Assembly: GCA_903877885.1 (NCBI GenBank) | Contig: CAIRFN010000005.1 | Location: forward strand, 17,956 to 81,955 | Origin: an uncultured Candidatus Berkelbacteria bacterium | GTDB lineage: Bacteria > Patescibacteriota > UBA1384 > UBA12157 | Length of the DNA stretch: 64,000 bases | Direction of reading: 5' to 3' | In this document: positions 1 to 64,000 of the stretch, piece after piece | Numbering within the stretch: position 1 is the first letter of the stretch | Layout of the letters: every line of letters begins with the position of its first letter | Made by a program: the position numbers and the translations under genes | Notes under the pieces: generated by a model | Told to the model about the DNA's origin: nothing | The model's input: the letters and a program-made list of their open reading frames with translations, nothing else | Database searches by the model: none

Positions 1-165
1 AGCCTTGTCACTAATGCTCGTATGAGTATAAATCATGAAGATCACGCTCGTAGCGAATACATAATTAATATTCAACAACTCAAAGAAGAATTGCTTTCCA
101 GATTGGATAAAAATAATCCAGCCGAAATTGACACTACAATCCCCGACAATGTTGTTGGTTATTAA
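1..165 (+). CDS. 3' end of a CDS truncated by the window start (..HARSEYIINIQQLKEELLSRLDKNNPAEIDTTIPDNVVGY*); function unknown
   Basis: Open frame 1 from the window edge to TAA at 163-165. Followed by a hairpin terminator at 189-214. Confidence 0.4.
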   Translation, partial: SLVTNARMSINHEDHARSEYIINIQQLKEELLSRLDKNNPAEIDTTIPDNVVGY

Positions 166-187
166 AATATCAACGTTTTTTCCACCC

Positions 188-215
188 ACCCGTTTCTTAA
201 GAAACGGGTTTTTTA
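188..215 (+). terminator. Rho-independent terminator
   Basis: Perfect hairpin cccgtttc-ttaa-gaaacggg (189-208) followed by tttttt. Confidence 0.7.
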
Positions 216-277
216 GTCAAAATTTTACTATTATTTAATAATTCGTTATAATAGTAAGAGATATATTTAGGAGGGAT

Positions 278-871
278 ATGAATACAACACCAAATACCAA
301 TATTGAAACTGAACCGGTTATGCCATTGACAACGGATAAGACGCCGGTGATTGTACCGATTACAATGGGCGAAAAACCAAAAGAAACTTTATCTGACGGC
401 GCGCCTTTGGCTATGCCAACAACTATTGATGTCAAAGAAATGGCTGACACCGATGAAGGTCCATCTATCGATATTCCGAATAATGTCGATGAACTTGATA
501 TTCAAGCACCAGTCGAACCCGTTGCCGAAACACCAGTTGTTACGCCAGTTGAAGAAAAATCTGACAAGATGCCAAAAGAAGAAATTAAACCAGAAGTTAC
601 TGATAATGAAGATAAAGAAAATCTGGATGTTGCTCCAGCCATCGAAAGAATAACGGCCATGATTAACGCAACTGAAAACAGAATTAGAAATTTGCAAAAT
701 AACCAGAGATTAGTTCAAGTCGATATGGTTAATGCCGAAAAAAAGAATGCCGATATTGAACGACAAATGGCCGCTTCACAAAGTATTTTAGATGGTCTTA
801 AAGCGAATTTAGATCAATTACAACAAATTCAAACTTTCGCTGAATCAACCAAAACCGAAACTGAATCATAA
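278..871 (+). CDS. Hypothetical acidic protein with a C-terminal coiled-coil region
   Basis: 197-aa ORF with a GGAGG-like RBS (aggaggg) 6 nt upstream of the ATG. Downstream hairpin terminator. No family recognised. Confidence 0.5.
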   Translation: MNTTPNTNIETEPVMPLTTDKTPVIVPITMGEKPKETLSDGAPLAMPTTIDVKEMADTDEGPSIDIPNNVDELDIQAPVEPVAETPVVTPVEEKSDKMPKEEIKPEVTDNEDKENLDVAPAIERITAMINATENRIRNLQNNQRLVQVDMVNAEKKNADIERQMAASQSILDGLKANLDQLQQIQTFAESTKTETES

Positions 872-880
872 AATTTAACA

Positions 881-920
881 CAAACAAAAAAACACCCGAT
901 TTATTCAGGGTGTTTTTTTG
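881..920. terminator. Bidirectional rho-independent terminator between convergent genes
   Basis: Hairpin aacaccc-gatttattca-gggtgtt (891-914) flanked by an A-run upstream and a T-run downstream. It serves the plus gene ending at 871 and the minus RNase J gene ending at 937. Confidence 0.65.
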
Positions 921-936
921 ATACTAGCTACTAATT

Positions 937-2706
937 TTAGACTTCGATTATAACTGGAATAATCATTGGACGGCGTTCAGTTTCGGTAAATAAGAACTCA
1001 CCTAATTCCTGACGCATCGCTTTCTTAATATATTCCCAGTTAGCTGGATATTTTTCATTGTGTTTAGCAAAACCTTTTTTAATTTCCTGGCGAGCTTTGT
1101 AAACCAAGTCTTCGCGCTCGCGCATATAAATAAAACCGCGGGAAATAATATCAGGGCTGGTGACTAATTTGCCAGTTTCATGATCGACAGTCAAAATCAC
1201 CACGAAAATTCCGTCTTTGGCCATGGCTTGTCGATCACGTAAAACAATATTTCCGACATCGCCAACACCAAGACCATCGACTAGGACGTAAGAAGCATCA
1301 ACTTTTTGATGCGAGATACGCGCGCCTTTTTCATCAATTTCAATCACCGCACCATCTTCAATCACAAAAGTATTTGCTTCAGGAATACCTAATTCTTGAG
1401 CCAAACGAGCGTGTAAAACCAAATGTCTATATTCACCATGAATTGGCAAAAAATATTCAGGTTTAACGTTAGCAATCACAAGCTTTAATTCTTCGCGCTT
1501 GGCATGACCTGAAGAGTGAACTTTTTCGCGTTCCGAACCATAGAAGACATTGGCGCCCAAACGATACAAGTTATTGACCGTATCGTGATAGGTGCGTTCG
1601 TTTCCCGGAATAGCGCCGGCCGAAACCACGACCGTATCGCCTTTTTTAATTTTAATTTGTTTGTGTTCCCCTGTACTCATGCGAACCAAGGCCGAATATT
1701 CTTCGCCTTGGCTACCGGTACAGATAATGACCAGTTGATTGTCGGGAATTTTATCAGCCGAACGAAGGTCAGTCAAAATGCCTTTTGGCACTTTCAAATA
1801 TCCCAAGTTCATGGCAATATCAATCGCTTTTTCCATGCTACGACCCGCTACCGCCACCTTACGATGATGTTTTTGGGCCGAGTTGATTACGCCTTGAATA
1901 CGATCAAGTGCTGAGGCAAACGAAGTCACAATCATTCGGCCTTTGGCTTTACCAAAAATGCCGGCAATCGTGTCGTGAACCACGCTTTCCGCAATCGGAT
2001 TAGATTTAATTTCAACGTTAGTTGATTCGAGTAATAATAATTTAACACCGCGAGCGGCAAATTCACCCAGTTTAGAAAGAATCTTTTGCGATTCCAACTT
2101 GTTTGGATCGAGTTTAAAGTCGGCAATGTGGACAATTAAACCTTCCGGCGTGTCGATCACTAAACCGACATCGTCCAAGAAAGAGTGAGAAAATGGGATT
2201 AATTCAATCTTAAAAACACCGAGTTGGATTTTGTCGCCAGCTTTAACCACCCGAATTTGAGGTTTGAGTTCAGCTTCAGCCATTTTGCTTTCAATAAAAC
2301 CAGCGGTTAATTTTGTCGCGTAAAGCGGACATTGTAATTTTGGCCAGATGTAACTGATAGCGCCAATATGGTCTTCGTGACCATGAGTAAAAATCATCCC
2401 GCGGATTTTGCTTTTTCTTTCTTCAAGATAAGCCACGTTTGGAATGATTAAATCGATACCGAGCATTTCGGCGCGCGGAAACATAACACCACAGTCAACG
2501 ATAATAATATCATCGCCGTATTCATAAACCTGCATGTTTTTACCAATTTCGCCATTACCACCCATTGGGATGATTTTGAGCTTTTTGGCTTCTGGCGCCT
2601 TGTACGTTTGAATTGGTTTGGCAGCGTTCGATTGTTGTGGTTGCGTGTAGATTGGTCGTAGATTTGGATTTGTCCCAAAAGTTTTGGGATTTTGATTGTA
2701 ATTCAT
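937..2706 (-). CDS. rnj: Ribonuclease J (metallo-beta-lactamase/beta-CASP RNase)
   Basis: 589 aa. Metallo-beta-lactamase motif THGHEDHIGA. The N-terminal region MGGNGEIGKNMQVYEYGDDIIIVDCGVMFP is typical of RNase J. Confidence 0.9.
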   Translation of the reverse strand: MNYNQNPKTFGTNPNLRPIYTQPQQSNAAKPIQTYKAPEAKKLKIIPMGGNGEIGKNMQVYEYGDDIIIVDCGVMFPRAEMLGIDLIIPNVAYLEERKSKIRGMIFTHGHEDHIGAISYIWPKLQCPLYATKLTAGFIESKMAEAELKPQIRVVKAGDKIQLGVFKIELIPFSHSFLDDVGLVIDTPEGLIVHIADFKLDPNKLESQKILSKLGEFAARGVKLLLLESTNVEIKSNPIAESVVHDTIAGIFGKAKGRMIVTSFASALDRIQGVINSAQKHHRKVAVAGRSMEKAIDIAMNLGYLKVPKGILTDLRSADKIPDNQLVIICTGSQGEEYSALVRMSTGEHKQIKIKKGDTVVVSAGAIPGNERTYHDTVNNLYRLGANVFYGSEREKVHSSGHAKREELKLVIANVKPEYFLPIHGEYRHLVLHARLAQELGIPEANTFVIEDGAVIEIDEKGARISHQKVDASYVLVDGLGVGDVGNIVLRDRQAMAKDGIFVVILTVDHETGKLVTSPDIISRGFIYMREREDLVYKARQEIKKGFAKHNEKYPANWEYIKKAMRQELGEFLFTETERRPMIIPVIIEV

Positions 2707-2718
2707 ATAACTTTCTAG

Positions 2719-3285
2719 TTAATTAGATATTTGATTTATTTCCTCAAGAATTTGAGGGATTTTTTTAAAGTCATCTTTCATTGTCTCTTTTAAACTATTT
2801 TGATAGAGGGCGGCGGCTGGATGGTATAAAACCAAATAAACCTGGTCGGCTTTTTTGTAAGCCTTACCGTGAGAGGTAGAAACTGATTTAAAATGGGGAA
2901 AGAAGACCTGCATGGAATGTCGGCCTAAAGTTACAATTAACTTCGGCTTGATATTTTTGATTTGATCAAATAGGTATCGACTGGTACAGACACGGACTTC
3001 TTCCTCCAAGGGATCGCGGTTATGCGGCGGACGGCATTTTACTACATTAGTTATATATACGTCTTCTCGTTTTAAATTAATACTTTCAAGCATTTCGTCT
3101 AAAAACTGACCGGCTTGGCCCACAAAAGGGCGGCCTTCTTTGTCTTCCGATTCACCGGGACCTTCACCAATAAAAAGAATTTCAGTGCTAACCGCACCTT
3201 CTCCTGGAACTGCTTGAATTCGCCCCTTGTGTAGAGGACATTTCGTGCAAGATTTAATTTCCTGCGAAATCGAGTCTAGATCCAT
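2719..3285 (-). CDS. udg: Uracil-DNA glycosylase, family 4
   Basis: 188 aa. N-terminal CTKCPLHKGR Fe-S cysteine cluster and the GEGPGESEDKEGRPFVGQAGQFL motif of family-4 UDG. Confidence 0.85.
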   Translation of the reverse strand: MDLDSISQEIKSCTKCPLHKGRIQAVPGEGAVSTEILFIGEGPGESEDKEGRPFVGQAGQFLDEMLESINLKREDVYITNVVKCRPPHNRDPLEEEVRVCTSRYLFDQIKNIKPKLIVTLGRHSMQVFFPHFKSVSTSHGKAYKKADQVYLVLYHPAAALYQNSLKETMKDDFKKIPQILEEINQISN

Positions 3286-3455
3286 TTACAACTTTCTTGA
3301 GAACGTTAATATAGTTCAAAAAATAAAATTGATACTTCCAAGAGTCCTGCCCCGTGACGACGCACTATCATAATACGATGTAATCGATTTGATAGTAAGG
3401 AGTTCTACGGGGTCTTTTTAATCTGATGTAGCCCTACTATACCACGAATATGGCA

Positions 3456-3485
3456 ACTTGTCAAGTTTACTTGGATTAATCCAAG
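3456..3485. promoter_or_regulatory. Operator-like palindromes upstream of the membrane protein gene
   Basis: acttgtcaagt (11-nt palindrome) followed by a perfect 16-bp palindrome cttggattaatccaag (3470-3485), about 45 bp upstream of the TTG start at 3528. Confidence 0.4.
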
Positions 3486-3527
3486 CAGATTTTTTCAAAA
3501 TGTGTTAAAATAGAAAAAAGGAGCGGT

Positions 3528-4061
3528 TTGAAAACTATCAGTTTGAAGTTTGTAGATTTAATGGTCGGGATTGTTTTGGGCGCCGGGTTTTTATGGGTAA
3601 CCAACTTTCACCAACCTTGGCAATATTTAGCCTTTCTTTTCGTCTATTTAGATATTTTAGATTATTGGCTCGATCATAGTTCAGCCCAAGCCAAATTTCC
3701 ATCAAAACGGATTTTTGATCTAGTTCTAACTATTCTCACCGTTTTAGCCATATTTAGTTACACTTTTACGATTCAATTTGGTCTCTGGCCATTACTCCTT
3801 GCTTTCGGTTTGTTTAAATTTTTCGATTTTATCTGGCTTATTCGAGTCGAAAAACAACACAGACCGCATGGCGAAGAGAAAATGTTTGTAAATTCCTGGA
3901 TTATTTGTGATATTTTGGAAGTCGGCTTTGCTTTGGCTATGATTATTCTTTTACTACAAATATCGATTCAACCAATGACTCTACTTATAATTTTCATCAT
4001 TTTCCGTGTTCTCGTCTGGCTGCTCGCCACCCAATCGCATAAAAAATTGTTTTTAAACTAG
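3528..4061 (+). CDS. Polytopic membrane protein, hypothetical
   Basis: 177 aa with multiple hydrophobic helices. TTG start preceded by aaggag. Confidence 0.5.
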   Translation: MKTISLKFVDLMVGIVLGAGFLWVTNFHQPWQYLAFLFVYLDILDYWLDHSSAQAKFPSKRIFDLVLTILTVLAIFSYTFTIQFGLWPLLLAFGLFKFFDFIWLIRVEKQHRPHGEEKMFVNSWIICDILEVGFALAMIILLLQISIQPMTLLIIFIIFRVLVWLLATQSHKKLFLN

Positions 4062-4120
4062 TCAAATATTATAACTATGATATAATCATATCAGTTCTAT
4101 TTTGTTGAAGGAGAAAAACG

Positions 4121-4303
4121 ATGAGTTCCCTTGATCCGAAACGATTAGCCAGTCAACGATTTGAGGATATCTTACGAGCTGGCGCTTTAGAACAAAGCCG
4201 AAGAGCTGTTCGTGCCGAAGCAGAAGCTCGTAACCACATGAACAAAATCGCCGCCGAAATCCAACGCAAAAACCGGCTCTCCCAGGAGCAAAAACCTTCT
4301 TAA
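4121..4303 (+). CDS. Small hypothetical protein (60 aa, basic/helical)
   Basis: RBS ggagaaaaacg before the ATG. Terminator hairpin immediately downstream. Confidence 0.35.
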   Translation: MSSLDPKRLASQRFEDILRAGALEQSRRAVRAEAEARNHMNKIAAEIQRKNRLSQEQKPS

Positions 4304-4332
4304 CCTATTTACTATCCGCTTCTATTCCACCC

Positions 4333-4353
4333 AGCGGCCTCGGCCGCTTTTTT
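4333..4353 (+). terminator. Rho-independent terminator
   Basis: Hairpin agcggcc-tc-ggccgct followed by tttttt. It overlaps the stop codon of the convergent minus-strand gene. Confidence 0.65.
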
Positions 4354-4918
4354 AGTCCTTGATTTTTCTTAACGCTTGCCACTCGCTATTTAGTTCCAAT
4401 TTTTCAATCCAATCATTAATATATTTCTGGTCCAATTCAGATTGAGTATCGATAACGCTTTTAATATCTTCAAGCTGTCTGGTTGATTGACTTTCGCGAA
4501 ACCATAGAAGTTTGCTAATAATTAAATCTTCGGCAGAGATGAATTTCACATCATAATCAATATTTTTCGTTTTTAATCTCGAAAATGCTGATTTTTCAAA
4601 ATCGCTTTGATTAGTAATGAAAAAATCAAATTTTAAACCGCTTTCAGGATCAATAACATTAAATTCACTTTTATATTTTAGAGCATGTTCAATTAAATCT
4701 TTATCAACATAACCTTGTGGAAAGACATCTTGAACTTTCTGGCTAAAATCATTAACCGCTAAATTAGCCATTTTAATTACAATATCAATATCGGCCGTAA
4801 ATCGTGGTCGACCGTAAGTCGTCACCGCAAAACCGCCAGTGATATAATAAGGAATCTCAAGTTCATCAAGAATCTTGACGATTTTTACTAGATTTTCTAA
4901 TTCGGGATATTTGTTCAT
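4352..4918 (-). CDS. Nucleotidyltransferase-fold protein (minimal NTase-like)
   Basis: 188 aa. GGFAVTTYGRPRFTADIDIVI fits the hG[GS]..x..DhDh NTase signature. Confidence 0.5.
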   Translation of the reverse strand: MNKYPELENLVKIVKILDELEIPYYITGGFAVTTYGRPRFTADIDIVIKMANLAVNDFSQKVQDVFPQGYVDKDLIEHALKYKSEFNVIDPESGLKFDFFITNQSDFEKSAFSRLKTKNIDYDVKFISAEDLIISKLLWFRESQSTRQLEDIKSVIDTQSELDQKYINDWIEKLELNSEWQALRKIKD

Positions 4919-5139
4919 CTTTTAAATTATTTAAAAATTTACCGGCTCGAAAAAAGTTGATGGTTATTTCCAATTTCTTCTTGATTGGCATTTCACGGTA
5001 AATTTTATTTTGCATCTCTTGAACTTTGTTCATTTGATTTTAGTATAGCATAAAATTATAACCAAAAAGAACAGCCTTGCGACTGTTCTTTTAATATCTA
5101 TGATAGATTGCTTCGCCTGAGGGCTCGCAATGACTATTT

Positions 5140-7236
5140 TTATTCTACATCTTTCATACTTAAACTAACTCTACCTTTTTCTCGGTCGACTTCGACGACT
5201 TTGACTTTAACAATGTCGCCGACTTTAACCTTATCAGAAACTTTTTCAATTCTTTCGTTGGCAATTTGAGAAATATGAACCATACCGTCTTTGTTTGGCA
5301 GAATTTGCACAATAGCGCCAATCTCATTGCCGCGCATGCGGTCTTTCAAAATCTGAACGACTGGACCTTCAAAAACTTCACCGACTTTTGGTTCGCGCAT
5401 ACTGCCGGCAATAATTTCTTCGGCTTTTTTGGCCGCAGCCGCATCAGTCGAGGAAATCATGACCAAACCATCATCTTCGATATCGATGGAAATAATTTCA
5501 CCGCCGCCGCAATCTTCAATAATCTTGCGAATATTTTTGCCGCCTGGGCCGATTAATTCACCAATCTTTTCTGGTTCAATGCGAAGTGATGTAATTCGTG
5601 GCGCGTATGGTGATAGTTCCGCTCGAGGTTCGGCAATAACTTTTTCGATTTTAGCTAAAATAAAGTTAATACCTTCGCGAGCCTGAAGAGTCGCCTCTTC
5701 GAGCCATTCGACAGACAAACCTTTAAGTTTGGTGTCCATTTGACAGGCTGTAATACCATTTTTGGTTCCGGTTAATTTATAATCCATGTCGCCAGCAAAA
5801 TCTTCCAAACCTTGAATATCAGTCAAAACTTTATGTTTATCGCCTAATGTCATCAAACCCATAGCAATACCAGCCACTGGCGACTTAATCGGCACACCCG
5901 CATCCATCAAAGCCAAGGTTGAACCGCAAGTTGAAGCCATCGAGCTTGAACCGTTGGAGGCCAAAACTTCAGATACAACCCGAATCGTATATGGGAAATC
6001 TTCTTTAGACGGAATCACGGCAATCAAAGCTCGTTCGGCTAAAGCGCCATGACCAATTTCTCGGCGAGAAGTCCCGCGAATCGGTTTAACTTCGCCGGTA
6101 GAAAATGGTGGGAAATTATAGTGATGCATGTAGCGCTTAGTGCCTTCTTCTTCCATGGTTTCGATTGTTTGTTCTTCACCAGGAGCACCCAAAGTAACAA
6201 TACTCATAACCTGCGTTTGACCACGAGTAAATAAACCGGTGCCATGAGTTCGTGGCAACAAGCCAATTTCAATATCAATCGGACGAATTTCGTCTAATTT
6301 ACGGCCGTCAGGACGAATGCCTTTATCAACAATAGCGTGACGAACTTCTTTTTCCAATAAATCGGACAGAGTAGTTTTCAATTCCGATTGTTTGTAATCA
6401 CCTTCAAAATTTTTCAAAATATCAGCTTCAAAAGTCGCAATGTCATCATCGCGTTTGGCTTTGTCCATTTCAATCATCACATTGGCCAATTTGTCGCCCA
6501 AATATTTCTTAACATCAGCCACAATCGCCGCTTCACCTGGATCTTCGGTTGTGTGCTTGGTGTCGGCAATCAATTTCTTTTGAATTTCCAAACCTGGTTG
6601 TAACTCTTTTTGGCCAAATTCAATGGCTTTAATAAAATCGGCTTCGGTAACTTCTTTAGCACCAGCTTCCACCATCATGACCTTATCAGCCACACCGGCA
6701 ACAACTAAATCTAAAGTTGATAATTCCATTTCCGCTTCTGAAGGGTTGGCCACAAATTTGCCATCGATTAAACCAACGCGGACAGCCGAAACCGGGCCTT
6801 CAAAAGGCGCTGGGGTTTGGCTTAATGCCGCGGAGGCGGCAATAATAGCCAGAATGTCGGGATTATTTTCGCCATCATAAGATAAAACGGTGATAATCAC
6901 CTGAACATCATTACGATATTTTTTTGGAAATAGCGGTCGAATCGGTCGGTCAACCAAACGGCAAGTTAAAATTGCGCGTTCTGACGGGCGACCTTCGCGT
7001 TTGATAAATCGGCTGCCGGAAATTTTTCCGGCCGCATACAATCTTTCCTCGTAATCAACGAGTAACGGAAAATATTCCGCATCTTCTTTGGCTTTAGCTG
7101 AAACAACAGCAGTTGCCAAAACCACGGTATCGCCACAGCGAACCGTCACTGAACCAGACGCTAATTGCGCCAATTTACCAGTTTCGATGGACAATTGCTT
7201 GCCACCGAGCATGGTTGTGAAAACTTCACTTTTCAT
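5140..7236 (-). CDS. pnp: Polynucleotide phosphorylase (polyribonucleotide nucleotidyltransferase)
   Basis: 698 aa. Two RNase PH-like domains followed by C-terminal KH and S1 domains (..GPGGKNIRKI.., ..VGEVFEGPVVQILKD..). Confidence 0.95.
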   Translation of the reverse strand: MKSEVFTTMLGGKQLSIETGKLAQLASGSVTVRCGDTVVLATAVVSAKAKEDAEYFPLLVDYEERLYAAGKISGSRFIKREGRPSERAILTCRLVDRPIRPLFPKKYRNDVQVIITVLSYDGENNPDILAIIAASAALSQTPAPFEGPVSAVRVGLIDGKFVANPSEAEMELSTLDLVVAGVADKVMMVEAGAKEVTEADFIKAIEFGQKELQPGLEIQKKLIADTKHTTEDPGEAAIVADVKKYLGDKLANVMIEMDKAKRDDDIATFEADILKNFEGDYKQSELKTTLSDLLEKEVRHAIVDKGIRPDGRKLDEIRPIDIEIGLLPRTHGTGLFTRGQTQVMSIVTLGAPGEEQTIETMEEEGTKRYMHHYNFPPFSTGEVKPIRGTSRREIGHGALAERALIAVIPSKEDFPYTIRVVSEVLASNGSSSMASTCGSTLALMDAGVPIKSPVAGIAMGLMTLGDKHKVLTDIQGLEDFAGDMDYKLTGTKNGITACQMDTKLKGLSVEWLEEATLQAREGINFILAKIEKVIAEPRAELSPYAPRITSLRIEPEKIGELIGPGGKNIRKIIEDCGGGEIISIDIEDDGLVMISSTDAAAAKKAEEIIAGSMREPKVGEVFEGPVVQILKDRMRGNEIGAIVQILPNKDGMVHISQIANERIEKVSDKVKVGDIVKVKVVEVDREKGRVSLSMKDVE

Positions 7237-7393
7237 GAAATCCTTTCGAGCACGAGAACGCAGAACAAATATCAGTCAACAACTTTTGCTAACTCGTATC
7301 TGTTCTACCTGCCTCATGCATTATTATTAATTTTTAATTATCAAGTTCCAGGTGTCAATTATCTTTCGAATATTGATACCTGATATTTGATAA

Positions 7394-7648
7394 TTATTTT
7401 TTTAACCCTAAATCTTTAATCAATTTCTCGTATTTCTTGACTTCGTTTTTCTTGAGGTAATTCAGCAAACGGCGGCGTTTTCCCACCATCATCAAAAGTC
7501 CGCGACGAGAATCTTGATCTTTGTTGTGCTTTTTCAAATGTTTAGCTAATTCCAGAATCTTCTCTGTTAAAAGCGCAACTTGAACATCGGTTGAACCGGT
7601 GTCATTTTTGTGTGATTGGTACTTTTTGACCAAATCTTGTTTTTCCAT
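7394..7648 (-). CDS. rpsO: 30S ribosomal protein S15
   Basis: Sequence ..[50 protein letters not shown].. The start is trimmed to the internal ATG at 7648, which has an AGGAG RBS. The ORF track extends to 7681. Confidence 0.9.
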
Positions 7649-7776
7649 GTTTTTCTCCTGTTCGTTTATTCCAGATACCACCAGAATAAACCATCCCGAT
7701 AATCGGGCGATTAATTAATTCTTTAATTGATTGTAACAGAAAACTTGCCAAAAAGCAATAAATTCTGGTTAGTCAC

Positions 7777-7805
7777 ATTGACAAAAGCTCAAAAACATGG
7801 TAGTA
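7777..7805 (+). promoter_or_regulatory. Near-consensus sigma70-type promoter (TTGACA, 17-bp spacer, TAGTAT)
   Basis: ttgaca at 7777-7782 and tagtat at 7800-7805. It precedes the GC-rich gene at 7856. Confidence 0.55.
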
Positions 7806-7855
7806 TTTATCATTATGACTGATCTGGCTATCTAATCTGAAAGAAGGGTACGGAT

Positions 7856-8209
7856 ATGGTTATGGACGTGCGACACGTCAAAATCAACAACAACCTCTCG
7901 ATTATCGTAAGCTGCGGTAGAGTTACGATTAACGCAGGGCATGAATCGGATAACACCGGTTTGTCTTTCACCCTCCCCAATGATGTCAGCGAAGCGATCC
8001 TTGAAAGATCCGACACTGATGAACAACTGACCTGCAACTGCTACCCAATAGCTATGTTGCTACGAGGATTAGACTTAACGCTAACCGCTCTTCTGTATAG
8101 CGCAAAAAGCCCTGAAGAGTTTCAGGAAAGCTACGAGACGCTAAGTAGAGGCCTGGAAAACGTTAACCGCGACATGATATGCCTTATGCAAGCACGTCAA
8201 GGAAAGTAA
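7856..8209 (+). CDS. Hypothetical protein in a GC-rich single-gene island
   Basis: 117-aa ORF with higher GC than its surroundings. It has its own promoter and a strong terminator (8226-8257). Confidence 0.45.
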   Translation: MVMDVRHVKINNNLSIIVSCGRVTINAGHESDNTGLSFTLPNDVSEAILERSDTDEQLTCNCYPIAMLLRGLDLTLTALLYSAKSPEEFQESYETLSRGLENVNRDMICLMQARQGK

Positions 8210-8225
8210 TAGGCGTATCCGAGCA

Positions 8226-8257
8226 GGCGCCAGGGTTTCTACCCTGGCGCCTTTTTC
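8226..8257 (+). terminator. Rho-independent terminator
   Basis: Hairpin ggcgccaggg-tttcta-ccctggcgcc followed by ttttt. Confidence 0.75.
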
Positions 8258-8399
8258 ATTTTAGAGAACAGAAAATTTTGTTTATGACAATGACTTGACA
8301 AAGCTTGATTTCGAGAGAGAGTAAACCATTTAAAGCCCACCCCGGAGGCGGGCTTTAGGTTTAAATGATTTAGATGAAAGATTTTGATATAATTAATCT

Positions 8400-8834
8400 A
8401 TGCGAATTGAAATTGACCAAAGCGGAAAATTGGAAGACACACATAAACCTACTGTTGTGGGATTCTCGAATAGTACCAGCAAAACTGTGATTATTTTAGC
8501 AACCGAAAAGCAAAAATTGCAGAAATTTTTCCGCAATATTGGTAAACCAAATGTTTACCGTTACAAAACATTCGCTATCATGATTTTTCTCTTACTAGAG
8601 CACAAGCATTTGTCTCAAATAATTATTGATACCGAATATGTCGGTCAAGAAGCTGTAATCAAAAATTATTTGTTAGAACTATTCCGGAAAACCCGTAAAA
8701 ATTTGCTTAAAAATGTAATTATCTTTAAACAAATCGGCAAGAAATCACAAGCTCATATTGTGTCATACAATGCTTATAGGACCAAAAAAGCTGATCTTAA
8801 AATTTGCGCTAAAGATATTGAAAAATTTGTATAA
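8400..8834 (+). CDS. Hypothetical protein (144 aa)
   Basis: Intact ORF. No family recognised. Confidence 0.4.
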   Translation: MRIEIDQSGKLEDTHKPTVVGFSNSTSKTVIILATEKQKLQKFFRNIGKPNVYRYKTFAIMIFLLLEHKHLSQIIIDTEYVGQEAVIKNYLLELFRKTRKNLLKNVIIFKQIGKKSQAHIVSYNAYRTKKADLKICAKDIEKFV

Positions 8835-8969
8835 AAAAAGATCGAGTGTTTAATGAATATTTAAGGCTGGCCTAGCCCTCGATTTTCATCGAAGCGCCAT
8901 ACGGTCGATATCCCACCCGATTCTTGATTATATTATACTTTTAAATTTGATTTTTGTCAAGCTCAAAAA

Positions 8970-10127
8970 CTAGTTCTGTACTTTGCTTTTTTGCCAGTCG
9001 CGGATTTTTTGAATCACTTCATGACCACGAGTTTCGAGACTTTCACCAGCTAAATTGAAAGCCGCGGCGGCTTCGTGACCGCCGCCGCCAAATAATCTGG
9101 CGATAGCAGAAACGTCAACTCCGGCGCGAGCGGCCCGGAATGAGCCATGAAGACCATCATTTTTTTCAGAAAGTAACATCGCAAAATCAATGTTTGGCGC
9201 AGTTTTTAAGAGTTCATCTAAAACACCCGAAGAGGCCGAATCATCAGCGCCAGCATCTGCAAAATCTTGGCGCTTGATTGCCGACCAAATAAATTTGGAT
9301 TGAGCTTCGTCGTGAACATTTTCCAAAACTCGACCCCAAAGTTTTAAGGTAGATAAAGTTTTGGTTTTGAAAATCCATTTGATAATTTCTTGCTGTCTGG
9401 CTCCGGCGGCTACCAATTGCGCCGCCACAGTAAAAGATTTTGGGGTTGTATTAGCATTTTGAAAACTGCCGGTGTCGACAATAATACCGGTTAACAAAGC
9501 AGTGGCCACATCAACATCAAGCAAAGGTTTTTCGCGGCTAAGTGATTCAACCAAAGCGACCAAAATTTCCGCGGTCGAGGTTGCGGTTAAATCCACCCAG
9601 TTAACCTTACCAAAATAATCATTACCCGGGTGATGATCAATATTAACCACTGGAGTTTCATAAAATAAATCTGTATTTTTGTCGTAAATTGTGCCAAGTC
9701 GATCTAAATCTGGCGCATCCAAAACCACAATCAAATCATATTTAAACGCGCCTTGAGAGAAAGTCACATCTTCAGGTCGAAATGAACCGTTAATTGGAGT
9801 TATGACCACATTCAATTTATTTTCTTCTGGCAAATTTTTGTAAGATAATTTATCAACTTTAATTTTACTGGTATTAACCGAAATGATAAAATCTTTTGTA
9901 CCTGAAAAATTTGAACTTAAGTTTTCTTTACCAGGCAAAAATCGCAAATTTTCTGGTAAAACTTCAGAAGTCACGGCTGTCACTTCTTTGCCGAGTTTTT
10001 TGAGTACCAAAGACAGAGCAATCATTGAGCCCAAAGCATCACCATCTGGGTTGACATGGCTTAAAATCAAAACACGCTGTGCAGAACGCAACAATTCAAT
10101 TGTTTGCTGTTTGGGAGTTAATTCCAC
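8970..10127 (-). CDS. nrnA: DHH/DHHA1 phosphoesterase (NrnA-like oligoribonuclease and pAp phosphatase)
   Basis: 385 aa. N-terminal HVNPDGDALGS DHH motif and C-terminal GGGH DHHA1 motif. Confidence 0.85.
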   Translation of the reverse strand: MELTPKQQTIELLRSAQRVLILSHVNPDGDALGSMIALSLVLKKLGKEVTAVTSEVLPENLRFLPGKENLSSNFSGTKDFIISVNTSKIKVDKLSYKNLPEENKLNVVITPINGSFRPEDVTFSQGAFKYDLIVVLDAPDLDRLGTIYDKNTDLFYETPVVNIDHHPGNDYFGKVNWVDLTATSTAEILVALVESLSREKPLLDVDVATALLTGIIVDTGSFQNANTTPKSFTVAAQLVAAGARQQEIIKWIFKTKTLSTLKLWGRVLENVHDEAQSKFIWSAIKRQDFADAGADDSASSGVLDELLKTAPNIDFAMLLSEKNDGLHGSFRAARAGVDVSAIARLFGGGGHEAAAAFNLAGESLETRGHEVIQKIRDWQKSKVQN

Positions 10128-10200
10128 TTTTACCTCAAATTTACTTCAGTCTTATACTTTAGCAACTATTCAATATATTAGAAAGAGCCCGTTTTGTCAA

Positions 10201-10240
10201 CCCCGTTAGATATTTTTTCGGTTTTTTATATCTAACGGGG
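10201..10240. promoter_or_regulatory. 13-bp perfect inverted repeat with a U-rich loop between the divergent nrnA and rpsT genes
   Basis: ccccgttagatat ... atatctaacgggg, separated by tttttcggtttttt. No gene ends here, so it is not a simple terminator. Confidence 0.4.
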
Positions 10241-10324
10241 TCAAGGGTTTCAGATAACTCTTGCAAACTTTCTTCTCATATGATATTATCTAACTATTCA
10301 AATTAGAAAATCGAAAAGGAAAAA

Positions 10325-10633
10325 ATGCCAATTACCAAATCTGCGAAGAAATCATTAAAAGTTTCCCGCACCAAACAAGCTCAAAATTACACCAACGAAG
10401 TCAAATTAGAAAAAGCGATCCGCACTGCCGATGCCAAATCTGTTAACGATGTAGTTAGTTTAATCGACAAAGCGGCTAAAACCGGTTTGATGCACGACAA
10501 CAAAGCCGGCCGACTTAAGAGTCAGTTAGCCAAAAAATTCGGCACACCGGCTGTCGCCAAATCGAAAGTCGAAAGTAAAAAGTCTGTAAAGACAGAAAAA
10601 CCAAAAGTTGCTAAAAAAACAGCCAAGAAATAG
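10325..10633 (+). CDS. rpsT: 30S ribosomal protein S20
   Basis: N-terminus MPITKSAKKSLKVSRTKQAQN, a basic 102-aa protein. RBS aaaaggaaaaa. Confidence 0.9.
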   Translation: MPITKSAKKSLKVSRTKQAQNYTNEVKLEKAIRTADAKSVNDVVSLIDKAAKTGLMHDNKAGRLKSQLAKKFGTPAVAKSKVESKKSVKTEKPKVAKKTAKK

Positions 10634-10735
10634 TATTTAGTATCTGGCAGTAAGTATCTGGTATTAAAAATTATTATGTTCCCATACTAAATACCAGCTA
10701 CTAGATACCATATACCAATCAAAAGGAGTGGGAAA

Positions 10736-11344
10736 TTGAATCAAATATCTGAAAATGCGCCCAAAGAGAGCGTCAAACACAGACTATTTTACGGCGCTGG
10801 TTGCGCTTTTGAACTCACTAAATGGATTATTGTTTTAGTTATTGCTATTACAATGATTCATTTTTTTATTGCCACGATTGCAGTTGTCGATGGCGTTTCA
10901 ATGGAACCAAATTTCCACACCAACCAGATAGTTTTAGTCAATCGCTGGAACTATAACTTTGGTAAACCCGCCCGCGGCGATGCGGTGATTCTAAAATTCC
11001 CGGGCGATCCGGATCATAAAAAATACATCAAACGAATTATCGGTTTACCCGGAGAACATGTTAAAGTCGCCGGCGGCGAGGTTTACATCAATGGCCAAAA
11101 AATAAATGAACCATTTTTAGGCCAAGGCATTAAAACCTATAAACTCGATCCTACAGGTGTGCCTTTAACCAATGAAGTTTTAGATGTTACCGTCAAGCCT
11201 GATGAATACTTTATCATGGGTGATAACCGTCCGAATTCCAATGATTCTCGAACCTGGGGCACAGCCGGCCGCCGTTTCTTAATCGGCAAAGCCATGTTTG
11301 TAATCTGGCCAACCCAGGAAATAGTCCCGGAAGTTAAGTTCTAA
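10736..11344 (+). CDS. lepB: Signal peptidase I
   Basis: Catalytic Ser box GVSMEPNF, Lys box KRIIGLPGE and box E GDNRPNSNDSRTWG. TTG start preceded by aaggagtggg. Confidence 0.9.
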   Translation: MNQISENAPKESVKHRLFYGAGCAFELTKWIIVLVIAITMIHFFIATIAVVDGVSMEPNFHTNQIVLVNRWNYNFGKPARGDAVILKFPGDPDHKKYIKRIIGLPGEHVKVAGGEVYINGQKINEPFLGQGIKTYKLDPTGVPLTNEVLDVTVKPDEYFIMGDNRPNSNDSRTWGTAGRRFLIGKAMFVIWPTQEIVPEVKF

Positions 11345-11372
11345 AAAATAGTATCTGGTGTACAGAGTAACA

Positions 11373-11408
11373 AAGGACAGTCCTTAAACGCGTAAAAGGA
11401 CTGTCCTT
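11373..11408. repeat. REP-like palindromic element (aaggacagtcctt arms), copy 1
   Basis: aaggacagtcctt-aaacgcgtaa-aaggactgtcctt followed by tttt. Located between the convergent genes lepB and 11469..12995. Confidence 0.8.
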
Positions 11409-11468
11409 TTAAATTATAGATCGCCACGGTCTGCTGACCTCGCGATGACAATTTTTTTAGATCTATCT

Positions 11469-12995
11469 TTATTCTACTGTCGGGTCGTGGGATTTATCCA
11501 AACTAGTACCAACATATGTAATGAGTGGGAAAAGTTCTTCAGTAAAGGCTTCCAAAGTTACCACGGCGCTATCTGATTCATACCAATCCGGTTTGGCGAA
11601 ATTAGTTTCTTTAAATCTGTTAGCCCAAGTAATTTCATCGCCAAAAACAATAGCATAAGGCAAATATTTGTTAAACACGTCCTCTAAAGTCGCGCCGGCC
11701 TCAATCCGTTTATTCATCGTCAAATATTGCTTAAATTGCAACCATTGTCGCAGTGCCACTGAACCGGTCACACTGCGGACTGGCATCAACCCGGAAATAC
11801 TGATAATTACCCAAGAAGCGGCCATTTGACCGATCCAAAAAAATAAAACATATTTTGGATCCGGTCCATAAAAAGCGGTGTAGAAAAAACCGACCAAACT
11901 CAAGAAAAAAGCGACTACGCCAGTATTGCGCCAATAAGTATGAATCACCGCCGGATTTTGAACAAAATAACCATTTTTGGTCGCTTCATTATAGATATTC
12001 AAATAAACCTCGGCAATCTTGCGCGAAAAAATATGACGGCCAATTCTCATCTGAACATCCTCGCCCGTACTCTTATACATTTGCGGCATAAAAATTTTAC
12101 TAAGTAAAATCCGCTCAAATTCGTGTAATTGGGGCGAATGCTCCAAATCCAGGCTTTTTCGCTTACCAAAGGAAAAAGTGCCATCTTGATGGCGATTGAT
12201 AAATAAAAAGTTTCGACAAGCCAAATCAATCAAAGTGGCGGCGATTTCCCGAGAACCAACCCGGCCGTCCATCAGAGCGCCAACCACCGCCGGCGACATA
12301 CCGCTTGGCGGAACATTGACAATTTTTTTACTGATGTAAAAATATTGATCTTGACGGCGACGAATAATCATCCCGATTAAAATAATCCAGGTTAGCGCCG
12401 GAAAACCAATCGCAAAAATCAAGTAAGATTTAGTGGGAATTTGAGCTAAGAAAAAAATTAATTGCTTGAGCGGCGGCGGCGTTAAAATAGTTTTTGGTAG
12501 ATCGGCCACCACCGTATAAGAAGCGCTTTGATCAATGTTATCAGCCACAAAAACCAGGGTTCGGCTATCGGCTAAATATTCTCTATGCGATTCAATCCCA
12601 TGAACCGCGTAAACCCGTTGCGTAACCTGATCGGCAGTCACATCTTCAGGTAGATGCATCGTCACCGTAAAGTTGCTTAAAAACGAACCAGGACTATCGA
12701 GAGCTAAAATACTAATTTCATATGCATTTGGCAGAATTTTTAAATCATTGGATAGACTTTTCTTCTCGGTTAAAACCTGGCCATTAGAGGTTACGATCAC
12801 ATCCAGATTTTGCGGAGTCGCCGCCTGTTCAGCCGTCAATTTCACAAATTCGTTCGAAGCGCTGGTTTTACTCTGATTTTGCCAAATGGCGTAACCGCCA
12901 CCGACGGTGATTGCTAAAATTAAAAATACAAAAAACTTCCGCCAATAAATATTGGTATTGCGTAATAATAATTGGACTAATTCAAAATTAGTCAT
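11469..12995 (-). CDS. Membrane protein, DUF2207-like architecture (N-terminal TM, large extracytoplasmic domain, C-terminal TM cluster)
   Basis: The start is trimmed to the ATG at 12995 (MTNFELVQLLL..), which has a GGAGGGG RBS. The track extends to 13118. Confidence 0.5.
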   Translation of the reverse strand: MTNFELVQLLLRNTNIYWRKFFVFLILAITVGGGYAIWQNQSKTSASNEFVKLTAEQAATPQNLDVIVTSNGQVLTEKKSLSNDLKILPNAYEISILALDSPGSFLSNFTVTMHLPEDVTADQVTQRVYAVHGIESHREYLADSRTLVFVADNIDQSASYTVVADLPKTILTPPPLKQLIFFLAQIPTKSYLIFAIGFPALTWIILIGMIIRRRQDQYFYISKKIVNVPPSGMSPAVVGALMDGRVGSREIAATLIDLACRNFLFINRHQDGTFSFGKRKSLDLEHSPQLHEFERILLSKIFMPQMYKSTGEDVQMRIGRHIFSRKIAEVYLNIYNEATKNGYFVQNPAVIHTYWRNTGVVAFFLSLVGFFYTAFYGPDPKYVLFFWIGQMAASWVIISISGLMPVRSVTGSVALRQWLQFKQYLTMNKRIEAGATLEDVFNKYLPYAIVFGDEITWANRFKETNFAKPDWYESDSAVVTLEAFTEELFPLITYVGTSLDKSHDPTVE

Positions 12996-13145
12996 TGATT
13001 CCCCTCCGCTCATCCATGACCTATGGATATTATGTAGTTGAGCGCCCTCCGAATCTACACTGTCAGTAGAGGACGAAGCCCCTTTGACAGTAAAGATGTA
13101 GGATGGGCTATTTACCATTATAACAAAATTTCTAACTTTAAGCGA

Positions 13146-14177
13146 TTAACTCGCTAATTTAAGAACTAATAAGTCGAGGGCCACTTTTGGCTCAACCTGA
13201 CCGGTTTTCATCGCCAAATCGTTTTCCATTAATTCATGGTAGATTTTTTTCAGTTCTATCATATTGTAATTCTTAATTAAATTTAGGCTTTTACCGGCCA
13301 CAAACGGATGCAATCCAGCCCGTTTCGACAGCTCCCACTGCGAATTTACTCCGCGCTCGGCAAAATCCATCGTAATTAACAGGTTCCGATATTGATAAAC
13401 AATCATCGACAAAATATAGAGTTCATTTTCGCCATTATCTAAAAGTCGGTGTAATTCGTATAATGATTTTTTGACGTTTCGACTAGCGACCGCGTCAACC
13501 AGAGCAAAAATATCGCTGGAAGTTTGCGGTTTAACCAAGAGTTCGATATTTTGAACTGTAATAATATTGTCATCCTCGAGCCGGTGTGAGTCTTTATCGA
13601 ACACCGACATCGGGGATCCAGATCCCGGATCCTGAAGCCTTCCGGTCCGGGATGACAGACCTTTAAAAGTTGCAAGTTTGGCAATTTCATTTCCTAACCG
13701 CCACAAATCGGCGCCAACATATTCAAATAATTTTTGAACACCATCAGATGTAATCGTACCATTTAATTTAGCAACTTCTTCGCGAATCCAGGTTTTTGCA
13801 CCTTGTTCATCAAGCGGTTTAAATTCTTGGGTTTTTTGTTTAGCTAATTTTTTGTAAAGCGATGTCCGTTTATCTGGCACGCCTGCTTCAGCAAAAACCA
13901 AAACGGTTGTTTCCGGGACTTTCGGCAAAAATTCGCCGATTTTTTCTTGTTCATCCTTTTTTCCTTCTAACAACAAATTTTCAATAATCACCAGCCGACT
14001 TTTGGCTAAAAATGGATAGGCCAAAATCTGCCGAATCATAAAATCGGCTTTAGTCGTCTTGCCGTCAATCACCGCTAAATTTGTGTCCCCTAAAGACGCG
14101 GAAATATACTTTTCCTTCATCTCTTTAATTTTTTGTTTTAGTCTGTAAGTATCCTCGCCAAAAAGAAATAATATCAT
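13146..14177 (-). CDS. holA: DNA polymerase III delta subunit-like (HolA)
   Basis: 343 aa. N-terminus MILFLFGEDTYRLKQKIKEMKEKY and overall delta-subunit layout. It carries an in-frame family-A element at 13568-13657. Confidence 0.65.
   Translation of the reverse strand: MILFLFGEDTYRLKQKIKEMKEKYISASLGDTNLAVIDGKTTKADFMIRQILAYPFLAKSRLVIIENLLLEGKKDEQEKIGEFLPKVPETTVLVFAEAGVPDKRTSLYKKLAKQKTQEFKPLDEQGAKTWIREEVAKLNGTITSDGVQKLFEYVGADLWRLGNEIAKLATFKGLSSRTGRLQDPGSGSPMSVFDKDSHRLEDDNIITVQNIELLVKPQTSSDIFALVDAVASRNVKKSLYELHRLLDNGENELYILSMIVYQYRNLLITMDFAERGVNSQWELSKRAGLHPFVAGKSLNLIKNYNMIELKKIYHELMENDLAMKTGQVEPKVALDLLVLKLAS
13568..13657. repeat. Family-A MITE-like palindromic element (tgtcatcctcgag...gggatgaca) inserted in frame in holA
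   Basis: Termini tgtcatcctcgagccgg.. and ..ccggtccgggatgaca. Translated through as ..RLQDPGSGSPMSVFDKDSHRLEDDN.. Confidence 0.8.
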
Positions 14178-14257
14178 GGTTTGAGTATATCTGATTTTCT
14201 TGACTTTTCAACCTTTTTACGCTACAATTTGGACATTCGAACCTTGGAGGAAAGTCG

Positions 14258-14503
14258 ATGACGATATGCGATAAAATAAATCTGGCTATCCTCGAGTTCT
14301 GGCAAAATTATTGGGAAGAGTCAGAAGATCCGTACGGCGATTTTTTAAGCACGACTCGCGAAGAATTATTGCAAAATTTTTCACAGAAATTATCTGTTGC
14401 GCAAAAAAAACATTTTCTTCATTGCCCAGAATGTACCAGTTACTTTCACGGACACTATTTAATCCGTGAAGAAATGGCCGTCTACAACGACTTCAATGAC
14501 TAA
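14258..14503 (+). CDS. Small CxxC zinc-finger-like protein (81 aa)
   Basis: HCPECTSYFHGH motif. RBS ggaggaaag. Terminator downstream. Confidence 0.4.
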   Translation: MTICDKINLAILEFWQNYWEESEDPYGDFLSTTREELLQNFSQKLSVAQKKHFLHCPECTSYFHGHYLIREEMAVYNDFND

Positions 14504-14525
14504 AATTCTATTTTCAATCTTACTT

Positions 14526-14547
14526 GCCCCCTCGGGGGCTTTTTTTA
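14526..14547 (+). terminator. Rho-independent terminator
   Basis: gccccc-tc-gggggc followed by ttttttt. Confidence 0.7.
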
Positions 14548-14599
14548 TTGACTTTTGACCGAATTCTCGATACAATCTGGACATCAGAGGAGGTGTACC

Positions 14600-15637
14600 T
14601 TGTTTAACAACATCAATATCATTGGCGTTGGCTCGTTTGTACCAGATCGGGTTTTGACAAACTACGATATCGAGAATATGCGACCTGATGATATCGAGCC
14701 GGAAAATTGGACCAACGATGCCTGGATTTTTCCGCGCACCGGTATTCGTGAACGCCGAGTTGCTCATGACAGTTGGGCTTCGAGTGATTTAATGGTCAGA
14801 GCGGCAAAAAAAGCTTTGCTCGATGCCGAAATGACGATGAATGTTATCGACCTAATCGTCACTTCCACCAGTTTTCCAGACAAGGGTTTTAATAATCCAC
14901 GAACCTCGGAAATCGTCAAAGATAAACTTGGCGCTCGCCAAAAAACTCTCTCGGTTTGCGAAGATGCTGCTTGCGCTGGTTTTACCTGGGCTTTAGAACG
15001 GGCTTGCATGGAAATGTTAAGACACGATTTTAAACATGCCTTAGTCGTCTCTGGCGATAAGGTTACATCGGCCGTCAATTACCAAGACCGCTCAACCTGT
15101 ATTCTCTTTGGTGATGCTGCTGGCGCGGTCATTTTAGAGAAAAATTCTCGATTTGGTGGCATTTACAGAACCCTTCGCGAAACTAATACTAAATACATTG
15201 AGGCGATTGAAATTCCGGCTGGCGGTTCGGCTTTACCATATATCATCAACTCTAACCCGGCTGATTTCTATATCAAAATGCCCGGCGGCGCCGATATGTT
15301 GAAAGTGATTGGTGGCGAGGTTATTCCCCAGCTTTATAATGATTTGAAGCAATATGCCAGACGAGGTGAGGTCAAATTCATTATCCCCCACCAGGCTAAT
15401 GCCCGAATCATTAAAACGGCCAAACATTACCTCAAGAATTTCGCTGGCGAAGTTTTTGACGCCAATATCGAATGTTTTGGTAACACTTCTGGCTCCAGCG
15501 TGCCCCTGGCACTGGACACGATTTATCGCCAAGGCAAACTCGCGCCTGGCGATATGATTATTCTAATGGGTTTTGGCGCCGGTTTTATTTACGGCGCAAA
15601 CCTAATCGAATGGTCCTTGCCAATTTACAAACCTTAA
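14600..15637 (+). CDS. fabH: 3-oxoacyl-ACP synthase III (FabH)-like condensing enzyme
   Basis: Active-site Cys in CEDAACAGFTWAL, His in HQANARII and Asn in GNTSGSS. TTG start at 14600 after GGAGG. The track frame opens at 14555. Confidence 0.75.
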   Translation: MFNNINIIGVGSFVPDRVLTNYDIENMRPDDIEPENWTNDAWIFPRTGIRERRVAHDSWASSDLMVRAAKKALLDAEMTMNVIDLIVTSTSFPDKGFNNPRTSEIVKDKLGARQKTLSVCEDAACAGFTWALERACMEMLRHDFKHALVVSGDKVTSAVNYQDRSTCILFGDAAGAVILEKNSRFGGIYRTLRETNTKYIEAIEIPAGGSALPYIINSNPADFYIKMPGGADMLKVIGGEVIPQLYNDLKQYARRGEVKFIIPHQANARIIKTAKHYLKNFAGEVFDANIECFGNTSGSSVPLALDTIYRQGKLAPGDMIILMGFGAGFIYGANLIEWSLPIYKP

Positions 15638-15691
15638 CCAACACGCGGTGGCCTCCACCGCTTTTTAAATTCTGGCAATCTTCTAACAAAT

Positions 15692-15727
15692 AAGGACAGT
15701 CCTTCAGCGCGTTAAAGGACTGTCCTT
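15692..15727. repeat. REP-like palindromic element, copy 2
   Basis: aaggacagtcctt-cagcgcgtta-aaggactgtcctt followed by ttt. Located just after the fabH-like gene. Confidence 0.8.
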
Positions 15728-15735
15728 TTATTCTT

Positions 15736-15826
15736 TGTCATCCTCGAGCCGGAGGGTACTCCGACATCAAGGATCCAGAAAATTCCTGGATCCCAGATCC
15801 TGAAGCCTTCCAATCTGGGATGACAT
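15736..15826. repeat. Family-A MITE-like element, intergenic copy
   Basis: tgtcatcctcgagccggagggtactccgacatcaaggatccag + aaaattc + ctggatcccagatcctgaagccttccaatctgggatgaca. Confidence 0.8.
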
Positions 15827-15831
15827 AAAAA

Positions 15832-16803
15832 TTAAAACAAGCTCAACCGATTATCTTCCCTATTAGATTTATGAATTCTGGGAATTAAGGATTTAAACCC
15901 GAGGTCTAAAAAGAGTTTTTCCACTTTTTCCTTATCAAAATCGTGAATTTTGGCATCTGATAATTTAAACTCGATCGGCGCATCTGAAACAATTTGTGAC
16001 AATTTTTGGCTTAAATATGCTTGATCTTTGTACTCAATTAATAAGGAAAGAACTTTTTTGGAAATTTTTAACTTTTCTGATAGTTTTTGAATTTTGTCAT
16101 CCTGAGCTTGCGAAGGAACTTTTTTAGATTCTTCACTACCGTTCAGAATGACATTATATAAATTATCAAGTGTTTGAAATTTCTCGATTAGATTGCTGGC
16201 CGTTTTTTCACCTATTCCTGGAACTCCGGGAATATTGTCCGAAGAGTCGCCTTTGAGCGCCTTTAGGTCAACAAATTGACTTGGATTAACATTATACCGC
16301 TCTTTGACTTTATTCTCATCGTACATGACCGCTTGCTGGACACCGCGCGCCATCGAATAAACCTTTGTACTCTGATCAATCAGCTGAAAAGTATCCGAGT
16401 CACCTGTCACAATAATGTTTTCAATTCCACTATCTTCTATCCCCTTTATTATCGTTGCGGCAATATCTTCGCCTTCATATCCTTCGGCCGAAACAATCGG
16501 AATATTCATGGTCTCCAACACTTTTTTGCAATATTGAATTTGCGGCACCAAATCATCAGGCATCGGTTTGCGCGTCGCTTTGTAATCAACATATTCCAAG
16601 TGCCGTTTGGTTGGTTTGGGTAAATCAAAACAAGCCACCAAGTATTCAGGTTGGAGTTCTTTAATGGCAGCAAGTAAAGCCGAGGCAAAACCATAGGCCG
16701 CGTTAATCGGATGACCATCGCGCGTCAAAGTCGGCGGAATACCATAGAATGCCCTAAAAATTAAAGCAAACGAATCAATTAAAACCAAACGATTTTTTAT
16801 CAT
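15832..16803 (-). CDS. 5'-3' exonuclease (Pol I N-terminal-type / FEN-like)
   Basis: 323 aa. N-terminus MIKNRLVLIDSFALIFRAFYGIP with the acidic metal-binding clusters typical of 5'-nuclease domains. It carries an in-frame family-B element. Confidence 0.85.
   Translation of the reverse strand: MIKNRLVLIDSFALIFRAFYGIPPTLTRDGHPINAAYGFASALLAAIKELQPEYLVACFDLPKPTKRHLEYVDYKATRKPMPDDLVPQIQYCKKVLETMNIPIVSAEGYEGEDIAATIIKGIEDSGIENIIVTGDSDTFQLIDQSTKVYSMARGVQQAVMYDENKVKERYNVNPSQFVDLKALKGDSSDNIPGVPGIGEKTASNLIEKFQTLDNLYNVILNGSEESKKVPSQAQDDKIQKLSEKLKISKKVLSLLIEYKDQAYLSQKLSQIVSDAPIEFKLSDAKIHDFDKEKVEKLFLDLGFKSLIPRIHKSNREDNRLSLF
16095..16153. repeat. Family-B palindromic element (tgtcatcctgagc...gttcagaatgaca) in frame in the 5'-exonuclease gene
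   Basis: tgtcatcctgagcttgcgaaggaacttttttagattcttcactaccgttcagaatgaca. Translated as ..PSQAQDDKIQ.. Confidence 0.8.
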
Positions 16804-16835
16804 TATGAATATACTTTAACACAGCTCTCTATACC

Positions 16836-16864
16836 TTGACAAATGGGCGATTTTATGGTACAAT
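16836..16864 (+). promoter_or_regulatory. Near-consensus promoter TTGACA, 17-bp spacer, extended TGgTACAAT
   Basis: ccttgacaaatgggcgattttatggtacaat. It drives the GC-rich lipoprotein gene. Confidence 0.55.
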
Positions 16865-16954
16865 TTATTGTTGCAAAGTTGACTTAGTCAATTGTGACCG
16901 TTAGCAATTTTGCTGACATCGACCCCCGCCCGAGGCGGGAGAAGGAACCTTAAA

Positions 16955-17446
16955 ATGAAAACTTCCCTGAACTTGATGGTAATGGTTGTACTGGCGGTTT
17001 TTTCGGCGCTCCTGATGACAGGTTGCGGCGAAACGGCCGATCCGGGCAATCTCGCCGCCAAATCGTCAATCGCCATCACCGGCGATGTCTCCCCGACCGC
17101 CAACGGCGCGACGTTCCATGTCTGCCTGACCAACCCGAATCCCGGCACGGTCAGTAAGAACGTGAAGGCGAATATCTTCATCAACCCAAACAGGAAGCTG
17201 GAAGTCTTTGCTGAAACCACCGTGGGTACAAACATCACCAGTTGGCTGTACCTCGACATCCCCAATGGGATGAAAATCGGTACCGTGACCCTGTGCCAGT
17301 GGGACGTCGAGAACAACTGGATTGTTGTTCCGATTGACCCAGTCATGGCAAAAAACCCCAGGAGCATCGACGTCGGCGACATCCTGGCACAGACGCCAAC
17401 AACACAAAACCAACGCTACCTTTATGGAACGTTGGTCCCCAAATAA
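16955..17446 (+). CDS. Lipoprotein (signal peptide with LMTGC lipobox) in a GC-rich island
   Basis: MKTSLNLMVMVVLAVFSALLMTGCGE. The start is trimmed to the ATG at 16955. Markedly higher GC than the flanks. Own promoter and terminator. Confidence 0.55.
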   Translation: MKTSLNLMVMVVLAVFSALLMTGCGETADPGNLAAKSSIAITGDVSPTANGATFHVCLTNPNPGTVSKNVKANIFINPNRKLEVFAETTVGTNITSWLYLDIPNGMKIGTVTLCQWDVENNWIVVPIDPVMAKNPRSIDVGDILAQTPTTQNQRYLYGTLVPK

Positions 17447-17464
17447 CACCGCAATAAAATGCGA

Positions 17465-17502
17465 AACTCCCCCTTTCATTACGATTGGGGGAGTTTTGTT
17501 TT
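17465..17502 (+). terminator. Rho-independent terminator
   Basis: aactccccc ... gggggagtt followed by ttgtttt. Confidence 0.7.
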
Positions 17503-17506
17503 AAAA

Positions 17507-17531
17507 TATGAAGTATGAATCATGAAGTATG
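17507..17531. repeat. Left 25-bp inverted repeat flanking the four-helix-bundle gene
   Basis: gaagtatgaatcatgaagtatggat is an imperfect reverse complement of 17914-17938. Confidence 0.6.
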
Positions 17532-17533
17532 GA

Positions 17534-17911
17534 TTACGGTAAATGACTTTTAGAGCTTTTAATTAAACCGGTTAATAATTTATGAACTATAACTGTTTTG
17601 TTAGCTAAATCAATAAAAATTTTGTTATCAATGTAGCCTATATCTCGCGCGATTAATAACTGATTCTGGAGCTCAGCTACAGAACCTTGAGAAATAGCAT
17701 AAAATTGGATTTTATCTTTATATGATTGACGACAAAATCCCTCGGCAATATTTGAGGTGATTGAGACTGCACATCTTTGAATTTGATTTGTTAAACTAAA
17801 AATTTCGCTTTTAGGAAAATTTTTTGCCGCTTTATATATCCCTAAAACAAGTTCATGCCCTGTTTGCCACGCGTTTAAATCTGTGAATGATTTAATCGAT
17901 TTCCCTTCCAT
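17534..17911 (-). CDS. Four-helix-bundle protein (23S rRNA intervening-sequence protein family)
   Basis: 125 aa. Characteristic ..AWQ..HELV..IYK..FPK.E...L..Q..R...S...NIAEG.. pattern. Confidence 0.8.
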   Translation of the reverse strand: MEGKSIKSFTDLNAWQTGHELVLGIYKAAKNFPKSEIFSLTNQIQRCAVSITSNIAEGFCRQSYKDKIQFYAISQGSVAELQNQLLIARDIGYIDNKIFIDLANKTVIVHKLLTGLIKSSKSHLP

Positions 17912-17913
17912 AA

Positions 17914-17938
17914 TTCATACTCCATGATCCATACTTCT
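17914..17938. repeat. Right 25-bp inverted repeat flanking the four-helix-bundle gene
   Basis: attcatactccatgatccatacttc. About 22 of 25 positions match the reverse complement of the left repeat. Confidence 0.6.
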
Positions 17939-17941
17939 ACC

Positions 17942-19258
17942 CTATCCATCCATTCTCTTTAACAACGCGTCGCGAGCGATTTTGCGGTCAGACCAAGGAA
18001 TTTTCTTTTCGCCAACCACCATACATTCCTCGGCGCCTTTGCCGGTAATGAGAACTATATCATCTTTGTGAGCAATTTTAATAGCCTTTTCAATCGCCTC
18101 TTTGCGATCAAAAATCTGGAAAAAGTTCTCGTTTAAAACTTTGGGATTTTTGCTATCAGCGCCGCGAGGCACGCCGCCGGAGACTTCCTCGATAATTTTT
18201 TGAGCGTCCTCGGTATATGGATCTTCGTTCGTCACAATCACAATATCGGCAAATTTACCAGCTAAGGCGCCCAAGATTGGCCGTTTGGTTTTATCACGAT
18301 CGCCGCAAGAACCCAAAACCGAAATAATTCGAGCTTTTTTAGCCATATCCAAGGTTTGATAAACTTTCTCCAAAGCGTCTGGCGTATGAGCGTAATCAAT
18401 AATGACAGCAAAACTTTGGCCTATATCCACTTTTTCCATTCGACCTGGAACCACATCCATTTCTTCGAGTGCTTGTTTGGCCACATCCAAATGAATTTTT
18501 AAAGCATAGGCCACACAAATCGCAGCCAAAGCATTATAAATATTAAACTTGCCGGGCAAATTAGAATTAACCGCAATTTGACTGGTTGGAGTGACAATCG
18601 TAAACATTGAACCAGTTGGTTCTAGAATAATTTTTTTAGCTAAAATTTCAGGTCGAACCTGACGCGTGGTTTGAGCATTTTCAATACCGTAAGTGATAAT
18701 ATCGCGAGCTGGTAAAGCCGCAAGCTGATCAATTGTTTTTTCATCATCATTATTTAAAATATTAATCGTTTTGCCAGTCGAAAAAAGTTTGGTTTTAACC
18801 TTGCGATATTCCTCAAAAGTCTTATGATAATCCAGATGGTCGTGCGTCATATTGGTCATAATGGCAATCTGATAATTGATCCCATAAGTGCGATATTGGC
18901 TAATGGCGTGAGAAGAAGTTTCCAAAACCACCCAATGACAGCCAGCTTTAAGGCATCGACTCAAAAACTTTTGAACCGCAAATGGCGAGTCGGTGGTCAT
19001 TTTAGTCGTATTAACCCACTCTTCTTTACCAATCTTAAAATTAATCGTCGTGGCCATACCCACACGGTAATTGGCTTTTTCCAAAATTCTGGCAATCATA
19101 TTACAAGTCGTGGTTTTGCCGTTTGTACCAGTCACACCGATAATTTTGAGTTTTCGACCAGGAAAACCATAAATCATGGCCGCCAAAACGCCTCGGGCGA
19201 AATGCGTCCAAATGATAAATGATTCAGGTAAAATTGATTTAAGATAAGATTTAATCAT
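17942..19258 (-). CDS. murE: Mur ligase, MurE-like (UDP-MurNAc-L-Ala-D-Glu : diamino acid ligase) with a short N-terminal domain
   Basis: GVTGTNGKTTT P-loop, DHLDYH, GKFNIYNALAA, GRMEKV, IIDYAHTPDALEKV and ITGKGAE motifs. Confidence 0.75.
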   Translation of the reverse strand: MIKSYLKSILPESFIIWTHFARGVLAAMIYGFPGRKLKIIGVTGTNGKTTTCNMIARILEKANYRVGMATTINFKIGKEEWVNTTKMTTDSPFAVQKFLSRCLKAGCHWVVLETSSHAISQYRTYGINYQIAIMTNMTHDHLDYHKTFEEYRKVKTKLFSTGKTINILNNDDEKTIDQLAALPARDIITYGIENAQTTRQVRPEILAKKIILEPTGSMFTIVTPTSQIAVNSNLPGKFNIYNALAAICVAYALKIHLDVAKQALEEMDVVPGRMEKVDIGQSFAVIIDYAHTPDALEKVYQTLDMAKKARIISVLGSCGDRDKTKRPILGALAGKFADIVIVTNEDPYTEDAQKIIEEVSGGVPRGADSKNPKVLNENFFQIFDRKEAIEKAIKIAHKDDIVLITGKGAEECMVVGEKKIPWSDRKIARDALLKRMDG

Positions 19259-20217
19259 TTCCTTCTCATCTTCTCGATAAACTTAAATAAATTATACCAG
19301 CATTTGCTGTAAATAATATCCCAACTTCCGACTGTTTGGTATTTGATGCCGCCAAATTGCTCTTTAAATTGAGTGATACCGGCGTATTTATGTTTTTTGT
19401 CATTCTGAGCTTGCGAAGAATCTATAGATCCTTCACTGCGTTCAGGATGACTATTAAATGGCGCTACTGCTAATAAATCATAAAACTTGCAACCTTTGGC
19501 TTTGGCGATTTTAATCGCCTCCCAGTGCATTAGGTATGGTGCCATTACATTGCGATATTTTGATAAGCTTGCTCCATAAAGATAAGTCGCCATTTCGTCA
19601 AAAAAAGTAAAAATTCCAGCCGCCACGGGAATATCATTATATTTAACAACCAAAAGTTCAACGGAATTTATTTCTTTTAAGGTTTGAATTAATTTAGCAA
19701 AATATTTTTTTGGTCTGATTTGAAAACCATCTCGGCTAGCCGTTTCCTTAAAAATTTCGTAAAATTCGTCAATATTTTGTGATTTTTCAACAACTAAACC
19801 ATGTTTTTGCCCTACTTTAATATTATATCGGCCTTTTGGTTTCATTTTGGCCAAAATTTCTTCTTCAGATTTTGTTATATCCACAATTTGACGATATTCT
19901 GGCTGAATCTCTTCAAACGATTTAATGAGATGATTTTTCTTCAAAATTGTTGTAATTTTTCCACCAAAAACCGAGTTTTTTTGATTCAAAAAATCTAACC
20001 TTAAAAATATCGAGTGGGATTTTTTAGAAATTTCTTTAATTTTTGGTAAAAATTTGGGGAAATTGATTTTGTAAAAATCGACTTCCGGCGAGTACAGAAA
20101 ACTAAAACCCAGTGGTAATGGTTTTTCCAAAACTAAAACCTCATCAACCCAATGGGCTTTCCAACCTTGACTTTCGCGAAGCGCAGCCCATTCCTTTGTT
20201 TGTAGAATTGATTTCAT
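19255..20217 (-). CDS. FemAB-family peptidoglycan interpeptide aminoacyltransferase (FemX-like)
   Basis: 320 aa. N-terminus MKSILQTKEWAALRESQGW and overall Fem-family layout. It overlaps murE by 4 nt. It carries an in-frame family-B element. Confidence 0.65.
   Translation of the reverse strand: MKSILQTKEWAALRESQGWKAHWVDEVLVLEKPLPLGFSFLYSPEVDFYKINFPKFLPKIKEISKKSHSIFLRLDFLNQKNSVFGGKITTILKKNHLIKSFEEIQPEYRQIVDITKSEEEILAKMKPKGRYNIKVGQKHGLVVEKSQNIDEFYEIFKETASRDGFQIRPKKYFAKLIQTLKEINSVELLVVKYNDIPVAAGIFTFFDEMATYLYGASLSKYRNVMAPYLMHWEAIKIAKAKGCKFYDLLAVAPFNSHPERSEGSIDSSQAQNDKKHKYAGITQFKEQFGGIKYQTVGSWDIIYSKCWYNLFKFIEKMRRK
19398..19452. repeat. Family-B palindromic element in frame in the femX-like gene
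   Basis: tgtcattctgagcttgcgaagaatctatagatccttcactgcgttcaggatgac. Translated as ..HPERSEGSIDSSQAQND.. Confidence 0.8.
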
Positions 20218-20246
20218 ACTATAATTAGTATATAATAAATTATCTT

Positions 20247-21482
20247 ATGATGAAAGAAAAAATGAAAATATTAGCCATTGAATCAAGTTGTGACGAAACC
20301 GCGGCCGCCGTTATTGAAAATAATAACGGTGAGATTAAGATACATTCAAACATAATTTCTAGTCAAATTGATATTCACAAACAATTTGGTGGCGTTTTTC
20401 CCGAAATTGCTTCGCGTGCTCATGCCGAAAATATTATTCCGGTGATTAAAGAATCTTTAATTAATAGTATTGATGATGTCGATCTAATCGCTGTCACTGA
20501 CGGACCAGGTTTAATCGGTTCGCTTTTGGTTGGCGTCAATGTAGCCAAAACCTTGAGTTTCGCAAATAATATTCCGATCTTACCAATCAACCACTGGCTT
20601 GGTCATATCTATTCCTGTTTTACCGATGATAAAAATTTACCTCGATTCCCTCTTCTCGCCCTTATTGTTTCCGGTGGTCATACTGGTTTGGTGTTGATGA
20701 AAAGTCATACCGAGTACATTCAAATCGGCGCTACACTTGATGACGCCGCTGGCGAAGCTTTTGATAAAGTAGCAAAACTCTTAGAATTAGGTTATCCTGG
20801 CGGACCGGCGATTTCAGCTGCGGCTGAAGAATATAAAAAAGAATGTCATTCCGGTCCAGATGGTAATACTGGAACCGGAATCCAGGCCTGGATTCCCGAT
20901 GTCGAGTTGCCACTCGGCTCGAGAATGACAATTTCCTTTCCGAGAGCCATGCTTAATTCTAAAGATTATAATTTAATGTCAATTAAATTTCCGCGGGCCA
21001 TGATGCAATCAGGGAACTATAATTTCTCATTTTCAGGGTTAAAAACTTCTGTACTAAACAAAGTTCGAACTTTAACTGAAAATTGGAAATTGAGAACTGA
21101 AAATTTTGCCCCCGTAGTTGCCTATGAATTTCAACAATGCGTCATTGATATTTTAATTGGTAAAACTTTGAAAGCGGCTGAAGAATTTAAGCCAAAATCA
21201 ATTCTTCTTTGCGGCGGCGTTTCAGCAAATAAGGAATTAAGAGAACAAATGAAAAAAGCTATTTTGTCATTCCGGACCCCTCCTGTCATTCCGGACCGGT
21301 TGGCAACAGGATCCGGAATCCAGGAAAAAACGAATGACAAGATTAATTTTTTCTGTCCGCCCATCGAATTAACCGGCGATAACGCGGCCATGATCGGTAT
21401 TGCCGCAGCCTATCAAATCAACGCTGGCGTTAAACCAACTACATATAATAATGTAAATGCGAACTCAAATTTGAAATTGTAA
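20247..21482 (+). CDS. tsaD: tRNA N6-adenosine threonylcarbamoyltransferase TsaD (Kae1/Gcp family)
   Basis: (M)KILAIESSCDETAAAVIEN.. N-terminus with the His metal site. At 411 aa it is longer than typical, because of two in-frame element insertions plus a 17-codon tandem duplication. An alternative start exists at the ATG at 20262. Confidence 0.9.
   Translation: MMKEKMKILAIESSCDETAAAVIENNNGEIKIHSNIISSQIDIHKQFGGVFPEIASRAHAENIIPVIKESLINSIDDVDLIAVTDGPGLIGSLLVGVNVAKTLSFANNIPILPINHWLGHIYSCFTDDKNLPRFPLLALIVSGGHTGLVLMKSHTEYIQIGATLDDAAGEAFDKVAKLLELGYPGGPAISAAAEEYKKECHSGPDGNTGTGIQAWIPDVELPLGSRMTISFPRAMLNSKDYNLMSIKFPRAMMQSGNYNFSFSGLKTSVLNKVRTLTENWKLRTENFAPVVAYEFQQCVIDILIGKTLKAAEEFKPKSILLCGGVSANKELREQMKKAILSFRTPPVIPDRLATGSGIQEKTNDKINFFCPPIELTGDNAAMIGIAAAYQINAGVKPTTYNNVNANSNLKL
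20844..20930. repeat. Family-A MITE-like element in frame in tsaD (copy 1)
   Basis: tgtcattccggtccagatggtaatactggaaccggaatccag gc ctggattcccgatgtcgagttgccactcggctcgagaatgaca. Translated as ..CHSGPDGNTGTGIQAWIPDVELPLGSRMT.. Confidence 0.8.
21263..21340. repeat. Family-A MITE-like element in frame in tsaD (copy 2, with a duplicated left terminus)
   Basis: ttgtcattccggacccctcc tgtcattccggaccggttggcaacaggatccggaatccag gaaaaaacgaatgacaa. Translated as ..ILSFRTPPVIPDRLATGSGIQEKTNDK.. Confidence 0.75.
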
Positions 21483-21489
21483 CCTTAAT

Positions 21490-21880
21490 GTACACCCTGG
21501 AAGTGTACATTGGTTTGAACTAATATAAAGAGAACGCCCCTGGCAAGCCAGGGGCGGTAGGAAAGATGGATAGGGATTGGGAAAGAAAAGAATGAAAAGT
21601 AGGCGTTGCGATGCCTCGAGTGATGAAGAGATGTGCTAGACTTAGAACGAGTGGACAGATGCGGTCTGAACGAAGCCTTCTTGCGAAGGACAAGTGAACG
21701 TAGAGCCCTAAGGCTCGGACAGTGATGGTCTAGGCGGCAGCCCGAAATGCTGGCGAGTCGCAACCGAGAACACCAAAGAGGTGTCGAACATGACAAAGCA
21801 ACGCCTTATAAATATCGTAGTTCTCACTAAAACCTTTGTCAAGACCTTAAAAATCTGATAAGATAAAATAAATTAATGAG
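21490..21880. ncRNA. Candidate structured non-coding RNA in a GC-rich block with many tetraloop hairpins, between tsaD and valS
   Basis: No plausible ORF on either strand; the only long frame is S/R/L-rich junk. Hairpins at tgtacaccctggaagtgtaca, cccctggcaagccagggg, gccttcttgcgaaggc and gagccctaaggctc. GC is clearly elevated against the flanks. Identity unknown. Confidence 0.3.
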
Positions 21881-21888
21881 AAAATATT

Positions 21889-24039
21889 ATGCAAGAATTA
21901 CCATCAAATTACAATTATAAAGAAACTGAAGACAAAATTTATGCGCTGTGGGAAGAAGCCGGCGCGTTTAAACCAGTTATTGATCCTAATCAAAAACCAT
22001 ATACGATTGTGATTCCGCCACCAAATGTGACTGGTTCTCTTCATATGGGTCATGCTTTAAATAACACAATTCAAGATATTTTAATTCGTCGCTCTCGGAT
22101 GCGTGGCGTGCCAACTCTATGGATTCCCGGAACTGATCATGCCGGTATTGCTACTCAAAATGTGGTGGAAAAAAAGTTGGCTAAAGAAGGCAAAACTCGT
22201 CAAGAACTTGGGCGCGAAGAGTTCACCAAAGAAGTTTGGGATTGGGTTGATCAATATGGCAACACTATTATTGGACAGCTCAAGAAAATGGGTTGTTCTT
22301 GCGATTGGTCCAGACAGCGTTTTACCATGGATGAAGGCTATTCAGAAGCGGTTAAAGTCGCGTTCAAAAATTACTATGATAAGGGTTATATTTATCAAGG
22401 TGAACGAGTGATCAACTGGTGTACCCGTTGTCAAACTGCCTTATCTGATATCGAAGTCGAACATATTGATCAAAACGCTAAACTATATTTTTTTAAATAT
22501 GATAAAAATTTTCCGATCACCATTGCCACTACGCGACCAGAGACAAAGCTTGGCGATACAGGTGTAGCGGTCAATCCGAAAGACAAAAGATATCAGGATT
22601 ACATTGGTAAAACTTTCAAGGTTAATTTTTGCGGTGTCGACCGCGAGATTCGGGTTTTTGCTGACATTAGTATTGATATAACCTTTGGCACTGGCGCCGT
22701 CGGAGTCACTCCAGCGCATTCTTTGGTTGACTATGAAATGGCCGAAAAAAATGGCTTGGATATTATTAAAGTGATTGATCAATATGGGAAAATGACCAAA
22801 GAAGCGGGAACAGAATTTGAAGGTTTGAAAGCAACTGAAGCGCAAGCCAAAGTCATCGAAATGTTGGAAAAAGCTGGGCTGATGGAAAAAGTGGAAGAAA
22901 TCCAAAACGCGATCAGTGTGTGTTATCGCTGTAATCGACCGATTGAGCCTCAACCGTCAAAACAATGGTTTTTAAAGATGTCGGAATTAGCAAAACCAGC
23001 GATTGAAGCGGTTAAATCTGGTCAAATTAAATTCACACCAGACCGTTGGACCAAAGTTTATTTAGACTGGATGGAAAATTTGCGCGACTGGTGCATTTCT
23101 CGCCAAATCTGGTGGGGGCACACCATTCCAATTGAAGGCGAAACTGATGTTTTGGACACTTGGTTTTCGTCAGCCTTGTGGCCGTTTGCCACACTTGGTT
23201 GGCCCAATAAAACTGAAGACCTAAAATATTTTTATCCGACCACCACACTTTCCACTGCCCGCGATATTATTTATCTGTGGGTGGCACGAATGATTTTTTC
23301 AGGGCTTGAATTTACCAACGAAATTCCATTTTCACAGGTTTATATTCATCCAACGGTTTTCAATAAAGAAGGTAAACGCATGTCCAAATCTTTGGGCACC
23401 GGCGTCGATCCTTTGGAACTGATCGAGAAATACGGTGCCGATGCCACGCGATTTGGTCTTACCTATATTAATACCGGGATTCAAGATTTGAAATTTGACG
23501 AAGAAGCTATTGGTGCTGGCAAAAAATTTGCCAATAAGTTGTGGAATATCACCAGATTCATGTTGATGAGCATTTGTCATTCCGGTCCGGATGGCTCCGG
23601 AACCGGAATCCAGGAAAATGATAATCTGGATTCCAGATCAGGTTGCCAACCAGTCTGGAATGACAAGATGGAACCAAGAACTGAAGCCGATAAAATCATT
23701 CTTGAAAAACTTAATGCCGTTATTAAATCAACTGACAAAAATCTTGATGAATTTAAATTTGGCCAAGCGGCGCATGATTTGTATGATTTCGTCTGGCACG
23801 ATTTGGCCGACGTATATATAGAAGAAAGCAAAGTGACCGCGAACGGTCATCCCGAGCCGAAGTCCGGCGAGGGAACCCCTGATTTTTCAGTATTACTTTA
23901 TGTAATAGTAACTTCGATTAAACTTTTGCACCCGATTATGCCGTTTGTAACAGAAGAAATCTGGCAAAAACTCTACGAAGATAAATTAGTTGATGAAAGA
24001 ATGCTGATTACGGCAAAATGGCCAAAAGCACAAGAATAG
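21889..24039 (+). CDS. valS: Valyl-tRNA synthetase (compact form)
   Basis: PPPNVTGSLHMGHAL HIGH region, KMSKS (GKRMSKSLG) and anticodon-binding region. Carries an in-frame family-A element at 23575-23665. Confidence 0.9.
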   Translation: MQELPSNYNYKETEDKIYALWEEAGAFKPVIDPNQKPYTIVIPPPNVTGSLHMGHALNNTIQDILIRRSRMRGVPTLWIPGTDHAGIATQNVVEKKLAKEGKTRQELGREEFTKEVWDWVDQYGNTIIGQLKKMGCSCDWSRQRFTMDEGYSEAVKVAFKNYYDKGYIYQGERVINWCTRCQTALSDIEVEHIDQNAKLYFFKYDKNFPITIATTRPETKLGDTGVAVNPKDKRYQDYIGKTFKVNFCGVDREIRVFADISIDITFGTGAVGVTPAHSLVDYEMAEKNGLDIIKVIDQYGKMTKEAGTEFEGLKATEAQAKVIEMLEKAGLMEKVEEIQNAISVCYRCNRPIEPQPSKQWFLKMSELAKPAIEAVKSGQIKFTPDRWTKVYLDWMENLRDWCISRQIWWGHTIPIEGETDVLDTWFSSALWPFATLGWPNKTEDLKYFYPTTTLSTARDIIYLWVARMIFSGLEFTNEIPFSQVYIHPTVFNKEGKRMSKSLGTGVDPLELIEKYGADATRFGLTYINTGIQDLKFDEEAIGAGKKFANKLWNITRFMLMSICHSGPDGSGTGIQENDNLDSRSGCQPVWNDKMEPRTEADKIILEKLNAVIKSTDKNLDEFKFGQAAHDLYDFVWHDLADVYIEESKVTANGHPEPKSGEGTPDFSVLLYVIVTSIKLLHPIMPFVTEEIWQKLYEDKLVDERMLITAKWPKAQE
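23575..23665. repeat. Family-A MITE-like element in frame in valS
   Basis: tgtcattccggtccggatggctccggaaccggaatccag...ctggattccagatcaggttgccaaccagtctggaatgaca. Translated as ..CHSGPDGSGTGIQENDNLDSRSGCQPVWNDK.. Confidence 0.8.
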
Positions 24040-24049
24040 ATAAATTTTG

Positions 24050-24068
24050 AAATTCGAATTTTGAATTT
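24050..24068. repeat. Outer 19-bp inverted repeat, left arm (aaattcgaattttgaattt)
   Basis: Its reverse complement is identical to 24481-24499. Lies within gaaattc-type short tandem repeats. Confidence 0.75.
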
Positions 24069-24074
24069 TTTCTT

Positions 24075-24451
24075 TGTCATTCCAGACCGGCCGGAGGCAG
24101 GATCTGGAATCCAGAATAAAATGAATAATTATTATGTGTATATTTTGACTAGCAGAAGAAACGGCACTTTATATATTGGCGTAACTAATGATCTGATTAA
24201 AAGAATATGGGAACATAAAAACCATAGTAAAAAAGGATTTACAGAAAAATATAACATTTGCCAATTGATATACTTTGAGCAAACTAATAATATAAACTCC
24301 GCTATTAATAGAGAAAAACAATTAAAATCATGGAATAGAAAATGGAAACTTGACTTAATTGAGAAAGTCAATCCTGATTGGAAAGATTTATATCAAGAAT
24401 TGTTGTAACTGGATTCCCGATGTCGGATGCCATCCGACTCGAGAATGACAA
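24075..24451 (+). mobile_element. Full-length family-A element carrying a GIY-YIG nuclease ORF between its two terminal modules
   Basis: Left module tgtcattccagaccggccggaggcaggatctggaatccag (24075-24114). ORF 24121-24408. Right module ctggattcccgatgtcggatgccatccgactcgagaatgaca (24410-24451). The short MITE copies (e.g. 38811-38904) are these two modules joined directly. Confidence 0.75.
24121..24408 (+). CDS. GIY-YIG nuclease family protein (UPF0213/YhbQ-like, about 95 aa)
   Basis: ..YYVYILTSRRNGTLYIGVTNDLIKRIWEHKN.. with the GIY...YIG motifs. The start is trimmed to the ATG at 24121. The track frame is open from 24061 through the left terminal module. Confidence 0.85.
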   Translation: MNNYYVYILTSRRNGTLYIGVTNDLIKRIWEHKNHSKKGFTEKYNICQLIYFEQTNNINSAINREKQLKSWNRKWKLDLIEKVNPDWKDLYQELL

Positions 24452-24480
24452 TTGGATAATTAAAAATTGATTCGAAATTC

Positions 24481-24499
24481 GAAATTCAAAATTCGAATT
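24481..24499. repeat. Outer 19-bp inverted repeat, right arm (aaattcaaaattcgaattt)
   Basis: Exact reverse complement of 24050-24068. Confidence 0.75.
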
Positions 24500-24514
24500 T
24501 AATTGAAAGTTACT

Positions 24515-24982
24515 ATGTCTTTTACAAAACTCCTCATTATTCTATCTATCTTATTATTCGGTTTGAGCCTTTCGCTCGTGGTTTTTAAAGTTACCTATAA
24601 TAATCAGACGAAAGATATTAAGACTAAAAATCAACAAATTCTCGATCAATATAGTAATAATATTAAAACCGAAAATGATGCTTATAAATTAACTGTCGCT
24701 GGACTACATCAACTGGATGTGAATTTGCCGGATTTAGCTTTAATCAGTTTGAAACAAGCCACAGTTGCTAATCCCAGTTATCGCGATGGTTGGCTGGCAT
24801 TGGGGTCAGCTCAATTTGACACTGCGAATTTCAATAATGCTCTTATCTCTTTCCAAACCGCGGCCAAACTCGATCCAATTTTTCCTGAAACCTATCGTCT
24901 TCTCCAGATAACTTACAATAAACTCGGTCAAAATGACGCGTCTAAACTTGCGCAAACAAAATACGAATTGTTAGCAAAATAG
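24515..24982 (+). CDS. Membrane-anchored TPR-repeat protein
   Basis: N-terminal TM helix (LLIILSILLFGLSLSLVVF) followed by TPR-like repeats (..GWLALGSAQFDTANFNNALISFQTAAKLDP..). The ATG at 24515 is the likely start; the in-frame TTG at 24503 is an alternative. Confidence 0.5.
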   Translation: MSFTKLLIILSILLFGLSLSLVVFKVTYNNQTKDIKTKNQQILDQYSNNIKTENDAYKLTVAGLHQLDVNLPDLALISLKQATVANPSYRDGWLALGSAQFDTANFNNALISFQTAAKLDPIFPETYRLLQITYNKLGQNDASKLAQTKYELLAK

Positions 24983-25036
24983 TTTTTGTGTTATACTTTA
25001 TATATATTTCATAAATCATGGTAGGTCGGAGGGGCT

Positions 25037-27475
25037 ATGTTTAATAAATTCAAAAAGAACTTCATCAAGTTTATGATCGGCGTATTATTAGTAGTCTCTT
25101 TTATGCCGAATATTATTGACGCTCAAAAAACCGAATTTGATCGCTGGCAACAAAAAGTAGCTATTCAAAATAATCATTGGCAACAATTAAATGAGCAAGC
25201 TAAAGCAGTTGCTGAAAAATTACAATCAGCTGACAAAAATCCTCTAGGACTAGCCACAGCTAAAGCGGCTGGAAATTATCCAGTTAAAGGTCTTCGAGTA
25301 GCCTTAGACATTTTTGATCGATATACTAATGATGCTACCTATCGACCAAATTACTGGTGGGATTCAGCACCGCTTCCGACTGGTACAAATCTGGCCGATA
25401 TTCAATTTGATATCTCTCTAAGCGCTCCTAATTATAACCTTATTAATAGAACTCTTGTTAGTACTGCCAAAGGTTCTGATTTTCCTAATGACGACAATCT
25501 AAAATGTAATAATGCTGACAAAACCAATTGCGGTACCGTTATGGTCACGGTTAAAACAATGTTGAACCAAAATGGTAATCGAACAGAAATTGGTTCTTCC
25601 TTAGCTTCATTGGTAGTTCCGAATTTAAGCGATCGTGCAAGTAAATTGGCCGCTAGTGCTATTGATAATGATTATAATCCCGCAACATTAAGCACAAGCA
25701 GCACTAGTTCTATTGATAATTCTGACTATCCACCAGCGCCAGACGGTACTACCAGAATGACTGGTGAGCAATGTCAAAACGACCCGGTATGCAGTACTTT
25801 ACCAACATTTGGCGTGCTCGCAGAACCAACTGCTGTATGGGGTGATATAGCTCCAATTGGCATACTGGCATACAATGCTAAAAGTATTGCCAAAATTACT
25901 TTGAGCATTTCTGATCCAGTTTCCAATAAATCATTTTATAAAGACGATTTTACTAACGTTAAAAAACAGGATCAAATATATTATGAATATGATTGGGACA
26001 CTTTACTAGCTCAAACTAATGTCGATAGTGCTAATTCTACCCACACTGCTTTAGCCGAATTTTACAAAGATAATGGTAAAGGCGGTTTTACTTCTATCGG
26101 CCGAGCTACTGCTACGATTAAAATTACTGCTTTCAGTAGTTTCGATCCAATGACTGATGGTTTCTGGGGCGGCTATTTAAGAAATGATGGTAGCTATAGC
26201 CAAGATTGGAAAGTAAAACTTGGTTGTGATAAAAGTGCTGATCTTTGCAAAGATATCGATTCAACTAAAACTGCTATAAGTACAGCAATTGCTAGCGGTC
26301 AAGTTACAGAACAAGATGTTAATGATCTGATAAAAAGTTTCTCTCGTTATAATACCCAATTAAGCAAATCTAGTAGCGGAAACGATGAAACAATGATGCA
26401 GACTGTAGCTAATTGTTATAATATGACTGATTTAATTGGAGTAGTTAATGATCAGATGGATACCAAAGTTGGTATCCCTATTAGCGATATGGACGAAGCT
26501 TTCTTAAAATCACCTGAAAGTATTACTATCTTGCAAGTAGTTAACCAATATAGTTCACGGATTGCTTCTTATAATCCACAAACTCTTGATGAATGGAAAG
26601 CAATGCCTTTTTGGCCACAAATGAGTAATGAGATACTAAATAAGATTAGCCGCGATCCAGCCAATCTTATTAATTCTATTGACGATGTTACACCAGCAAG
26701 TTTAGACACTACGACAACCGCAAGCAACCACAATTCTTTTGCTCTTTTTATGAACCCAACTGGAGTCGCAAAAGCAACTGACCCAATAGGTTTCGTGACC
26801 GATGGCGCCTTCCTTATTGCAGATACAATTAAAATGTTTAGAGATCCAAGTATTGGAAATGCCGCCTGGATATTGGGCGATGTTGCGCTCGGGGCAGTAG
26901 ATGTTGTTCTTGGCGGTGGCGGCGAACTTCATGCCGCTATTGCTAGTGGTAAAGCTGCTATTTGGATGGCTACACATTTTCCGAAAGTAGTTGAAGTATA
27001 TAGAGTAACTAAGGGCGTAATTGCATCGGCTAAAATTGGCGAACGGGTTGGTGCATTTTTAACTAGGATCGGTGGTGGCGCAATTAAGGAAGCAATTATT
27101 AAAGGTGGTACAGCGGTCACTGAATATCTTGCAGCTCATCCAAATCTTGCTAAAATTGTCGATAGAATCAACCCTTTTAAAGCCAAATATTGGGCTTGGG
27201 CGCCAGGAATAGCTAAGAAATTTATCACCAAAGCCAAAGCTGCCGCTTGGTTTGTTTTTGATCATATTATTCCATTCGCCAACCTTGCTGCCCACGTTGC
27301 TGGAGATTCAGGTAAATGTGAATACTGCGCAGATGCAAAAAAGTGGTGGACATGGTTTACTCCAAGCGGAGCTATTCTAAACACCTTATGTGAGCTTCAA
27401 TGTGTAATTATCAACTGGATTGCCAGCGCGGTTGGCTTTGTTGTGGATAAGGTTTTACTACCAAGTATCCTTTAA
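25037..27475 (+). CDS. Large secreted/surface protein (812 aa) with a Gly/Ala-rich hydrophobic C-terminal region
   Basis: N-terminal signal/TM MIGVLLVVSFMPNIIDAQ. Long S/T/N-rich extracellular region. The C-terminal 250 aa are rich in G/A/I and amphipathic. No family recognised. Confidence 0.5.
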   Translation: MFNKFKKNFIKFMIGVLLVVSFMPNIIDAQKTEFDRWQQKVAIQNNHWQQLNEQAKAVAEKLQSADKNPLGLATAKAAGNYPVKGLRVALDIFDRYTNDATYRPNYWWDSAPLPTGTNLADIQFDISLSAPNYNLINRTLVSTAKGSDFPNDDNLKCNNADKTNCGTVMVTVKTMLNQNGNRTEIGSSLASLVVPNLSDRASKLAASAIDNDYNPATLSTSSTSSIDNSDYPPAPDGTTRMTGEQCQNDPVCSTLPTFGVLAEPTAVWGDIAPIGILAYNAKSIAKITLSISDPVSNKSFYKDDFTNVKKQDQIYYEYDWDTLLAQTNVDSANSTHTALAEFYKDNGKGGFTSIGRATATIKITAFSSFDPMTDGFWGGYLRNDGSYSQDWKVKLGCDKSADLCKDIDSTKTAISTAIASGQVTEQDVNDLIKSFSRYNTQLSKSSSGNDETMMQTVANCYNMTDLIGVVNDQMDTKVGIPISDMDEAFLKSPESITILQVVNQYSSRIASYNPQTLDEWKAMPFWPQMSNEILNKISRDPANLINSIDDVTPASLDTTTTASNHNSFALFMNPTGVAKATDPIGFVTDGAFLIADTIKMFRDPSIGNAAWILGDVALGAVDVVLGGGGELHAAIASGKAAIWMATHFPKVVEVYRVTKGVIASAKIGERVGAFLTRIGGGAIKEAIIKGGTAVTEYLAAHPNLAKIVDRINPFKAKYWAWAPGIAKKFITKAKAAAWFVFDHIIPFANLAAHVAGDSGKCEYCADAKKWWTWFTPSGAILNTLCELQCVIINWIASAVGFVVDKVLLPSIL

Positions 27476-27489
27476 ATAAATTTAAATCA

Positions 27490-30063
27490 ATGAAAAAATT
27501 TCTTATTACAAATTCCGGGCTGTTTTTAACGATTTTAATCGGTTTAATTTTATTAGGCTGTTTTGGTATTCACCAGCACCTTAATGCTGATTTTTTAAGT
27601 TTAGCTCCTGGAGTCGCCCATGCCGAACCTTTAGACCAAGAATTGAGAACCGGCGGACCAGCTTGGATCTACACCGTTTGGCGCATTACTTTAAGTTTAG
27701 CCAATGTTTTTGTTGGCGTAATTTTATTATTTTTCGCGTTTGTCAATATTGCCCATATTGATTACGACACGCTCCAGCTTAAAAAAACTTTTCCTGGTTT
27801 GATTACTGGCATTATTATGGCTAACTTCAGTTTGGTTATCTGTCGAATGATGGTCGATATTGCCTCAATCTTAACCTTAACTTTTACTCAAGATTCCACA
27901 GCAATGGTTAATGGTATTCTCTGCTCTTTAACCTTTACTCCTCAAACTACTACTAGTGGGCTGGTCACTTTAGGTATTGCTGTCGGTGCTATTTCCGCCT
28001 TCGGCGGCCCCTTATTATTACTTTTGATTTTAATTTTGGTGGCAGTATTTTTAGGTGTTCTTTTCTTGTCGTTAATGATGCTAATTCGTAAATCAATCAT
28101 CGAAGTTTTAGCCGCCGTTGCTCCTTTAGCCTTCATTATGCTCGCCTTTCCCCCAACCGAAACCTATTTTAAAAAATGGTGGGAATGGTTTTTAAGTTGG
28201 ACTTTTATGGGTCCAATTATGATGGCTTTACTTTGGATTGCTGGTCAAGTCGGCGGCCATTGCGGCGACCCGTTTAGTATGACTCGTACCTTAGCGGTTT
28301 TGGCTTTGGTTTATTTAGCCGCCACTGTTCCATTTAGTATGGGCGGAGTGATTATGGGCGCGATTAAAAAAACTGCTCAAGGTGCCTACAAAGTTGCTTC
28401 TAATAATCCTTGGAGCAAAGCCAGCACGGCAAAAATGAAACAGAAAGCTGGAAACTGGTTTAATAAAACTGGTATTGGTCAATCGTGGCGCAATGCCGAA
28501 GCAACAACCGAAGATTATAACAAACTTTATGATACTCAAGCTAAAGGCGCTCAAGATGAAGCAAGAAGAGGACGAGCACCAAGGGAACAAAGCGAGATCG
28601 ATATGCAAATGAAAGCCGCTCAAGATATCACTGCCGATATCAGTGCAAGAGTTGAAGAAAATTTAAACCGAATGGAAGCTGGTCAACTTCTTGATGGTTT
28701 AACGAATGACGATGTTCAACGCTTTACTGGTCACGCTACCGCACAAGCAGCTGCTAGCCAATTTGTTCGCAATGCCGCTAGAGTTAATCAAGCCAAAAAA
28801 GCAATTGCTAAACGACGTGCTTTAGATATTTTTACTATGGCTCGTCATAATAACGAAGCTAATACTCAAGTAAGAAATGCGATGAGAGCAAGATTGACTG
28901 AAACAGAACTTCCAACAAATGATCCAAATTATCATGCTTTTGTAAATAACCAGGACGGTGTTACAGCCACAGTTTATGATTCAAATAGGCAAGCCAGAGG
29001 TCGGCAAAATTTTACTCATGCTGACTTAGTCGACCAGGCTGCAGATTGGAGACTTAACGGTAAAAAAGCTGCACAAGGGAGTCAACAACAACAAGAATGT
29101 TTTCGAATCGCTCAAGAATATGAGCAACAAGCACAAGCCTTCCAAGATGCCAATCCACAAGTATATGACTATCAAGCAGTACTTGACCGAAATTTATCAG
29201 GTCGTCAATTTGCAGAAATTAATACTGTTCATGTAGATGAAGCTAAAACTGAAGAAATGAATACTACAGGTTTCAATGTCCTTGCAGATACAAGAAAACG
29301 AAATCCTGGCGATTTAAGAAGATTTGGTACCGCAGAAATTCGCGGTACAGACGAAGACTTTGATCGATTTTTAAGAGGAGAGCAACATTTGAATGAAGGT
29401 TTTGGAAATGACGCCTCTCTAATTAAACGAGACGCGACAATGGGTCATGCAAGAAAAGGTGTCAGTAGTGGTGATGTAGCGGGTGTATATGCACTTAATG
29501 ACATTGTAAATCGCATCCAAGAAGCTAGAGAAGTTTGGCGCGGCGATCCTAATCATATACGAACTGTACGTAATGTCCATGGCCAAGATATTCAAATTGA
29601 TGAAGGGGAGTCTAAGGCTAATTTATTTCAAGATAGCCTCGAACGCCTGACTATTCCAGCTCAAAGACAACACATGGAAGAGCAAATCTATAATCAATAC
29701 CGTGAATCATTGCCTCCAGCAGCACAAGCTCATTTGCGAGATCTTACTGGACTAAATCCAACACAAAGACAAACGGAGGTTAATTCACTATTACCCGGTC
29801 AAAGAACAGTCGCATTACGTAATTTTGATCTAACTCGTTTATCTCCTTCTGACCGAGGTGATGGAATTATTCATAAATCATTTTTAAGAAATGTCTATGG
29901 TGGTGTAGAACGTGATGAAAATTTACGTTTTGGTGAAAGTTCTGGCGCAACAGCGGGGAGATCACCGGCCGCCGGTGATGCCCACCCGCTTACTAATCCA
30001 ACACCCAGAAACCAACAAGGTCAGAATCCTGGACAAAATCCAGGCCCAGGAACCGGTCCATAA
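27490..30063 (+). CDS. Polytopic membrane protein (857 aa): about 8 N-terminal TM helices plus a long hydrophilic C-terminal domain with a Gln/Pro-rich tail. Possibly VirB6/TrbL-like
   Basis: The TM cluster spans residues ~1-300. The C-terminus is ..NPTPRNQQGQNPGQNPGPGTGP. The VirB6-like assignment is architectural only. Confidence 0.5.
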   Translation: MKKFLITNSGLFLTILIGLILLGCFGIHQHLNADFLSLAPGVAHAEPLDQELRTGGPAWIYTVWRITLSLANVFVGVILLFFAFVNIAHIDYDTLQLKKTFPGLITGIIMANFSLVICRMMVDIASILTLTFTQDSTAMVNGILCSLTFTPQTTTSGLVTLGIAVGAISAFGGPLLLLLILILVAVFLGVLFLSLMMLIRKSIIEVLAAVAPLAFIMLAFPPTETYFKKWWEWFLSWTFMGPIMMALLWIAGQVGGHCGDPFSMTRTLAVLALVYLAATVPFSMGGVIMGAIKKTAQGAYKVASNNPWSKASTAKMKQKAGNWFNKTGIGQSWRNAEATTEDYNKLYDTQAKGAQDEARRGRAPREQSEIDMQMKAAQDITADISARVEENLNRMEAGQLLDGLTNDDVQRFTGHATAQAAASQFVRNAARVNQAKKAIAKRRALDIFTMARHNNEANTQVRNAMRARLTETELPTNDPNYHAFVNNQDGVTATVYDSNRQARGRQNFTHADLVDQAADWRLNGKKAAQGSQQQQECFRIAQEYEQQAQAFQDANPQVYDYQAVLDRNLSGRQFAEINTVHVDEAKTEEMNTTGFNVLADTRKRNPGDLRRFGTAEIRGTDEDFDRFLRGEQHLNEGFGNDASLIKRDATMGHARKGVSSGDVAGVYALNDIVNRIQEAREVWRGDPNHIRTVRNVHGQDIQIDEGESKANLFQDSLERLTIPAQRQHMEEQIYNQYRESLPPAAQAHLRDLTGLNPTQRQTEVNSLLPGQRTVALRNFDLTRLSPSDRGDGIIHKSFLRNVYGGVERDENLRFGESSGATAGRSPAAGDAHPLTNPTPRNQQGQNPGQNPGPGTGP

Positions 30064-30224
30064 CCGCAAGGTCCTAACCCTGGTCCAATTCCAGCACCTA
30101 GACCGGCTGGTGCTCCAAATCCTGCGCCACAGCCGCCACAAAGTCCACAAAACCCACCAGCGCCAACTGGGCCGGCCGGTGCCCCGCCAGTAGTTTAGTA
30201 AACATATAATTAAGTTAAAAAAAT

Positions 30225-31046
30225 ATGAACAATGATTTAGATGACAATTCATACCTTCAAGGACCAACTGCCGAAACCTTAGCTATGGCTGATGAATTAA
30301 CAGCTAATGATTTTGAAACGCTAAAAAATCAGTACGGCGAGAAGAAACTATTTGATAAAGTTTTTCGATTTGACGCTAATTACTATTCGGCGGCCGATGA
30401 ATTAAGAGCTAGACGGCATCAACTGGTCATCAATTTTTATCCAACCGATAAAGATCTTTCCTTGTCTAACAAACAAAAAAATCAAATTGTTGATCTTTTA
30501 GCTAATTCCCCAACTGACGCTAATCAATTACTAATAGATCTAAAAACAGTCAATCCAGATCTAACGATTAACCCTGGAATAGATGTTAATAGTATTATTG
30601 CGCGAAGTCAATTGATTAAAAATGCGTTTTCTGTACTTGAAAATCTAATGCTTGATAATTTTAGTTATGACTATCTTCAAGACACAATGTTATTCTATAA
30701 AATCGAAGATCAAAAGCTAGCGGAACTTGAAATTCAAATTAAAAATATCTCTGAAAAAATGGCTGATCAACTCGAAAAATTAGCTAAAAACGATTTTAAA
30801 ACTGATGAAACAATCGCGACCGACGCAATTGGAATATTAGCCAAACTCGGTCGAACGCAACTATTTGTCAGTGAAGGAAATGAAGGAAAGAACCTAGGTC
30901 AATTAGTTGAAATCTTTGGCCGATTCGATTTAGCTCTAACTGCGGCAAAAAATTTAAAGACAAAAATCTCTGGCACCAATGACAATCTAGAGCAGTCAGC
31001 ATTAGCAGAAATTAAGCTACTTCTAAAAAACGATATCGATATTTAA
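30225..31046 (+). CDS. Hypothetical protein (273 aa)
   Basis: Intact ORF with AT-rich native composition. No family recognised. Confidence 0.45.
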   Translation: MNNDLDDNSYLQGPTAETLAMADELTANDFETLKNQYGEKKLFDKVFRFDANYYSAADELRARRHQLVINFYPTDKDLSLSNKQKNQIVDLLANSPTDANQLLIDLKTVNPDLTINPGIDVNSIIARSQLIKNAFSVLENLMLDNFSYDYLQDTMLFYKIEDQKLAELEIQIKNISEKMADQLEKLAKNDFKTDETIATDAIGILAKLGRTQLFVSEGNEGKNLGQLVEIFGRFDLALTAAKNLKTKISGTNDNLEQSALAEIKLLLKNDIDI

Positions 31047-31086
31047 AATCAACTGGATTTGACAGATTATTCCCCCTTGACAACAG

Positions 31087-31115
31087 GGGAGTTTTGTGGT
31101 ATATTTATATGTTCT
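31087..31115 (+). promoter_or_regulatory. Near-consensus promoter TTGACA, 17-bp spacer, extended TGgTATATT
   Basis: ccttgacaacaggggagttttgtggtatatt. It sits within a weak cccc/gggg hairpin and drives the GC-rich gene at 31279. A second TTGACA lies at 31069. Confidence 0.5.
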
Positions 31116-31278
31116 GAAATTGATGAGGTGAAAGATTATTTTACCCCTCAAGTCAGTTGCATAGATTGACAATTGAATACAAATATTACTCTGACCCAGT
31201 GGGCAAATTAGCCCCTGGCAAGGCACCAGTTTAACCTGATGCTGCGTCCGGGCTGATGAGGCCCAAGGAGAAAGAAAA

Positions 31279-32241
31279 ATGCAGAAATTCCTCTTGATTG
31301 CCATGATGGCAATCACTCTGTTATCCCTCACCAACAGCGCCTTCGGTCAGAAGGTGGTTGGAACACTGGTCGTCAAAGCGACAACCAGTACGACAACAAG
31401 CGGTGTTCCTGTGCCTGACGGTGCAGTTGAACAGCCGCCAACGCCGAAAGCGCAAACAACCCCTGCGCCAGTAGTGTCCGACCGTGTCAATATCAATGAC
31501 CTTCGGGTCAAAAAATTGACAATCGACAACGTGAAAGTACATGTCGATCGTCGGTCAGGTAATGTCGTAGCGGACGGGGCAAGACCAGCAAGTCATCATG
31601 TTGCCCGTCGCCCGACCATCGGAACCAGTCCGGTCGTAGTCAAAAAAATCTCCGGATTAGAGACGACTGTCTACGGCGGCAGGAAGTCGACTGGTTTGGT
31701 CGGGAAAGTCGCAAAAATCGACACTCGGCTAACCGACGCCGAGACTAACATCTCGACATTAAATGAAAACTGCACCACAGCCCAAACAACTGCAGATGGA
31801 GCTAAAACAGCTGCAGAGGAAGCCAAAGCGATGGCAACTGGAGCTAACGAGAAAATAAATAGTTTAGCTGCCGGAATCGGGCTGACTAAGTGGGTTGCCT
31901 GGATCGCTTTGATCTTGGCGATTTGCTTGGCCTGCTTGGCTGGCTATAACTACTTCCGAAAGGAAAGAACTGGTGTGAGTAAGGACGAGCTTGACACTTT
32001 AGGGCGTCAGGTTGTTATTAACAATATCAACCTCAAGGATCAGCTTGAAGGAATCAACCGAGAGATCGCCGATCTTAAGCGAAGTATCAACACTTCGTCG
32101 GAACCCGACGCCGAACCGGAGGCAACCCCTAGGCCGCCGTTCGACTTCTCGCGTTTTCACATGCCAAAACCCGAGCCTGAACCGCTCGCCGCGACTAAGG
32201 AAGATCTTCAGGGCGCAGTCGACGACGCGGTCATAGCATAA
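31279..32241 (+). CDS. Secreted protein with signal peptide, coiled-coil region and a single C-terminal TM anchor. GC-rich island gene
   Basis: MQKFLLIAMMAITLLSLTNSAFGQ signal. TM at LTKWVAWIALILAICLACLAGY. GC clearly above the flanks. AAGGAG RBS 8 nt before the ATG. Confidence 0.5.
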   Translation: MQKFLLIAMMAITLLSLTNSAFGQKVVGTLVVKATTSTTTSGVPVPDGAVEQPPTPKAQTTPAPVVSDRVNINDLRVKKLTIDNVKVHVDRRSGNVVADGARPASHHVARRPTIGTSPVVVKKISGLETTVYGGRKSTGLVGKVAKIDTRLTDAETNISTLNENCTTAQTTADGAKTAAEEAKAMATGANEKINSLAAGIGLTKWVAWIALILAICLACLAGYNYFRKERTGVSKDELDTLGRQVVINNINLKDQLEGINREIADLKRSINTSSEPDAEPEATPRPPFDFSRFHMPKPEPEPLAATKEDLQGAVDDAVIA

Positions 32242-32248
32242 CACAACA

Positions 32249-32296
32249 AAACCCCAACGAAATCTTGCAGGAGGCAAGAGAGTAGTTGGGGTTTTA
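32249..32296 (+). terminator. Rho-independent terminator (long stem)
   Basis: aaaccccaac...cttgcaggaggcaag...gttggggtttt. Confidence 0.65.
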
Positions 32297-32311
32297 AAAT
32301 ACTTAAAAATA

Positions 32312-32348
32312 GATTCCGGATCCTGTCGCCAACCGGTCCGGAATGACA
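32312..32348. repeat. Family-A solo half-module
   Basis: gattccggatcctgtcgccaaccggtccggaatgaca. Confidence 0.65.
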
Positions 32349-32355
32349 TTTGACG

Positions 32356-33969
32356 TCACATCAAATTCCAATTCATCTTAATATCAACCTTGCCTTTATT
32401 AGGCGGTAATTTGATTCTATTTGGCACGAATAAGCCCTCGCTTAAACCAGCTATTTCGCAGAAATTTTCCATAGCCGTCTTAGGAACAAATTTTCCTTCA
32501 TACCAACCACCGGCTGCATCAATTTCTTTTTGCATAAGGTCCGAAGCAATCTTTTCATACTGATTTTGTAAACTTATTCGTTTAATGAAATTCCAGGCGC
32601 CTTTGGCTGCTTTAATTTCTTGGCGTAAATGATCTAATGACATTGAGCCGGAAATAGTTTCCATAGATCGTTCAGCTCTTTCGGTTGGCTCTAGTATTGA
32701 AGCCGACCCGGCACCAACTCCACCACTGCCGCTGGCTTCTATAATCGGCGCCGAAGGCGGTAAAACCGGTTCTGGCGCACTTTCGGCTGGTTCTGACGGT
32801 ATTGCGGGTGATTCAAATACCGAAGGCGCAGCTGGCGTCGCCGGTAATTCTGGACTTGACACTGGCACTGGAGCGACTGCCGGTTGAGGTAAATCGTTTA
32901 ATTTCCACGGCGAATTTTCGCCTTCTGCTGGCTTACGCGGTTTGGAACCAAAAATCTTCGCGCCTAAAATACCGAAAGCCGACGCTATTTGAGCCCAATC
33001 CTTAAATTCCAAACCACGACCTAAAACATGACCAATCTCGTCAACAAAAGGTTCGATCGTTAATTTTGCCCCCATTTGAATGGCTTCAGCAGATGCCCTC
33101 GCATACTCGGACATATTATTATATATGAAATGACCGCCATGCATATTCCAGACAACCCTGTGACCAGCATCAAGTGCCACTTGGCCAACCTTTGTCGCCT
33201 CCGCCGCTTTATGAAAACCAAGGGGAATACCATTGAGTAAACCTGTTGCCAAAGTCGCGACCGATGATACAATCCCTCGACCTAATTTCCAGTTCTGTTC
33301 GCTTTTCATATTTTTCTGCTGCGCTTCAATGACAGCATTTTCTTTTTCTTTAATGCCAATTATCAGATCTGCAAAATTATCATCGGTCATTTCTGCACCA
33401 TGTTCGCGTAGAGCTAACTTTGCTACTTCAATTGCTTCTGTTAATTCATTTTGAGCCGCCAGTTCTAAATTAGTACGCTTATTACCCCAACCAACTTCTT
33501 CAACAACTTGAATTAAGCCGTCAATACCAACCTGTAATCCCTTGCTCCAAAGCGGAGCGGTAAAAACACCAGCACCACTCATTACCATCACTGTCGCTGT
33601 ACCAAGACCGCCAGAAACTTTAGATAAAATTCCCATCCACTTGCGATATCGCGGCGTTTTTTCCCATTCGCCAAGAGTATCTAGCTCAATACTTCCATCT
33701 TCTTTTTCTGTGTAAAATCTTTCACCGACACGATTAAAAAATTGATTGATTTCGCCAAGTGTTTTACTTCCAAACGCCCCTTTGTATCTTTCAGCGGCTC
33801 TGGCGTCATCACGATCAACTAATTCTTTAATTTCATCAATCAACCATTGTTCATAGTTTAATGGCTCTTCTTCAGGTTCAACTGGCGTTTCATGAAGCGT
33901 GATTTCAGGACCTAATTCTGGCCTGACAGTGGCTTCGGCAGAATGATCAATCGGAGTTGTTTCTTGCAT
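32356..33969 (-). CDS. Hypothetical protein (537 aa) with a Pro/Ala/Ser-rich linker
   Basis: Intact ORF with the low-complexity stretch ..PAVAPVPVSSPELPATPAAPSVFESPAIPSEPAESAPEPVLPPSAP.. No family recognised. Confidence 0.5.
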   Translation of the reverse strand: MQETTPIDHSAEATVRPELGPEITLHETPVEPEEEPLNYEQWLIDEIKELVDRDDARAAERYKGAFGSKTLGEINQFFNRVGERFYTEKEDGSIELDTLGEWEKTPRYRKWMGILSKVSGGLGTATVMVMSGAGVFTAPLWSKGLQVGIDGLIQVVEEVGWGNKRTNLELAAQNELTEAIEVAKLALREHGAEMTDDNFADLIIGIKEKENAVIEAQQKNMKSEQNWKLGRGIVSSVATLATGLLNGIPLGFHKAAEATKVGQVALDAGHRVVWNMHGGHFIYNNMSEYARASAEAIQMGAKLTIEPFVDEIGHVLGRGLEFKDWAQIASAFGILGAKIFGSKPRKPAEGENSPWKLNDLPQPAVAPVPVSSPELPATPAAPSVFESPAIPSEPAESAPEPVLPPSAPIIEASGSGGVGAGSASILEPTERAERSMETISGSMSLDHLRQEIKAAKGAWNFIKRISLQNQYEKIASDLMQKEIDAAGGWYEGKFVPKTAMENFCEIAGLSEGLFVPNRIKLPPNKGKVDIKMNWNLM

Positions 33970-33972
33970 AAT

Positions 33973-34311
33973 TTACTCCTTTTGACTTTTTACTTTTTTG
34001 GCCAAGTCGATCAGTTTGATTTTTTCCAACAAGGTTTCTTCAACCACTAACTGACCAAGATTGATGTTTTTGCTTTCCAAAAACTTTAGAGTTTCCTCGT
34101 CTTGATCTTTAGCCATCAAATCAGTAAAAATCGATTTGTCTGCTTCAGCCAATAAATCGTCGATTCTAACCGCCACCCGACTTTGAATCCCCCGATTTAA
34201 CTGGTTTATGAGTTCCGCTTTTTTATCATCTGACAGATGGTCAAGTCCCATGAGTTCAAAGATATCGCCTTCGATTAAATCTTCCGGCGTAACATTAACT
34301 AAGTTAGACAT
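33973..34311 (-). CDS. Hypothetical protein (112 aa)
   Basis: Intact ORF. RBS ggaggcaaatg. Directly upstream of, and co-oriented with, the 537-aa gene. Confidence 0.4.
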   Translation of the reverse strand: MSNLVNVTPEDLIEGDIFELMGLDHLSDDKKAELINQLNRGIQSRVAVRIDDLLAEADKSIFTDLMAKDQDEETLKFLESKNINLGQLVVEETLLEKIKLIDLAKKVKSQKE

Positions 34312-34350
34312 TTGCCTCCTTACTTTACCTTTCTAGCATAGATTAACCTC

Positions 34351-34379
34351 TTGACAAATGTCAAATTATATGGTATATT
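34351..34379 (+). promoter_or_regulatory. Near-consensus promoter whose -35 lies in the palindrome TTGACAAATGTCAA. 17-bp spacer, extended TGgTATATT
   Basis: cctcttgacaaatgtcaaattatatggtatatt. It shares the CTCTTGACAAAT(A)GTCAA motif with the promoter at 36780. Confidence 0.55.
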
Positions 34380-34448
34380 ACGATGTTATTGCTAGAAGAA
34401 TATTTTAGCAATTTAGTATATTAAAAATCAAGCTTAAGGAGAGGAAAA

Positions 34449-34949
34449 ATGCCAGAAAAGACTACCGGTGAGCCGGTGAAGTTCATCCCTTTGTCCATGG
34501 TTGGTTCTCTCGTCAATATGGTTGTTGAGAAAATCAAGGCATGGCTGGTCACCACCTATTTAAAATCGATCATTGATCGATTGGAAAAAGTCGAAGCGGA
34601 TTTAAACCCGCCCGACGAGTTCTTCACACAGCAATTCGATGTGATTAACGAAGGGATAAAAAAAATCATCGATGAGCGCTTGGCGAAGGTTCGTCAGGAG
34701 GTCTACGACCAACTGAAGCAAGAGCTTAGTTCGTCGCTGACGATTCTCTCCTCCGAGGAAGAAGCCAAGACGATCGAGCAGGCTCGCGCCGAGCGCGATG
34801 CTCGAAACAAAGAGTTGCGCGACATTGCTCCACCAACGCCGCCTGCGCCAACTCCAACGACTACCGTCAAACGCACAGAGCGCGTCGTCAAACCCGACAC
34901 CGCTACCCCCACCGTCAAGAAGCCGCGGCTCGCGCCACCGAGCATCTAA
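34449..34949 (+). CDS. Hypothetical coiled-coil protein with a Pro/Thr-rich C-terminus. GC-rich island
   Basis: 166 aa. AAGGAG RBS. Elevated GC. Confidence 0.45.
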   Translation: MPEKTTGEPVKFIPLSMVGSLVNMVVEKIKAWLVTTYLKSIIDRLEKVEADLNPPDEFFTQQFDVINEGIKKIIDERLAKVRQEVYDQLKQELSSSLTILSSEEEAKTIEQARAERDARNKELRDIAPPTPPAPTPTTTVKRTERVVKPDTATPTVKKPRLAPPSI

Positions 34950-34966
34950 AATCAAGGAGAAGGAAC

Positions 34967-36037
34967 ATGGGAATCGAAACCAAAGAACCCCGCCAAATCG
35001 GGGCGCTGAACATTATGCTATCAGGACTTGTCCTGGATGAGCAGAACCCTCCGAAGGATGGATGGGTCTACTACAAAATGATGGAAAATGAAACCCTGGT
35101 ATTAAATTTTGTCGACAGTCGCGAAAAAGTCCTCGAAGCGGCCGAAGCCGTATTTAACACCTCGGCAGAAATTTCCGTGGCCAAACGCGCGCACAAGGAA
35201 TTCAAAGCGCTTTTGGTTGGGTACAAAGAGGCTGTCACCGCCTTTGAAAAAGCGGTTCATAGCCCAGGCGTAGTACAAACGCAAGAGGTTATCGGTCTCG
35301 GCGGTCGTAATCGTTGGCAACGGATAATTATCTACGACCTCGAAGATGAAGAGATCGAGGGTGATATGGTCGCCTGTCGAATCTACGGTGATGCCCGGAG
35401 TTGGTTTTTTAACCCGTTCTGGTGTGTGAACCTGGATAACGGCGGCGTCTACCCGGTTTTGGCACCGATCGGTAAACAAGCGGTCATCGTCGACCGTAAC
35501 GGTAGCACCATCCGGTTCTGCTGTTACTCTCACGAAGACGGTTGGGTTGTCGAGACATTCGACAAGCGTAAGCCTGTCAAAGCGCCACCGACACTACCGA
35601 AAACGACCGAGAAACTGGCACCGCCCCCACCGCCTGACGACAAACCGGAAGCAACAGTGATATCGGAAGTCCCCATCATCTGCCCGGAATGTGAAGCCGA
35701 AATCGGCGTACCGTTCCTCGACTATCAGGAGGCAGGCACGATTAGCTGTCCGAACTGTAAAACCAGTATCGGACCATTAATCAATGGCTCCACCCTCCTG
35801 ACCGCCGACGCCGTCGGTGTCAAGGTGGGACTGAATGAACAAATGATAGTGACGCTCGGCGAACAAAACCAGCCGATCTACACCATCGCCGGATTGGCCG
35901 GTATGGGCGACAGCGATCTTCGCAAGATGCTAAAGCTCAAACGAACATCGGAAGCGGCCACGATTATCTTGGCTGCCCAGGCATTTATGCCTGACGACAA
36001 TCCCGAGGAAGATGCGGATCAGGAGGATCCGCAATAA
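34967..36037 (+). CDS. Hypothetical protein with a C-terminal zinc ribbon (CPECEAEIG...CPNCKTSIG). GC-rich island
   Basis: 356 aa. AAGGAG RBS. Elevated GC. Tandem terminators downstream. Confidence 0.5.
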   Translation: MGIETKEPRQIGALNIMLSGLVLDEQNPPKDGWVYYKMMENETLVLNFVDSREKVLEAAEAVFNTSAEISVAKRAHKEFKALLVGYKEAVTAFEKAVHSPGVVQTQEVIGLGGRNRWQRIIIYDLEDEEIEGDMVACRIYGDARSWFFNPFWCVNLDNGGVYPVLAPIGKQAVIVDRNGSTIRFCCYSHEDGWVVETFDKRKPVKAPPTLPKTTEKLAPPPPPDDKPEATVISEVPIICPECEAEIGVPFLDYQEAGTISCPNCKTSIGPLINGSTLLTADAVGVKVGLNEQMIVTLGEQNQPIYTIAGLAGMGDSDLRKMLKLKRTSEAATIILAAQAFMPDDNPEEDADQEDPQ

Positions 36038-36055
36038 CATCAAAAGGAGGAATTA

Positions 36056-36121
36056 GGCCGGCTCGAAAGAGCCGGCCTTTTCCATACTTAAAAGCCCGGC
36101 GCGTAAGCGCCGGGCTTTTTC
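36056..36121 (+). terminator. Tandem rho-independent terminators
   Basis: ggccggctc-gaaa-gagccggcc tttt, then agcccggcgc-gtaa-gcgccgggct ttttt. Confidence 0.75.
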
Positions 36122-36139
36122 GTGGCATCAAAATGCCAA

Positions 36140-36703
36140 CTAAAAATCGATAAAAAGATAGGAAGGACCGCGGGAAAAATTCCAATCCACCATTCGGCCG
36201 CCGTTTAAGGCCGGACCAAGAATCAATTGAACGAAATCGCCGCGATCGTAATGGTTGAGAAAAAACCCTCGAACCGAGAGATTTTGTTGCCGTAAGCAAC
36301 CGAGGAACTCGATATTCCTTTCAATCGAGAGCTCGCCAGACATATCGGCATTCGGCGTCAGCCACTTGAGTTGCAATTTGGTCTTCGGAACTTTGGACTC
36401 AACCGAGTCCGCCTCTTCCTGAACCTTAACCAATTCTACTAGCCAAGCATCTTGCAGCTGGCTAATAAGATGAGCAATAATCCTTCCGGGAATAATCATA
36501 TTCCGGAAGGCTTCAACAGGTTCGCCGGCGCCTTTAATCGACCTACCATGAAACTCGTGCTCATATTCGCCACCCAAAGCAGCAGAAAGAGCATTTTGCG
36601 TTTCACGGTCAGCTTCGCGCCGCGGCCAACTGATAATATCATGGCCGAGAATGTTTTCCAGCCGGATTATAGAAATCCGATCCACTGGCAAAATCATCGC
36701 CAT
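36140..36703 (-). CDS. Hypothetical protein (187 aa), GC-elevated
   Basis: Intact ORF. No family recognised. Confidence 0.45.
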   Translation of the reverse strand: MAMILPVDRISIIRLENILGHDIISWPRREADRETQNALSAALGGEYEHEFHGRSIKGAGEPVEAFRNMIIPGRIIAHLISQLQDAWLVELVKVQEEADSVESKVPKTKLQLKWLTPNADMSGELSIERNIEFLGCLRQQNLSVRGFFLNHYDRGDFVQLILGPALNGGRMVDWNFSRGPSYLFIDF

Positions 36704-36763
36704 TTCCTCCTTTTTTTATTCAATTTTCAAAGAACATTGTATTATACCTTAAAATTGTCTGAA

Positions 36764-36833
36764 TGTCAAGAGAAAGCTCTTGACAAATAGTCAACAATGT
36801 AGTATAGTTGGTTGTTATCTTCCGGAAGATAAC
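36764..36833 (+). promoter_or_regulatory. Promoter plus operator complex: a TGTCAAGA-n6-TCTTGACA palindrome overlapping the -35, TTGACA, 17-bp spacer, TATAGT, then a perfect 20-bp palindrome gttatcttccggaagataac
   Basis: tgtcaagagaaagctcttgacaaatagtcaacaatgtagtatagt... The palindrome at 36814-36833 sits at about +5 to +25. Confidence 0.55.
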
Positions 36834-36938
36834 ATTGGCAAAGAGAAAAGGAGTTTCGTAGCTAAGAAGTTCGTAAGCTACGTAGCGCATTACAGATAGT
36901 TTCTGCCTAATCAAGCCTATACACAAGGAGACGAGTCA

Positions 36939-37664
36939 ATGCAACTCGCAGATTTCGTCAAAGACACAAATCCGGAGACCTATGCTGCCTTAACAAATGA
37001 GACAACGCAGGCCGAGGGAGCGACGCAAGTGCCGAGAAGTACACAACGGCCGATGCCAATCGCTGCAAATGTCCTGGACACCAGCAACTTCATCTTTAAC
37101 ACCAAAGTGATGACCCTGATGTTCCCGTTACCGCAGTCAGCGGCAACAATCACTGTCCCGATTCGTGATCGCGGTCAAAAGGCCGGCTTCAAACTGAAGC
37201 CGATTCACGACTTAAAATTCACAATCGTCGGGTACCCGACCGGTCGGATCCTTAGCACTATTGCCAAGAAAATGTCCGACCATCAGTTTGATTCCTTTGT
37301 CTGGCAAATCGAACAGCTCATTCGCCAAACAAACTGGAATTGGCAAGTCGCCGCCGATAAGGCTGGCAATGCCCAGTATTGGGAACTTTCCCGCGCTTAC
37401 CTGGAAGAGGTCAACTCACCGGATGGTAAAGGCAAGTATACCAGAGAAAACCGCCGCGGTTCAATCATCGCCTTGATCGATCTGCCGGGGTTGGAAGGTT
37501 TCTACTGCGAGCTGGAAAAGCTCGTCAGTAAGGCCGCTAACAAATCGACCACCCTGCCACGACCTGCCACCTACATCACCCTGATGGTGAAAGGTGCTAA
37601 TCAGGACGGCATTGGCATAAGCTCTCCCGACGAATTGGAAACGTACAAAGTCAAACGATGGTAA
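36939..37664 (+). CDS. Hypothetical protein (241 aa), GC-elevated
   Basis: AAGGAG RBS. Strong terminator at 37717-37741. Confidence 0.5.
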   Translation: MQLADFVKDTNPETYAALTNETTQAEGATQVPRSTQRPMPIAANVLDTSNFIFNTKVMTLMFPLPQSAATITVPIRDRGQKAGFKLKPIHDLKFTIVGYPTGRILSTIAKKMSDHQFDSFVWQIEQLIRQTNWNWQVAADKAGNAQYWELSRAYLEEVNSPDGKGKYTRENRRGSIIALIDLPGLEGFYCELEKLVSKAANKSTTLPRPATYITLMVKGANQDGIGISSPDELETYKVKRW

Positions 37665-37716
37665 TATTTTCTCTGGGAGGAGAGCAGTCGAAACAGGAGG
37701 TCTAGACTTAAATCAC

Positions 37717-37741
37717 AGCGCTCATGATGAGCGCTTTTTAA
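37717..37741 (+). terminator. Rho-independent terminator
   Basis: agcgctca-tga-tgagcgct followed by ttttt. Confidence 0.75.
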
Positions 37742-37752
37742 ATACAGACCAA

Positions 37753-37788
37753 AAGGACAGTCCTTCAGCGCGTTAAAGGACTGTCCTT
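37753..37788. repeat. REP-like palindromic element, copy 3
   Basis: aaggacagtcctt-cagcgcgtta-aaggactgtcctt tt. It is followed by a ttgataccagatacc motif. Confidence 0.8.
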
Positions 37789-37839
37789 TTGGATAATCTG
37801 ACACTTGATACCAGATACCAAATGCTATATACTTGACCC

Positions 37840-38793
37840 ATGACCATACAACAAATTTTTGAACTCGGAATTAAATTAGGCGTTAAAAACGATCCTCGAG
37901 GAAAAGTCGGCGTCAAACGCTGGCTTGATTTGCAAAAAAAGAAATTCGATAAAATCTCGAAAGAAGAAAAAGAATTTTTTGATTTAGAACGTTTAACCAA
38001 CCCTTATGCTGATAGTCGAATTTTATTTGACAATAAAAAACCAATCAAACGAATGGCGGCCGGGATTGATATTAATGTTGGCGAAATTGCCTTGTTAAAC
38101 ACACTTGAACCAAAAGTTGATTTAGTTATGGCTCATCATCCGGAAGGTAAAGCTCTGGCCGCGCTTGATGAAGTGATGCACTTACAAGCCGATCTGATGG
38201 CCAGTTACGGTGTCCCGATCAATGTAGCCGAAGGCGTGATGCGCGAACGAATTGAAAAAGTTTCTCGTCAAATTTCACCAAGTAATCATAAGCAAGCAGT
38301 TGATGCCGCGAAACTGGTTGATTTGCCAATGTTTTGTTTGCATACTCCTTGCGACAATTTAGTTTTCCAATTTTTGCAAAATTTAATGGATACGAAAAAA
38401 CCGGAAACTGTGGCTGAAATTGTGGAAATCCTCCAAAAAGTACCGGAATATCGCCTGGCGACTTTAGATAAAGCCGGTCCGCGAATTTTCGCTGGCAGTC
38501 CAGAAAATCGCTGTGGTAAAATCGTGGCCTTTGATATTACCGGCGGCACATCAGGTTCAAAAGAAGTTTATCCAGAATTAGTTCGAGCCAGCATTGGCAC
38601 GGTTATCGGTATGCATATGAATGAAGAAAACCGCGAAGAAGCGCTCAAAAATCATTTGAATATTGTCATCGCCGGCCATATTTCCTCCGACTCACTTGGT
38701 ATGAATTTATATTTAGATGAACTCGAAAAAGAAGGAATCGAGATAATTCCGATTAGTGGGTTGATCCGCGTAAAAAGAAGTAAGAAAAGTTAA
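37840..38793 (+). CDS. Nif3-family dinuclear metal centre protein (YqfO/YbgI-like)
   Basis: 317 aa. AHHPEG, HTPCDN and IVIAGHISSDSLGMN motifs. Possible TTGATA, 17-bp spacer, TATACT promoter at 37806-37834. Confidence 0.7.
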   Translation: MTIQQIFELGIKLGVKNDPRGKVGVKRWLDLQKKKFDKISKEEKEFFDLERLTNPYADSRILFDNKKPIKRMAAGIDINVGEIALLNTLEPKVDLVMAHHPEGKALAALDEVMHLQADLMASYGVPINVAEGVMRERIEKVSRQISPSNHKQAVDAAKLVDLPMFCLHTPCDNLVFQFLQNLMDTKKPETVAEIVEILQKVPEYRLATLDKAGPRIFAGSPENRCGKIVAFDITGGTSGSKEVYPELVRASIGTVIGMHMNEENREEALKNHLNIVIAGHISSDSLGMNLYLDELEKEGIEIIPISGLIRVKRSKKS

Positions 38794-38810
38794 AATTTAT
38801 AACTGTAGAC

Positions 38811-38904
38811 TGTCATTCCAGACCGGACGGCGTCAGGATCTGGAATCTAGGATAATTGTTTCTGGATTCCCGATGTCGGATTGCCATCCGACTCGGGAAT
38901 GACA
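38811..38904. repeat. Family-A MITE-like element, intergenic reference copy
   Basis: tgtcattccagaccggacggcgtcaggatctggaatctag gataattgttt ctggattcccgatgtcggattgccatccgactcgggaatgaca. The whole element is a long imperfect palindrome. Confidence 0.85.
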
Positions 38905-38921
38905 AAGAAAAATATAACAAA

Positions 38922-40070
38922 TTATTTATTAACTTCTTTCTTCAGTTCTTCCACTTTATCCGTTCTCTCCCAAGGTAAATCTAATTCTGGTCTACCGAAA
39001 TGGCCATAGGCGGCAATTTTTTGGTAGATTGGTTTTCGAAGATCTAAGGCTTGGATAATCATCCCTGGTCGTAAATCAAAAACTTTACTCACCGCTTGAG
39101 CGATTTTATCGTCTTCAATGGTGCCAGTACCAAACGTATCAATTCGCACCGACATTGGTTCAGCTCGACCGATGGCATAAGCAATCTGCACTTCACAGCG
39201 TTCGGCTAATTTTGCGGCAACGATATTCTTGGCCACCCATCTGGCCGCATAGCTACCCGACCGATCAACTTTACTCGGATCTTTTCCAGAGAAACAACCG
39301 CCACCGTGACGCGCATAGCCACCATAAGTATCAACAATAATTTTGCGGCCGGTCAGTCCAGTATCACCTTGCGGCCCACCAATCACAAACCGACCGGTGG
39401 TGTTGACATAGTAGTTTGTATTTTGAAGCAAGGATTTAGGGATAACTTTTTCAATTACTTTCTCGATAATTTCTTTTTTTAAGATCGATGTTTTAATATT
39501 TTCATCATGTTGTGCCGCAATTAAAACCGATTCGATGCGGACTGGTTTGTCGCCATCATATTCAACTGTAACCTGGCTTTTGCCGTCTGGTCGCAAGCCT
39601 TTGACAATCCCCTTTTTTCGAACTTCAGCCAAGCGTTGGCAAAGTTTGTGAGCCAAAACAATTGGCAAAGGCATTAATTCTTTGGTTTCGCGACAAGCAT
39701 AACCAAACATCAAACCTTGATCACCGGCGCCTAGATTTTCCAAGTCTTCGACCAAAGGACAGTCCTTTTGTTCCTTTAAGGACTGTCCTTTACTAAACGC
39801 ATCAACACCCTGTGCAATATCGGCTGATTGTTCCTTAACCGCCACCATTACACCGGAAGTTTCCCAGTGAAAACCATATTCGGCATTTGTATAGCCAATT
39901 TGTTTAATGACGTTGCGAGCGATTTTCGGAATATCGACATATGTTTTAGTGGTAATTTCTCCAGCGATAATACAAACGCCGTTGGTCAGCAATGTTTCGC
40001 AAGCGACTCGTCCTTGCGGATCGTCAGTTAAAATTGCATCGAGTACCGCATCACTAATCTGATCAGCCAT
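38922..40070 (-). CDS. metK: S-adenosylmethionine synthetase
   Basis: [35 protein letters not shown] and the rest of the canonical MetK sequence. Carries an in-frame REP-like insertion at 39765-39800 (..[17 protein letters not shown]..). Confidence 0.95.
39765..39800. repeat. REP-like palindromic element inserted in frame inside metK
   Basis: aaggacagtcctt-ttgttccttt-aaggactgtcctt. It adds about 12-16 residues relative to the conserved MetK loop before GAGDQG. Confidence 0.8.
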
Positions 40071-40183
40071 TTTGTCAAGGATGCCCTTCAGTAACAGATT
40101 CTGATGTAAAGAATTTATTCATAGGACTATCTCCTTTCTAGAGCATAAAGCTTCCTCATATTTTTTATATTTATCTAATTTTT

Positions 40184-40277
40184 TGTCATTCCAGACCGGA
40201 TGGCATCAGGATCTGGAATCCAGAGTTAATTATTTCTGGATTCTTGATGTCGGAGTACCCTCCGGCTCGAGAATGAC
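40184..40277. repeat. Family-A MITE-like element in the metK 5' leader, between the riboswitch terminator and the start codon
   Basis: tgtcattccagaccggatggcatcaggatctggaatccag...ctggattcttgatgtcggagtaccctccggctcgagaatgaca. Confidence 0.8.
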
Positions 40278-40292
40278 ATAAAAAAACAAAAA

Positions 40293-40412
40293 TCACCGCA
40301 AGCGGTGAAATATATAAAAACATCTTTCCCGCAAGGGGTCGGAGGTAGCACCTAAATTAATGGGTTGCTGGTGGATCATCGGGCCGAATCCCTCACCACA
40401 CTCTTGATATTA
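40293..40412 (-). ncRNA. SAM-I (S-box) riboswitch with an intrinsic terminator, upstream of metK
   Basis: Minus-strand read: AUCAAGAGUGUGGUGAGGGAUUCGGCCCGAUGAUCCACCAGCAACC...GGUGCUACCUCCGAC. This matches the conserved SAM-I core AGAGnGGnGGAGGGAnnGGCCCGAUGAnnCCnnGCAACC...GGUGCUA. It is followed by a terminator tcaccgcttgcggtga plus a T-run at 40280-40308. Confidence 0.8.
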
Positions 40413-40528
40413 AAATTAATTTTTAACTAAATTTATCATATTATAACCATCTAACTTTTGTCAAACTCTTGCCTGGAAACAATTTTTGCTTTAAGATGTA
40501 AATATTAAATTTATATTTTAGGAGCAAA

Positions 40529-40957
40529 ATGAGCCACCACAAAAGTCAAACAATTTTAGTTCGTTGTCCCGATGATCGCTACAGTCCCGGTGAAATGCTA
40601 CACGCCGGACTGAAAGAAATTTTAAATTGCGAAGATTGTTTGGTTCGCTATGAGCCGAACGGTTTTGGCGGCGCCATGGAATTTTGCCACCCGGAAACTC
40701 AAACTGCTTGGCTCTGGCGCTTTAAAATCGCCGGCACACTTGAACCAAAAATCCAAAGATTAATCGTCATTAATCACACGCCTGGTTGTGGTGCGGTTTG
40801 CGCTGAATTTGGCCCGTTTGCTTCTGACGACGATGAAAAAAATAAACACCTCGAACTCTTGAGCCAAGCCGCGGAATTTATTGGAAAACACGCGCCCGAA
40901 ATTCAGTTCATTGGCTACCTTCAAACCCCCGAAGGCGTCAAAAAAATTATCGGTTAA
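40529..40957 (+). CDS. Hypothetical Cys-containing protein (142 aa)
   Basis: Intact ORF. RBS taggagcaaaATG. No family recognised. Confidence 0.4.
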   Translation: MSHHKSQTILVRCPDDRYSPGEMLHAGLKEILNCEDCLVRYEPNGFGGAMEFCHPETQTAWLWRFKIAGTLEPKIQRLIVINHTPGCGAVCAEFGPFASDDDEKNKHLELLSQAAEFIGKHAPEIQFIGYLQTPEGVKKIIG

Positions 40958-41047
40958 ATTTTAAACTCTTGATTTTTAGTTTTGTTTAATATATCCTGAA
41001 AATTACCTAAGCGAAAGTTTGGGTAATTTTTTTAGGGAGGGCGCACC

Positions 41048-41560
41048 ATGCCAGACAATGTAAAGCGAATGTTAGAAATTAAGTGCAACGAAGCGCGTTA
41101 TCGTGAGCTAAATCATCCGCTTCGGCGCGGGCTTAAAGCGATCCGTGCATTCCAACATCGTTATGAGGGCCACAAGATCTTTAGTGATGGAGAATGGGGC
41201 GGGCTTCATTACCTGGTCTATGGATCAGAAAAACATTGGCGCGATTCATTTGATTTTGCGATTAATGTAGCCCGTATTACCAGTATCGTCGGCATCCTTC
41301 ATTTGGATTGTGCTTGGGCCAAATGGAAAATGGAGCAATTAAATATTGGATATAGTCTTGAAACAGAAATGGAATTTTGCTTAAGAACAGCTCGAGCATC
41401 AACACTACTCCTTAACTACTATGCTTCAGGAATTCCTTTTGAGATCTTTCTTCATCATGAAGAAGAGCCTTACGAGGCATATCTATTTAACCCAATCAGA
41501 ACAATTTTTGAACCATTCACTATTCCGTTGGTTGAAAAAAACCAAATCATATCCTCATAA
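41048..41560 (+). CDS. Hypothetical protein (170 aa)
   Basis: RBS agggagggcgcaccATG. Terminator follows. Confidence 0.4.
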   Translation: MPDNVKRMLEIKCNEARYRELNHPLRRGLKAIRAFQHRYEGHKIFSDGEWGGLHYLVYGSEKHWRDSFDFAINVARITSIVGILHLDCAWAKWKMEQLNIGYSLETEMEFCLRTARASTLLLNYYASGIPFEIFLHHEEEPYEAYLFNPIRTIFEPFTIPLVEKNQIISS

Positions 41561-41564
41561 CTTT

Positions 41565-41588
41565 ACCCCGCTTCGGCGGGTTTTTTTA
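41565..41588 (+). terminator. Rho-independent terminator
   Basis: cccgc-ttcg-gcggg followed by ttttttt. Confidence 0.7.
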
Positions 41589-41669
41589 ATCTAATTTTAT
41601 CAAATTGAACCGTGCGTAAATTTCTAACGGGGTTGATTTTTCTTGACTCGTGTGTTAGCCTAGAAAAGT

Positions 41670-42413
41670 ATGAATATTTCTTTAGCTGCCGAAAAAATAA
41701 TTGAATTTGGACCCGTTGCTATTACCAACACCATGCTGGTCACTTGGGTAGCAGTGGTGCTTTTAATAACATTATCGTATTTTGCCACCAAGCATATGAC
41801 CAAAGTTCCAGGTAAATTACAAAACTTTTTTGAGTTTGTAGTCGAAGCCTTATTAAATTTGATTGATAATATTACTCAAGATCGCAAACAAAGCTTGAGA
41901 TTTTTACCACTTGTGGCCACCATTTTTCTGTTTATTATCACCTGCAATTGGATGGGTTTAATTCCCGGTTTTGAAACGATTGGCCGTTGGACAGTCGAAA
42001 ATGGCCATCAAGTCTTGGTACCATTTTTACGTTCACCGGCATCGGACTTAAATACCACCATTGCTCTAGCGCTTATTGCCATGGTTTCGGTTCAAATTAT
42101 CGGTATCAGTAGCGTTGGCTTTTTCCGTTACATTAAAAAATTTGTTAACTTCAAAGGCCCGATTGAATTTTTTGTCGGCGTCGTTGAAAGCATTTCCGAA
42201 TTTGCTAAAGTCATTTCCTTTAGTTTTCGTTTATTTGGCAATGTTTTCGCCGGCGGCGTTTTATTAGCAGTCGTTTCCAGCCTATTACCACTTATCGTTC
42301 CGATTCCTTTTTATGGCATGGAACTGTTTGTCGGTTTCATTCAAGCTTTGGTTTTTGCCATGTTAACCACTGTATTTTTACAGATGGCAACTGTTGCTCA
42401 CGACGAACACTAA
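41670..42413 (+). CDS. atpB: F0F1 ATP synthase subunit a
   Basis: 247 aa and polytopic. Conserved C-terminal region ..FRLFGNVFAGGVLL.. with the essential Arg. Confidence 0.9.
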   Translation: MNISLAAEKIIEFGPVAITNTMLVTWVAVVLLITLSYFATKHMTKVPGKLQNFFEFVVEALLNLIDNITQDRKQSLRFLPLVATIFLFIITCNWMGLIPGFETIGRWTVENGHQVLVPFLRSPASDLNTTIALALIAMVSVQIIGISSVGFFRYIKKFVNFKGPIEFFVGVVESISEFAKVISFSFRLFGNVFAGGVLLAVVSSLLPLIVPIPFYGMELFVGFIQALVFAMLTTVFLQMATVAHDEH

Positions 42414-42425
42414 ATTTTAAATTAA

Positions 42426-42677
<252 letters not shown>

Positions 42678-42739
42678 ACCCAGACACGCAGCAAGAAAAA
42701 ACTTGCTGTTGCTTGAGTTTAATAATATCGGAGGTTATT

Positions 42740-43222
42740 TTGGAAGCACTTGGTATTGATGGAAAACTTTTACTTGGTCAGATAGTCAATTTTTTGATTC
42801 TTTTTGGCGCGCTCGGATATTTCTTATATAAACCAGTGGTAAAAATGTTGACTGATCGCCAAAACACCATTGCCGATTCTTTGGAAAACGCCAAAAAAAT
42901 TGAAGAAAACTTGGCTAAATCAGAAGCCAAAACTAAAGCAGCTTTGGAATTAGCTCAAAGCGAAGCCCGAAAAGTGCTGGAAGAAGCAATTAAATTAGCT
43001 TCTGATCAGAAAAACAAAATCCTAGCCGAAGCCCAAACCCAATCAGATCGAATTATTGCCAGCGCCAAAGCCGAAGCCAAACAAGCCAAAGATGATGTTG
43101 TGGCTGACGCCAAAAAAGAATTGTCTTCTGTGGTTTTGGCCGCGTTGGATAAAATTATTGGTCATGATATTGATGAAACCACCAAAGAAAAATTAACCAA
43201 GAATGCAATTGAAGAAATCTAA
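42740..43222 (+). CDS. atpF: F0F1 ATP synthase subunit b
   Basis: N-terminal TM followed by a long charged helix. TTG start at 42740 after GGAGG. The track opens at an upstream TTG at 42713. Confidence 0.8.
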   Translation: MEALGIDGKLLLGQIVNFLILFGALGYFLYKPVVKMLTDRQNTIADSLENAKKIEENLAKSEAKTKAALELAQSEARKVLEEAIKLASDQKNKILAEAQTQSDRIIASAKAEAKQAKDDVVADAKKELSSVVLAALDKIIGHDIDETTKEKLTKNAIEEI

Positions 43223-43605
43223 TGAAAATTTCTCCTAATAATTTTGCGAACGCTTTAATCGATTCTGCAGAGCCCGATAATCTTAAAATTATTGCTCGTA
43301 ATTTTTGGTACAAATTGCAAAAAAATAAACAATACAAAGATTTTGCAAAAGTTTTGGACGCGATTGATCTTGAATCAGCAAAAATTCAAAACAAAATTTT
43401 AGCGAAAATTTATTCAAAAAATGAATTAACCGATCAAGATAAGCAAACCATTAATGAAAAATTAGAAAAAAAGTTTCAAAAAGCAATTGTTTTGAAAAAT
43501 ATTATTGGCAAGAATATCACGGGTATAATTATCAAGATTGATGATAAAATAATTGATCTTTCCCTTGAGGGAAAACTCGATAAAATTAAACGGCTTTTTA
43601 ATTAA
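43222..43605 (+). CDS. atpH: F0F1 ATP synthase subunit delta (short form)
   Basis: Position in the operon between b and alpha. 127 aa with an OSCP-like C-terminus (..IIGKNITGIIIKIDDKIIDLSLEGKL..). Start overlaps the atpF stop. Confidence 0.65.
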   Translation: MKISPNNFANALIDSAEPDNLKIIARNFWYKLQKNKQYKDFAKVLDAIDLESAKIQNKILAKIYSKNELTDQDKQTINEKLEKKFQKAIVLKNIIGKNITGIIIKIDDKIIDLSLEGKLDKIKRLFN

Positions 43606-43614
43606 GGAAGTAAA

Positions 43615-45129
43615 ATGAGTAATTACAACATTGTTGAAGAACTAAAAAAAGAGATTATGGATTTTGACACTAACGCCAAAGAAGAATCTGCTGGCGAAGT
43701 AGCCGAAATCGGTGACGGTATTGCTAAAATTTACGGCCTTCGTGATGCCAAAAACGGCGAACTTCTAACCATTCATACTTCCACCTCCGAGGTGGCCGCA
43801 ATGGTTTTAAACCTTGAAGAAACCACTATCGGCGCCATTATTTTGGGCGATTACAAAAAAATTCAAGCTGGTGATAAAGTCAGTACCACCGGAAATGTGG
43901 CTGAAATTCCTGTTTCCGAGGAAATTATCGGTCGTGTCGTTGATCCACTCGGCGTTCCACTTGATGGCAAGGCTGATATCAAAGCTGTTAAATCAATGCC
44001 AATCGAAAAAGTCGCGCCTGGCGTTATTACTCGACTGGGCGTTTCTGTGCCGCTTCAAACCGGTATTAAAGCAATTGATGCTCTGATTCCGATTGGTCGC
44101 GGTCAACGCGAACTCATTATTGGCGATCGCGGCACAGGGAAAACCGCCATCGCCATTGATACTATTATTAACCAAAAAAATCTGCCAAAAGAAAACAGAC
44201 CGATTTGTATTTATGTGGCTATTGGTCAAAAGAAATCCAAAGTTGCCCGCATCGCCGCGATTTTGGAAGAACACGGCGCCATGGAATACACCACCATTGT
44301 TTTGGCCGGCGCTTCAGATCCAGCGCCGCTATCTTACATTGCCCCATATTCTGGTTGCGCTATTGGCGAATATTTTATGGAACAAGGCAAAGATGTTTTG
44401 ATTGTTTTTGATGATTTAACCAAGCACGCTTGGGCTTATCGCCAAGTTTCTTTGTTACTTCGCCGCCCACCAGGTCGCGAAGCTTATCCAGGCGATGTTT
44501 TCTATCTCCACTCTCGATTATTGGAACGCTCTGCTCGTTTAAACAAAGATTTTGGCGGCGGCTCAATGACAGCTTTACCAATCATCGAAACCCAAGCGGG
44601 CGATGTTTCCGCTTATATTCCAACCAATGTTATTTCCATTACCGACGGCCAGATTTTCTTGGAATCCGATCTTTTTTACCAAGGTATTCGACCAGCTTTA
44701 AACATCGGTATATCGGTATCACGTGTCGGCGGCGCCGCTCAAATTAAAGCGATGAAAAAAGTCGCGGGAAAATTAAAATTGGAAATGGCTCAATATCGTG
44801 AACTGGCAGCTTTCGCTCAATTTGCATCAGATTTGGATGCCGATACCAAAAAAACCATTGAGCGTGGCAAACGCATGACCGAGGTGATGAAACAGCCACA
44901 ATATCAACCAATGCCAGTCGAAGAACAAGTGGTGATTTTGTACGCGGTTTCCAACGGTTATTTGGATGGTTATGATGTTACTGAAATTCAAGATATTGCC
45001 AAGGAATTGACCATCAAAGCCCAAAGCGAGGGCAAAGCCATTTTAGCCGAAATCCGCGAAAAATCAGTTATTGACGAAGCCTTAGAAGCCAAACTAAAAT
45101 CGTTTTTAGAAAAAAATACGAAAAAATAA
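43615..45129 (+). CDS. atpA: F0F1 ATP synthase subunit alpha
   Basis: GDRGTGKT Walker A plus the complete conserved alpha-subunit sequence. Confidence 0.95.
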
Positions 45130-45136
45130 TTTTAAA

Positions 45137-45527
45137 TGTCATCCTCGAGCCGGTTTGAGCTTTGTCGAAAACCGACATCAAGGATCCATCAAAATAAAAA
45201 GCTATTTCGTTTACATTTTAGCCAGTCAGAAAAACGGAACATTATATATCGGTGTTACAAATGATATTATAAGAAGGATTTGGGAGCACAAAAATAAAGC
45301 TATTCAAGGTTTTACAGATAAATATAGAATTGATAAATTAGTTTATTTCGAAGAAACACCAGATATTAATTCAGCTATTAAGAGAGAAAAACAATTAAAA
45401 TTATGGAGCCGTTCCTGGAAAATAGATTTGATAGAAAAGAATAATCCTGATTGGAAAGATTTATATCAAGATTTGTTATAATGGATCCTTGATGTTGGAG
45501 CGCTTCGCTTCCAACTCGAGGATGACA
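45137..45527 (+). mobile_element. Second full-length family-A element carrying a GIY-YIG ORF between its terminal modules, inserted between atpA and atpG
   Basis: Left module tgtcatcctcgagccggtttgagctttgtcgaaaaccgacatcaaggatcca. ORF to 45481. Right module tggatccttgatgttggagcgcttcgcttccaactcgaggatgaca. Confidence 0.75.
45155..45481 (+). CDS. GIY-YIG nuclease family protein (second copy)
   Basis: ..YFVYILASQKNGTLYIGVTNDIIRRIWEHKN..REKQLKLWSRSWK.. The frame is open from a TTG inside the left terminal module. There is no ATG near the conserved N-terminus, so the start is uncertain. Confidence 0.75.
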   Translation: MSFVENRHQGSIKIKSYFVYILASQKNGTLYIGVTNDIIRRIWEHKNKAIQGFTDKYRIDKLVYFEETPDINSAIKREKQLKLWSRSWKIDLIEKNNPDWKDLYQDLL

Positions 45528-45548
45528 AAAAAAGATAAAAACTTTAGT

Positions 45549-45611
45549 ATGTCATTCTCGAGCCGAATGGTAATTCGACCTGCCTGACGGCAGGCAGGCA
45601 TCAAGAATCCA
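45549..45611. repeat. Family-A solo module with an embedded 20-nt palindrome (cctgcctgacggcaggcagg)
   Basis: tgtcattctcgagccgaatggtaattcgacctgcctgacggcaggcaggcatcaagaatccaa. Confidence 0.7.
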
Positions 45612-45617
45612 ACTGTA

Positions 45618-45659
45618 TGTCATTCTCGAGTCGGATGGGATCCGACATCAAGAATCCAG
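45618..45659. repeat. Family-A solo module, tandem direct copy
   Basis: tgtcattctcgagtcggatgggatccgacatcaagaatccag. Confidence 0.7.
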
Positions 45660-45712
45660 ATAAATAAAAAAGGCCAATGCGTAAACGCAAAGGCCGAAAT
45701 CCGGTCTTAAAG

Positions 45713-45958
45713 CTACTTTCGGAAAAACATAGCTATCAGACCAACAATTATGCTACCGATATAAGCGATTGGATGTTGTGCAAAACCGAGAGTCAACATC
45801 CATGAAATCGCTCCACTTGCACCGACGGCGGTAGATAGACCAGAATCTGGACCCATAACAGCCAGAAAGAAAAGGAAGCTTAATATCAGAGTTGCGATCA
45901 TCAGTGATGCGTACATTAACGTAGCAACACCAAAGAATCTTCCTATTCGGTAAGTCAT
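45713..45958 (-). CDS. Small hydrophobic membrane protein (81 aa), antisense to and inside the atp operon
   Basis: Intact ORF with 2-3 TM helices. RBS ggagggaacgaaATG on the minus strand. Weak terminator-like hairpin plus a T-run downstream of its stop. Confidence 0.4.
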   Translation of the reverse strand: MTYRIGRFFGVATLMYASLMIATLILSFLFFLAVMGPDSGLSTAVGASGAISWMLTLGFAQHPIAYIGSIIVGLIAMFFRK

Positions 45959-46025
45959 TTCGTTCCCTCCAACAAAAATCTATCAGAAGTATACCATAAT
46001 AAGCATTAAAAGTCAATAGAATATT

Positions 46026-47066
46026 ATGCCAAGTACACAAGAATTTCGTAGAAGAATTAAATCGGTCAGTTCGACCAAACAGATTACCAAAGCAATGGAA
46101 ATGATTGCTTCTATTAAGATGCAAAAATCTGTCAAAACTATTGCCCAGGCTCGAGCCTATATCCAAAACGCATGGAATATTTTACATTTACTGTCTGAAA
46201 AAATATTAAGCGACGATCACGCGCTGATTAATCCTAAAGATCATGCCAAAAAAACAGCCGTGATTTTAATTACTTCTGACCGCGGTTTATGCGGTTCATA
46301 TAATTCAGAAGTGATCAAGAAGCTAACATCATTCAAAAATGTCATCCTCGAGACGGAGGGTACTCCGACATCAAGGATCCAGGACCTGGATTCCAGATCT
46401 GGTTCCCAACCAGTCTGGAATGACAATACGATTGATATCATTGCCATCGGTAAAGTCGGCGCCGCGTTTGTTAACAGATATAAAATCGGCAAACTGATCG
46501 CTGAATTTAAAGGTTTTGAAAATAATATTTCCGTTGAAGATGTCATTCCGATTTCCAAACTGACGAATGGTGAATATATGGCTGGAAATTATGACAAAGT
46601 GGTAGTGATTTATTCTCATTTCATTTCTTCGCTTAAACAAGTCCCGGTCGTCAAACAAATTTTGCCAATTGTCGAAGATCATATCGATCATCCGGAATTA
46701 TGGGAAGGAAATAATGTCATCCTCGAGCCGGAGGGTACTCCGACATCAAGGATCCAGGACCTGGATTCCCGATCCGGAGGCCATCCGGTCGAGAATGACA
46801 AAAACAATACTGAATACAAATTTGAACCCAATCCTGATGAAGTTTTTGATGGCGTCTTGCGACAAATTTTACGCACCCAAATTTTCGGTGCCATTTTAGA
46901 AGCCAACGCTTCTGAACATTCGGCCCGTATGGTGGCCATGAAAAATGCCACCGACAATGCCACCGATTTAGTTGATGAATTAAAATTAGTATATAACAGC
47001 ATCCGCCAAGGAAACATCACTTCGGAAATCGCCGAAATTAGTGGTGCCGCCGAGGCGATGAAATAA
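46026..47066 (+). CDS. atpG: F0F1 ATP synthase subunit gamma (lengthened by two in-frame MITE insertions)
   Basis: Conserved N-terminus (..RRRIKSVSSTKQITKAMEMIASIKMQK..) and C-terminus (..NSIRQGNITSEIAEISGAAEAM). At 346 aa it is longer than typical. Confidence 0.9.
   Translation: MPSTQEFRRRIKSVSSTKQITKAMEMIASIKMQKSVKTIAQARAYIQNAWNILHLLSEKILSDDHALINPKDHAKKTAVILITSDRGLCGSYNSEVIKKLTSFKNVILETEGTPTSRIQDLDSRSGSQPVWNDNTIDIIAIGKVGAAFVNRYKIGKLIAEFKGFENNISVEDVIPISKLTNGEYMAGNYDKVVVIYSHFISSLKQVPVVKQILPIVEDHIDHPELWEGNNVILEPEGTPTSRIQDLDSRSGGHPVENDKNNTEYKFEPNPDEVFDGVLRQILRTQIFGAILEANASEHSARMVAMKNATDNATDLVDELKLVYNSIRQGNITSEIAEISGAAEAMK
46340..46425. repeat. Family-A MITE-like element in frame in atpG (copy 1)
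   Basis: tgtcatcctcgagacggagggtactccgacatcaaggatccag gac ctggattccagatctggttcccaaccagtctggaatgaca. Translated as ..VILETEGTPTSRIQDLDSRSGSQPVWND.. Confidence 0.8.
46715..46800. repeat. Family-A MITE-like element in frame in atpG (copy 2)
   Basis: tgtcatcctcgagccggagggtactccgacatcaaggatccag gac ctggattcccgatccggaggccatccggtcgagaatgaca. Translated as ..VILEPEGTPTSRIQDLDSRSGGHPVEND.. Confidence 0.8.
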
Positions 47067-47077
47067 CAGGAGTATAA

Positions 47078-48500
<1,423 letters not shown>

Positions 48501-48501
48501 G

Positions 48502-48711
48502 ATGCTAAACTTCATAAACAGCTATTGGATTTTAATAATTCCAGTAATTACCTTAATTATTGGTTTGCTATTTCTATCTATTGGCACCAAGAATAACAAT
48601 AAAAATTTAATTATATTTTCAAAAATTATTAGTATTTTTAGTTTTGTTATAATCTGTTATTTAGTATTTGTGACTTTTATGATTTACTTAAGTATGAAAC
48701 CTTTGAATTAA
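48502..48711 (+). CDS. Small hydrophobic protein (69 aa) between atpD and atpC
   Basis: Two predicted TM helices and very AT-rich. Possibly a real small membrane protein or a spurious ORF. Confidence 0.3.
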   Translation: MLNFINSYWILIIPVITLIIGLLFLSIGTKNNNKNLIIFSKIISIFSFVIICYLVFVTFMIYLSMKPLN

Positions 48712-48712
48712 A

Positions 48713-49123
48713 ATGAAAACATTTAATCTAAAATTAATTTCTCCAACTGGTATTAAATACGAAGCCTCGGCAACGGCGGCTTTTTTGCCGACTGCCGAAG
48801 GTACGATTGAAATTTTGCCAGATCACATGCCGCTGATTGCGCTTTTGTCACCCGGAGAAATTATTATTAAAAATAATGCTGAAACTAAAAGTCTTGTCAC
48901 CGATGGCGGCTTAGTGGAGATTGCCGATAACGTGGTTAAGATTTTGGCTGATGAAGCTGAAGAAGCGCATAACCTAGATGAGATGAAAATTTTGGAAGCC
49001 AAAAAAGCGGCTGAAAATCGTTTGGCTAATGCCAAAGACGATGTTGAACATGCCGACGCCGCCGCGCATTTAGAAAAACAATTATCAAAGTTGACGTTCC
49101 TTAAACGTCGTAGACATAAATAA
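48713..49123 (+). CDS. atpC: F0F1 ATP synthase subunit epsilon
   Basis: N-terminal beta-sandwich (..LKLISPTG..ASATAAFLPTAEGTIEILPDHMPLIALL..) plus a C-terminal helical hairpin. Confidence 0.85.
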   Translation: MKTFNLKLISPTGIKYEASATAAFLPTAEGTIEILPDHMPLIALLSPGEIIIKNNAETKSLVTDGGLVEIADNVVKILADEAEEAHNLDEMKILEAKKAAENRLANAKDDVEHADAAAHLEKQLSKLTFLKRRRHK

Positions 49124-49124
49124 T

Positions 49125-49170
49125 TGTCATCCTGAGCGTAGCGAAGGATCTATCATAACGCGTCGCAAGC
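49125..49170. repeat. Family-B element, degenerate or truncated copy
   Basis: tgtcatcctgagcgtagcgaaggatctatcataacgcgtcgcaagc. Left terminus is intact; the right terminus is missing. Confidence 0.55.
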
Positions 49171-49210
49171 ATCAAAAATAATTATATAAAATCAAATTTT
49201 TCTCACAAAA

Positions 49211-49238
49211 AAATCACCAAAAAAATGGTGATTTTTTT
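49211..49238 (+). terminator. Rho-independent terminator ending the atp operon
   Basis: aaatcacc-aaaaaaa-tggtgattt followed by ttttttt. Confidence 0.7.
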
Positions 49239-49558
49239 AAATATTTTTATTTAGACCAAAAAATGTCACCAAAATATCCCCTACTCATATCGTTCGAGCC
49301 AGCAGGCGAGAACTATTTCACCAACTGTCAATTCCTAATAACTTATGATTTAAGGTCAAAATTTTAAATCAAGGTGATTTTTCGGCTGTCACGCCAAATT
49401 GTCGCATTTTCGCTATTTTGATATCATCACTCTCGATTTATAACCTGATATTTGAATTACAATTATTTTTCTGATTTTTTATTATTTTCATCATTTTTTC
49501 ATTTTTTTTAAAAATCAAAAAAATCAATTTTTTTAATATTTTTTTACTCTTCCTCTAC

Positions 49559-49649
49559 TGTCATTCTCGACCGGACGGCCTCCGGATCGGGAATCTAGAA
49601 ATATAATCCTGGATCCCAGATCCTGTTTGACAACCGGTCTGGGATGACA
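49559..49649. repeat. Family-A MITE-like element, intergenic
   Basis: tgtcattctcgaccggacggcctccggatcgggaatctag...cctggatcccagatcctgtttgacaaccggtctgggatgaca. Confidence 0.8.
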
Positions 49650-49651
49650 GA

Positions 49652-49679
49652 TAAAAAAACCGCCAATTAATTAGCGGTT
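49652..49679 (-). terminator. Rho-independent terminator for the minus gene 49685..49879
   Basis: aaccgccaattaattagcggtt preceded on the plus strand by aaaaaaa, which is a T-run on the minus strand. Confidence 0.6.
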
Positions 49680-49684
49680 GAAAT

Positions 49685-49879
49685 TTATTGTGATTGTTTT
49701 TCGGCAAGACGAGCCATTGCTTCTTCCATGTATTGAGCATGCAAAAATCCATCAGGATATTCACCTTCTTCAAAACAACGCGGTAGAGCATTGCCAATCA
49801 ATTCTGAATCAGATACTCTCTGACTTCGGCGAATCGCGTTTCGATGCGCTAGTTCTCTAACCCGAAGATAATTCTTCAC
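49685..49879 (-). CDS. Small hypothetical protein (64 aa)
   Basis: RBS ggaggaagtcc before the ATG. Terminator downstream. No family recognised. Confidence 0.4.
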   Translation of the reverse strand: MKNYLRVRELAHRNAIRRSQRVSDSELIGNALPRCFEEGEYPDGFLHAQYMEEAMARLAEKQSQ

Positions 49880-49897
49880 TGGACTTCCTCCTATGAA

Positions 49898-50335
49898 TTA
49901 AAGAATTGGCAAAATATTCTTTTCAAATTGATAGATGAGCCATTCGGCAATAAATTCTGTAAAACCAAGTGGAATCATCATTGAGCCAAATAGAAAGAAC
50001 ACTACTAAGATTCTGGATGCTTGGTTAACAGATTGGTTAATTGATTCTGTTCCAATAAAAATCAAAATCTCTAAGAGAGCGCAGATCAGCAATAGATTGG
50101 CGCACACCGACATTACGATAATCGATTCTAAATATTTACTCTCAAACAATACTATTCCAAACTTTAATTTTGGCAAAATAAAAGCAAATACTAAAAGTAA
50201 AATCGACAGGCAAAAACTTGCCATTAGTAGAATCCAAAACCAATGCCAACATTGCACTACATCAATCATCTTGCTATCCCCACTTTCGATTGTAAGGTTC
50301 TGATTCAATATTCTCATACTAAAGTTGAATGTCAA
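49898..50335 (-). CDS. Membrane protein, hypothetical (145 aa, about 4 TM)
   Basis: Intact ORF with hydrophobic helices. Confidence 0.4.
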   Translation of the reverse strand: MTFNFSMRILNQNLTIESGDSKMIDVVQCWHWFWILLMASFCLSILLLVFAFILPKLKFGIVLFESKYLESIIVMSVCANLLLICALLEILIFIGTESINQSVNQASRILVVFFLFGSMMIPLGFTEFIAEWLIYQFEKNILPIL

Positions 50336-50401
50336 TAATAATTTATTTTATTGGCAGACAATTTGAGTTGTGATACAATGAAAACAGTATTTGGTATTTC
50401 A

Positions 50402-50516
50402 GCCCATCCTTCATCTTTACTGTGCAACCGACTCCGTCGTGTACGCACAGTGCAGATTGCGGAGGGCGACATCCTATCATATTTTTTAAATAAATGAGTG
50501 TCGGAGGGGTATAGTG
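50402..50516 (+). promoter_or_regulatory. Conserved ~115-nt 5' leader element, copy A, upstream of the T4SS-like operon
   Basis: About 80% identical to the reverse complement of 62448-62558. Both end in gtgtcggagggg, which is the SD, plus a start codon. It contains the cggagggcgaca / tgtcggagggg complementarity. Confidence 0.5.
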
Positions 50517-50552
50517 CAGTTTCAAGTACCACAAAATATGGTCAAGCTATAA
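50514..50552 (+). other. 12-codon decoy ORF (VQFQVPQNMVKL*) that duplicates the RBS and the first 8 codons of the gene at 50647
   Basis: ggaggggtataGTGcagtttcaagtaccacaaaat at 50503 matches ggaggggtataGTGcaatttcaagtaccgcaaaat at 50636. Confidence 0.45.
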
Positions 50553-50646
50553 CTATCATATTTTAAGGTAGCTTGCCGCGGAATTTTGCGGATAGCTAAA
50601 CGAAAATTTTTCCAAAAATATAGATTACTAATCACGGAGGGGTATA

Positions 50647-51150
50647 GTGCAATTTCAAGTACCGCAAAATATAGATCTCGAAGACAAGATTGTCGGGCCA
50701 TTGACCTTGACGCAGTTTTTGTATGTCTTAGGCGGCGGCCTTGTTGATTACATTATGTTTCAATCTTTTGCCGCTAATTATTTTGGGCTTTTTCTGGTTC
50801 TTGGTATCCCAGTCGCTTTACTTGCTTTAGGATTAGCTTTTTTTAAAGTCCAAGAACAGCCTTTGTCACATTTTATCACAGTTGGAATTTTATATTTATT
50901 TAAACCAAAAACTAGACTATGGAAAAGAGAAGAAAGCTATCCAACAGTTCTAACTGAACCAACAAAAAAAGAAAAAAAGGAAAATGAAAATGTGGCAATT
51001 CCAAAACATCATCTTGAAAAAAGTGAGCTGGAACAATTAGCCTACAAATTAGATACTTTTCAAGTAGATACGCCGGTTGAAGAAAAGAAAAAATTTGGCG
51101 CAGTTTCCGCCGCTTTCGAACAATTATTGAAGGAAGATAAAAAGAAGTAA
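50647..51150 (+). CDS. Small 2-TM protein, VirB3-like / PrgI-like component of Gram-positive-type T4SS (tentative)
   Basis: 167 aa. GTG start after GGAGGGG. Hydrophobic hairpin LYVLGGGLVDYIMF...LVLGIPVALLALGLAFF followed by a charged tail. First gene of the operon that contains VirB4. Confidence 0.45.
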   Translation: MQFQVPQNIDLEDKIVGPLTLTQFLYVLGGGLVDYIMFQSFAANYFGLFLVLGIPVALLALGLAFFKVQEQPLSHFITVGILYLFKPKTRLWKREESYPTVLTEPTKKEKKENENVAIPKHHLEKSELEQLAYKLDTFQVDTPVEEKKKFGAVSAAFEQLLKEDKKK

Positions 51151-51163
51151 CCAGGAGGGGATC

Positions 51164-51865
51164 TTGGCTCAACAAAAACCGCCACAACCAAAACCGATTG
51201 TCAGCACCCAAAGTTTTTTGGCTTTTTCTGAAGTCCACGAGGGAATTATAATTACTAAAAATGGTGAACTCCGAGCGATTTTAATGGCCAGCTCGATTAA
51301 CTTTTCCTTAAAATCCGAACAGGAACAAACGGCTATTGTTTATGCTTATCAAAATTTTCTTAACTCCCTATCTTTTCCTGTTCAAATTATGATGCAATCG
51401 CGCAAACTTGATCTAACAAAATATATTGCCAAACTTAAAGAGATTGCCAAAGTTCAGGGCAACGAATTATTGCGCGGCCAAACCATTGATTATATTTATT
51501 ACATCGAACGATTAGTTAAAGTCGCCAATATTATGGATAAAAAGTTTTATGTTGTTATTCCTTTTATGCCGCCTTCCACGACCCAAATTAAACCTTCTGC
51601 TGGTTTATTTGGTAATAAAAAAGAAGCTAGCGGCCCTAAAATTACACCGAAGGATTTTGAAAAATATCAAACCGAAATTTTACAGAGACTTCAAGTAATT
51701 CAATCTGGTTTAGGTTCAATTGGAGTCCGTACAGCGCAACTTAATACCCAACAAATTGTCGAGTTGATGTACGGTATTTATAACCCAGAAGAAGCGGAAA
51801 AAGAAAAATTAATCAATTTTAATCATCTAAATTCTGATTTAGTCGAAAGCGAAGTCGAAAAATGA
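51164..51865 (+). CDS. VirB4/TraC-family N-terminal domain encoded as a separate ORF
   Basis: ..FSEVHEGIIITKNGELRAILMASSINFSLKSEQEQTAIVYAYQNFLNSLSFPVQIMMQSRKLDL.. matches the N-terminal domain of conjugative VirB4-type ATPases. Its stop overlaps the next ATG (ATGA). Confidence 0.6.
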   Translation: MAQQKPPQPKPIVSTQSFLAFSEVHEGIIITKNGELRAILMASSINFSLKSEQEQTAIVYAYQNFLNSLSFPVQIMMQSRKLDLTKYIAKLKEIAKVQGNELLRGQTIDYIYYIERLVKVANIMDKKFYVVIPFMPPSTTQIKPSAGLFGNKKEASGPKITPKDFEKYQTEILQRLQVIQSGLGSIGVRTAQLNTQQIVELMYGIYNPEEAEKEKLINFNHLNSDLVESEVEK

Positions 51866-53685
51866 ATAATCAAAATCAACCACAATCAATACCAACGCCA
51901 ACACAAAATAAATTACCTGCCGGTGTTTCTCAAGGTATGAACTCGGTTTTTGATCTAATTGCCCCGCCGTCATTTGAGGCTAAACCAAATTATCTAAAAA
52001 TCGGTGGCATTTTTACTCGAACTCTGTTTGTATTCACTTATCCTCGCTTTGTCCAAACCAACTGGTTAAGTCCGATTATCAACTACGATATTACAATGGA
52101 TATTTCCATGTTTATTCACCCAATCGGATCTAAAGAAACCATGGATACTCTCAAGAAAAAAGCAGCTCAACTCGAATCGAGCGAACAAATTGATGCGGAA
52201 AAGGGCATGGTTCGCGATCCGGAACGCCAAACTGCTATTTCCGATATTGAAAATTTACGCGATACTTTGCAGCGCGGCGAAATGAAATTATTCCAATACG
52301 CGCTTTATTTTACCATTTACGCTCAAAGCGAGGATGAATTAAACACTATTACCGAGCAATTAGAGTCAACCTTGGGTGGCATGTTGATTTATACCAAACA
52401 AGCGCTATTGCAAATGGAACAAGGTTTTAATTCCACTATTCCGCTTTTTCTTGATCAGCTAAATATTCTTCGCAATCTGGACACTGCTTCGCTTTCCACC
52501 ACTTTTCCATTTACTTCTTCAACATTAAGTTCGAATGATGGTATTCTCTACGGCATTAATCGCCATAACAATTCTTTGATTTTGTTTGACCGATTCAAAT
52601 TAGAAAATGCTAATTCTGTTGTTTTTGCTAAATCCGGTTCCGGTAAATCGTATACAATTAAACTGGAAGCTCTTCGATCATTGATGCTCGGTACCGATAT
52701 TATTGTGATCGACCCGGAAAATGAATATAAAGCCTTGTGCGAAGCGGTTGGTGGTAATTACTTGAATATTTCCATCAACTCCGATAAACGAATTAACCCG
52801 TTTGATTTGCCGGTGGCTGGTGTGGGTTTACAAAACGATGCCACTGGTGAAGATATTTTAAGAAGTAATATTACAACTTTACAGGGTTTGATTTCTTTAA
52901 TGCTTGGCGAAATGACTCAAGATGAAGACGCGATTTTGGAAAAGGCTTTATATGCCACTTACGCCTTGCGCGATATCACCGCCGACCCTAATACTCAAAG
53001 AAATAAGCCACCGGTTCTAGCCGATCTTCAATCAATTTTGGCTGACACAACCGGCGCTGATAGTATGGTCAAACGTTTAGAGCGATACACTAATGGTACA
53101 TTTCGAGGTTTATTTGATCAACCAACCAACTTTGATTTAGGCGGCGGCATGACTGTTTTTAGTGTCAGAGATTTGGAAGACGCGCTTCGGCCGATTGGCA
53201 TGTATATGGCTCTGAACTATATTTGGCAAAGAGTTCGTTTTAATGTCAAAAAACGAATTATGATTATTGATGAAGCCTGGTGGATGATGCAATACGAAGA
53301 TTCTGGTAAATTTCTTTATGCTTTAGCTAAACGCGGTCGTAAATATTTCCTTGGTTTAACCATTATTTCTCAAGATGTAGAAGATTTCATTGGTAGTAAA
53401 TATGGCCGTGCCGTGGTCAACAACTCTTCAATGCAAATTTTAATGAAGCAAAACCCGGCATCAGTCGATAAAATTGCTTCGATTTTCGGTTTAACTGAAG
53501 GTGAAAAGTTTATGTTACTTGAATGCGAAGTTGGTGAAGGTTTATTCTTTGCCGGACTCAATCATGTGGCTATCAAAGTCGTTGCCAGTTATTCTGAAGA
53601 CCAATTAATCACCACTAACCCGCAAGAAATTCTCGAACAACAAGCAAAAGCTAAAGAAGAAAAAGCTGCGGCCGAAACAAATTAA
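51862..53685 (+). CDS. VirB4-family conjugal transfer / type IV secretion ATPase (ATPase domain)
   Basis: Walker A VVFAKSGSGKSYT, Walker B MIIDEAWWMM and a TrbE/CagE-like C-terminal region. Confidence 0.8.
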   Translation: MNNQNQPQSIPTPTQNKLPAGVSQGMNSVFDLIAPPSFEAKPNYLKIGGIFTRTLFVFTYPRFVQTNWLSPIINYDITMDISMFIHPIGSKETMDTLKKKAAQLESSEQIDAEKGMVRDPERQTAISDIENLRDTLQRGEMKLFQYALYFTIYAQSEDELNTITEQLESTLGGMLIYTKQALLQMEQGFNSTIPLFLDQLNILRNLDTASLSTTFPFTSSTLSSNDGILYGINRHNNSLILFDRFKLENANSVVFAKSGSGKSYTIKLEALRSLMLGTDIIVIDPENEYKALCEAVGGNYLNISINSDKRINPFDLPVAGVGLQNDATGEDILRSNITTLQGLISLMLGEMTQDEDAILEKALYATYALRDITADPNTQRNKPPVLADLQSILADTTGADSMVKRLERYTNGTFRGLFDQPTNFDLGGGMTVFSVRDLEDALRPIGMYMALNYIWQRVRFNVKKRIMIIDEAWWMMQYEDSGKFLYALAKRGRKYFLGLTIISQDVEDFIGSKYGRAVVNNSSMQILMKQNPASVDKIASIFGLTEGEKFMLLECEVGEGLFFAGLNHVAIKVVASYSEDQLITTNPQEILEQQAKAKEEKAAAETN

Positions 53686-53687
53686 TT

Positions 53688-54941
53688 TTGTTTATTATGA
53701 TCAACCAAACGGTAAATAAACTAAAAGCCCTTAAGAATCGTAAAGGCGCGATTGGGATTATTATTGCTATTTGTATAGTAATTTTTCTTTTGATTCTCTT
53801 AATCGCTTTTGCCGCCGCTATAATTGGTAGTCACCAGGGCGCAAATTCTACCGGCGGATTAATCACTGGTACTGATACCGGAGGTTGCACTGGTGGGAAA
53901 TTACCACAAAGCGTTTTAGATCTTATTAATCAAAACAAACCGGTTTATCAGGCCGCAGCCAAAGCCGAAGGAATTGATTGGGAAATGTTGGCTGCGGTTC
54001 ATTATCGCGAAGCGACCAATAACCCCAACGGATCGTTGATGAGTGGTGAAAAAATTGGAACAGTAAATCCGGATAATGGTAAAACTTACAATACTTTATA
54101 CGATAGCGCAGTCGCCGCCGCTCAATCTTTAAAATCCCGTGTTAATGGTCTAAGAGTTGGTTCAGATAGTGACACAATTAAAAAGGCTTTTTTGGGACAT
54201 AATCGAGGTGACAGATATACAAAAGGTGGATGTAGTCTTGATTCTTCACCATATGTTATGAATCAATTTGATGCTGCCCATACAAATATGGCTTATCCAT
54301 CAAATCTAATTTGCGAACCAAAAAGTACTGCCGGAAGAACCGAAACAAAACTTGGCGCTTTCACTGTTTACTCAATCTTAAAAGGCAATATTGCTGGTAG
54401 TGCTACTTGCACCCAAACGAGCGGACCAGCCGCCACAGGTAGTTGCGCTGATATTTTGCCAGCCGCGGAAAAATATTTCGGACTAAATTATTCACAAGCT
54501 AGTCACTGTGGCCCAAATACAATCGGACCAGCTGGTGTAACTGCTGTTGATTGTTCTGGTTATGTTTCCAGGGTTTATCGTGATATTGGTATCGCATCAA
54601 AAAACTGGTGTACAAGAACCGCAACTATACCTAACGATTCCACTTTAGTCTTAATTACAAACGATCTTTCTAGGGCACCACAATTAGCTCAACAGGGCGA
54701 TTTAATCTTAACCGGAAGTCACGTCGTTATCTATGTTAACAATAATACTGTTTATGCTTCTCGCGGCGAAACAGCCGGTGGCCCACAAAAGGAGACTGTT
54801 AGAAGTGGTGTTTGGAATGTCAAAAACCTCGCAGCCACTCATGGTTGGGTCGGACTTTATCGGGCCAAGGCCTGCACACTCCAACAACCAGCCGCCTTAA
54901 TTCAATCGGCTGTAAATAATGCCTTAAAGGTGAAAAAATGA
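53688..54941 (+). CDS. Membrane-anchored cell-wall hydrolase with a C-terminal NlpC/P60 (Cys-His) peptidase domain, possibly a VirB1-functional analogue
   Basis: N-terminal TM. C-terminal DCSGYVSRVY (catalytic Cys) ... GDLILTGSHVVIYV (His). Confidence 0.6.
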   Translation: MFIMINQTVNKLKALKNRKGAIGIIIAICIVIFLLILLIAFAAAIIGSHQGANSTGGLITGTDTGGCTGGKLPQSVLDLINQNKPVYQAAAKAEGIDWEMLAAVHYREATNNPNGSLMSGEKIGTVNPDNGKTYNTLYDSAVAAAQSLKSRVNGLRVGSDSDTIKKAFLGHNRGDRYTKGGCSLDSSPYVMNQFDAAHTNMAYPSNLICEPKSTAGRTETKLGAFTVYSILKGNIAGSATCTQTSGPAATGSCADILPAAEKYFGLNYSQASHCGPNTIGPAGVTAVDCSGYVSRVYRDIGIASKNWCTRTATIPNDSTLVLITNDLSRAPQLAQQGDLILTGSHVVIYVNNNTVYASRGETAGGPQKETVRSGVWNVKNLAATHGWVGLYRAKACTLQQPAALIQSAVNNALKVKK

Positions 54942-55954
54942 ACAAGAAATTTATTTATTTAATTATTGGCATAGTAATTATCCTTTTCGGTCTGATTGTT
55001 TTAATCGCGATTACTGTAGCTAAACCAGTAGAAAGTTTAGTTAATCCAGATAAAGATGCCATTAGCTTATCTACCTTATCCTCCGACTCTCAATATCTTT
55101 TTTACTATGATCAAAAATCAAGTATTAAAAGATGGAATTTGCAAACAAACCAAGTTGAAGATTGGCTACAATTTCCTTTTTCCAAAATTGATAATATTAG
55201 TTATTCACCAGATAAAAGTTTGGCAATTGTTTATTGGAGTAACCCTAATGATGTCACCGATATTCATACTTGGTTAGTTGATTTAACTAATAAAAAAATT
55301 ATTAAAGAGATTAGTCAAAATATTTCCAATAGTGCTTGGTCACCTGATGGCGAACAATTAGTAACCCAATATTGGAATGAAAAACAAAACAAATTTGAAA
55401 TCGATCTATACCAAACTGATGGCACGAATCTTAAAAAAATCTCCGATGATGACGCCGGCGATATAAATCTGTTATGGCCAAATTCCAAAACTGTAATTTA
55501 TTTTCCAATGGCTTCCGAAGCCAGTCAAAACGATGTAAATGCAATTAATTTACAAACTTTAAAACAAACAACTATCTTACAAAATAAAGCTGTGATTAAT
55601 GCAAAAAATTTGATTGATCAAAACACCTTTATAGTCGATTTAATGTCTGATAATTTAATAACCGAAGAAGTGGCAAGTTACAATTTGTTAAATAATAAAT
55701 TATCAATCATTAAATCTGGAACAAACTTAAACAAAATTACTCCAATTTCAACCACGAATAATTTTTATGTTGCCATCAGACCAGATAAACAAACTACAGA
55801 TGATATTATTAAAATCAATTCCGATACCAATAAAACCGAAAATGTTCGAACCAAATTACCAGGTAAAATTGATGCCACAAATTTAGCTGTTTCGGCTGAC
55901 AATAAATATTTGTATTTTATATCAGATAAAAATTTCTATCGGTTAAAATTGTAA
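54938..55954 (+). CDS. Membrane-anchored beta-propeller protein (TolB/PD40-like repeats)
   Basis: N-terminal TM, then repeated SPDK/SPDG-containing blades (YSPDKSLAIVYWS, WSPDGEQLVT). Confidence 0.45.
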   Translation: MNKKFIYLIIGIVIILFGLIVLIAITVAKPVESLVNPDKDAISLSTLSSDSQYLFYYDQKSSIKRWNLQTNQVEDWLQFPFSKIDNISYSPDKSLAIVYWSNPNDVTDIHTWLVDLTNKKIIKEISQNISNSAWSPDGEQLVTQYWNEKQNKFEIDLYQTDGTNLKKISDDDAGDINLLWPNSKTVIYFPMASEASQNDVNAINLQTLKQTTILQNKAVINAKNLIDQNTFIVDLMSDNLITEEVASYNLLNNKLSIIKSGTNLNKITPISTTNNFYVAIRPDKQTTDDIIKINSDTNKTENVRTKLPGKIDATNLAVSADNKYLYFISDKNFYRLKL

Positions 55955-55966
55955 ATAGGAGACTAA

Positions 55967-56671
55967 ATGAAAAAAGGCTTATCAAAAATTATTATAATTA
56001 TCTTAATAACAATATTTGTATTGATTATTGTTGGTCTTTATTTTTATCTAGCTAAAAAACCTCAACCAAAACCAGTTTCTTCGCCAACTCAACTAACACA
56101 ATTAAATCAGTTGCCAATTGAAACCAATGATTTTAAAATTACTTATGATCCCGATCAAAATACTCTAACAATTACTCCAAATATTTTATTTGATTCAACT
56201 CAAACTCCCAGCGACTTTTTCAAAAAAAATTGGGATCAGTATAATACTGACGCGCATGTTGCCTTGAAATATCTTGAAGATCATCAACTTGGTAAAACTT
56301 TCCGGACTAACTTTGGGATTAAAATCGTGTGGTGGCAACAGGCCTGGTGGCCAGCCGGTAAGGGTAGCGATCTGCTCGACGGAGCGATTATTGCACCAGC
56401 GAGCGATTTATATCAAACCTTAGTCAATGAAACGAGCGATTACTCAATTAAACTGGCTAACCAACCTAATTATGATTTGGAAGTTGATTTATACGCGACT
56501 TTAAATGGTTCGGATAATCCTGAAGCTGACCAAATAAAATTACAAAATTATCTTGATGAACTAAAAGCTTTCAAAAAAGAGGTTTTTGATTATATTAAAT
56601 CAAAAAACCTTGATCTAACCAAAATCAGAATTTATTGGATTCCGAGCGATGCCAAGGATATTCAGATTTAA
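55967..56671 (+). CDS. Membrane-anchored hypothetical protein (234 aa)
   Basis: N-terminal TM IIIIILITIFVLIIVGLYFYL. Last gene of the co-directional operon. Confidence 0.4.
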   Translation: MKKGLSKIIIIILITIFVLIIVGLYFYLAKKPQPKPVSSPTQLTQLNQLPIETNDFKITYDPDQNTLTITPNILFDSTQTPSDFFKKNWDQYNTDAHVALKYLEDHQLGKTFRTNFGIKIVWWQQAWWPAGKGSDLLDGAIIAPASDLYQTLVNETSDYSIKLANQPNYDLEVDLYATLNGSDNPEADQIKLQNYLDELKAFKKEVFDYIKSKNLDLTKIRIYWIPSDAKDIQI

Positions 56672-56720
56672 AAAAGAGGCCTTGTAAGCCTCTTGGGGAT
56701 TGAAATTTATTTTTTATATT

Positions 56721-57584
56721 TTATTCGTCGGGGTTAAAATCAAATGAATAAGTTTTTTTTGTTATATTGTAAGTCAAACTAAAAAGTGGAACTGCAACCT
56801 TATATTTTTTGTATATAGTCAAGTCATTTAAAACAAAAGGGACTCCGATTTCATTTTTAATCCGCAATGGACTACTATGAATTGACCATTTAGATAGAGC
56901 GTAATATTTTAAATAATCTGAAAAATATTTCTTTGCAATTAATCTAGTAGCTGGGTCTATCTGTTGAATCAGATTGTTTATTTCAGTTTGATTTTTAGCT
57001 GCCATTAATTGATAACCAAAATTAATTATTCCAGGCACAAGATCTTGGTTTAAGGTTGCTAATACATCAGGTGTTAAAACAACCTTTTTTTGATTCTCGG
57101 CGAATTCACTCATTGGTAAATGGATCAATTTATAGGAAATCACATTCGGCCCATCCCAATGAGCATTTTCCACTGTATCCATTTTTAAACTCGCTACCTG
57201 GCAATATTTTTTTTCATAACCGACTAGCCAATAAATTATTTTTGTCAAAGGATCATATACGCCTAAATAGTCATGAAAATCACGCTGACTAACCTTCCCA
57301 TCATCCGGAATTTTATCAGCCACAATCATTAGCCAACCATCATCTGACCAGTCAAAACTAACAGTTTGAACCGCTGGCTCACAATTTTGCCTATCAAGCC
57401 AGGTAATTTGTTGCCAAATTTTACCTTTGTCGTAACTTATTTCCAATTTTTGACCATAATAAAGTTCATTCTGAACCAGCCGAGCCATTACCTGCGGCAT
57501 TTTTGGTGATGATACTGCTTTATCTTGCGCTACTATCGCAGTTGATAAAAACAGAAACACTAATACAATTGTCAAAGTACGCAT
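56721..57584 (-). CDS. Secreted hypothetical protein
   Basis: Signal peptide MRTLTIVLVFLFLSTAIVAQDKA. The start is trimmed to the ATG at 57584. The track extends to 57614. Confidence 0.45.
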   Translation of the reverse strand: MRTLTIVLVFLFLSTAIVAQDKAVSSPKMPQVMARLVQNELYYGQKLEISYDKGKIWQQITWLDRQNCEPAVQTVSFDWSDDGWLMIVADKIPDDGKVSQRDFHDYLGVYDPLTKIIYWLVGYEKKYCQVASLKMDTVENAHWDGPNVISYKLIHLPMSEFAENQKKVVLTPDVLATLNQDLVPGIINFGYQLMAAKNQTEINNLIQQIDPATRLIAKKYFSDYLKYYALSKWSIHSSPLRIKNEIGVPFVLNDLTIYKKYKVAVPLFSLTYNITKKTYSFDFNPDE

Positions 57585-57696
57585 CGAATTTCCTCCTAAG
57601 GATAAGTTGGTCATATTCTACATCATTAGACAATATTATTCAAGACATGATATGATAAAATTGAAAAATTATATTGATCTATTTTAGGAGGGGAAC

Positions 57697-60600
57697 ATGG
57701 CCGACGATAATATTAAATTTACCACTAAAACCAACCAAACCTTTGATGTTGAGGTTGAAAAAACCAAAAGTTCGACCGAAAAAACTGAATTAGGTACTAC
57801 TACTTCGACTGCTGGATCAGAAAATAATAGTGGAAAAGCTTCACCAAGTCAAACTGGATCGACTGAACAATCCTCTAAACCCGGTTCTACCCAATCCCAA
57901 CCACAAAATAATAATCAACCAGAAAATCAGCAAAATCAACAAGATCAGCAAAACCAAAAAAACAAAGAAGAAAAAGAAAAAGCTGATCAAAAAGATAAGG
58001 ATAAAGAAAAAGAAAAAGCCGAAAAAGAAGGCCAAGAACCAAAAGAAAAACCAGCCGAAGGTGAGAAACCTGGCGAACCAGGTCAACCAGCCGAAGGTAC
58101 TCCGGGCGAAGGTATCGGCAATGAACCAGCTGGTGTACCTGAAGGCGGATTACCAGAAGGAGCTGGCCCAGTTGGAACAGAAGCGGGGACAACCGGTTTA
58201 GGTGGTGAAGCGGCAGTCGGTGGCGAAGGCGCAGCCGCGGCTGGTGCTGAAGGAGCAGCCGTAGCCGAAGGTGCCGCTGTCGCCGAGGGAGCAGCAGTTA
58301 CTGAAGGCGTGGCTGTAGCCGAGGGAGCCGCGGTGGCTGCTGGCGCTACTGCCGGTGCGCCGGTTTTATTAATCGTTTTAGGAGTTTTAGTAGTTATTGT
58401 ATTGATTCTTTTGGTAATTTTTGGCGTCATGGCTTGCCAAGCCGATCAAGGCGAATTTGGCAAAGGAACCAAACAAGAAGCCGGACCAAATTATACCAAT
58501 ACCAAAACAGTCTTAGCTAGCGCCGGAACACCAGCTAAAAGCGCTCAAGGCAACACTGTTAGCGGTCAAAATAAAATTAATCTTAATGCCACTGATCAAA
58601 AATATATTGCTGCCGGTAGCACCGACAAACGGTTGATGGATGCCTTGCACTATGTTGACCAAAAACATCTAAGTCTTGGTGTTAGTCACGTTATTTCTGG
58701 CTATAACGGCTCGGCGAAAGTTAGTTACAATTCTAATACCTTGGCTTCCGAAATTGATGCCAAATATAGTCTATTTCATCCGGTAGGCATTAGCTATGCC
58801 GCGCTAGATTATTCAAACATTCCTGATTTAACCGAATCTGGCGCCTTGGACAATTCTCAAGTGACAGCCAATGTTTCGGCCCACCAAGAAGGTTTGGCAA
58901 TTGATATTTCTACGATTGATTTTGTCTATCACGACCACGAATATGATCCGCTCTGCCCAGATGGTTTTCCACCGTTTGACAAGGTTTGGTATAGCGACGG
59001 TAGTTCGGATTCTAGTGGTATTTTGGGTAGCTTAATTAATCCCGAGGGTTTAAAAGCTAATTTAGATAGTTTGACTTCGCAAATCACGAATTTAACTGCA
59101 TCTTTAAACGATTCAACTATTACCAAAATTTTAAATCAAGCTAATCCCGATCAAGCCAGCAATCTATTGAAAATCGTTCAAAATGCCAGTAAAAATAGTA
59201 ATGGCGATTTGGCTAGTATTAATAATATTTTCCAACAAAACAACGACTCTGTTAATGCTCTGCAAGCCCAAGTTGCTAAATACGCTGGCGCCATTAACGC
59301 CAGTTCTCAAGACCAAGCGACAAAAGATAAAGAAACTAACGCTCTAATTAAAATTCAAGCAATGGTTGAGTCTAATACTAGCCAATGGAGCCAAATCGGC
59401 AATGTGACTGGCATCCATACTGGTAGCATCCAACGAGATATTGATGATCTTAGTGATTTAGCTAATGGTCAATTCGACCCAAATCGCACTAATGATTTGA
59501 TTAACCACTTAACGAGCGATTTTAACAGTATTACCAATTTTAAGGGCATCAGTGGCTTAGGCCAAGCCAGCCAGTTGACTCAAAGTTTTGGTGATATTAC
59601 CAAATATCTAACCAACGGTAATAGTTCCGATGTTAATGCTATGGCCGATACTTTTAATAAATTTATTTCTGATCCTGGTATCAGTTCTGGTGGTCTTGGT
59701 TCAAGTTCTAAAAATTTCAACACAGTATTAAATGATTTGAGTAAAAATCCGAGTTTAAAAAGTTTAGCTAATTTGGATATTGCAAAGTTGGGAAACCTTG
59801 GTGATTTTGGTAAATTAACTAATCTGGCCAATTTGGATAATTTATCCAATCTCACTAAAATCGGCGGTTTAGGTAGTTTAAGTAGTTTGCCTGGTTTAAG
59901 CAATTTAAGTAATATTCCAGGTGTTAGTGGATTAATTAGTGGTCTAAGTGGGCTTTTGGGCGGCAATGAATTATTACGCATTCCCTGCTCCAGCTACAGC
60001 CCAGTACCAGATTCGAGTAACCAGTTGCCATCGATTCCCGGGTTAAGTCAAGCTCTTGGAACAGTTACTAATAGTTTAAACCAATTGAATAATGTGATGA
60101 ATACTTCAGTTATAGACGCCTTAAATAAAATTGATCCAACATTAACAAAACAACTTCAAAACTCGATTTCTCAAATAACTGGCATTGCCCCAGGTCAACA
60201 AGCGACCGATATCAATGCTATCACCAGCCAAAAACTGGCTTCTAACCTCTCGACTGTTAAAGATTTATTTAATAAAAATTCCGATACGGTTAATTTATTA
60301 CAAAAACAAGTCAGCCAAATTGCGTCGGCAATTAATCATTCCTCTCAAGATCAGAATACTAAAAATCAAGAAACTCAGGCTTTAGTTAAACTTCAAGCCA
60401 TGGTTGAAACTAATTCTAACCAATGGAATCAATTTATGTCTGATTCTGTTAACCAAAGAGGAATGATCGATCAAGACCTTAGTTTCATCAATTATGTCAC
60501 CGGCCAAAACTCGAATAAAGTCGATGCCAATACGGTTAAAGGTGTACTTGATCGAGCAATCAACGATATTCAAGCGACAAATTTTAATCAAAACAATAGT

Positions 60601-61437
60601 CAGGTTGCTCAAGCCAGAGATTTAAATACTGCCTTTAACGATATTACTAATCAGTTAAAAACAATTTTACCAACAAACGGTTCGACTAGTTTTAGCGCAA
60701 GCCAAGCCAATCAAATTGCTGATACATTTCAGAATTTCTTAAAATCAGATTCTAATCCAGCCACCGGCACTAAAAACTTCTCTAGCATCATGAATACTTT
60801 AAGTAAAAATCCTGATTTGAAAGCTTTAGCCAACTTGGATGTCAGTAAACTTGGTGATCTGGGAGATTTTGGCAATCTTAGTAAATTGGCAAATGTTGGC
60901 AATTTAAGCAGTCTCACAAATATTGGCGGCTTAGGCAGCCTTGGTAGTTTAACTGGTTTTTCTAAAATTGCTTCTAGCCTGGGTAATATTCCCGGATTAG
61001 GCAGTCTCTTTGGCGGTCTGACCGGCGGTACCAATACGACCTGGAACGGTTTGCCAGCCGTCGCTATTCCGATTCAAGTGGGTTGGCAAGATCGAAAACC
61101 ATCAGTCGGCTGGATCACTGGCGATTCCAGTAATTTGATTACCAATGCTATTACTAATGCTTTGGTTAATTATTTCGTTTATCAACCGGAAGCGCGTCGC
61201 AAAACCCATCAACTGGTTGGTGAATTATTACAATTTCCATATGATATGGTAGCAGCAAGTGGTAAATCTAGCGATAAATATAATTATCGCTTAAGCCAGA
61301 TTATTACTTACTCTGATGAACGCGATGTCAAACCATTTTGGGATAAATTAACCGATCTCTATGGTTTACCTCGCACATCAAATCTTGGTCTTTTTGCCAT
61401 GCCAGAAGCTTGGGATCATGTTCACATCGGATACTAA
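57697..61437 (+). CDS. Giant surface protein (1246 aa) with three regions: an acidic/low-complexity N-terminus with a Gly/Ala/Val/Glu repeat, a single TM, and two ~350-aa tandem repeat units
   Basis: RBS taggaggggaacATG. TM helix PVLLIVLGVLVVIVLILLVIFGVMA. Repeat units around aa 490-800 and 820-1110, e.g. ..NTVLNDLSKNPSLKSLANLDIAKLGNLGDFGKL.. vs ..SIMNTLSKNPDLKALANLDVSKLGDLGDFGNL.. Confidence 0.6.
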   Translation: MADDNIKFTTKTNQTFDVEVEKTKSSTEKTELGTTTSTAGSENNSGKASPSQTGSTEQSSKPGSTQSQPQNNNQPENQQNQQDQQNQKNKEEKEKADQKDKDKEKEKAEKEGQEPKEKPAEGEKPGEPGQPAEGTPGEGIGNEPAGVPEGGLPEGAGPVGTEAGTTGLGGEAAVGGEGAAAAGAEGAAVAEGAAVAEGAAVTEGVAVAEGAAVAAGATAGAPVLLIVLGVLVVIVLILLVIFGVMACQADQGEFGKGTKQEAGPNYTNTKTVLASAGTPAKSAQGNTVSGQNKINLNATDQKYIAAGSTDKRLMDALHYVDQKHLSLGVSHVISGYNGSAKVSYNSNTLASEIDAKYSLFHPVGISYAALDYSNIPDLTESGALDNSQVTANVSAHQEGLAIDISTIDFVYHDHEYDPLCPDGFPPFDKVWYSDGSSDSSGILGSLINPEGLKANLDSLTSQITNLTASLNDSTITKILNQANPDQASNLLKIVQNASKNSNGDLASINNIFQQNNDSVNALQAQVAKYAGAINASSQDQATKDKETNALIKIQAMVESNTSQWSQIGNVTGIHTGSIQRDIDDLSDLANGQFDPNRTNDLINHLTSDFNSITNFKGISGLGQASQLTQSFGDITKYLTNGNSSDVNAMADTFNKFISDPGISSGGLGSSSKNFNTVLNDLSKNPSLKSLANLDIAKLGNLGDFGKLTNLANLDNLSNLTKIGGLGSLSSLPGLSNLSNIPGVSGLISGLSGLLGGNELLRIPCSSYSPVPDSSNQLPSIPGLSQALGTVTNSLNQLNNVMNTSVIDALNKIDPTLTKQLQNSISQITGIAPGQQATDINAITSQKLASNLSTVKDLFNKNSDTVNLLQKQVSQIASAINHSSQDQNTKNQETQALVKLQAMVETNSNQWNQFMSDSVNQRGMIDQDLSFINYVTGQNSNKVDANTVKGVLDRAINDIQATNFNQNNSQVAQARDLNTAFNDITNQLKTILPTNGSTSFSASQANQIADTFQNFLKSDSNPATGTKNFSSIMNTLSKNPDLKALANLDVSKLGDLGDFGNLSKLANVGNLSSLTNIGGLGSLGSLTGFSKIASSLGNIPGLGSLFGGLTGGTNTTWNGLPAVAIPIQVGWQDRKPSVGWITGDSSNLITNAITNALVNYFVYQPEARRKTHQLVGELLQFPYDMVAASGKSSDKYNYRLSQIITYSDERDVKPFWDKLTDLYGLPRTSNLGLFAMPEAWDHVHIGY

Positions 61438-61460
61438 AAAGTAGACGGTATCCGACAATA

Positions 61461-61495
61461 AAGGACTGTCCTTCAACGCGCTAAAGGACAGTCCT
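61461..61495. repeat. REP-like palindromic element, copy 5
   Basis: aaggactgtcctt-caacgcgcta-aaggacagtcctt tttt. Followed by atacttgatactaaatcctaaatactagatac. Confidence 0.8.
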
Positions 61496-61540
61496 TTTTA
61501 AATACTTGATACTAAATCCTAAATACTAGATACTAATTTT

Positions 61541-61813
61541 ATGATGGATAAAATTAGTGGATTTTTAAGCCACAACTCAAAATATCAAAGGCTGTCCGGG
61601 CCGCTTCGCGCCGCTCAAGTTTGTGATACAGCACGCGAACTTGGCCTTAATCGTTTCGGCGTTGCAAGTTTCAAAGACGGGCTTCTAACGCTTACCGTCG
61701 AAAATTCCATGGCCGGGGCCAACTTGCAAATGGAAATACCAGAAATAATCCAATCTGTGAATACTAAAATTGGACAAGAGTTAGTCAAAAAAATTAGATT
61801 TAAAATTCAGTAG
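61541..61813 (+). CDS. DUF721-like small protein (DciA-like fold candidate)
   Basis: 90 aa. ..GLLTLTVENSMAGANLQMEIPEIIQSVNTKIGQELVKKIRFK.. resembles the DUF721 consensus. Low-certainty call. Confidence 0.4.
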   Translation: MMDKISGFLSHNSKYQRLSGPLRAAQVCDTARELGLNRFGVASFKDGLLTLTVENSMAGANLQMEIPEIIQSVNTKIGQELVKKIRFKIQ

Positions 61814-61823
61814 CTTTACCTAA

Positions 61824-61859
61824 AAGGACAGTCCTTCAGCGCGTTAAAGGACTGTCCTT
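61824..61859. repeat. REP-like palindromic element, copy 6
   Basis: aaggacagtcctt-cagcgcgtta-aaggactgtcctt t. Located between convergent genes. Confidence 0.8.
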
Positions 61860-61877
61860 TATTGTTTGTGATTTTTC

Positions 61878-62447
61878 TTAAAATATCTGCGGCAAATGCA
61901 TAAAGCTGGCAAAGATGTTCGGCAAAAACGAAACGAAATATAAAAATAACGAAATAAAAACACCGTAGAGCAAAACCCGAATTGACCAATTAAGGTAAAA
62001 CTTGCGCGGCACATTGGAATATTTGGTTAAATTATAGGTCTCTAAAATATAGGCATCATAAATTTTGTTCTCATTAGCCAAGGTATCCAAAACCTGTTTT
62101 TGATATTCGTCTTCGGATTTACCGCTGATTTGATGATGGTAAAACAGACTTTCACTCTGACCTTTTTTGGTCGCAAAATGACTTGGTTTCAAAGCCATTA
62201 AAGCAAAAAACATAGAAATAACTACAGATATTAAAGCAGCAATAAAAAATACGCTTTGAGCCCATTGGGCTTCAAAATTTGTGGCAAAAAAGACAATCAA
62301 AGCCGAGTTAAAACCAATCATAATATTGGTTCTTAAGTCCAACATATTGCGAATTTCAATCTGTTTATTTAAAATATCAGACACAAAAGTCACCCGCTCC
62401 AGAGCGCCCAATTCCCCATCCCATTTAATTTCTTCTTTAGTTTGCAT
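61878..62447 (-). CDS. Membrane protein (3 TM) with a cytoplasmic N-terminal domain. Function unknown
   Basis: Start trimmed to the ATG at 62447 after GGAGGGG. The track uses the GTG at 62462. Preceded by conserved leader copy B. Confidence 0.5.
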   Translation of the reverse strand: MQTKEEIKWDGELGALERVTFVSDILNKQIEIRNMLDLRTNIMIGFNSALIVFFATNFEAQWAQSVFFIAALISVVISMFFALMALKPSHFATKKGQSESLFYHHQISGKSEDEYQKQVLDTLANENKIYDAYILETYNLTKYSNVPRKFYLNWSIRVLLYGVFISLFLYFVSFLPNIFASFMHLPQIF

Positions 62448-62558
62448 CTTCCCCTCCGACACACATTAATTTAAAAATATGATAGTTTGTCGCCCTCCGA
62501 TACTCGCACTGTTCGTACACTACGAAGTAGGTTGAACAGTAAGAGTTTAGGATGGGCA
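62448..62558 (-). promoter_or_regulatory. Conserved ~115-nt 5' leader element, copy B
   Basis: The reverse complement aligns with 50402-50516 over gcccatcct...ttactgtNcaaccNactNcgtNgtgtacgNacagtgc...cggagggcgaca..ctatcatattttt..gtgtcggagggg. Confidence 0.5.
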
Positions 62559-62628
62559 AACAATAAAACACTTATTATATATTTATCATATCACAAACAT
62601 TTATCAAAACGTATTAGTTAAATTACTT

Positions 62629-62641
62629 AAGGACAGTCCTT
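62629..62641. repeat. REP-like single arm (aaggacagtcctt)
   Basis: A self-complementary 13-mer followed by tttt. Confidence 0.55.
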
Positions 62642-62656
62642 TTAGTTTCATAGATT

Positions 62657-63088
62657 TTAAATATCTTTCCCTTGCTGCCAAAGTAAATTAAAATAGTTCA
62701 AATATGTTTTAGCCAGAACTGGATTTTTAATTTCAATCACCGAAACTGGTTCATCGAAAATTTGCATCGCAATATAATCCTCAATCACCAACATGTTTGC
62801 CGGCGTTTCTAAATTAGTAGGAATAACTCGCACTTCGTAAAGTTCGTTGTTGTCTGATTTTCTCTTATCAACTTCGGAAACATGGTACTCAACCATTTTC
62901 ATCACAATATTTTTCTTTTTGCGAATCCGATCATAGCGATGTTGCTTACTTCCCATCAACTCATACCAGCGATCACCAATGACACCCAAGACATAAATCG
63001 TACTACCCTCTTTCATCCGACTGATATAATTCAAACTAAAATTTTGAAAACCTTCCAAACCTTCGTAAATCACGATCTCTTGTTTCAC
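62657..63088 (-). CDS. Hypothetical protein
   Basis: The ORF is open to 63148, but the first 20 codons lie in the foreign GC-rich fragment. Probable GTG start at 63088 (VKQEIVIYEG..). Confidence 0.35.
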   Translation of the reverse strand: MKQEIVIYEGLEGFQNFSLNYISRMKEGSTIYVLGVIGDRWYELMGSKQHRYDRIRKKKNIVMKMVEYHVSEVDKRKSDNNELYEVRVIPTNLETPANMLVIEDYIAMQIFDEPVSVIEIKNPVLAKTYLNYFNLLWQQGKDI

Positions 63089-63536
63089 TGCCGACCTGCA
63101 GACCGGGACGGTCTGCACCGAGGTAAATTTAGAAAAAAACCTCGGCAACCGTTTCGGCCTTTGGGCCTATGCGGCCCAGTCGGAGAATTGGGGCGAGGTT
63201 TACGCCGGCCCAAGTTACGCGCCAGCAAAAAATTTTCAAGTCGGCATCGCCGCCGGCACCGAATCCAACCAGCCCCGCGTCCGCTTCGGCGGCTTCGCGT
63301 GGATCGGAATGGGCCGTTTCTCTCTCATCGCATTAGGCGAGGACGGCGGATCGGGAACCTGGTGGAAGCTAGAGGGTAAATATACCCTCGATGCCAAAAC
63401 CAATATTGGCGTCATGGAAGACGCCAACAAAAAAACCAGTCTTCTTATCGAGCGCAAGCTCGACAATAGCTTAACGCTCCGCGGCCGTTTTTACGGCAAC
63501 GGAGCAGGCGATTTGGGATTAAAAATCGCCTTCTAG
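63069..63536 (+). pseudogene. GC-rich fragment encoding the C-terminal part of an outer-membrane beta-barrel-like protein (no start codon until Met63309). Likely a foreign gene remnant
   Basis: Frame open from 63069: ..NRFGLWAYAAQSENWGEVYAGPSYAPAKNFQVGIAAGTESNQPRVRFGGFAWIGMGRFSLIALGEDGGSGTWWKLEGKYTLDAKTNIGVMEDANKKTSLLIERKLDNSLTLRGRFYGNGAGDLGLKIAF*. The C-terminus shows the alternating-hydrophobic pattern ending in Phe. GC is very much higher than the flanks. Confidence 0.4.
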
Positions 63537-63544
63537 AAAATTAA

Positions 63545-63572
63545 CCCCGCATAGAAATGTGCGGGGTTTTTC
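63545..63572 (+). terminator. Rho-independent terminator of the GC-rich fragment
   Basis: ccccgcat-agaa-atgtgcgggg followed by ttttt. Confidence 0.7.
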
Positions 63573-63613
63573 GTATTCAAAAATTATATTTGCATGATTT
63601 AATCAAGAAGCTA

Positions 63614-63644
63614 TTGACATGTTCGCTATTTGTTCGTGTATAAT
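63614..63644 (+). promoter_or_regulatory. Promoter: TTGACA, 17-bp spacer, TGTATAAT
   Basis: ctattgacatgttcgctatttgttcgtgtataat. It drives the RhuM-family gene. Confidence 0.5.
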
Positions 63645-63670
63645 ATAATTATATAAAGAAAAGAGATCTC

Positions 63671-64000
63671 ATGGACAAACAAAAAAGTCGGGGTCAAATC
63701 ATCATCTACCAAACGCCGGAGGGCGAAAACAAAATCGAAGTTAAAATGGAGGAGGAAACCATCTGGTTGACACAAGAGCAAATGTCAACATTATTCAATA
63801 AAGATAGAAGAACCATTACTGAACATATCGGAAATATTTTTAAGGAGAACGAGCTTAGTAAAATTTCAGTATGCCGGAAATTCCAGCATACTGCCGCTGA
63901 TGGTAAAAAGTACAAAGTCAATTTCTACAATCTCGATGTAATTATCTCTGTTGGATATCGTGTTAAATCAATCCAAGGAACTCAATTTCGCATCTGGGCT
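63671..64000 (+). CDS. RhuM-family virulence-associated protein, 5' part (truncated by the window end)
   Basis: MDKQKSRGQIIIYQTPEGENKIEVKMEEETIWLTQEQMSTLFNKDRRTITEHIGNIFKENELSKISVCRKFQHTAADGKKYKVNFYNLDVIISVGYRVKSIQGTQFRIWA matches the conserved RhuM N-terminal domain. Confidence 0.7.
   Translation, partial: MDKQKSRGQIIIYQTPEGENKIEVKMEEETIWLTQEQMSTLFNKDRRTITEHIGNIFKENELSKISVCRKFQHTAADGKKYKVNFYNLDVIISVGYRVKSIQGTQFRIWA

Follow-up and report, generated by a model that had tools for sequence, protein, structure and literature searches.

The tsaD gene of an uncultured Candidatus Berkelbacteria bacterium raises the question of how an essential gene can carry, within one uninterrupted reading frame, segments that look like mobile DNA. 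A first-pass annotation of the 64,000-nucleotide stretch analyzed here (the window) had proposed that two MITE-like palindromic elements were inserted in frame into tsaD and are translated with it. The ORF concerned (20247 to 21482, + strand) is intact, encodes 411 amino acids (aa), and contains exactly the peptides quoted in that annotation. It matches Pfam PF00814 at 3e-81 (273 bits) and solved TsaD chains in the PDB at 1.4e-69 to 1.6e-60. The metal-binding residues H116 and H120 (the HxxxH pair) and the C-terminal Asp D378 of GDNAAM are present and invariant in 118 orthologues, and the protein preserves all 56 columns that are invariant across this set. An AF2 model of the 411-aa protein showed the ASKHA fold with a pLDDT of 88 overall and above 90 in the core, and in a Foldseek comparison it matched TsaD-TsaB structures with TM scores of 0.85 to 0.87. 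The ORF thus encodes a genuine TsaD, and the observation of insertions within it is confirmed.

We counted 72 extra residues in the protein, of which 29 come from a first element, about 25 from a second, and 17 from a tandem duplication that the annotation had not noticed, so the two elements explain the added length only in part. Element 1 (20844 to 20930, + strand; 87 nt), whose coordinates stand as first given, is a complete hairpin pair without an ORF and is read in phase 0 as 29 codons (residues 200 to 228, CHSG...SRMT). Its left hairpin spans 20844 to 20885 and is followed by an inverted right hairpin at 20888 to 20930. Element 2 had been placed at 21263 to 21340; its TGTCAT/ATGACA ends delimit it to 21265 to 21339 (+ strand; 75 nt), and its reading phase differs from that of element 1, giving approximately residues 340 to 364 (LSFRT...TNDK). 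In this element, a 14-nt duplicate of the left end (21265 to 21278) is followed by an intact hairpin (21284 to 21323) and, of the right side, by the terminus only, GAATGACA (21332 to 21339); the element is an older, decayed half-element. When folded as single-stranded DNA, elements 1 and 2 gave z scores of -4.4 and -4.5, and none of 200 shuffled sequences folded as well. The description of both as GC-rich also held, with GC contents of 0.51 to 0.54 and 0.46 to 0.48, versus about 0.33 to 0.40 in the remaining gene.

The duplication (20931 to 21032, + strand) is a diverged repeat of a 51-nt unit of native sequence coding for I-x-FPRAM..YN. Copy 1, the extra 17 aa, lies directly after element 1 (20931 to 20981, ISFPRAMLNSKDYNLMS), and copy 2 (20982 to 21032, IKFPRAMMQSGNYNFSF) aligns to orthologues. 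The copies are identical at 30 of 51 nt, whereas adjacent 51-mers in tsaD agree at 15.8 nt on average. Predicted tryptic peptides within or across the inserts are ECHSGPDGNTGTGIQAWIPDVELPLGSR, MTISFPR, TPPVIPDR, and LATGSGIQEK, and a hypothetical empty-site junction at site 1 would read ...GAATATAAAAAAGAA followed directly by ATTTCCTTTCC....

The inserted segments interrupt otherwise conserved TsaD sequence, after which the frame continues. Solved TsaD chains align to residues 6 to 198, 246/248 to 338, and 367 to 405 only and lack both inserts. Among the 118 close orthologues, both insertion sites belong to six loops that are hot spots for indels, but at least 8 aa were found at site 1 in only 29 and at site 2 in only 11, which shows that neither segment is a native, conserved part of TsaD. 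In the AF2 model, residues 209 to 236 have a pLDDT below 50 and residues 342 to 366 form coil at a pLDDT of 63 to 75; both elements are thus predicted to occupy disordered loops between secondary-structure units, in line with a surface-loop location. The nearest orthologue with both inserts is P0002. A relative, L084, whose TsaD is about 70% identical, carries the orthologous hairpin at site 2, and the right hairpin is lost there too. In-frame insertions common to the window and L084 were found at tsaD site 2 and at the valS, holA, exonuclease, and femAB sites; at the first four of these, the L084 DNA retains element remnants, in which the hairpins have decayed differently and the ORFs are open. 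Such long-term conservation of the open frame suggests that the tsaD inserts are read through. As a separate observation, GTCAT...ATGAC elements of different subfamilies end just before the I-x-F/L-P-R motif of TsaD in at least eight lineages.

The palindromic family is indeed dispersed. The pattern TGTCATYC-N20-50-GRATCYAG matched 22 times in the window, versus 0.01 matches expected by chance, and short elements share the layout TGTC-hairpin-CCAG-(0 to 20 nt)-CTGG-hairpin-GACA. All of 24 hairpins have the same nucleotides around the palindrome, GTC on its 5′ side and C on its 3′ side, and the outer 8-bp stem covaries (C-G/T-A, A-T/G-C/C-G, A-T/T-A). DNA folding of family elements yielded z scores of -4.4 to -5.3. 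At least eight copies lie in frame in six housekeeping genes (holA, the 5′-3′ exonuclease gene, femAB, tsaD, valS, and atpG), about half of the copies in the window being intragenic, and none of the intragenic copies breaks the phase or brings a stop into the host frame. Besides those in tsaD, hairpin pairs lie in holA (DNA polymerase III delta, ORF 13146 to 14207, - strand) at 13568 to 13657 (- strand), in valS (ORF 21889 to 24039) at 23575 to 23665 (+ strand), between the catalytic and anticodon-binding domains, and twice in atpG (ORF 46020 to 47066), at 46340 to 46425 and 46715 to 46800 (both + strand). A second subfamily is represented by a short-hairpin pair, TGTCATTCTGAGC...GTTCAGGATGAC, in the femAB-like ORF 19255 to 20217 (19398 to 19451, - strand; in-frame peptide SHPERSEGS...AQNDK) and by an in-frame copy at 16095 to 16153 (- strand) in the exonuclease ORF 15832 to 16815. 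With these in-frame copies in six genes and the tsaD sites in loops, the parallel drawn with Rickettsia palindromic elements (RPEs) is apt.

Intergenic hairpin pairs with the family termini are found at 15736 to 15825 and 49559 to 49649. Two others, at 38811 to 38904 and 40184 to 40278, place elements on both sides of ORF 38922 to 40070 (- strand), the second of them in its leader, between that ORF and a SAM riboswitch plus terminator. The two termini and two hairpins of tsaD element 1 recur in intergenic copies and in copies that flank a nuclease gene (see below); for its right hairpin, identity to two intergenic copies is 86% and 77%. The left hairpin of the second atpG element matches the intergenic copy at 15736 to 15778 with 100% identity over 43 nt. 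Hairpins are 98 to 100% identical at three loci, which, together with the copy number, points to mobility of the family. The MITE-like label fits to the extent that the ten short copies in the window are small (75 to 95 nt), noncoding, and bounded by terminal inverted repeats (TGTCATYC/GRATGACA); it does not fit in that no flanking direct repeat, i.e., no target-site duplication, was seen at any of 12 copies, whose flanks are A/T rich only. No empty-site allele was found.

The elements had further been described as stop free in most frames, which is an overstatement: each intragenic copy is open in three of six frames, and a random 29-codon frame at the same GC content is open in 28% of cases. 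Open frames number 18 of 36 for intragenic copies versus 4 of 24 for intergenic ones, which is weak evidence for the selection for translational tolerance that the annotation had read into this property. A metagenome scan for this hairpin subfamily returned 41 stretches, most of them apparently intergenic; an open-frame heuristic flagged few as intragenic, and most of those lay on contigs rich in GC, in which chance produces long frames. Because these relatives mostly looked intergenic, frequent intragenic insertion may be a local feature of this genome. Rfam gave no match on the elements or the tsaD-valS spacer and, at the gathering threshold, reported only the SAM riboswitch in the whole window; ARAGORN found no tRNA or tmRNA. 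A phmmer search with a 30-aa insert peptide against 1.84 billion representatives yielded no match at an E value of ≤0.001, and a 60-aa concatenated query gave no candidates in protein databases, both queries being too short and too variable to be informative. Our literature search turned up nothing relevant on MITEs, or on palindromes lying in frame, from Patescibacteria or the Candidate Phyla Radiation.

A candidate source of the short elements lies in the same window, in nuclease-encoding full-length copies that the first-pass annotation had missed. Full-length unit 1 (24075 to 24450, + strand) consists of a hairpin, a 95-aa GIY-YIG ORF of the Ssn family (24118 to 24408), and an inverted hairpin. 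Unit 2 (45137 to 45527, + strand) has the same arrangement, the conserved part of its GIY-YIG ORF being at 45191 to 45481; this ORF lacks an ATG at the usual position, and the hairpin contains a TTG (45155). Termini and hairpins of both units are the same as those of the short elements, and the central spacer of the intergenic copy at 38811 to 38904 keeps remnants of the ssn ORF borders, being 84% identical to 24392 to 24428. Both 95-aa ORFs matched PF01541 (1e-14 and 1e-16), and the nuclease ORF is 54% identical (E value of 7e-27) to the ssnA locus of Neisseria gonorrhoeae, which is flanked by NTS repeats. Of 80 loci from many phyla with homologues of 57 to 72% identity, 54 carry both GTCAT upstream and ATGAC downstream, each no more than 110 nt away, and many homologous loci show TGTCATTCCCGCGAAAGCGGGAATCCAG ... 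CTGGATTCCCGC..GCGGGAATGACA, which fits the published NTS/SRM.

Ssn proteins are about 94 aa long and have GIY-YIG as their single domain, with SsnA corresponding to CDD cd10448 (Chenal et al. 2025, PMC11893778). According to the same study, the Neisseria and Wolbachia homologues bind a single-stranded-DNA hairpin and cut just 5′ of it, cleavage being site specific and confined to single-stranded DNA, and the conserved GTC 5′ and C 3′ of the palindrome are critical for both cutting and binding. Chenal et al. also reported that NTS flanking a gene reduce the transformation of that gene, that 2% of NTS are intragenic in Neisseria meningitidis, and that SRMs number more than 300 in Rickettsia; they noted the IS-like architecture of Ssn units, no more, and mentioned neither Patescibacteria nor in-frame insertion. 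The published SRM string, HGTCWYN(0-2)YYVSBRHN(0-5)WNVSBRGN(0-2)RNCYNB, had no match on either strand of the window; it misses the hairpins here because their stems and loops are longer, which does not prove that they are unrelated. Since two copies enclose a GIY-YIG gene 54% identical to the ssnA locus, we place the hairpin family, on sequence grounds, in the published Ssn nuclease/SRM system, of which it is a long-stem variant.

Taken together, we consider it likely that the tsaD segments are derivatives of Ssn units that lack the ORF, are tolerated as translated surface loops, and have been spread in trans by Ssn. The parent would be a unit in which a gene for a GIY-YIG protein of about 95 aa lies between two inverted SRM-type hairpins (GTC, the palindrome ATYC...GRAT, and then C), and the tsaD elements would be nonautonomous forms that have lost the nuclease ORF. 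By analogy with the studied homologues, Ssn would bind the hairpin in single-stranded DNA and cut just 5′ of it. Catalysis by a GIY-YIG nuclease proceeds without a covalent intermediate, so that the enzyme cannot rejoin DNA unaided; copying would be completed by host repair or recombination. We know of no transposition mechanism for Ssn units. In essential genes, selection would leave only in-frame, stop-free insertions in permissive loops, where transcription and translation would turn the elements into surface loops that are disordered, rich in G/P/S/T/D, and tolerated by the enzyme.

Other readings of the locus were weighed against this one. Repeats are a classic source of metagenome misassembly, and a chimeric repeat collapse could produce an apparent in-frame insertion; yet the tsaD region is 100% identical over 3.2 to 5.2 kb in three independent contigs that differ in sample and assembler (Logan ERR4193205, ENA ERZ18625109, and ENA ERZ27313079), and the identical protein occurs on 12 contigs, which leaves sequencing error or an assembly artifact with practically no probability. 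TsaD orthologues in Patescibacteria range widely in length, from 329 to 513 aa, and contain many unrelated loop inserts, as would suit native, lineage-specific loops that merely resemble repeats; the gene could otherwise be a decaying pseudogene. Such a reading is already largely refuted and very improbable in view of the termini and hairpins that element 1 shares with copies outside genes, the intact 411-codon ORF with every invariant column kept, and the confident AF2 core. Only slightly less improbable is that the inserts are removed before the protein is made, through intron-like excision, intein-like splicing, or ribosomal bypassing, leaving a mature TsaD of normal length. Bypassing of palindromic, GC-rich inserts occurs in Magnusiomyces mitochondria, and strong hairpins could in principle favor it, but phase and freedom from stops would be needless in a removed segment, and orthologous copies missing one end or hairpin still have an open ORF. 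Moreover, Pfam found only TsaD-type domains in tsaD, with no Hint/intein domain, no Rfam intron family matched in the window, and inserts of 25 to 29 aa are far below intein size.

A domesticated role in cis is unlikely as well, although it has more in its favor. Intragenic hairpins would then be kept as Ssn targets, with the peptide loops as a by-product, either as tags of essential genes by which incoming single-stranded DNA is cut in natural transformation or to steer local recombination, as proposed for the Neisseria NTS-gene-NTS arrangement. Orthologous hairpins have stayed foldable in two lineages through compensatory change (at tsaD site 2, CCGG/CCGG in the window versus CCAG/CTGG in L084), ORF 38922 to 40070 is bracketed by elements, and a flanking NTS lowers transformation of a gene (Chenal et al. 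2025, PMC11893778). However, many orthologous copies are decaying, as in element 2 and its L084 counterpart with their missing right hairpins, gene conversion among copies could equally maintain hairpins, and a mere 2% of NTS are intragenic in Neisseria. The derivation from Ssn units, with tolerance as translated loops, is preferred.

The phenomenon combines two known kinds, RPE-like insertion and the Ssn/SRM system, as a variant. RPEs, as PMC10969869 summarizes Ogata et al. (2000, 2002), are short palindromic sequences, present many times in a genome, that lie in frame in unrelated housekeeping genes and are translated as additional peptide segments with which the fold is compatible. The window elements are likewise palindromic, multicopy, in frame in unrelated housekeeping genes, and compatible with the fold, their translation here being inferred; they differ in their patescibacterial host and in length (75 to 95 nt versus about 100 to 150). 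They also differ in having a candidate mobilizing gene, ssn, between identical ends; to our knowledge, RPEs have no described mobilizing partner gene or enzyme. Back-translation of RPE peptides to motifs with a GTCAT palindrome is, together with the more than 300 Rickettsia SRMs, a lead only, and we found no literature linking RPEs with GIY-YIG or SsnA. Compared with Ssn/SRM systems, including Neisseria dRS3, the window has the same single-domain GIY-YIG gene of about 95 aa, inverted flanking hairpins, many hairpin copies, the invariant GTC and C around the palindrome, and the ATTCC...GGAAT core. In contrast, its stems are 12 to 15 bp long versus about 7, its loops are longer, its hairpins stand in tight inverted pairs resembling ORF-deleted units, and about half of its copies are intragenic and in frame, versus 2% of N. 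meningitidis NTS.

REP/BIME sequences with their IS200/IS605-like Y1 enzyme, RAYT, are similar in that hairpins often form inverted pairs, a small nuclease gene is flanked by the same hairpins, and action on single-stranded DNA is presumed in both. The enzyme here, however, is GIY-YIG rather than HUH/Y1, with no covalent intermediate expected, and REPs are extragenic by definition, whereas the window elements are frequently intragenic. Classical MITEs (Correia, ERIC, and Nezha; PMC10969869), of which occasional in-frame fusions are known, are also small, noncoding, and multicopy, with terminal inverted repeats, and like the window elements they resemble internal deletions of a longer coding element. 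The window elements differ in lacking target-site duplications, in being two structured hairpins throughout rather than simple terminal inverted repeats, and in having as partner a GIY-YIG nuclease and no known transposase of the DDE, serine, or tyrosine class.

For 25 years, essential genes with in-frame "selfish DNA" have been known as an oddity of Rickettsia. An RPE-like phenomenon is now seen in a distant, genome-reduced phylum, with candidate parent units within the same 64 kb; the nuclease family that these units encode was characterized biochemically in 2025. The finding joins two literatures, on RPE-like protein-coding palindromes and on Ssn/SRM hairpins, and offers a concrete test of Ssn-unit mobility. 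In practical terms, such inserts inflate protein length, break domain matches, and can lead to errors when uncultured lineages are annotated or placed by phylogenomics. More speculatively, and with the balance of our judgment against it for now, Ssn units of the form hairpin, GIY-YIG gene, hairpin may be true mobile elements and their ORF-less derivatives a general source of RPE-type in-frame insertions; these and other palindromic families may repeatedly colonize the same few permissive loops of Patescibacteria housekeeping proteins, and the same enzyme family may mobilize the Rickettsia RPEs. If true, repeated loop colonization would explain a large part of the extra length of these proteins and would be a possible mechanism for the many loop insertions in them that so far lack an explanation.

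The tsaD ORF (20247..21482, plus strand) encodes a 411-aa protein that scored 3e-81 against Pfam PF00814 and 1e-69 to 1e-60 against bacterial TsaD chains of known structure in a PDB sequence comparison. The PDB alignments span query residues 6-198, 246/248-338, and 367-405, so residues ~199-245 and 339-366 have no counterpart in the 327- to 354-aa TsaD structures. Both peptides that the first-pass annotation had read as insertions are present exactly in the ORF, and they do interrupt conserved TsaD sequence, since the two segments are lacking from the PDB chains and variable among 118 orthologues. Element 1 (20844-20930, plus strand; 87 nt) is in phase 0 and encodes residues 200-228, while element 2 (21265-21339, plus strand; 75 nt) lies one phase off and reads LSF...NDK. 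Together, 72 residues are extra: 29 from element 1, ~25 from element 2, and 17 from a tandem duplication overlooked in the first pass. The latter is a diverged 51-nt repeat (20931-21032, plus strand) of the native I-x-FPRAM..YN coding segment, directly 3' of element 1. Its copies have 30 of 51 nt in common, whereas adjacent 51-mers average 15.8; no other position in tsaD scores higher. The duplication was found in none of the aligned TsaD orthologues; repair at the insertion may have left it as a scar, or it may stem from independent slippage. The TsaD protein is otherwise intact, retaining H116, H120, D378, and every other column invariant across the 118 orthologues. Three contigs that come from separate samples and assemblers are 100% identical in the tsaD region, and the same 411-aa protein is encoded on 12 contigs; an assembly or frameshift artefact is therefore excluded.

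Both elements were inserted into variable loops. Among the 118 close orthologues, all of the Patescibacteria type and 329-513 aa long, indels concentrate after reference positions ~27, 74, 127, 203, 280, and 343; at least 8 aa are present at the site of element 1 (site 1) in 29 proteins and at that of element 2 (site 2) in 11. An AlphaFold model built from the 118-sequence alignment (mean pLDDT, 88) has a confident core and matches TsaD-TsaB structures at a target-normalised TM of 0.85-0.87 (Foldseek). In this model, both inserts fall between secondary-structure elements: insert 1 between helix 185-201 and the short helices of the FPR region (pLDDT <50 for residues 209-236), and insert 2 between helix 329-341 and strand 367-369 (residues 342-366 as coil; pLDDT, 63-75).

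The elements belong to a repeat family whose short copies, ORF-less hairpin pairs, have the layout TGTC-hairpin-CCAG-(0-20 nt)-CTGG-hairpin-GACA. The pattern TGTCATYC-N20-50-GRATCYAG matched 22 times in the 64-kb window versus 0.01 expected. In 24/24 hairpins, GTC 5' and C 3' of the palindrome are invariant, and the outer 8-bp stem covaries at pairs 7 (C-G/T-A), 10 (C-G/A-T/G-C), and 12 (A-T/T-A). Folded as single-stranded DNA, the elements yielded z values of -4.4 to -5.3, matched by 0 of 200 shuffles. Element 2 is a decayed copy, made up of a 14-nt left-end duplicate, one intact hairpin, and only 8 nt of the right terminus. The hairpins at 15736, 46340, and 46715 are 98-100% identical, which points to recent copying or gene conversion. 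Two other repeats were observed: a palindromic family unrelated to the GTCAT family, AAAGGACAGTCCTT-N-AAGGACTGTCCTTT (six 46-nt copies at 11372, 15691, 37752, 39754, 61460, and 61823), and a 50-nt repeat that resembles a promoter, CTCTTGACAAAT...TATGGTATATT, in which the -35 and extended -10 hexamers are good (three copies at 31066, 34340, and 36769).

In-frame, stop-free copies occur in holA, a 5'-3' exonuclease gene, a femAB-like gene, tsaD (two), valS, and atpG (two). The earlier description of the elements as stop-free in most frames was too broad, in that the intragenic copies are open in three of six frames each; among the intergenic copies, 4/24 frames are open (chance level, 0.28 per frame). 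An additional GC-rich patch in valS (23846-23878; GGTCATCCCGAGCCGAAGTCCGGCGAGGGAAC, peptide GHPEPKSGEGT) probably represents one decayed hairpin, in frame; the valS of L084, a syntenic relative, is 6 aa shorter there and unrelated in sequence. The tsaD-valS spacer (21485-21800; GC, 0.45-0.59; strong plus-strand G skew) carries on the minus strand a terminator-like hairpin, GCCCCTGGCTTGCCAGGGGC, followed by a T-rich run (~21525-21560). It is poorly conserved in L084, yielded no Rfam match, tRNA, or tmRNA, and might encode an undescribed small RNA on its minus strand.

The insertions have persisted across relatives. L084 is ~70% (TsaD) and 78% (ValRS) identical to the window over aligned residues. 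Its tsaD (site 2), valS, holA, exonuclease gene, and femAB each carry an in-frame insertion where the window gene does, with GTCAT/ATGAC-type remnants in the DNA of all but femAB. Its hairpins have decayed differently from those of the window, and the ORFs remain open. At tsaD site 2, one hairpin, TGTCATTCCGGACCAG...CTGGAATCTAG, lies at the same codon, with a compensatory change from CCGG/CCGG (window) to CCAG/CTGG (L084); this insertion is old. The site 1 element is not in L084 tsaD; it is present in the orthologue P0002 with identical boundaries (E|CHSG...SGMT|I), and the site 1 loop of the L127 orthologue contains another element, of the form GTCAT...GGATGAC. At site 1, the conserved I-x-F/L-P-R directly follows the end of GTCAT...ATGAC-type elements, of differing subfamilies, in at least eight lineages, a pattern that may reflect a target preference. 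A-TTY-CCG-CGN, the native codon sequence, is similar to ATTCCCGCG, the canonical stem arm of SRM. Further, L128 TsaD carries a palindrome, GCCACTCAAAG...CTTTGACGTGGC, without GTCAT ends, and the same peptide recurs in two or three loops of one TsaD in P0010, P0025 (SEVRSPK, three times), P0034, and P0082 of L127 (LTAHRLQTTENKTAV, twice). These data indicated that several further repeat families insert in frame in Patescibacteria TsaD. A metagenome scan yielded 41 related stretches, mostly intergenic-looking by a crude heuristic; thus, the high intragenic fraction may be specific to the window's genome.

Two full-length units (24075-24450 and 45137-45527) share their ends and hairpins with the short copies and enclose a 95-aa GIY-YIG ORF (PF01541; 1e-14 and 1e-16). 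In the short copy at 38811, the spacer is 84% identical to the ORF borders, and therefore short copies look like internal-deletion derivatives of full-length units. In the second unit (ORF copy, 45155-45481), ATA replaces the ATG start codon of homologues and the sole in-frame start is a TTG within the left hairpin; this copy might have no activity, or its product might carry a hairpin-encoded N-terminal extension. Homologues in many phyla are 65-76% identical; 54 of 80 genome loci have GTCAT within 110 nt upstream and ATGAC within 110 nt downstream of the gene, and many show TGTCATTCCCGCGAAAGCGGGAATCCAG ... CTGGATTCCCGC..GCGGGAATGACA. The protein encoded in the window shares 54% identity (E, 7e-27) with that of the NTS-flanked ssnA locus of Neisseria gonorrhoeae, and the units belong to the published Ssn system (PMC11893778). 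Ssn proteins are ~94-aa single-domain GIY-YIG nucleases (cd10448) that act on single-stranded DNA only, binding and cutting just 5' of hairpin repeats named NTS (CGTCATTCCCGCGMAVGCGGGAATCYRG) or, in general, SRM; NTS-ssnA-NTS was likened to an insertion sequence, intragenic NTS are rare (2% in N. meningitidis), and >300 SRMs occur in Rickettsia and Wolbachia genomes (Chenal et al. 2025, PMC11893778). The published degenerate SRM string had 0 matches in the window because stems and loops are longer here, a long-stem variant that such string scans would miss. Like the Neisseria NTS-gene-NTS arrangement, ORF 38922..40070 (minus strand) is bracketed by hairpin pairs, one in its leader (40184-40278), after a SAM riboswitch (40317-40413, minus strand) and a terminator-like hairpin, and the other just beyond its stop codon (38811-38904).

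Given the in-frame, stop-free copies in six genes and the L084 ORFs that stayed open despite hairpin decay, the TsaD inserts are very probably translated as disordered loops. Removal of the elements is an unlikely mechanism, since it needs the element ends and makes selection for open frames unnecessary; no intron (Rfam) or intein (Pfam) was found. The main rival reading, that intragenic hairpins were domesticated as targets of Ssn and influence transformation or recombination, appears improbable to us. As for the spread of short copies, Ssn would act in trans on hairpins in single-stranded DNA and host repair would complete the event, a route to which we give an even chance. A classical MITE mechanism is disfavoured, because the target-site duplication expected of it was found around none of 12 window copies and GIY-YIG enzymes, to our knowledge, form no covalent intermediates.

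Functionally, the nearest known case to the tsaD elements is that of the Rickettsia palindromic elements, or RPE (review PMC10969869), whereas by mechanism and membership it is Ssn/SRM, from which the window differs in its longer stems and loops. The literature searched contained nothing that connects RPE with Ssn/SRM and no description of such insertions in Patescibacteria. The finding is of interest mainly because parent units and their derivatives occur next to each other, so that the origin of protein-coding palindromes can be tested.

Follow-up and report, generated by a model that had tools for sequence, protein, structure and literature searches.

The window (the whole 64,000-nt stretch of DNA analyzed here) carries tsaD and valS in succession on the plus strand, and both identities were confirmed by Pfam. 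Between the tsaD stop codon (21480–21482) and the valS ATG (21889) lies a spacer of 406 nt, which an earlier reading of the letters alone (hereafter, the sequence-only reading) had described as a GC-rich, hairpin-bearing block and a candidate structured RNA. The features that we recognize at this junction are the following, and those assigned to an RNA on the minus strand are predictions.

21483–21888, no strand: whole tsaD-valS spacer, non-coding and not found in relatives
21487–21511, no strand: AU-rich hairpin AAUGUACAC-CCUGGAA-GUGUACAUU, 9 bp, directly past the tsaD stop codon
21525–21556, minus strand: intrinsic-terminator-like site, hairpin CGCCCCUGG-CUUG-CCAGGGGCG followed by UUCUCUUUAU
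21557–21600, minus strand: G-free CU-rich stretch UACUUUUCAUUCUUUUCUUUCCCAAUCCCUAUCCAUCUUUCCUAC, 44 nt with two UCCC motifs, candidate base-pairing region
21601–21807, minus strand: predicted 5' domain of the RNA, its start near 21807 placed by promoter spacing, 7 nt past the -10
21656–21668, ~21733–21761, and 21770–21784, minus strand: hairpins inside the closing helix of that domain (predicted fold)
21676–21689, minus strand: hairpin with loop GCAA (predicted fold)
21703–21716, minus strand: hairpin with loop UUAG (predicted fold)
21814–21819, minus strand: predicted -10, TACGAT, 17 nt past the -35 and lacking a TG extension
21837–21842, minus strand: predicted -35, TTGACA; with its flanks (21836–21843) the motif reads CTTGACAA
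21836–21864, plus strand: valS promoter, made up of a -35-like TTGTCA (21836–21841) and the extended -10 TGATAAGAT (21856–21864)

The sequence-only reading saw no credible ORF here, and our data agree: the public annotations of identical contigs leave the spacer free of genes. The longest ORF (21485–21796, minus strand) would encode 103 aa, a length expected by chance because the minus strand is pyrimidine-rich; at least 106 stop-free codons occurred in 13% of dinucleotide shuffles of the block. The codon log-likelihood of this frame is -0.43 per codon versus +0.38 ± 0.12 in real genes of the window, a Pfam search with it gave no match, and a comparison with 1.84 billion representative proteins returned a single marginal match (E 5e-4). 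The block also lacks 3-base periodicity, with a signal of 0.97 versus 4.8 ± 2.4 in genes. The 103-aa frame was rejected as a gene on codon usage, periodicity, and homology, and since the codon bias, periodicity, and protein similarity of a protein-coding gene or pseudogene are all missing from the block, it is truly non-coding.

The GC content is 45% over the whole spacer and 52–54% at 21540–21800, the window mean being 40% (sd 6.7). The earlier statement that GC lies clearly above the flanks holds as to direction; the increase is moderate rather than extreme, as the block falls at about the top 3% of 200-nt windows. Its most unusual compositional trait is a purine excess of 0.67 on the plus strand (top 0.4% of windows), where a C-free tract of 48 nt is also found (21556–21603). 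GGACAG..GGTCT, which occurs twice, is the sole internal repeat. CRISPR-like and TIGR-like arrays were rejected, as no tandem-repeat array lies inside the block.

All four hairpins that had been pointed out could be located (21487–21511, 21535–21556, 21676–21689, and 21703–21716). In addition, perfect stems of at least 5 bp with 4-nt loops are enriched ~10-fold over shuffled sequence (3 observed vs. 0.27 expected; 2/1000 shuffles). Their loops had been called GNRA/UNCG-like, a description that does not survive on the plus strand, where the four read CCUGGAA (7 nt), CAAG, UUGC, and CUAA. Only when read on the minus strand do two of the three tetraloops belong to stable classes, G(CUUG)C and C(GCAA)G.

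The stability expected of a structured (ornate) noncoding RNA or ribozyme was not found in the 206-nt core of the block, whose fold scores z -1.3 on the plus strand and z -1.9 on the minus strand against shuffles; 8 of 200 shuffles of the minus-strand core fold equally well. This core is not clearly more stable than shuffled sequence. The fold of the whole block reaches z -3 to -3.9, mainly owing to the two strong hairpins adjoining tsaD. The plus-strand core contains 29% A, 32% G, 22% C, and 16.5% U, and its unpaired bases are mainly A and G; its ensemble is also the better defined one, with a centroid of -58.9 versus a minimum of -64.7 kcal/mol. The unpaired bases of the minus strand (U 39, C 32, A 17, G 8) are C/U-rich and G-poor. 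Structured RNAs are usually A/G-rich, so that such a composition is atypical. The proposal of a large structured RNA or ribozyme read from the plus strand thus loses its footing, as the core is not significantly stabler than shuffles and the signals lie on the minus strand.

A search of the whole window with Rfam 15 at gathering thresholds gave no match in 21483–21888 to any family, whether riboswitch, ribozyme, intron, or one of the GOLLD, ROOL, HEARO, OLE, and raiA RNAs. With permissive filters and E ≤ 10, the region 21300–22000 yielded unrelated noise only, at 13.7–18.7 bits versus gathering scores of 35–88 bits. ARAGORN predicted 0 tRNA/tmRNA genes in the whole window. These results bear out the by-eye impression that signatures of RNase P, tmRNA, SRP, and 6S are absent, and the Infernal/Rfam scan, proposed as one way in which the candidate might be dismissed as a known family, matched no family in the block. 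The window's only Rfam match at gathering thresholds is a SAM riboswitch at 40317–40413. A T-box leader was not found either: RF00230 gave no match at E ≤ 10, no terminator lies on the plus strand, and the valS promoter lies 3' of the block.

Other identities were also considered. A dispersed repeat (REP/MITE-like) was rejected because the block is single-copy in the window and in ~7 kb of extra upstream flank, and the window's palindromic repeat families show no similarity to it. A replication origin was likewise rejected, as the GC skew tracks local gene strand only and DnaA boxes are not clustered. Our literature search for structured RNAs known in this lineage found nothing relevant.

The minus strand of the spacer contains the motifs of a transcription unit. 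The octamer CTTGACAA (21843–21836) is a perfect copy of the genome's typical extended -35 motif; it occurs 9 times in the window versus 2.2 expected, and by our reading of the ORF map ~7 of these 9 copies lie just 5' of a same-strand gene. The TTGACA-17-TACGAT promoter that it forms scores 10/12. Its -10 is weaker than those of the window's other promoters and is without the TG extension that this genome's good promoters have. The predicted -35 overlaps the plus-strand TTGTCA of the valS promoter, and this overlap suggests that firing of the two promoters may compete. Moreover, reading the valS -35-like TTGTCAAG in reverse complement gives the minus-strand -35, which could therefore be a by-product of the valS element.

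At the other end of the block, the terminator-like hairpin has a 9-bp stem with 8 GC pairs. The site at 21556–21525 ranked first, as the strongest of 26 terminator-like sites in a 20-kb scan, and it is one of ~9 strong perfect hairpin-plus-T-tract sites in the 64 kb. The other strong sites that were checked against the ORF map lie 3' of a same-strand gene, whereas this one has no protein gene upstream. The AU-rich hairpin at 21487–21511 could serve tsaD as a weak terminator, or else be a second hairpin beyond the end of the putative sRNA.

Between promoter and terminator, the predicted RNA would consist of two parts. Its 5' domain is predicted to be closed by a 9-bp helix (21806–21798 with 21609–21601) that encloses five short hairpins, and the 5' arm of this helix begins 1–2 nt after the predicted start site. 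The CU-rich stretch that follows is unpaired in both the minimum-energy and the centroid predicted folds. Many Shine-Dalgarno sites in the genome are of the GGAG/GGGA type, as judged from a listing of start regions. Pairing of the CU-rich stretch with 56 start regions of the window was, however, no better than that of shuffled stretches.

We also compared the junction with those of related genomes, namely 80 valS loci (species-representative genomes), 34 tsaD loci (metagenomes), and DNA around two of the three closest TsaD relatives. The organism itself is Berkelbacteria-like, within the candidate phyla radiation (CPR). The best ValS matches belong to a genome of Patescibacteria and one of Candidatus Berkelbacteria and are 66–68% identical, and the closest TsaD among 5.8 billion proteins is only 59–60% identical. 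The tsaD-valS synteny is kept in ~20 Berkelbacteria-like loci, and their spacers range from 23 nt to 3.1 kb. Short spacers of 23–30 nt occur in loci L087, L093, L094, L102, and L108. HicB/HicA cargo is found in the spacers of L105, L106, and L113, a 23S-rRNA-IVP four-helix protein in that of L086, and zinc-ribbon-like small proteins on the minus strand in L006/L085 (weak Pfam support) and in L111 and L120 (cysteine pattern only), while the cargo of the remaining relatives includes other small proteins of unassigned type. These insert spacers have a GC content of 30–42%.

Nearly all relatives share an extended -10, TGATA(A/G)(G/A)AT, shortly 5' of the valS ATG, which corresponds to TGATAAGAT in the window. 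In the short-spacer genomes it lies only ~7–8 nt before the ATG, which suggests that valS mRNA is leaderless or near-leaderless there, and a TTGAA(A/G) from the last tsaD codons sits roughly at the -35 position. We consider TGATAAGAT to be the ancestral part of the spacer; because it is kept at 21856–21864, the insert lies past the tsaD stop codon and upstream of the valS -10. Minus-strand promoters of the form CTTGAC(A/T)-17-TAnnnT were found 45–105 nt from the valS ATG in L006, L096, L099, L111, L113, and L120, and those of L006, L099, L111, and L120 lead into a Shine-Dalgarno sequence and the beginning of a minus-strand cargo gene. In addition, L120 has a GC-rich hairpin adjoining the tsaD stop, with a T-tract on the minus strand. 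Collectively, these loci make the junction an insertion hot spot across Berkelbacteria-like genomes, and the block is a lineage-specific insertion in it.

No sequence similar to the block was found with blastn, nhmmer, or tblastx across 121 loci (0.85 Mb), including the ~20 syntenic spacers. A covariance model built from the single sequence detected no homologue in 51 loci and the window, and there is no paralogue in the window or in the ~7 kb of extra upstream flank. Phage and plasmid collections contained no similar sequence, and of three scans of viral contigs for its patterns, two came back empty and one hit by chance beside tRNA genes. Being a lineage-specific insertion, the block can fairly be called a foreign fragment in the sense of hot-spot cargo. 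The same sequence is present in several metagenome assemblies; these copies are clonal (0–1 differences in 2–6 kb), those in 4 other assemblies being identical or one SNP apart in 5 kb, and thus they offer no conservation or covariation in support of a function. The block is unique to one clonal population. The sequence-only reading was to be given up if the block were neither transcribed nor conserved; as regards conservation, the comparison with relatives found no homologue.

Given these observations, we tentatively favor a reading in which the block is an orphan, lineage-specific cargo unit that makes a minus-strand sRNA of ~280 nt and no protein, and we would give it somewhat less than an even chance. 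As a stand-alone sRNA gene it has the expected outline, being intergenic and without a credible ORF, with a motif-predicted promoter (21842–21814) and terminator (21556–21525) both on the minus strand and within the 50–500 nt spacing that intergenic sRNA predictors look for; conservation in related genomes was not found, where no homologue was detected and the nearest TsaD is at most 60% identical. We infer the transcription, the ends, and the function of this RNA from its predicted signals, as follows. The cargo, inserted at the recombination hot spot past the tsaD stop codon and ahead of the valS extended -10, would form an independent minus-strand transcription unit. Transcription would start at ~21807 from CTTGACAA-17-TACGAT, back to back with the valS promoter. 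The RNA would begin with a multi-hairpin 5' domain of ~205 nt, closed by the 9-bp helix 1–2 nt past the predicted start, continue into the 44-nt unpaired G-free CU-rich stretch with its two UCCC motifs, and end at the strong Rho-independent terminator at 21556–21525. The exposed stretch might then act on target mRNAs by pairing with their purine-rich ribosome-binding sites (GGAG/GGGA), as UCCC-bearing sRNAs of Staphylococcus do.

Trans-encoded sRNAs with unpaired C-rich (UCCC) seed regions include RsaA, RsaC, RsaE, RsaG, RsaH, and RNAIII of S. aureus, and binding of such motifs to Shine-Dalgarno sequences is documented for the Rsa RNAs (PMC2790875). Like these RNAs, the candidate would stand alone between genes, with a predicted sigma-70-type promoter and Rho-independent terminator that bracket a structured 5' part and an unpaired C/U-rich stretch with UCCC motifs, and the GGAG/GGGA Shine-Dalgarno sites of the genome could pair with its CU-rich stretch. 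Unlike them, it shows no sequence or structural homology to that group, its predicted ~280 nt exceeds the length of most Rsa RNAs, it lacks conservation even in related genomes, and its start-region pairing is no better than that of shuffles. A second parallel is with the cassettes that relatives carry between tsaD and valS. The block shares with these its insertion site, minus-strand orientation, back-to-back placement with the valS extended -10, and CTTGAC -35, and with the L120 cassette a GC-rich hairpin facing tsaD. It differs from the HicAB, 23S-rRNA-IVP, and zinc-ribbon-like cassettes in having no ORF, a much higher GC content, and no sequence similarity to them.

The orphan sRNA would account for the promoter and terminator motifs, the tetraloops that are canonical on the minus strand, the closing helix predicted to begin at the start site, and the seemingly unpaired CU-rich stretch. 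A GC content of 52–54%, unlike that of the protein genes inserted in relatives, also seems to argue for it. On the other side stand the missing homologue, the core z of -1.9, the C/U-rich minus strand, the weak -10, the CU-rich stretch that pairs no better than shuffles, and a -35 that could be a by-product of valS. Furthermore, a protein cargo that has since been lost could have left both the promoter and the terminator behind.

This last point leads to the main rival explanation, which we regard as rather unlikely. Here the block would be what is left, without function, of foreign DNA or of a minus-strand cassette that once held a small accessory gene, with a promoter and terminator that survive, a body that is no longer a gene, and a transcript that is incidental. 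In its favor, this is a hot-spot spacer that varies in length and holds unrelated cargo in the ~20 relatives, with minus-strand cargo promoters beside valS in several of them and a terminator hairpin beside tsaD in L120. A AUAAGGCG...AUG past the promoter is loosely like the AUAAGGAGG...AUG cargo leaders of L111 and L099, and the confinement to one clonal population, the weak -10, and a core fold not clearly above chance fit a remnant as well. Against this, no frame retains residual protein similarity, and the block has no 3-base periodicity. The 54% GC and C-rich sense strand are unlike the cargo genes of relatives (30–42% GC), and the bias of the block is opposite to the purine-rich coding strands of the window's own genes. 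Decay in an AT-rich genome is generally expected to lower GC rather than raise it, and the raised GC of the block runs against this expectation, which is a general one only. Finally, the ~10-fold enriched hairpins and the retention of an intact strong terminator and a perfect 8-nt -35 speak against a remnant.

It is distinctly improbable that the plus strand is the functional one, such that the block would be a structured RNA on the tsaD transcript (a 3' UTR or intercistronic element), perhaps processed out or acting on valS. The composition of the plus-strand core is the one typical of structured RNAs, with unpaired bases that are mostly A or G, and its ensemble is better defined than that of the minus strand. 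Moreover, the two hairpins past tsaD lack a U-tract on the plus strand, so that read-through from tsaD is possible, and the two genes are only 23–30 nt apart in short-spacer relatives. However, no plus-strand promoter lies 5' of the block and no plus-strand terminator lies 3' of it, while the conserved valS promoter TGATAAGAT downstream places the block outside the normal valS leader. The plus-strand fold reaches a z of only -1.3 and none of its loops is of a stable tetraloop class. In addition, neither the T-box nor any other leader family is matched even at E ≤ 10, and no relative carries a homologue 5' of valS.

Very unlikely in our estimation is an RNA-only cargo gene of a new kind in this hot spot, structured and independently transcribed, that would do a job done at this site in relatives by protein cassettes such as HicAB. 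Such a gene might be a toxin-antitoxin or defence module made of RNA alone, or the founder of an undescribed class of structured RNA in the CPR.

We find it hardly credible that the Rfam models overlook here, in a deep-branching lineage, some divergent RNA of known family, be it RNase P RNA, 6S, SRP, tmRNA, T-box, or a piece of an intron. By eye, GAAAAGU-helix...ACAAAG-helix-UUAU looks loosely like the P4 region of RNase P (GGAAAGU.../ACAGAA...CUUAU in E. coli M1 RNA), with a hairpin upstream at the position of P3, and this loose …AAAGU-helix/ACAAAG-helix-UUAU motif with its preceding hairpin is the likeness to bacterial type A RNase P RNA. The helix is nested, in contrast to the RNase P P2/P4 pseudoknot, the block is too short, and the enclosed 188 nt contain none of the other conserved RNase P regions. 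No model matches the block at its gathering score, the hits at E ≤ 10 being noise of 14–19 bits and including no RNase P model, and ARAGORN finds no tmRNA; an essential RNA would also be expected in the relatives, in which none was found at or near the locus. Its topology and the absence of any model match led us to reject the P4-like reading.

Equally implausible is a small protein encoded by the 103-aa frame, by a minus-strand peptide of 27 aa with its ATG at 21791, or by a 22-aa plus-strand peptide (21790–21858), the last of which might pair with an antisense RNA in the way of a type I toxin-antitoxin system. The plus-strand ATG at 21790 does follow a good ribosome-binding site, GAGGUG at a spacing of 6 nt, the 5' end of the predicted minus-strand RNA would be complementary to this region, and relatives carry HicAB toxin-antitoxin cargo at the same site. 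Nevertheless, no hydrophobic stretch of transmembrane length occurs in the 22-aa peptide, which also has no promoter of its own, and the 3' half of its frame is conserved valS promoter DNA, from which L006 reads a different 12-aa frame; we judged its interpretation as a leader peptide or type I toxin to be unsupported. The 103-aa frame, already rejected on the three counts given above, also extends across the terminator hairpin, and public annotations call no frame as a gene.

To our knowledge, there is essentially no sRNA biology known in the CPR. Should the minus-strand RNA prove real, it would join the very few candidate regulatory sRNAs that have been proposed for these bacteria, and it would show that hot-spot cassettes of reduced genomes can carry RNA genes besides small protein modules. 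The block is an unconfirmed candidate for a stand-alone sRNA gene or hot-spot cargo, both of known kinds, and as an orphan confined to one clonal population, without conservation, it is of modest importance. The setting is useful context on its own: the tsaD-valS junction behaves as a hot spot, and in each minus-strand cassette examined the promoter stands back to back with the valS extended -10.

In Berkelbacteria-like genomes, the junction between tsaD and valS is a hot spot for insertions. Comparison of the tsaD-valS spacers in loci fetched from related genomes and metagenomes (L006, L085-L113, L120, and L121) revealed that spacer length varies between 23 nt and 3.1 kb among the Berkelbacteria-like relatives, and that these spacers host unrelated cargo, including HicAB, a 23S-rRNA-IVP protein, zinc-ribbon-like proteins, and unknowns. 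Those minus-strand cargo promoters that were examined stand back to back with the valS promoter. The spacer cargo of locus L086 belongs to the same protein family as one encoded in the window itself, 3.5 kb upstream of the tsaD-valS block:

17534-17911, minus strand: 23S-rRNA-intervening-sequence (bAvd-like four-helix) protein

The 20 ORFs scanned between 11.5 and 36 kb of the window included no reverse transcriptase.

valS is preceded by an extended -10 element with the sequence TGATAAGAT or TGATAGAAT, which is conserved: it lies at 21856-21864 in the window and at equivalent positions in L087, L093, L094, L100, L102-L104, L108, and L113. Since only ~7-8 nt separate this element from the valS ATG in the short-spacer relatives, their valS mRNAs are predicted to be leaderless. 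Several further genes in the window lack a Shine-Dalgarno sequence and display a -10-like hexamer just 5' of the ATG; examples include the genes with starts at:

20217, minus strand
46026, plus strand
57614, minus strand

Palindromic repeat families of ~40-50 nt (TGTCATTCCrGACCGG...GGATCyGGAATCCAG and relatives) are dispersed across the window, and two copies lie within the genes that border the junction:

21279-21329: palindromic repeat inside tsaD
23626-23666: palindromic repeat inside valS
about 15 further sites, e.g., 13618, 15736-15826, 24070-24120, 32309-32349, 38806-38917, 40179-40291, 46335-46426, 46710-46801, and 49554-49604

Both reading frames are uninterrupted despite the copy that each contains, and the two copies therefore appear, as judged from the frames, to be translated in frame, a situation resembling that of the Rickettsia palindromic elements. 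The range of TsaD lengths in the lineage (315 to 513 aa) fits in-frame insertion of such repeats. According to the repeat coordinates, palindromic repeats also flank both copies of a small GIY-YIG domain gene, which are 72% identical:

24118-24408 and 45191-45481: GIY-YIG domain gene

Other repeats were found in the window as well. Six copies of a 46-nt hairpin repeat (AAAGGACAGTCCTT...AAGGACTGTCCTTT) are present, with both orientations represented; placed against the ORF map, the copies are mostly intergenic, and they may represent terminator-type repeats. ARAGORN detected no tRNA at the sites of the two remaining repeats, of ~90 nt (partly inverted) and 38 nt (direct, 95% identical).

11372-11417, 15691-15736, 37752-37797, 39754-39799, 61460-61505, and 61823-61868: 46-nt hairpin repeat
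50402-50493, 62466-62557, and 13052-13109: ~90-nt repeat
50502-50539 and 50635-50672: 38-nt repeat

Judged from precomputed Pfam matches on an identical contig, one cluster of genes looks similar to a type IV secretion or conjugation system:

50647-55954: PrgI, TraC-like, TraG-type P-loop ATPase, and NlpC/P60

Elsewhere in the window, a SAM riboswitch (RF00162, 57.6 bits) accompanied by a promoter-like site precedes the minus-strand gene 38922-40070, and a perfect consensus promoter occupies the gap 8834-8970:

40317-40413, minus strand: SAM riboswitch
40464-40435: promoter-like site
8932-8960, minus strand: TTGACA-17-TATAAT promoter

No minus-strand gene lies downstream of the consensus promoter, which aims into the 3' end of the plus-strand gene 8400-8834 and may be the source of a further orphan or antisense transcript.

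Follow-up and report, generated by a model that had tools for sequence, protein, structure and literature searches.

Origin of an in-frame palindrome in valS

The locus examined here raises the question of how a palindromic repeat comes to lie in frame within a gene for valyl-tRNA synthetase (ValRS): whether it is a native loop of the protein or an insertion, whether it is kept or removed, and to which family of repeats it belongs. We analyzed it within the whole stretch of 64 kb of DNA that contains the gene, referred to below as the window, from a Candidatus Berkelbacteria bacterium, an ultra-small member of the Patescibacteria. An earlier note on this DNA had described a palindrome of two modules, complete and read through in the reading frame of valS, and the analysis bears out each part of that description. 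The element and its host gene comprise the following features:

21889..24039, + strand: valS (valyl-tRNA synthetase), the element host; 716 aa, a single uninterrupted ORF that runs across the element
23575..23665, + strand: two-module hairpin-repeat dimer without a gene, in frame in valS; codons 563-592 plus 1 nt
23575..23613, + strand: left module, with TGTCAT head, 14-bp bulged hairpin and GGAATCCAG tail (nhmmer E = 4.5e-9; module alignments; covariation)
23614..23625, + strand: spacer of 12 nt, GAAAATGATAAT, without stop codons in the valS frame
23626..23665, - strand: right module, of the same type as the left one but inverted (nhmmer E = 1.5e-10)
23846..23878, + strand: candidate decayed solo module in valS, tentative; GGTCATCCCGAGCCGAAGTCCGGCGAGGGAACC = GHPEPKSGEGT

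The valS product matches the ValRS of T. thermophilus (1GAX, E = 6.8e-186), carries the Pfam domains tRNA-synt_1 and Anticodon_1 (601-713), and conserves the signature motifs HMGH (52-55) and RMSKS (497-501); its translation includes ..MSICHSGPDGSGTGIQENDNLDSRSGCQPVWNDKMEPRT... The element sequence runs TGTCATTCCGGTCCGG...CTGGAATGACA, with the two-module palindrome TGTCATTCC...GGAATGACA, and its arms correspond to inverted repeat I13 in the inverted-repeat listing. Its length of 91 nt, which is not a multiple of three, follows from the chosen boundaries, from which the true ends may differ by 1-2 nt; as delimited, the element ends on the first base of codon 593. The predicted element peptide is CHSGPDGSGTGIQENDNLDSRSGCQPVWND(K), bordered by ..FMLMSI before and MEPRT.. 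after, with ..FMLMSICHSGPDG.. and ..VWNDKMEPR.. predicted at the junctions and FMLMSICHSGPDGSGTGIQ and SGCQPVWNDKMEPR among the predicted peptides. Judging from the intact ORF, the insert would be translated as part of ValRS. The element folds into a long hairpin of -48.2 kcal/mol, compared with -30.3 +/- 3.5 in shuffles (z = -5.1), and none of 200 shuffles was equally stable. The candidate decayed module coincides with a second low-confidence loop of the AlphaFold (AF2) model at residues 655-660, and the profile search of the window did not detect it.

The repeat family across the window

Membership in a repeat family, also claimed earlier, is confirmed by a profile built from the modules, which identifies 27 significant modules in the 64 kb. 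The motif GTCATTCCGG, allowing at most one mismatch, occurs 16 times in the window against 3.0 expected, and CCGGAATCCAG has 11 occurrences where 0.8 would be expected; neither count was attained in any shuffle. Each module is about 40 nt long and consists of a TGTCAT head, a hairpin whose 14-bp stem carries one bulge and closes on a loop of 3-6 nt, and the same tail as in valS. TGTCAT, the A-T/T-A base of the stem (pairs A5-T38 and T6-A37) and the ATC core of the tail are invariant in 22 of 22 aligned modules, in which the remaining CCAG tail positions are nearly invariant. The hairpin is 92% paired, with compensatory changes in 7 of 14 pairs, a result matched by none of 500 shuffles. In dimers, two inverted modules face outward with their heads around a spacer. 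There are 10 gene-less dimers, most of which combine a CCrGACyGG-type with a CTCGAGyCGG-type module. Copies of the family other than the valS element and the gene-containing units are as follows:

13568..13657, - strand: dimer in frame in holA (DNA polymerase III delta); the match to the holA HMM is interrupted at residue 183/184
15736..15825, no strand assigned: intergenic dimer (profile search)
20844..20930, + strand: dimer in frame in tsaD, CHSGPDGNTGTGIQAWIPDVELPLGSRMT, with a spacer of 2 nt (20886-20888 as given); absent from three orthologues
[quoted passage not shown]
32310..32348, - strand: solo module (profile search)
38811..38904, no strand assigned: intergenic dimer with stops in all six frames (profile search, frame check)
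40184..40278, no strand assigned: metK-leader dimer, between a SAM riboswitch plus terminator and the start codon (profile search; Rfam)
45550-45611 and 45618-45659, + strand: two solo L-type modules 3' of unit 2 (profile search), the first holding a nested 20-nt palindrome
46340..46425, + strand: dimer in frame in atpG (ATP synthase gamma) (profile search; split HMM match)
46715..46800, + strand: second in-frame atpG dimer (profile search; split HMM match)
49559..49649, no strand assigned: intergenic dimer (profile search)

At gathering thresholds, Rfam returned nothing on the element, its sole match being the unrelated SAM riboswitch; sub-threshold matches to the element were miRNA-precursor-like, as for any long hairpin. 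A search for target-site duplications revealed no consistent direct repeat (the best were 0-3 nt in A/T-rich flanks) and no target motif. When metagenomes were scanned with TGTCATTCCRGWCCRGNNGG, about 7 true modules were recognized among the 80 loci kept, all from the window genome and its relatives from sample Ga0172379, and the rest were mostly chance matches in unrelated GC-rich DNA.

Insertion versus native loop

The comparison with ValRS orthologues that had been proposed as a check favors insertion. The HMMER alignment to 1GAX splits at the element (query 416-561 pairs with 1GAX 447-592, and query 593-696 with 1GAX 599-695), so that a loop of 6 residues in the T. thermophilus enzyme stands against 31 here, and the CHSGPDG...VWNDK peptide is absent from the nearest orthologues, P0002-P0005. 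A 42-aa query spanning the element peptide retrieved no candidates with shared words from protein databases, and an exhaustive search of 1.84 billion representatives returned only an irrelevant tandem-repeat ORF, P0121. We infer the insertion event itself, since the closest ValRS is 78% identical to the window protein (74-78% for P0002-P0005) and no close genome with an empty site is available. The element had been placed just after the KMSKS/anticodon-domain junction; its location at the N-terminal edge of Anticodon_1 stands, and the distance is refined to 62 residues past the KMSKS motif. The insert loop joins helix 538-564 to helix 599-620. The AF2 model, whose mean pLDDT is 88.9, shows the insert as coil flanked by two confidently predicted helices, with pLDDT < 50 at residues 567-586, which suggests that it adds some 30 floppy residues to a surface loop of ValRS.

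The length of this loop is hypervariable in Patescibacteria ValRS, ranging from about 6 to 50 residues, which could speak for a native, lineage-specific loop that resembles the repeat by chance. Against such a resemblance, both modules match a profile made from the other copies at E ~1e-9 to 1e-10, the fold has the z of -5.1 given above, and the motif counts are never reached by shuffles. A chimera of the assembly would be the other artifactual origin; valS and its element are 100% identical at the DNA level in two assemblies from other samples (Logan ERR4193247 and ENA ERZ27313102), and the identical allele in independent assemblies makes an assembly artifact unlikely. Both of these origins can be regarded as effectively refuted.

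The loop has also received repeats in relatives. Orthologues on L083 and L084 carry dimers of different types at different points in the same ValRS loop, and the type on L083 matches intergenic copies on its own contig. Repeat-type peptides occupy the loop in about 12 of 120 orthologues (~10%), an approximate figure read by eye from the alignment and sequences and not a clean count. From these sequences, the same ValRS loop appears to have been colonized recurrently and independently in related lineages, which is new here.

Probable translation and fate of the genic copies

It is conceivable that the insert is missing from the mature product, either because some members of the population have lost it from their DNA or because it is taken out of the RNA, and that a short-loop ValRS does the work. 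The very stable hairpin (-48 kcal/mol) would fit this, as hairpins are deletion-prone, and nucleases of the Ssn type cleave ssDNA next to hairpins like this one (PMC11893778). However, the filled allele is identical in three independent assemblies. We know of no RNA-level excision system for such elements, and SsnA does not act on RNA (PMC11893778). Moreover, all six genic copies keep the frame without stops and the intergenic ones do not: each genic copy has 3 open frames, compared with 0-2 in intergenic copies, which have stops in their spacers. Preservation of a stop-free frame in genic copies only makes sense if these copies are translated. We therefore consider removal of the insert very unlikely.

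A different possibility is that the hairpins in essential genes are kept for a function, whether as Ssn sites limiting recombination or transformation across these genes, a role that has been proposed for the Neisseria NTS, as mRNA structures that pace translation, or through a role of the peptide in ValRS. Genic modules are as well preserved as intergenic ones (31-41 versus 33-43 bits), compensatory changes maintain hairpin pairing, NTS/Ssn modulates transformation in N. meningitidis (PMC11893778), and repeat-derived peptides recur in the same ValRS loop in about a tenth of the orthologues, all of which would fit a functional insertion. Yet the peptide is not conserved across lineages, where families, frames and positions differ, AF2 gives it no structure, and the presence of the element in four unrelated proteins as well as in spacers is the pattern of a passenger; the good preservation may simply reflect recent insertion. 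Retention for function thus appears improbable, less so than removal of the insert, and we continue with the reading of the valS copy as a tolerated passenger.

GIY-YIG genes nested between modules

Two further occurrences of the modules enclose a gene and represent putative autonomous units:

24075..24450, + strand: unit 1, in the valS-TPR spacer; L module 24075-24114, gene 24121-24408, R module 24409-24450
45137..45527, + strand: unit 2; L module 45137-45188, gene about 45191-45481, R module 45482-45527

Unit 1 lies some 400 bases 3' of the valS element, immediately past the valS stop; in L083 and L084 the syntenic spacer between valS and TPR lacks it. Unit 1 encodes an ssn-like GIY-YIG protein of 95 aa (PF01541 over residues 3-77); the GIY-YIG gene of unit 2 encodes 96 aa (PF01541), is 71% identical to that of unit 1 and has no ATG start. 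Both of the two GIY-YIG genes in the window are thus nested exactly between inverted L and R modules. By inspection rather than alignment, Tyr7, Tyr18 and Glu65 are spaced like the catalytic residues of SsnA from N. meningitidis (Y6, Y17 and E64). Similar surroundings recur among homologues from many phyla: 62 of 78 loci have GTCAT upstream and ATGAC downstream, and many have strong inverted repeats, for instance TGTCATTCCCGCGAAAGCGGGAATCCAG / CTGGATTCCCGC..GCGGGAATGACA. One homologue (L007), 65% identical, is flanked by an exact match to the NTS consensus, and this single locus suggests an indirect link of the window genes to the Ssn family cd10448. The AT-rich motif AAATTCGAAATTC beside unit 1 does not form a dispersed family in the window (14 matches against 10 expected).

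Relationship to known repeat systems

The closest published repeats are the CGTC/TGTC-tagged REPs, in which CGTC REPs, dRS3 of Neisseria and RPE-4/6 are equated and intragenic copies occur (Di Nocera et al. 2013, PMC3733652). The window family shares their terminal (C/T)GTC tag (TGTC in 22 of 22 modules), a stem starting with A-T/T-A, a 3-nt CCA-type tail (CCAG here) and frequent inverted dimers, often heterodimers; similarly, some of their intragenic copies lie in proteobacterial tRNA synthetase genes, as the present one does in valS. In contrast to the 14-bp bulged stem of the window, the published stems are 8-9 bp long with loops of 4-5 nt, and the five phyla reported do not include Patescibacteria. 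No associated enzyme was found for these REPs in that study (PMC3733652).

A candidate enzyme is suggested by the Neisseria NTS, next to which Ssn cuts ssDNA and for which an NTS-ssnA-NTS architecture has been described (Chenal et al. 2025, PMC11893778). As in the window units, a single-domain GIY-YIG gene of about 95 aa has inverted hairpin repeats on both sides (PMC11893778), the proteins of 95 and 96 aa agree with the single-domain family of about 94 aa (cd10448), and the head and tail of the NTS, CGTCATTCC...GGAATCCAG, are common to the window repeats. Hundreds of gene-less copies per genome are expected in NTS/SRM systems. The published SRM pattern, HGTCWYN(0-2)YYVSBRHN(0-5)WNVSBRGN(0-2)RNCYNB, has 0 matches in the window; it misses the window modules because their hairpin and centre are longer, and they fit only when the centre is widened to 15-45 nt. 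Chenal et al. proposed limiting transformation as the role of the system and merely remarked on its IS-like architecture; unlike the case described here, intragenic or in-frame copies and Patescibacteria are not discussed (PMC11893778).

For the working of the system, REPIN-RAYT offers the best analogy: inverted doublets of tagged hairpins are the replicating unit (Bertels and Rainey 2011, PMC3116915), and these hairpins also border the gene for the enzyme, which is present in single copy, much as the modules border the window GIY-YIG genes. The two differ in tag and enzyme, GTAG with a Y1 HUH transposase as opposed to TGTC with a GIY-YIG nuclease, and REPINs are almost always extragenic, unlike the valS copy. 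Bacterial MITEs, such as the Coxiella QMITEs (PMC5896051; reviewed in PMC10969869), are likewise small, non-autonomous and built on inverted repeats, and those that lie in coding regions can be read through in frame. Classical MITEs, however, have IS-derived terminal inverted repeats and target-site duplications, whereas here no duplication is seen and the partner gene encodes no transposase.

The Rickettsia palindromic elements (RPE), reportedly described by Ogata et al. in 2000 and 2002, are short palindromic repeats that a bacterium with a small genome carries in frame in many unrelated genes, which are presumably functional. Each genic copy lengthens its host protein by 20-50 residues at a tolerated site; spacers contain copies as well, and retention of the elements is backed by RT-PCR and protein evidence. 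As with RPEs, the window palindromes interrupt ORFs of conserved proteins (valS, holA, tsaD with two and atpG with two). The RPE hosts are Alphaproteobacteria as opposed to Patescibacteria, and the window module has a 14-bp bulged stem. Kinship of the window repeat with RPEs is drawn solely from the equation of RPE-4/-6 with CGTC REPs in PMC3733652.

Origin and proposed mechanism

Taken together, the 91-nt segment is probably a non-autonomous, gene-less dimer of the CGTC/TGTC-tagged REP superfamily (equivalent to the Ssn-related motifs) that survives in a permissive loop. Because the same modules flank the two GIY-YIG genes, the valS copy would stand to the units in the relation of a MITE to its IS, or of a REPIN to its RAYT. 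The kind of element is already known; what is new is the Patescibacteria host, the extended stem that escapes the SRM motif, and the apparent recurrent colonization of the ValRS loop.

We propose that an Ssn nuclease binds the module hairpin in ssDNA and introduces a nick on the 5' side of the tag, a few bases away; binding and nicking beside the tag have been shown for Neisseria and Wolbachia homologues (PMC11893778). Dimers might then be copied or moved through a hypothetical single-strand intermediate. On this model Ssn would mobilize the repeats, by analogy with REPIN-RAYT. Genic insertions would persist only in a permissive surface loop, with the frame kept and free of stops, a filter that the genic copies of the window support. 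Finally, the element would be transcribed and translated into about 30 residues that are rich in Gly, Ser, Pro and Asp and probably disordered; they would lie at the entry of the anticodon-binding domain, between the first two long helices there, and leave ValRS presumably functional.

Implications

A broader reading, to which we give slightly less than an even chance as a whole, is that Ssn-associated dimers are a major, undescribed source of insertions in essential Patescibacteria proteins. The same loops would be recolonized, as the ValRS and tsaD loops, colonized by different repeat families, may exemplify; the extended-stem modules, invisible to the published SRM motif, would constitute a new Ssn/hairpin class; and the gene-containing unit would be mobile, as its position in a hairpin apex downstream of valS and its absence from syntenic relatives may suggest. 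If true, this would be the first comparative evidence for transposition of NTS-ssn-NTS units.

For protein evolution, the window has selfish hairpin DNA in at least four essential proteins within 64 kb of a minimal-size genome, and the element sites provide a natural map of loops that tolerate insertions of 30 residues. For annotation, the consequence is split HMM matches, as in valS, holA and atpG, and inflated protein lengths. The Logan contig L081 starts at 20889, right after the spacer of the tsaD dimer, and ends at 24452, two bases beyond the R module of unit 1 (24450); repeats of this kind break assemblies and may contribute to the fragmentation of Patescibacteria MAGs. As regards tools, hairpins extended to 14 bp imply that site-specific ssDNA nucleases include new recognition specificities. 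The finding also extends the 2025 Ssn/NTS discovery to Patescibacteria and ties it to in-frame palindromic elements of the Rickettsia type, a puzzle for 25 years, with the GIY-YIG protein as a candidate for the enzyme that spreads them.

An in-frame hairpin repeat in valS

Window features (all positions are window positions):
21889-24039, + strand: valS (valyl-tRNA synthetase, ValRS), a single unbroken ORF of 716 aa
23575-23665: hairpin-repeat dimer within valS
24075-24114, 24121-24408, 24409-24450: L module, first GIY-YIG gene (95 aa) and R module, exactly nested (ssn1 unit)
45137-45188, ~45191-45481, 45482-45527: L module, second GIY-YIG gene and R module, exactly nested between the inverted modules

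The valS product contains the Pfam domains tRNA-synt_1 and Anticodon_1, matches the T. thermophilus ValRS (1GAX) with E = 6.8e-186, and has thousands of ValRS homologues, the top ones annotated as Patescibacteria. Codons 563-592 plus one base correspond to the DNA TGTCATTCCGGTCCGGATGGCTCCGGAACCGGAATCCAG-GAAAATGATAAT-CTGGATTCCAGATCAGGTTGCCAACCAGTCTGGAATGACA, which encodes the peptide CHSGPDGSGTGIQENDNLDSRSGCQPVWND(K). As single-stranded nucleic acid, this element folds at -48.2 kcal/mol (z = -5.1 versus dinucleotide shuffles), and its end motifs are 5 to 14 times as frequent in the window as expected, at counts that no shuffle reached. The earlier note's description of a complete two-module palindrome read through in frame inside valS is borne out by these data. 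The element as observed is real; an assembly artefact is unlikely, because gene and element recur with 100% identity in two assemblies from other samples.

Two further features of this enzyme were observed. The 1GAX alignment stops near residue 695 of 862, and the protein appears to lack the coiled-coil domain found at the C terminus of T. thermophilus ValRS. In addition, the peptide GHPEPKSGEGT, coded by GGTCATCCCGAGCCGAAGTCCGGCGAGGGAACC (23846-23878), falls in a second low-confidence loop and looks like a decayed solo module; in the orthologue P0004 this site reads GSGHPEPQSGEGSPEE.

Insertion or native loop

HMMER aligned valS residues 416-561 with 1GAX 447-592 and residues 593-696 with 1GAX 599-695, leaving the 31 element-coded residues unaligned opposite a 6-residue loop. 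Across 120 aligned orthologues the loop is hypervariable, and the element peptide is absent from the closest relatives (74-78% identity), the outcome of the comparison that the earlier note had proposed. An AlphaFold2 model (77 sequences; mean pLDDT 88.9; pTM 0.85) placed residues 565-598 in coil, with pLDDT <50 at 567-586, between confident helices at 538-564 and 599-620. Alignment and model thus argue for an insertion rather than a native ValRS loop. Its location just after the KMSKS/anticodon-domain junction, as previously noted, is approximately right, since the insert lies 62 residues past RMSKS (497-501), at the N-terminal edge of Anticodon_1 (601-713). Overall, the earlier interpretation was correct.

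The same loop is reused in relatives. The orthologue L083 (P0006, 71% identity) has a dimer 11 residues further in, composed of one long module and one short canonical Ssn-related motif (SRM; ..NHSGPDGNTGSGILEKTRSRNKFGMT..), a heterodimer type also present between genes on the L083 contig. In L084 (P0033) the dimer consists of short modules, GTCATCCTGA..GGATCTC, with the peptide ..SHPEQSEGS...EILRSAQNDK.., and L085 (P0005) has no dimer in the loop. By eye, approximately 12 of the 120 orthologues carry head-and-tail repeat peptides here, and residues near 415, 440, and 650 mark further hot spots. These patterns reflect independent, lineage-specific insertions into permissive loops.

Long low-complexity inserts are also present in many Patescibacteria orthologues, near residue 415 in P0007, P0015, P0020, P0032, P0094, P0110, and other ValRS sequences and in tsaD of L083, L084, and L085. 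Examples such as ..SKFKIQN.., ..LEIRNSDLEIYVG.., and ..KSQILNPKQILNNKSQKF... resemble translation products of A/T-rich palindromic repeats from other families.

The repeat family

A search with the module profile returned 27 significant modules across the 64-kb window, confirming that the valS element belongs to a repeat family; they form ten gene-less dimers or partial dimers, three solo modules, and two gene-containing dimers. All modules share an invariant TGTCAT head, an A-T/T-A stem start, and an GGAATCCAG tail, and their G+C content is 51-59%, versus ~40% for the genome. Among 16 modules of one subtype, the 14-bp bulged hairpin is 92% paired, 7 of its 14 pairs show both-sided changes (matched by 0 of 500 shuffles), and sliding the partner columns by one position makes the pairing collapse; the module hairpin itself is therefore under constraint. 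Neither a target-site duplication nor a target motif is visible around the repeats, which in this respect may be compared, by analogy only, with IS200/IS605-type single-strand elements.

A solo module at 45550-45611 has a 20-nt perfect palindrome (CCTGCCTGACGGCAGGCAGG) nested in its hairpin. The window also holds at least five copies of a second, unrelated palindromic family, AAAGGACAGTCCTTCAGCG|CGTTAAAGGACTGTCCTTT (11372-11409, 15692-15727, 37749-37792, 61460-61497, and 61823-61860), one of which immediately precedes the repeat dimer at 15736.

Copies in other genes and leaders

Other copies:
13568-13657: in frame in holA
20844-20930 and 21265-21339: in frame in tsaD
46340-46425 and 46715-46800: in frame in atpG
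40184-40278: dimer in the leader of metK (38925-40118, - strand)

Of the ten gene-less copies, six sit in frame within essential genes (one in valS, two in tsaD, one in holA, two in atpG). Family HMM matches of holA and atpG split where the elements sit; the first tsaD insert is missing in three orthologues, and L083 has a module at the site of the second. Each genic copy has three stop-free frames, versus 0-2 in intergenic copies, whose stops fall mostly within A/T-rich spacers. Such a pattern marks a selection filter acting on copies that are translated.

The metK dimer lies past a SAM riboswitch aptamer (40317-40413, - strand) and a terminator-like hairpin (~40305-40280), ahead of the ribosome-binding site, and could affect riboswitch-controlled expression. 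L081, a Logan contig from an independent assembly, covers 20889-24452; its start immediately follows the tsaD dimer's 2-nt spacer, and its end lies two bases beyond the R module of the ssn1 unit. The repeats therefore fragment short-read assemblies.

GIY-YIG partner genes

The first GIY-YIG gene lies ~400 bases 3' of the valS element, just beyond the valS stop, and the second is 71% identical to it. Both proteins are small and Ssn-like and match PF01541, with Tyr7, Tyr18, and Glu65 spaced as the catalytic Y6, Y17, and E64 of SsnA. The second gene lacks an ATG; translation may start at a TTG within the L module or at a non-canonical codon, or the gene may be a pseudogene. Homologues (53-72% identity) are spread over a very wide range of phyla, and 62 of the 78 loci with enough flank have GTCAT 5' and ATGAC 3' of the gene; most show strong inverted repeats of the type TGTCATTCCCGCGAAAGCGGGAATCCAG ... 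CTGGATTCCCGC..GCGGGAATGACA.

The ssn1 unit is absent from the syntenic valS-TPR spacer in two relatives. It is bracketed by an A/T-rich inverted repeat, AAATTCGAATTTTGAATTT / AAATTCAAAATTCGAATTT (24043-24068, 24475-24501), as though the unit had entered a terminator-like hairpin 3' of valS at its apex. At this place L083 and L085 carry A/T-rich palindromes that are long and uninterrupted.

Relation to known systems

CGTC-tagged REPs, defined by Di Nocera et al. 2013 (PMC3733652), have 8-9 bp stems with A/T pairs first and a CCA tail, and many carry a TGTC tag. They were equated with Neisseria dRS3 and Rickettsia RPE-4 and RPE-6; intragenic copies were listed, with tRNA synthetase genes among the hosts, and no dedicated transposase was found (PMC3733652). 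Chenal et al. 2025 (PMC11893778) described the NTS, an extended dRS3 (CGTCATTCCCGCGMAVGCGGGAATCYRG) recognized as single-stranded DNA by SsnA, a GIY-YIG nuclease of 94 aa and one domain whose cut falls a few bases upstream. The ssnA gene typically lies between inverted NTS/SRM copies, an IS-like architecture widespread across phyla; Patescibacteria and intragenic copies are unmentioned (PMC11893778). Given this match of repeat and nuclease features, the element belongs to a known kind and is best filed as a CGTC-REP/Ssn-related hairpin repeat with an extended-stem variant module. The window modules differ from SRM/NTS in a hairpin ~12 nt longer, and for this reason none matches the published SRM search pattern. 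The repeats behave like Rickettsia palindromic elements, and the literature searched yielded no description of in-frame elements of this type in Patescibacteria.

According to published work, hairpins of this sort are bound in ssDNA by Ssn homologues, which cleave next to them (PMC11893778). The gene-less dimers would be non-autonomous derivatives that spread with the nuclease's help, the valS copy would pass through transcription and translation to give a flexible loop, and ValRS would keep its activity with the insert. The valS element is of moderate interest, and would be of more if the pattern proved general in Patescibacteria or if ssn units were shown to move.
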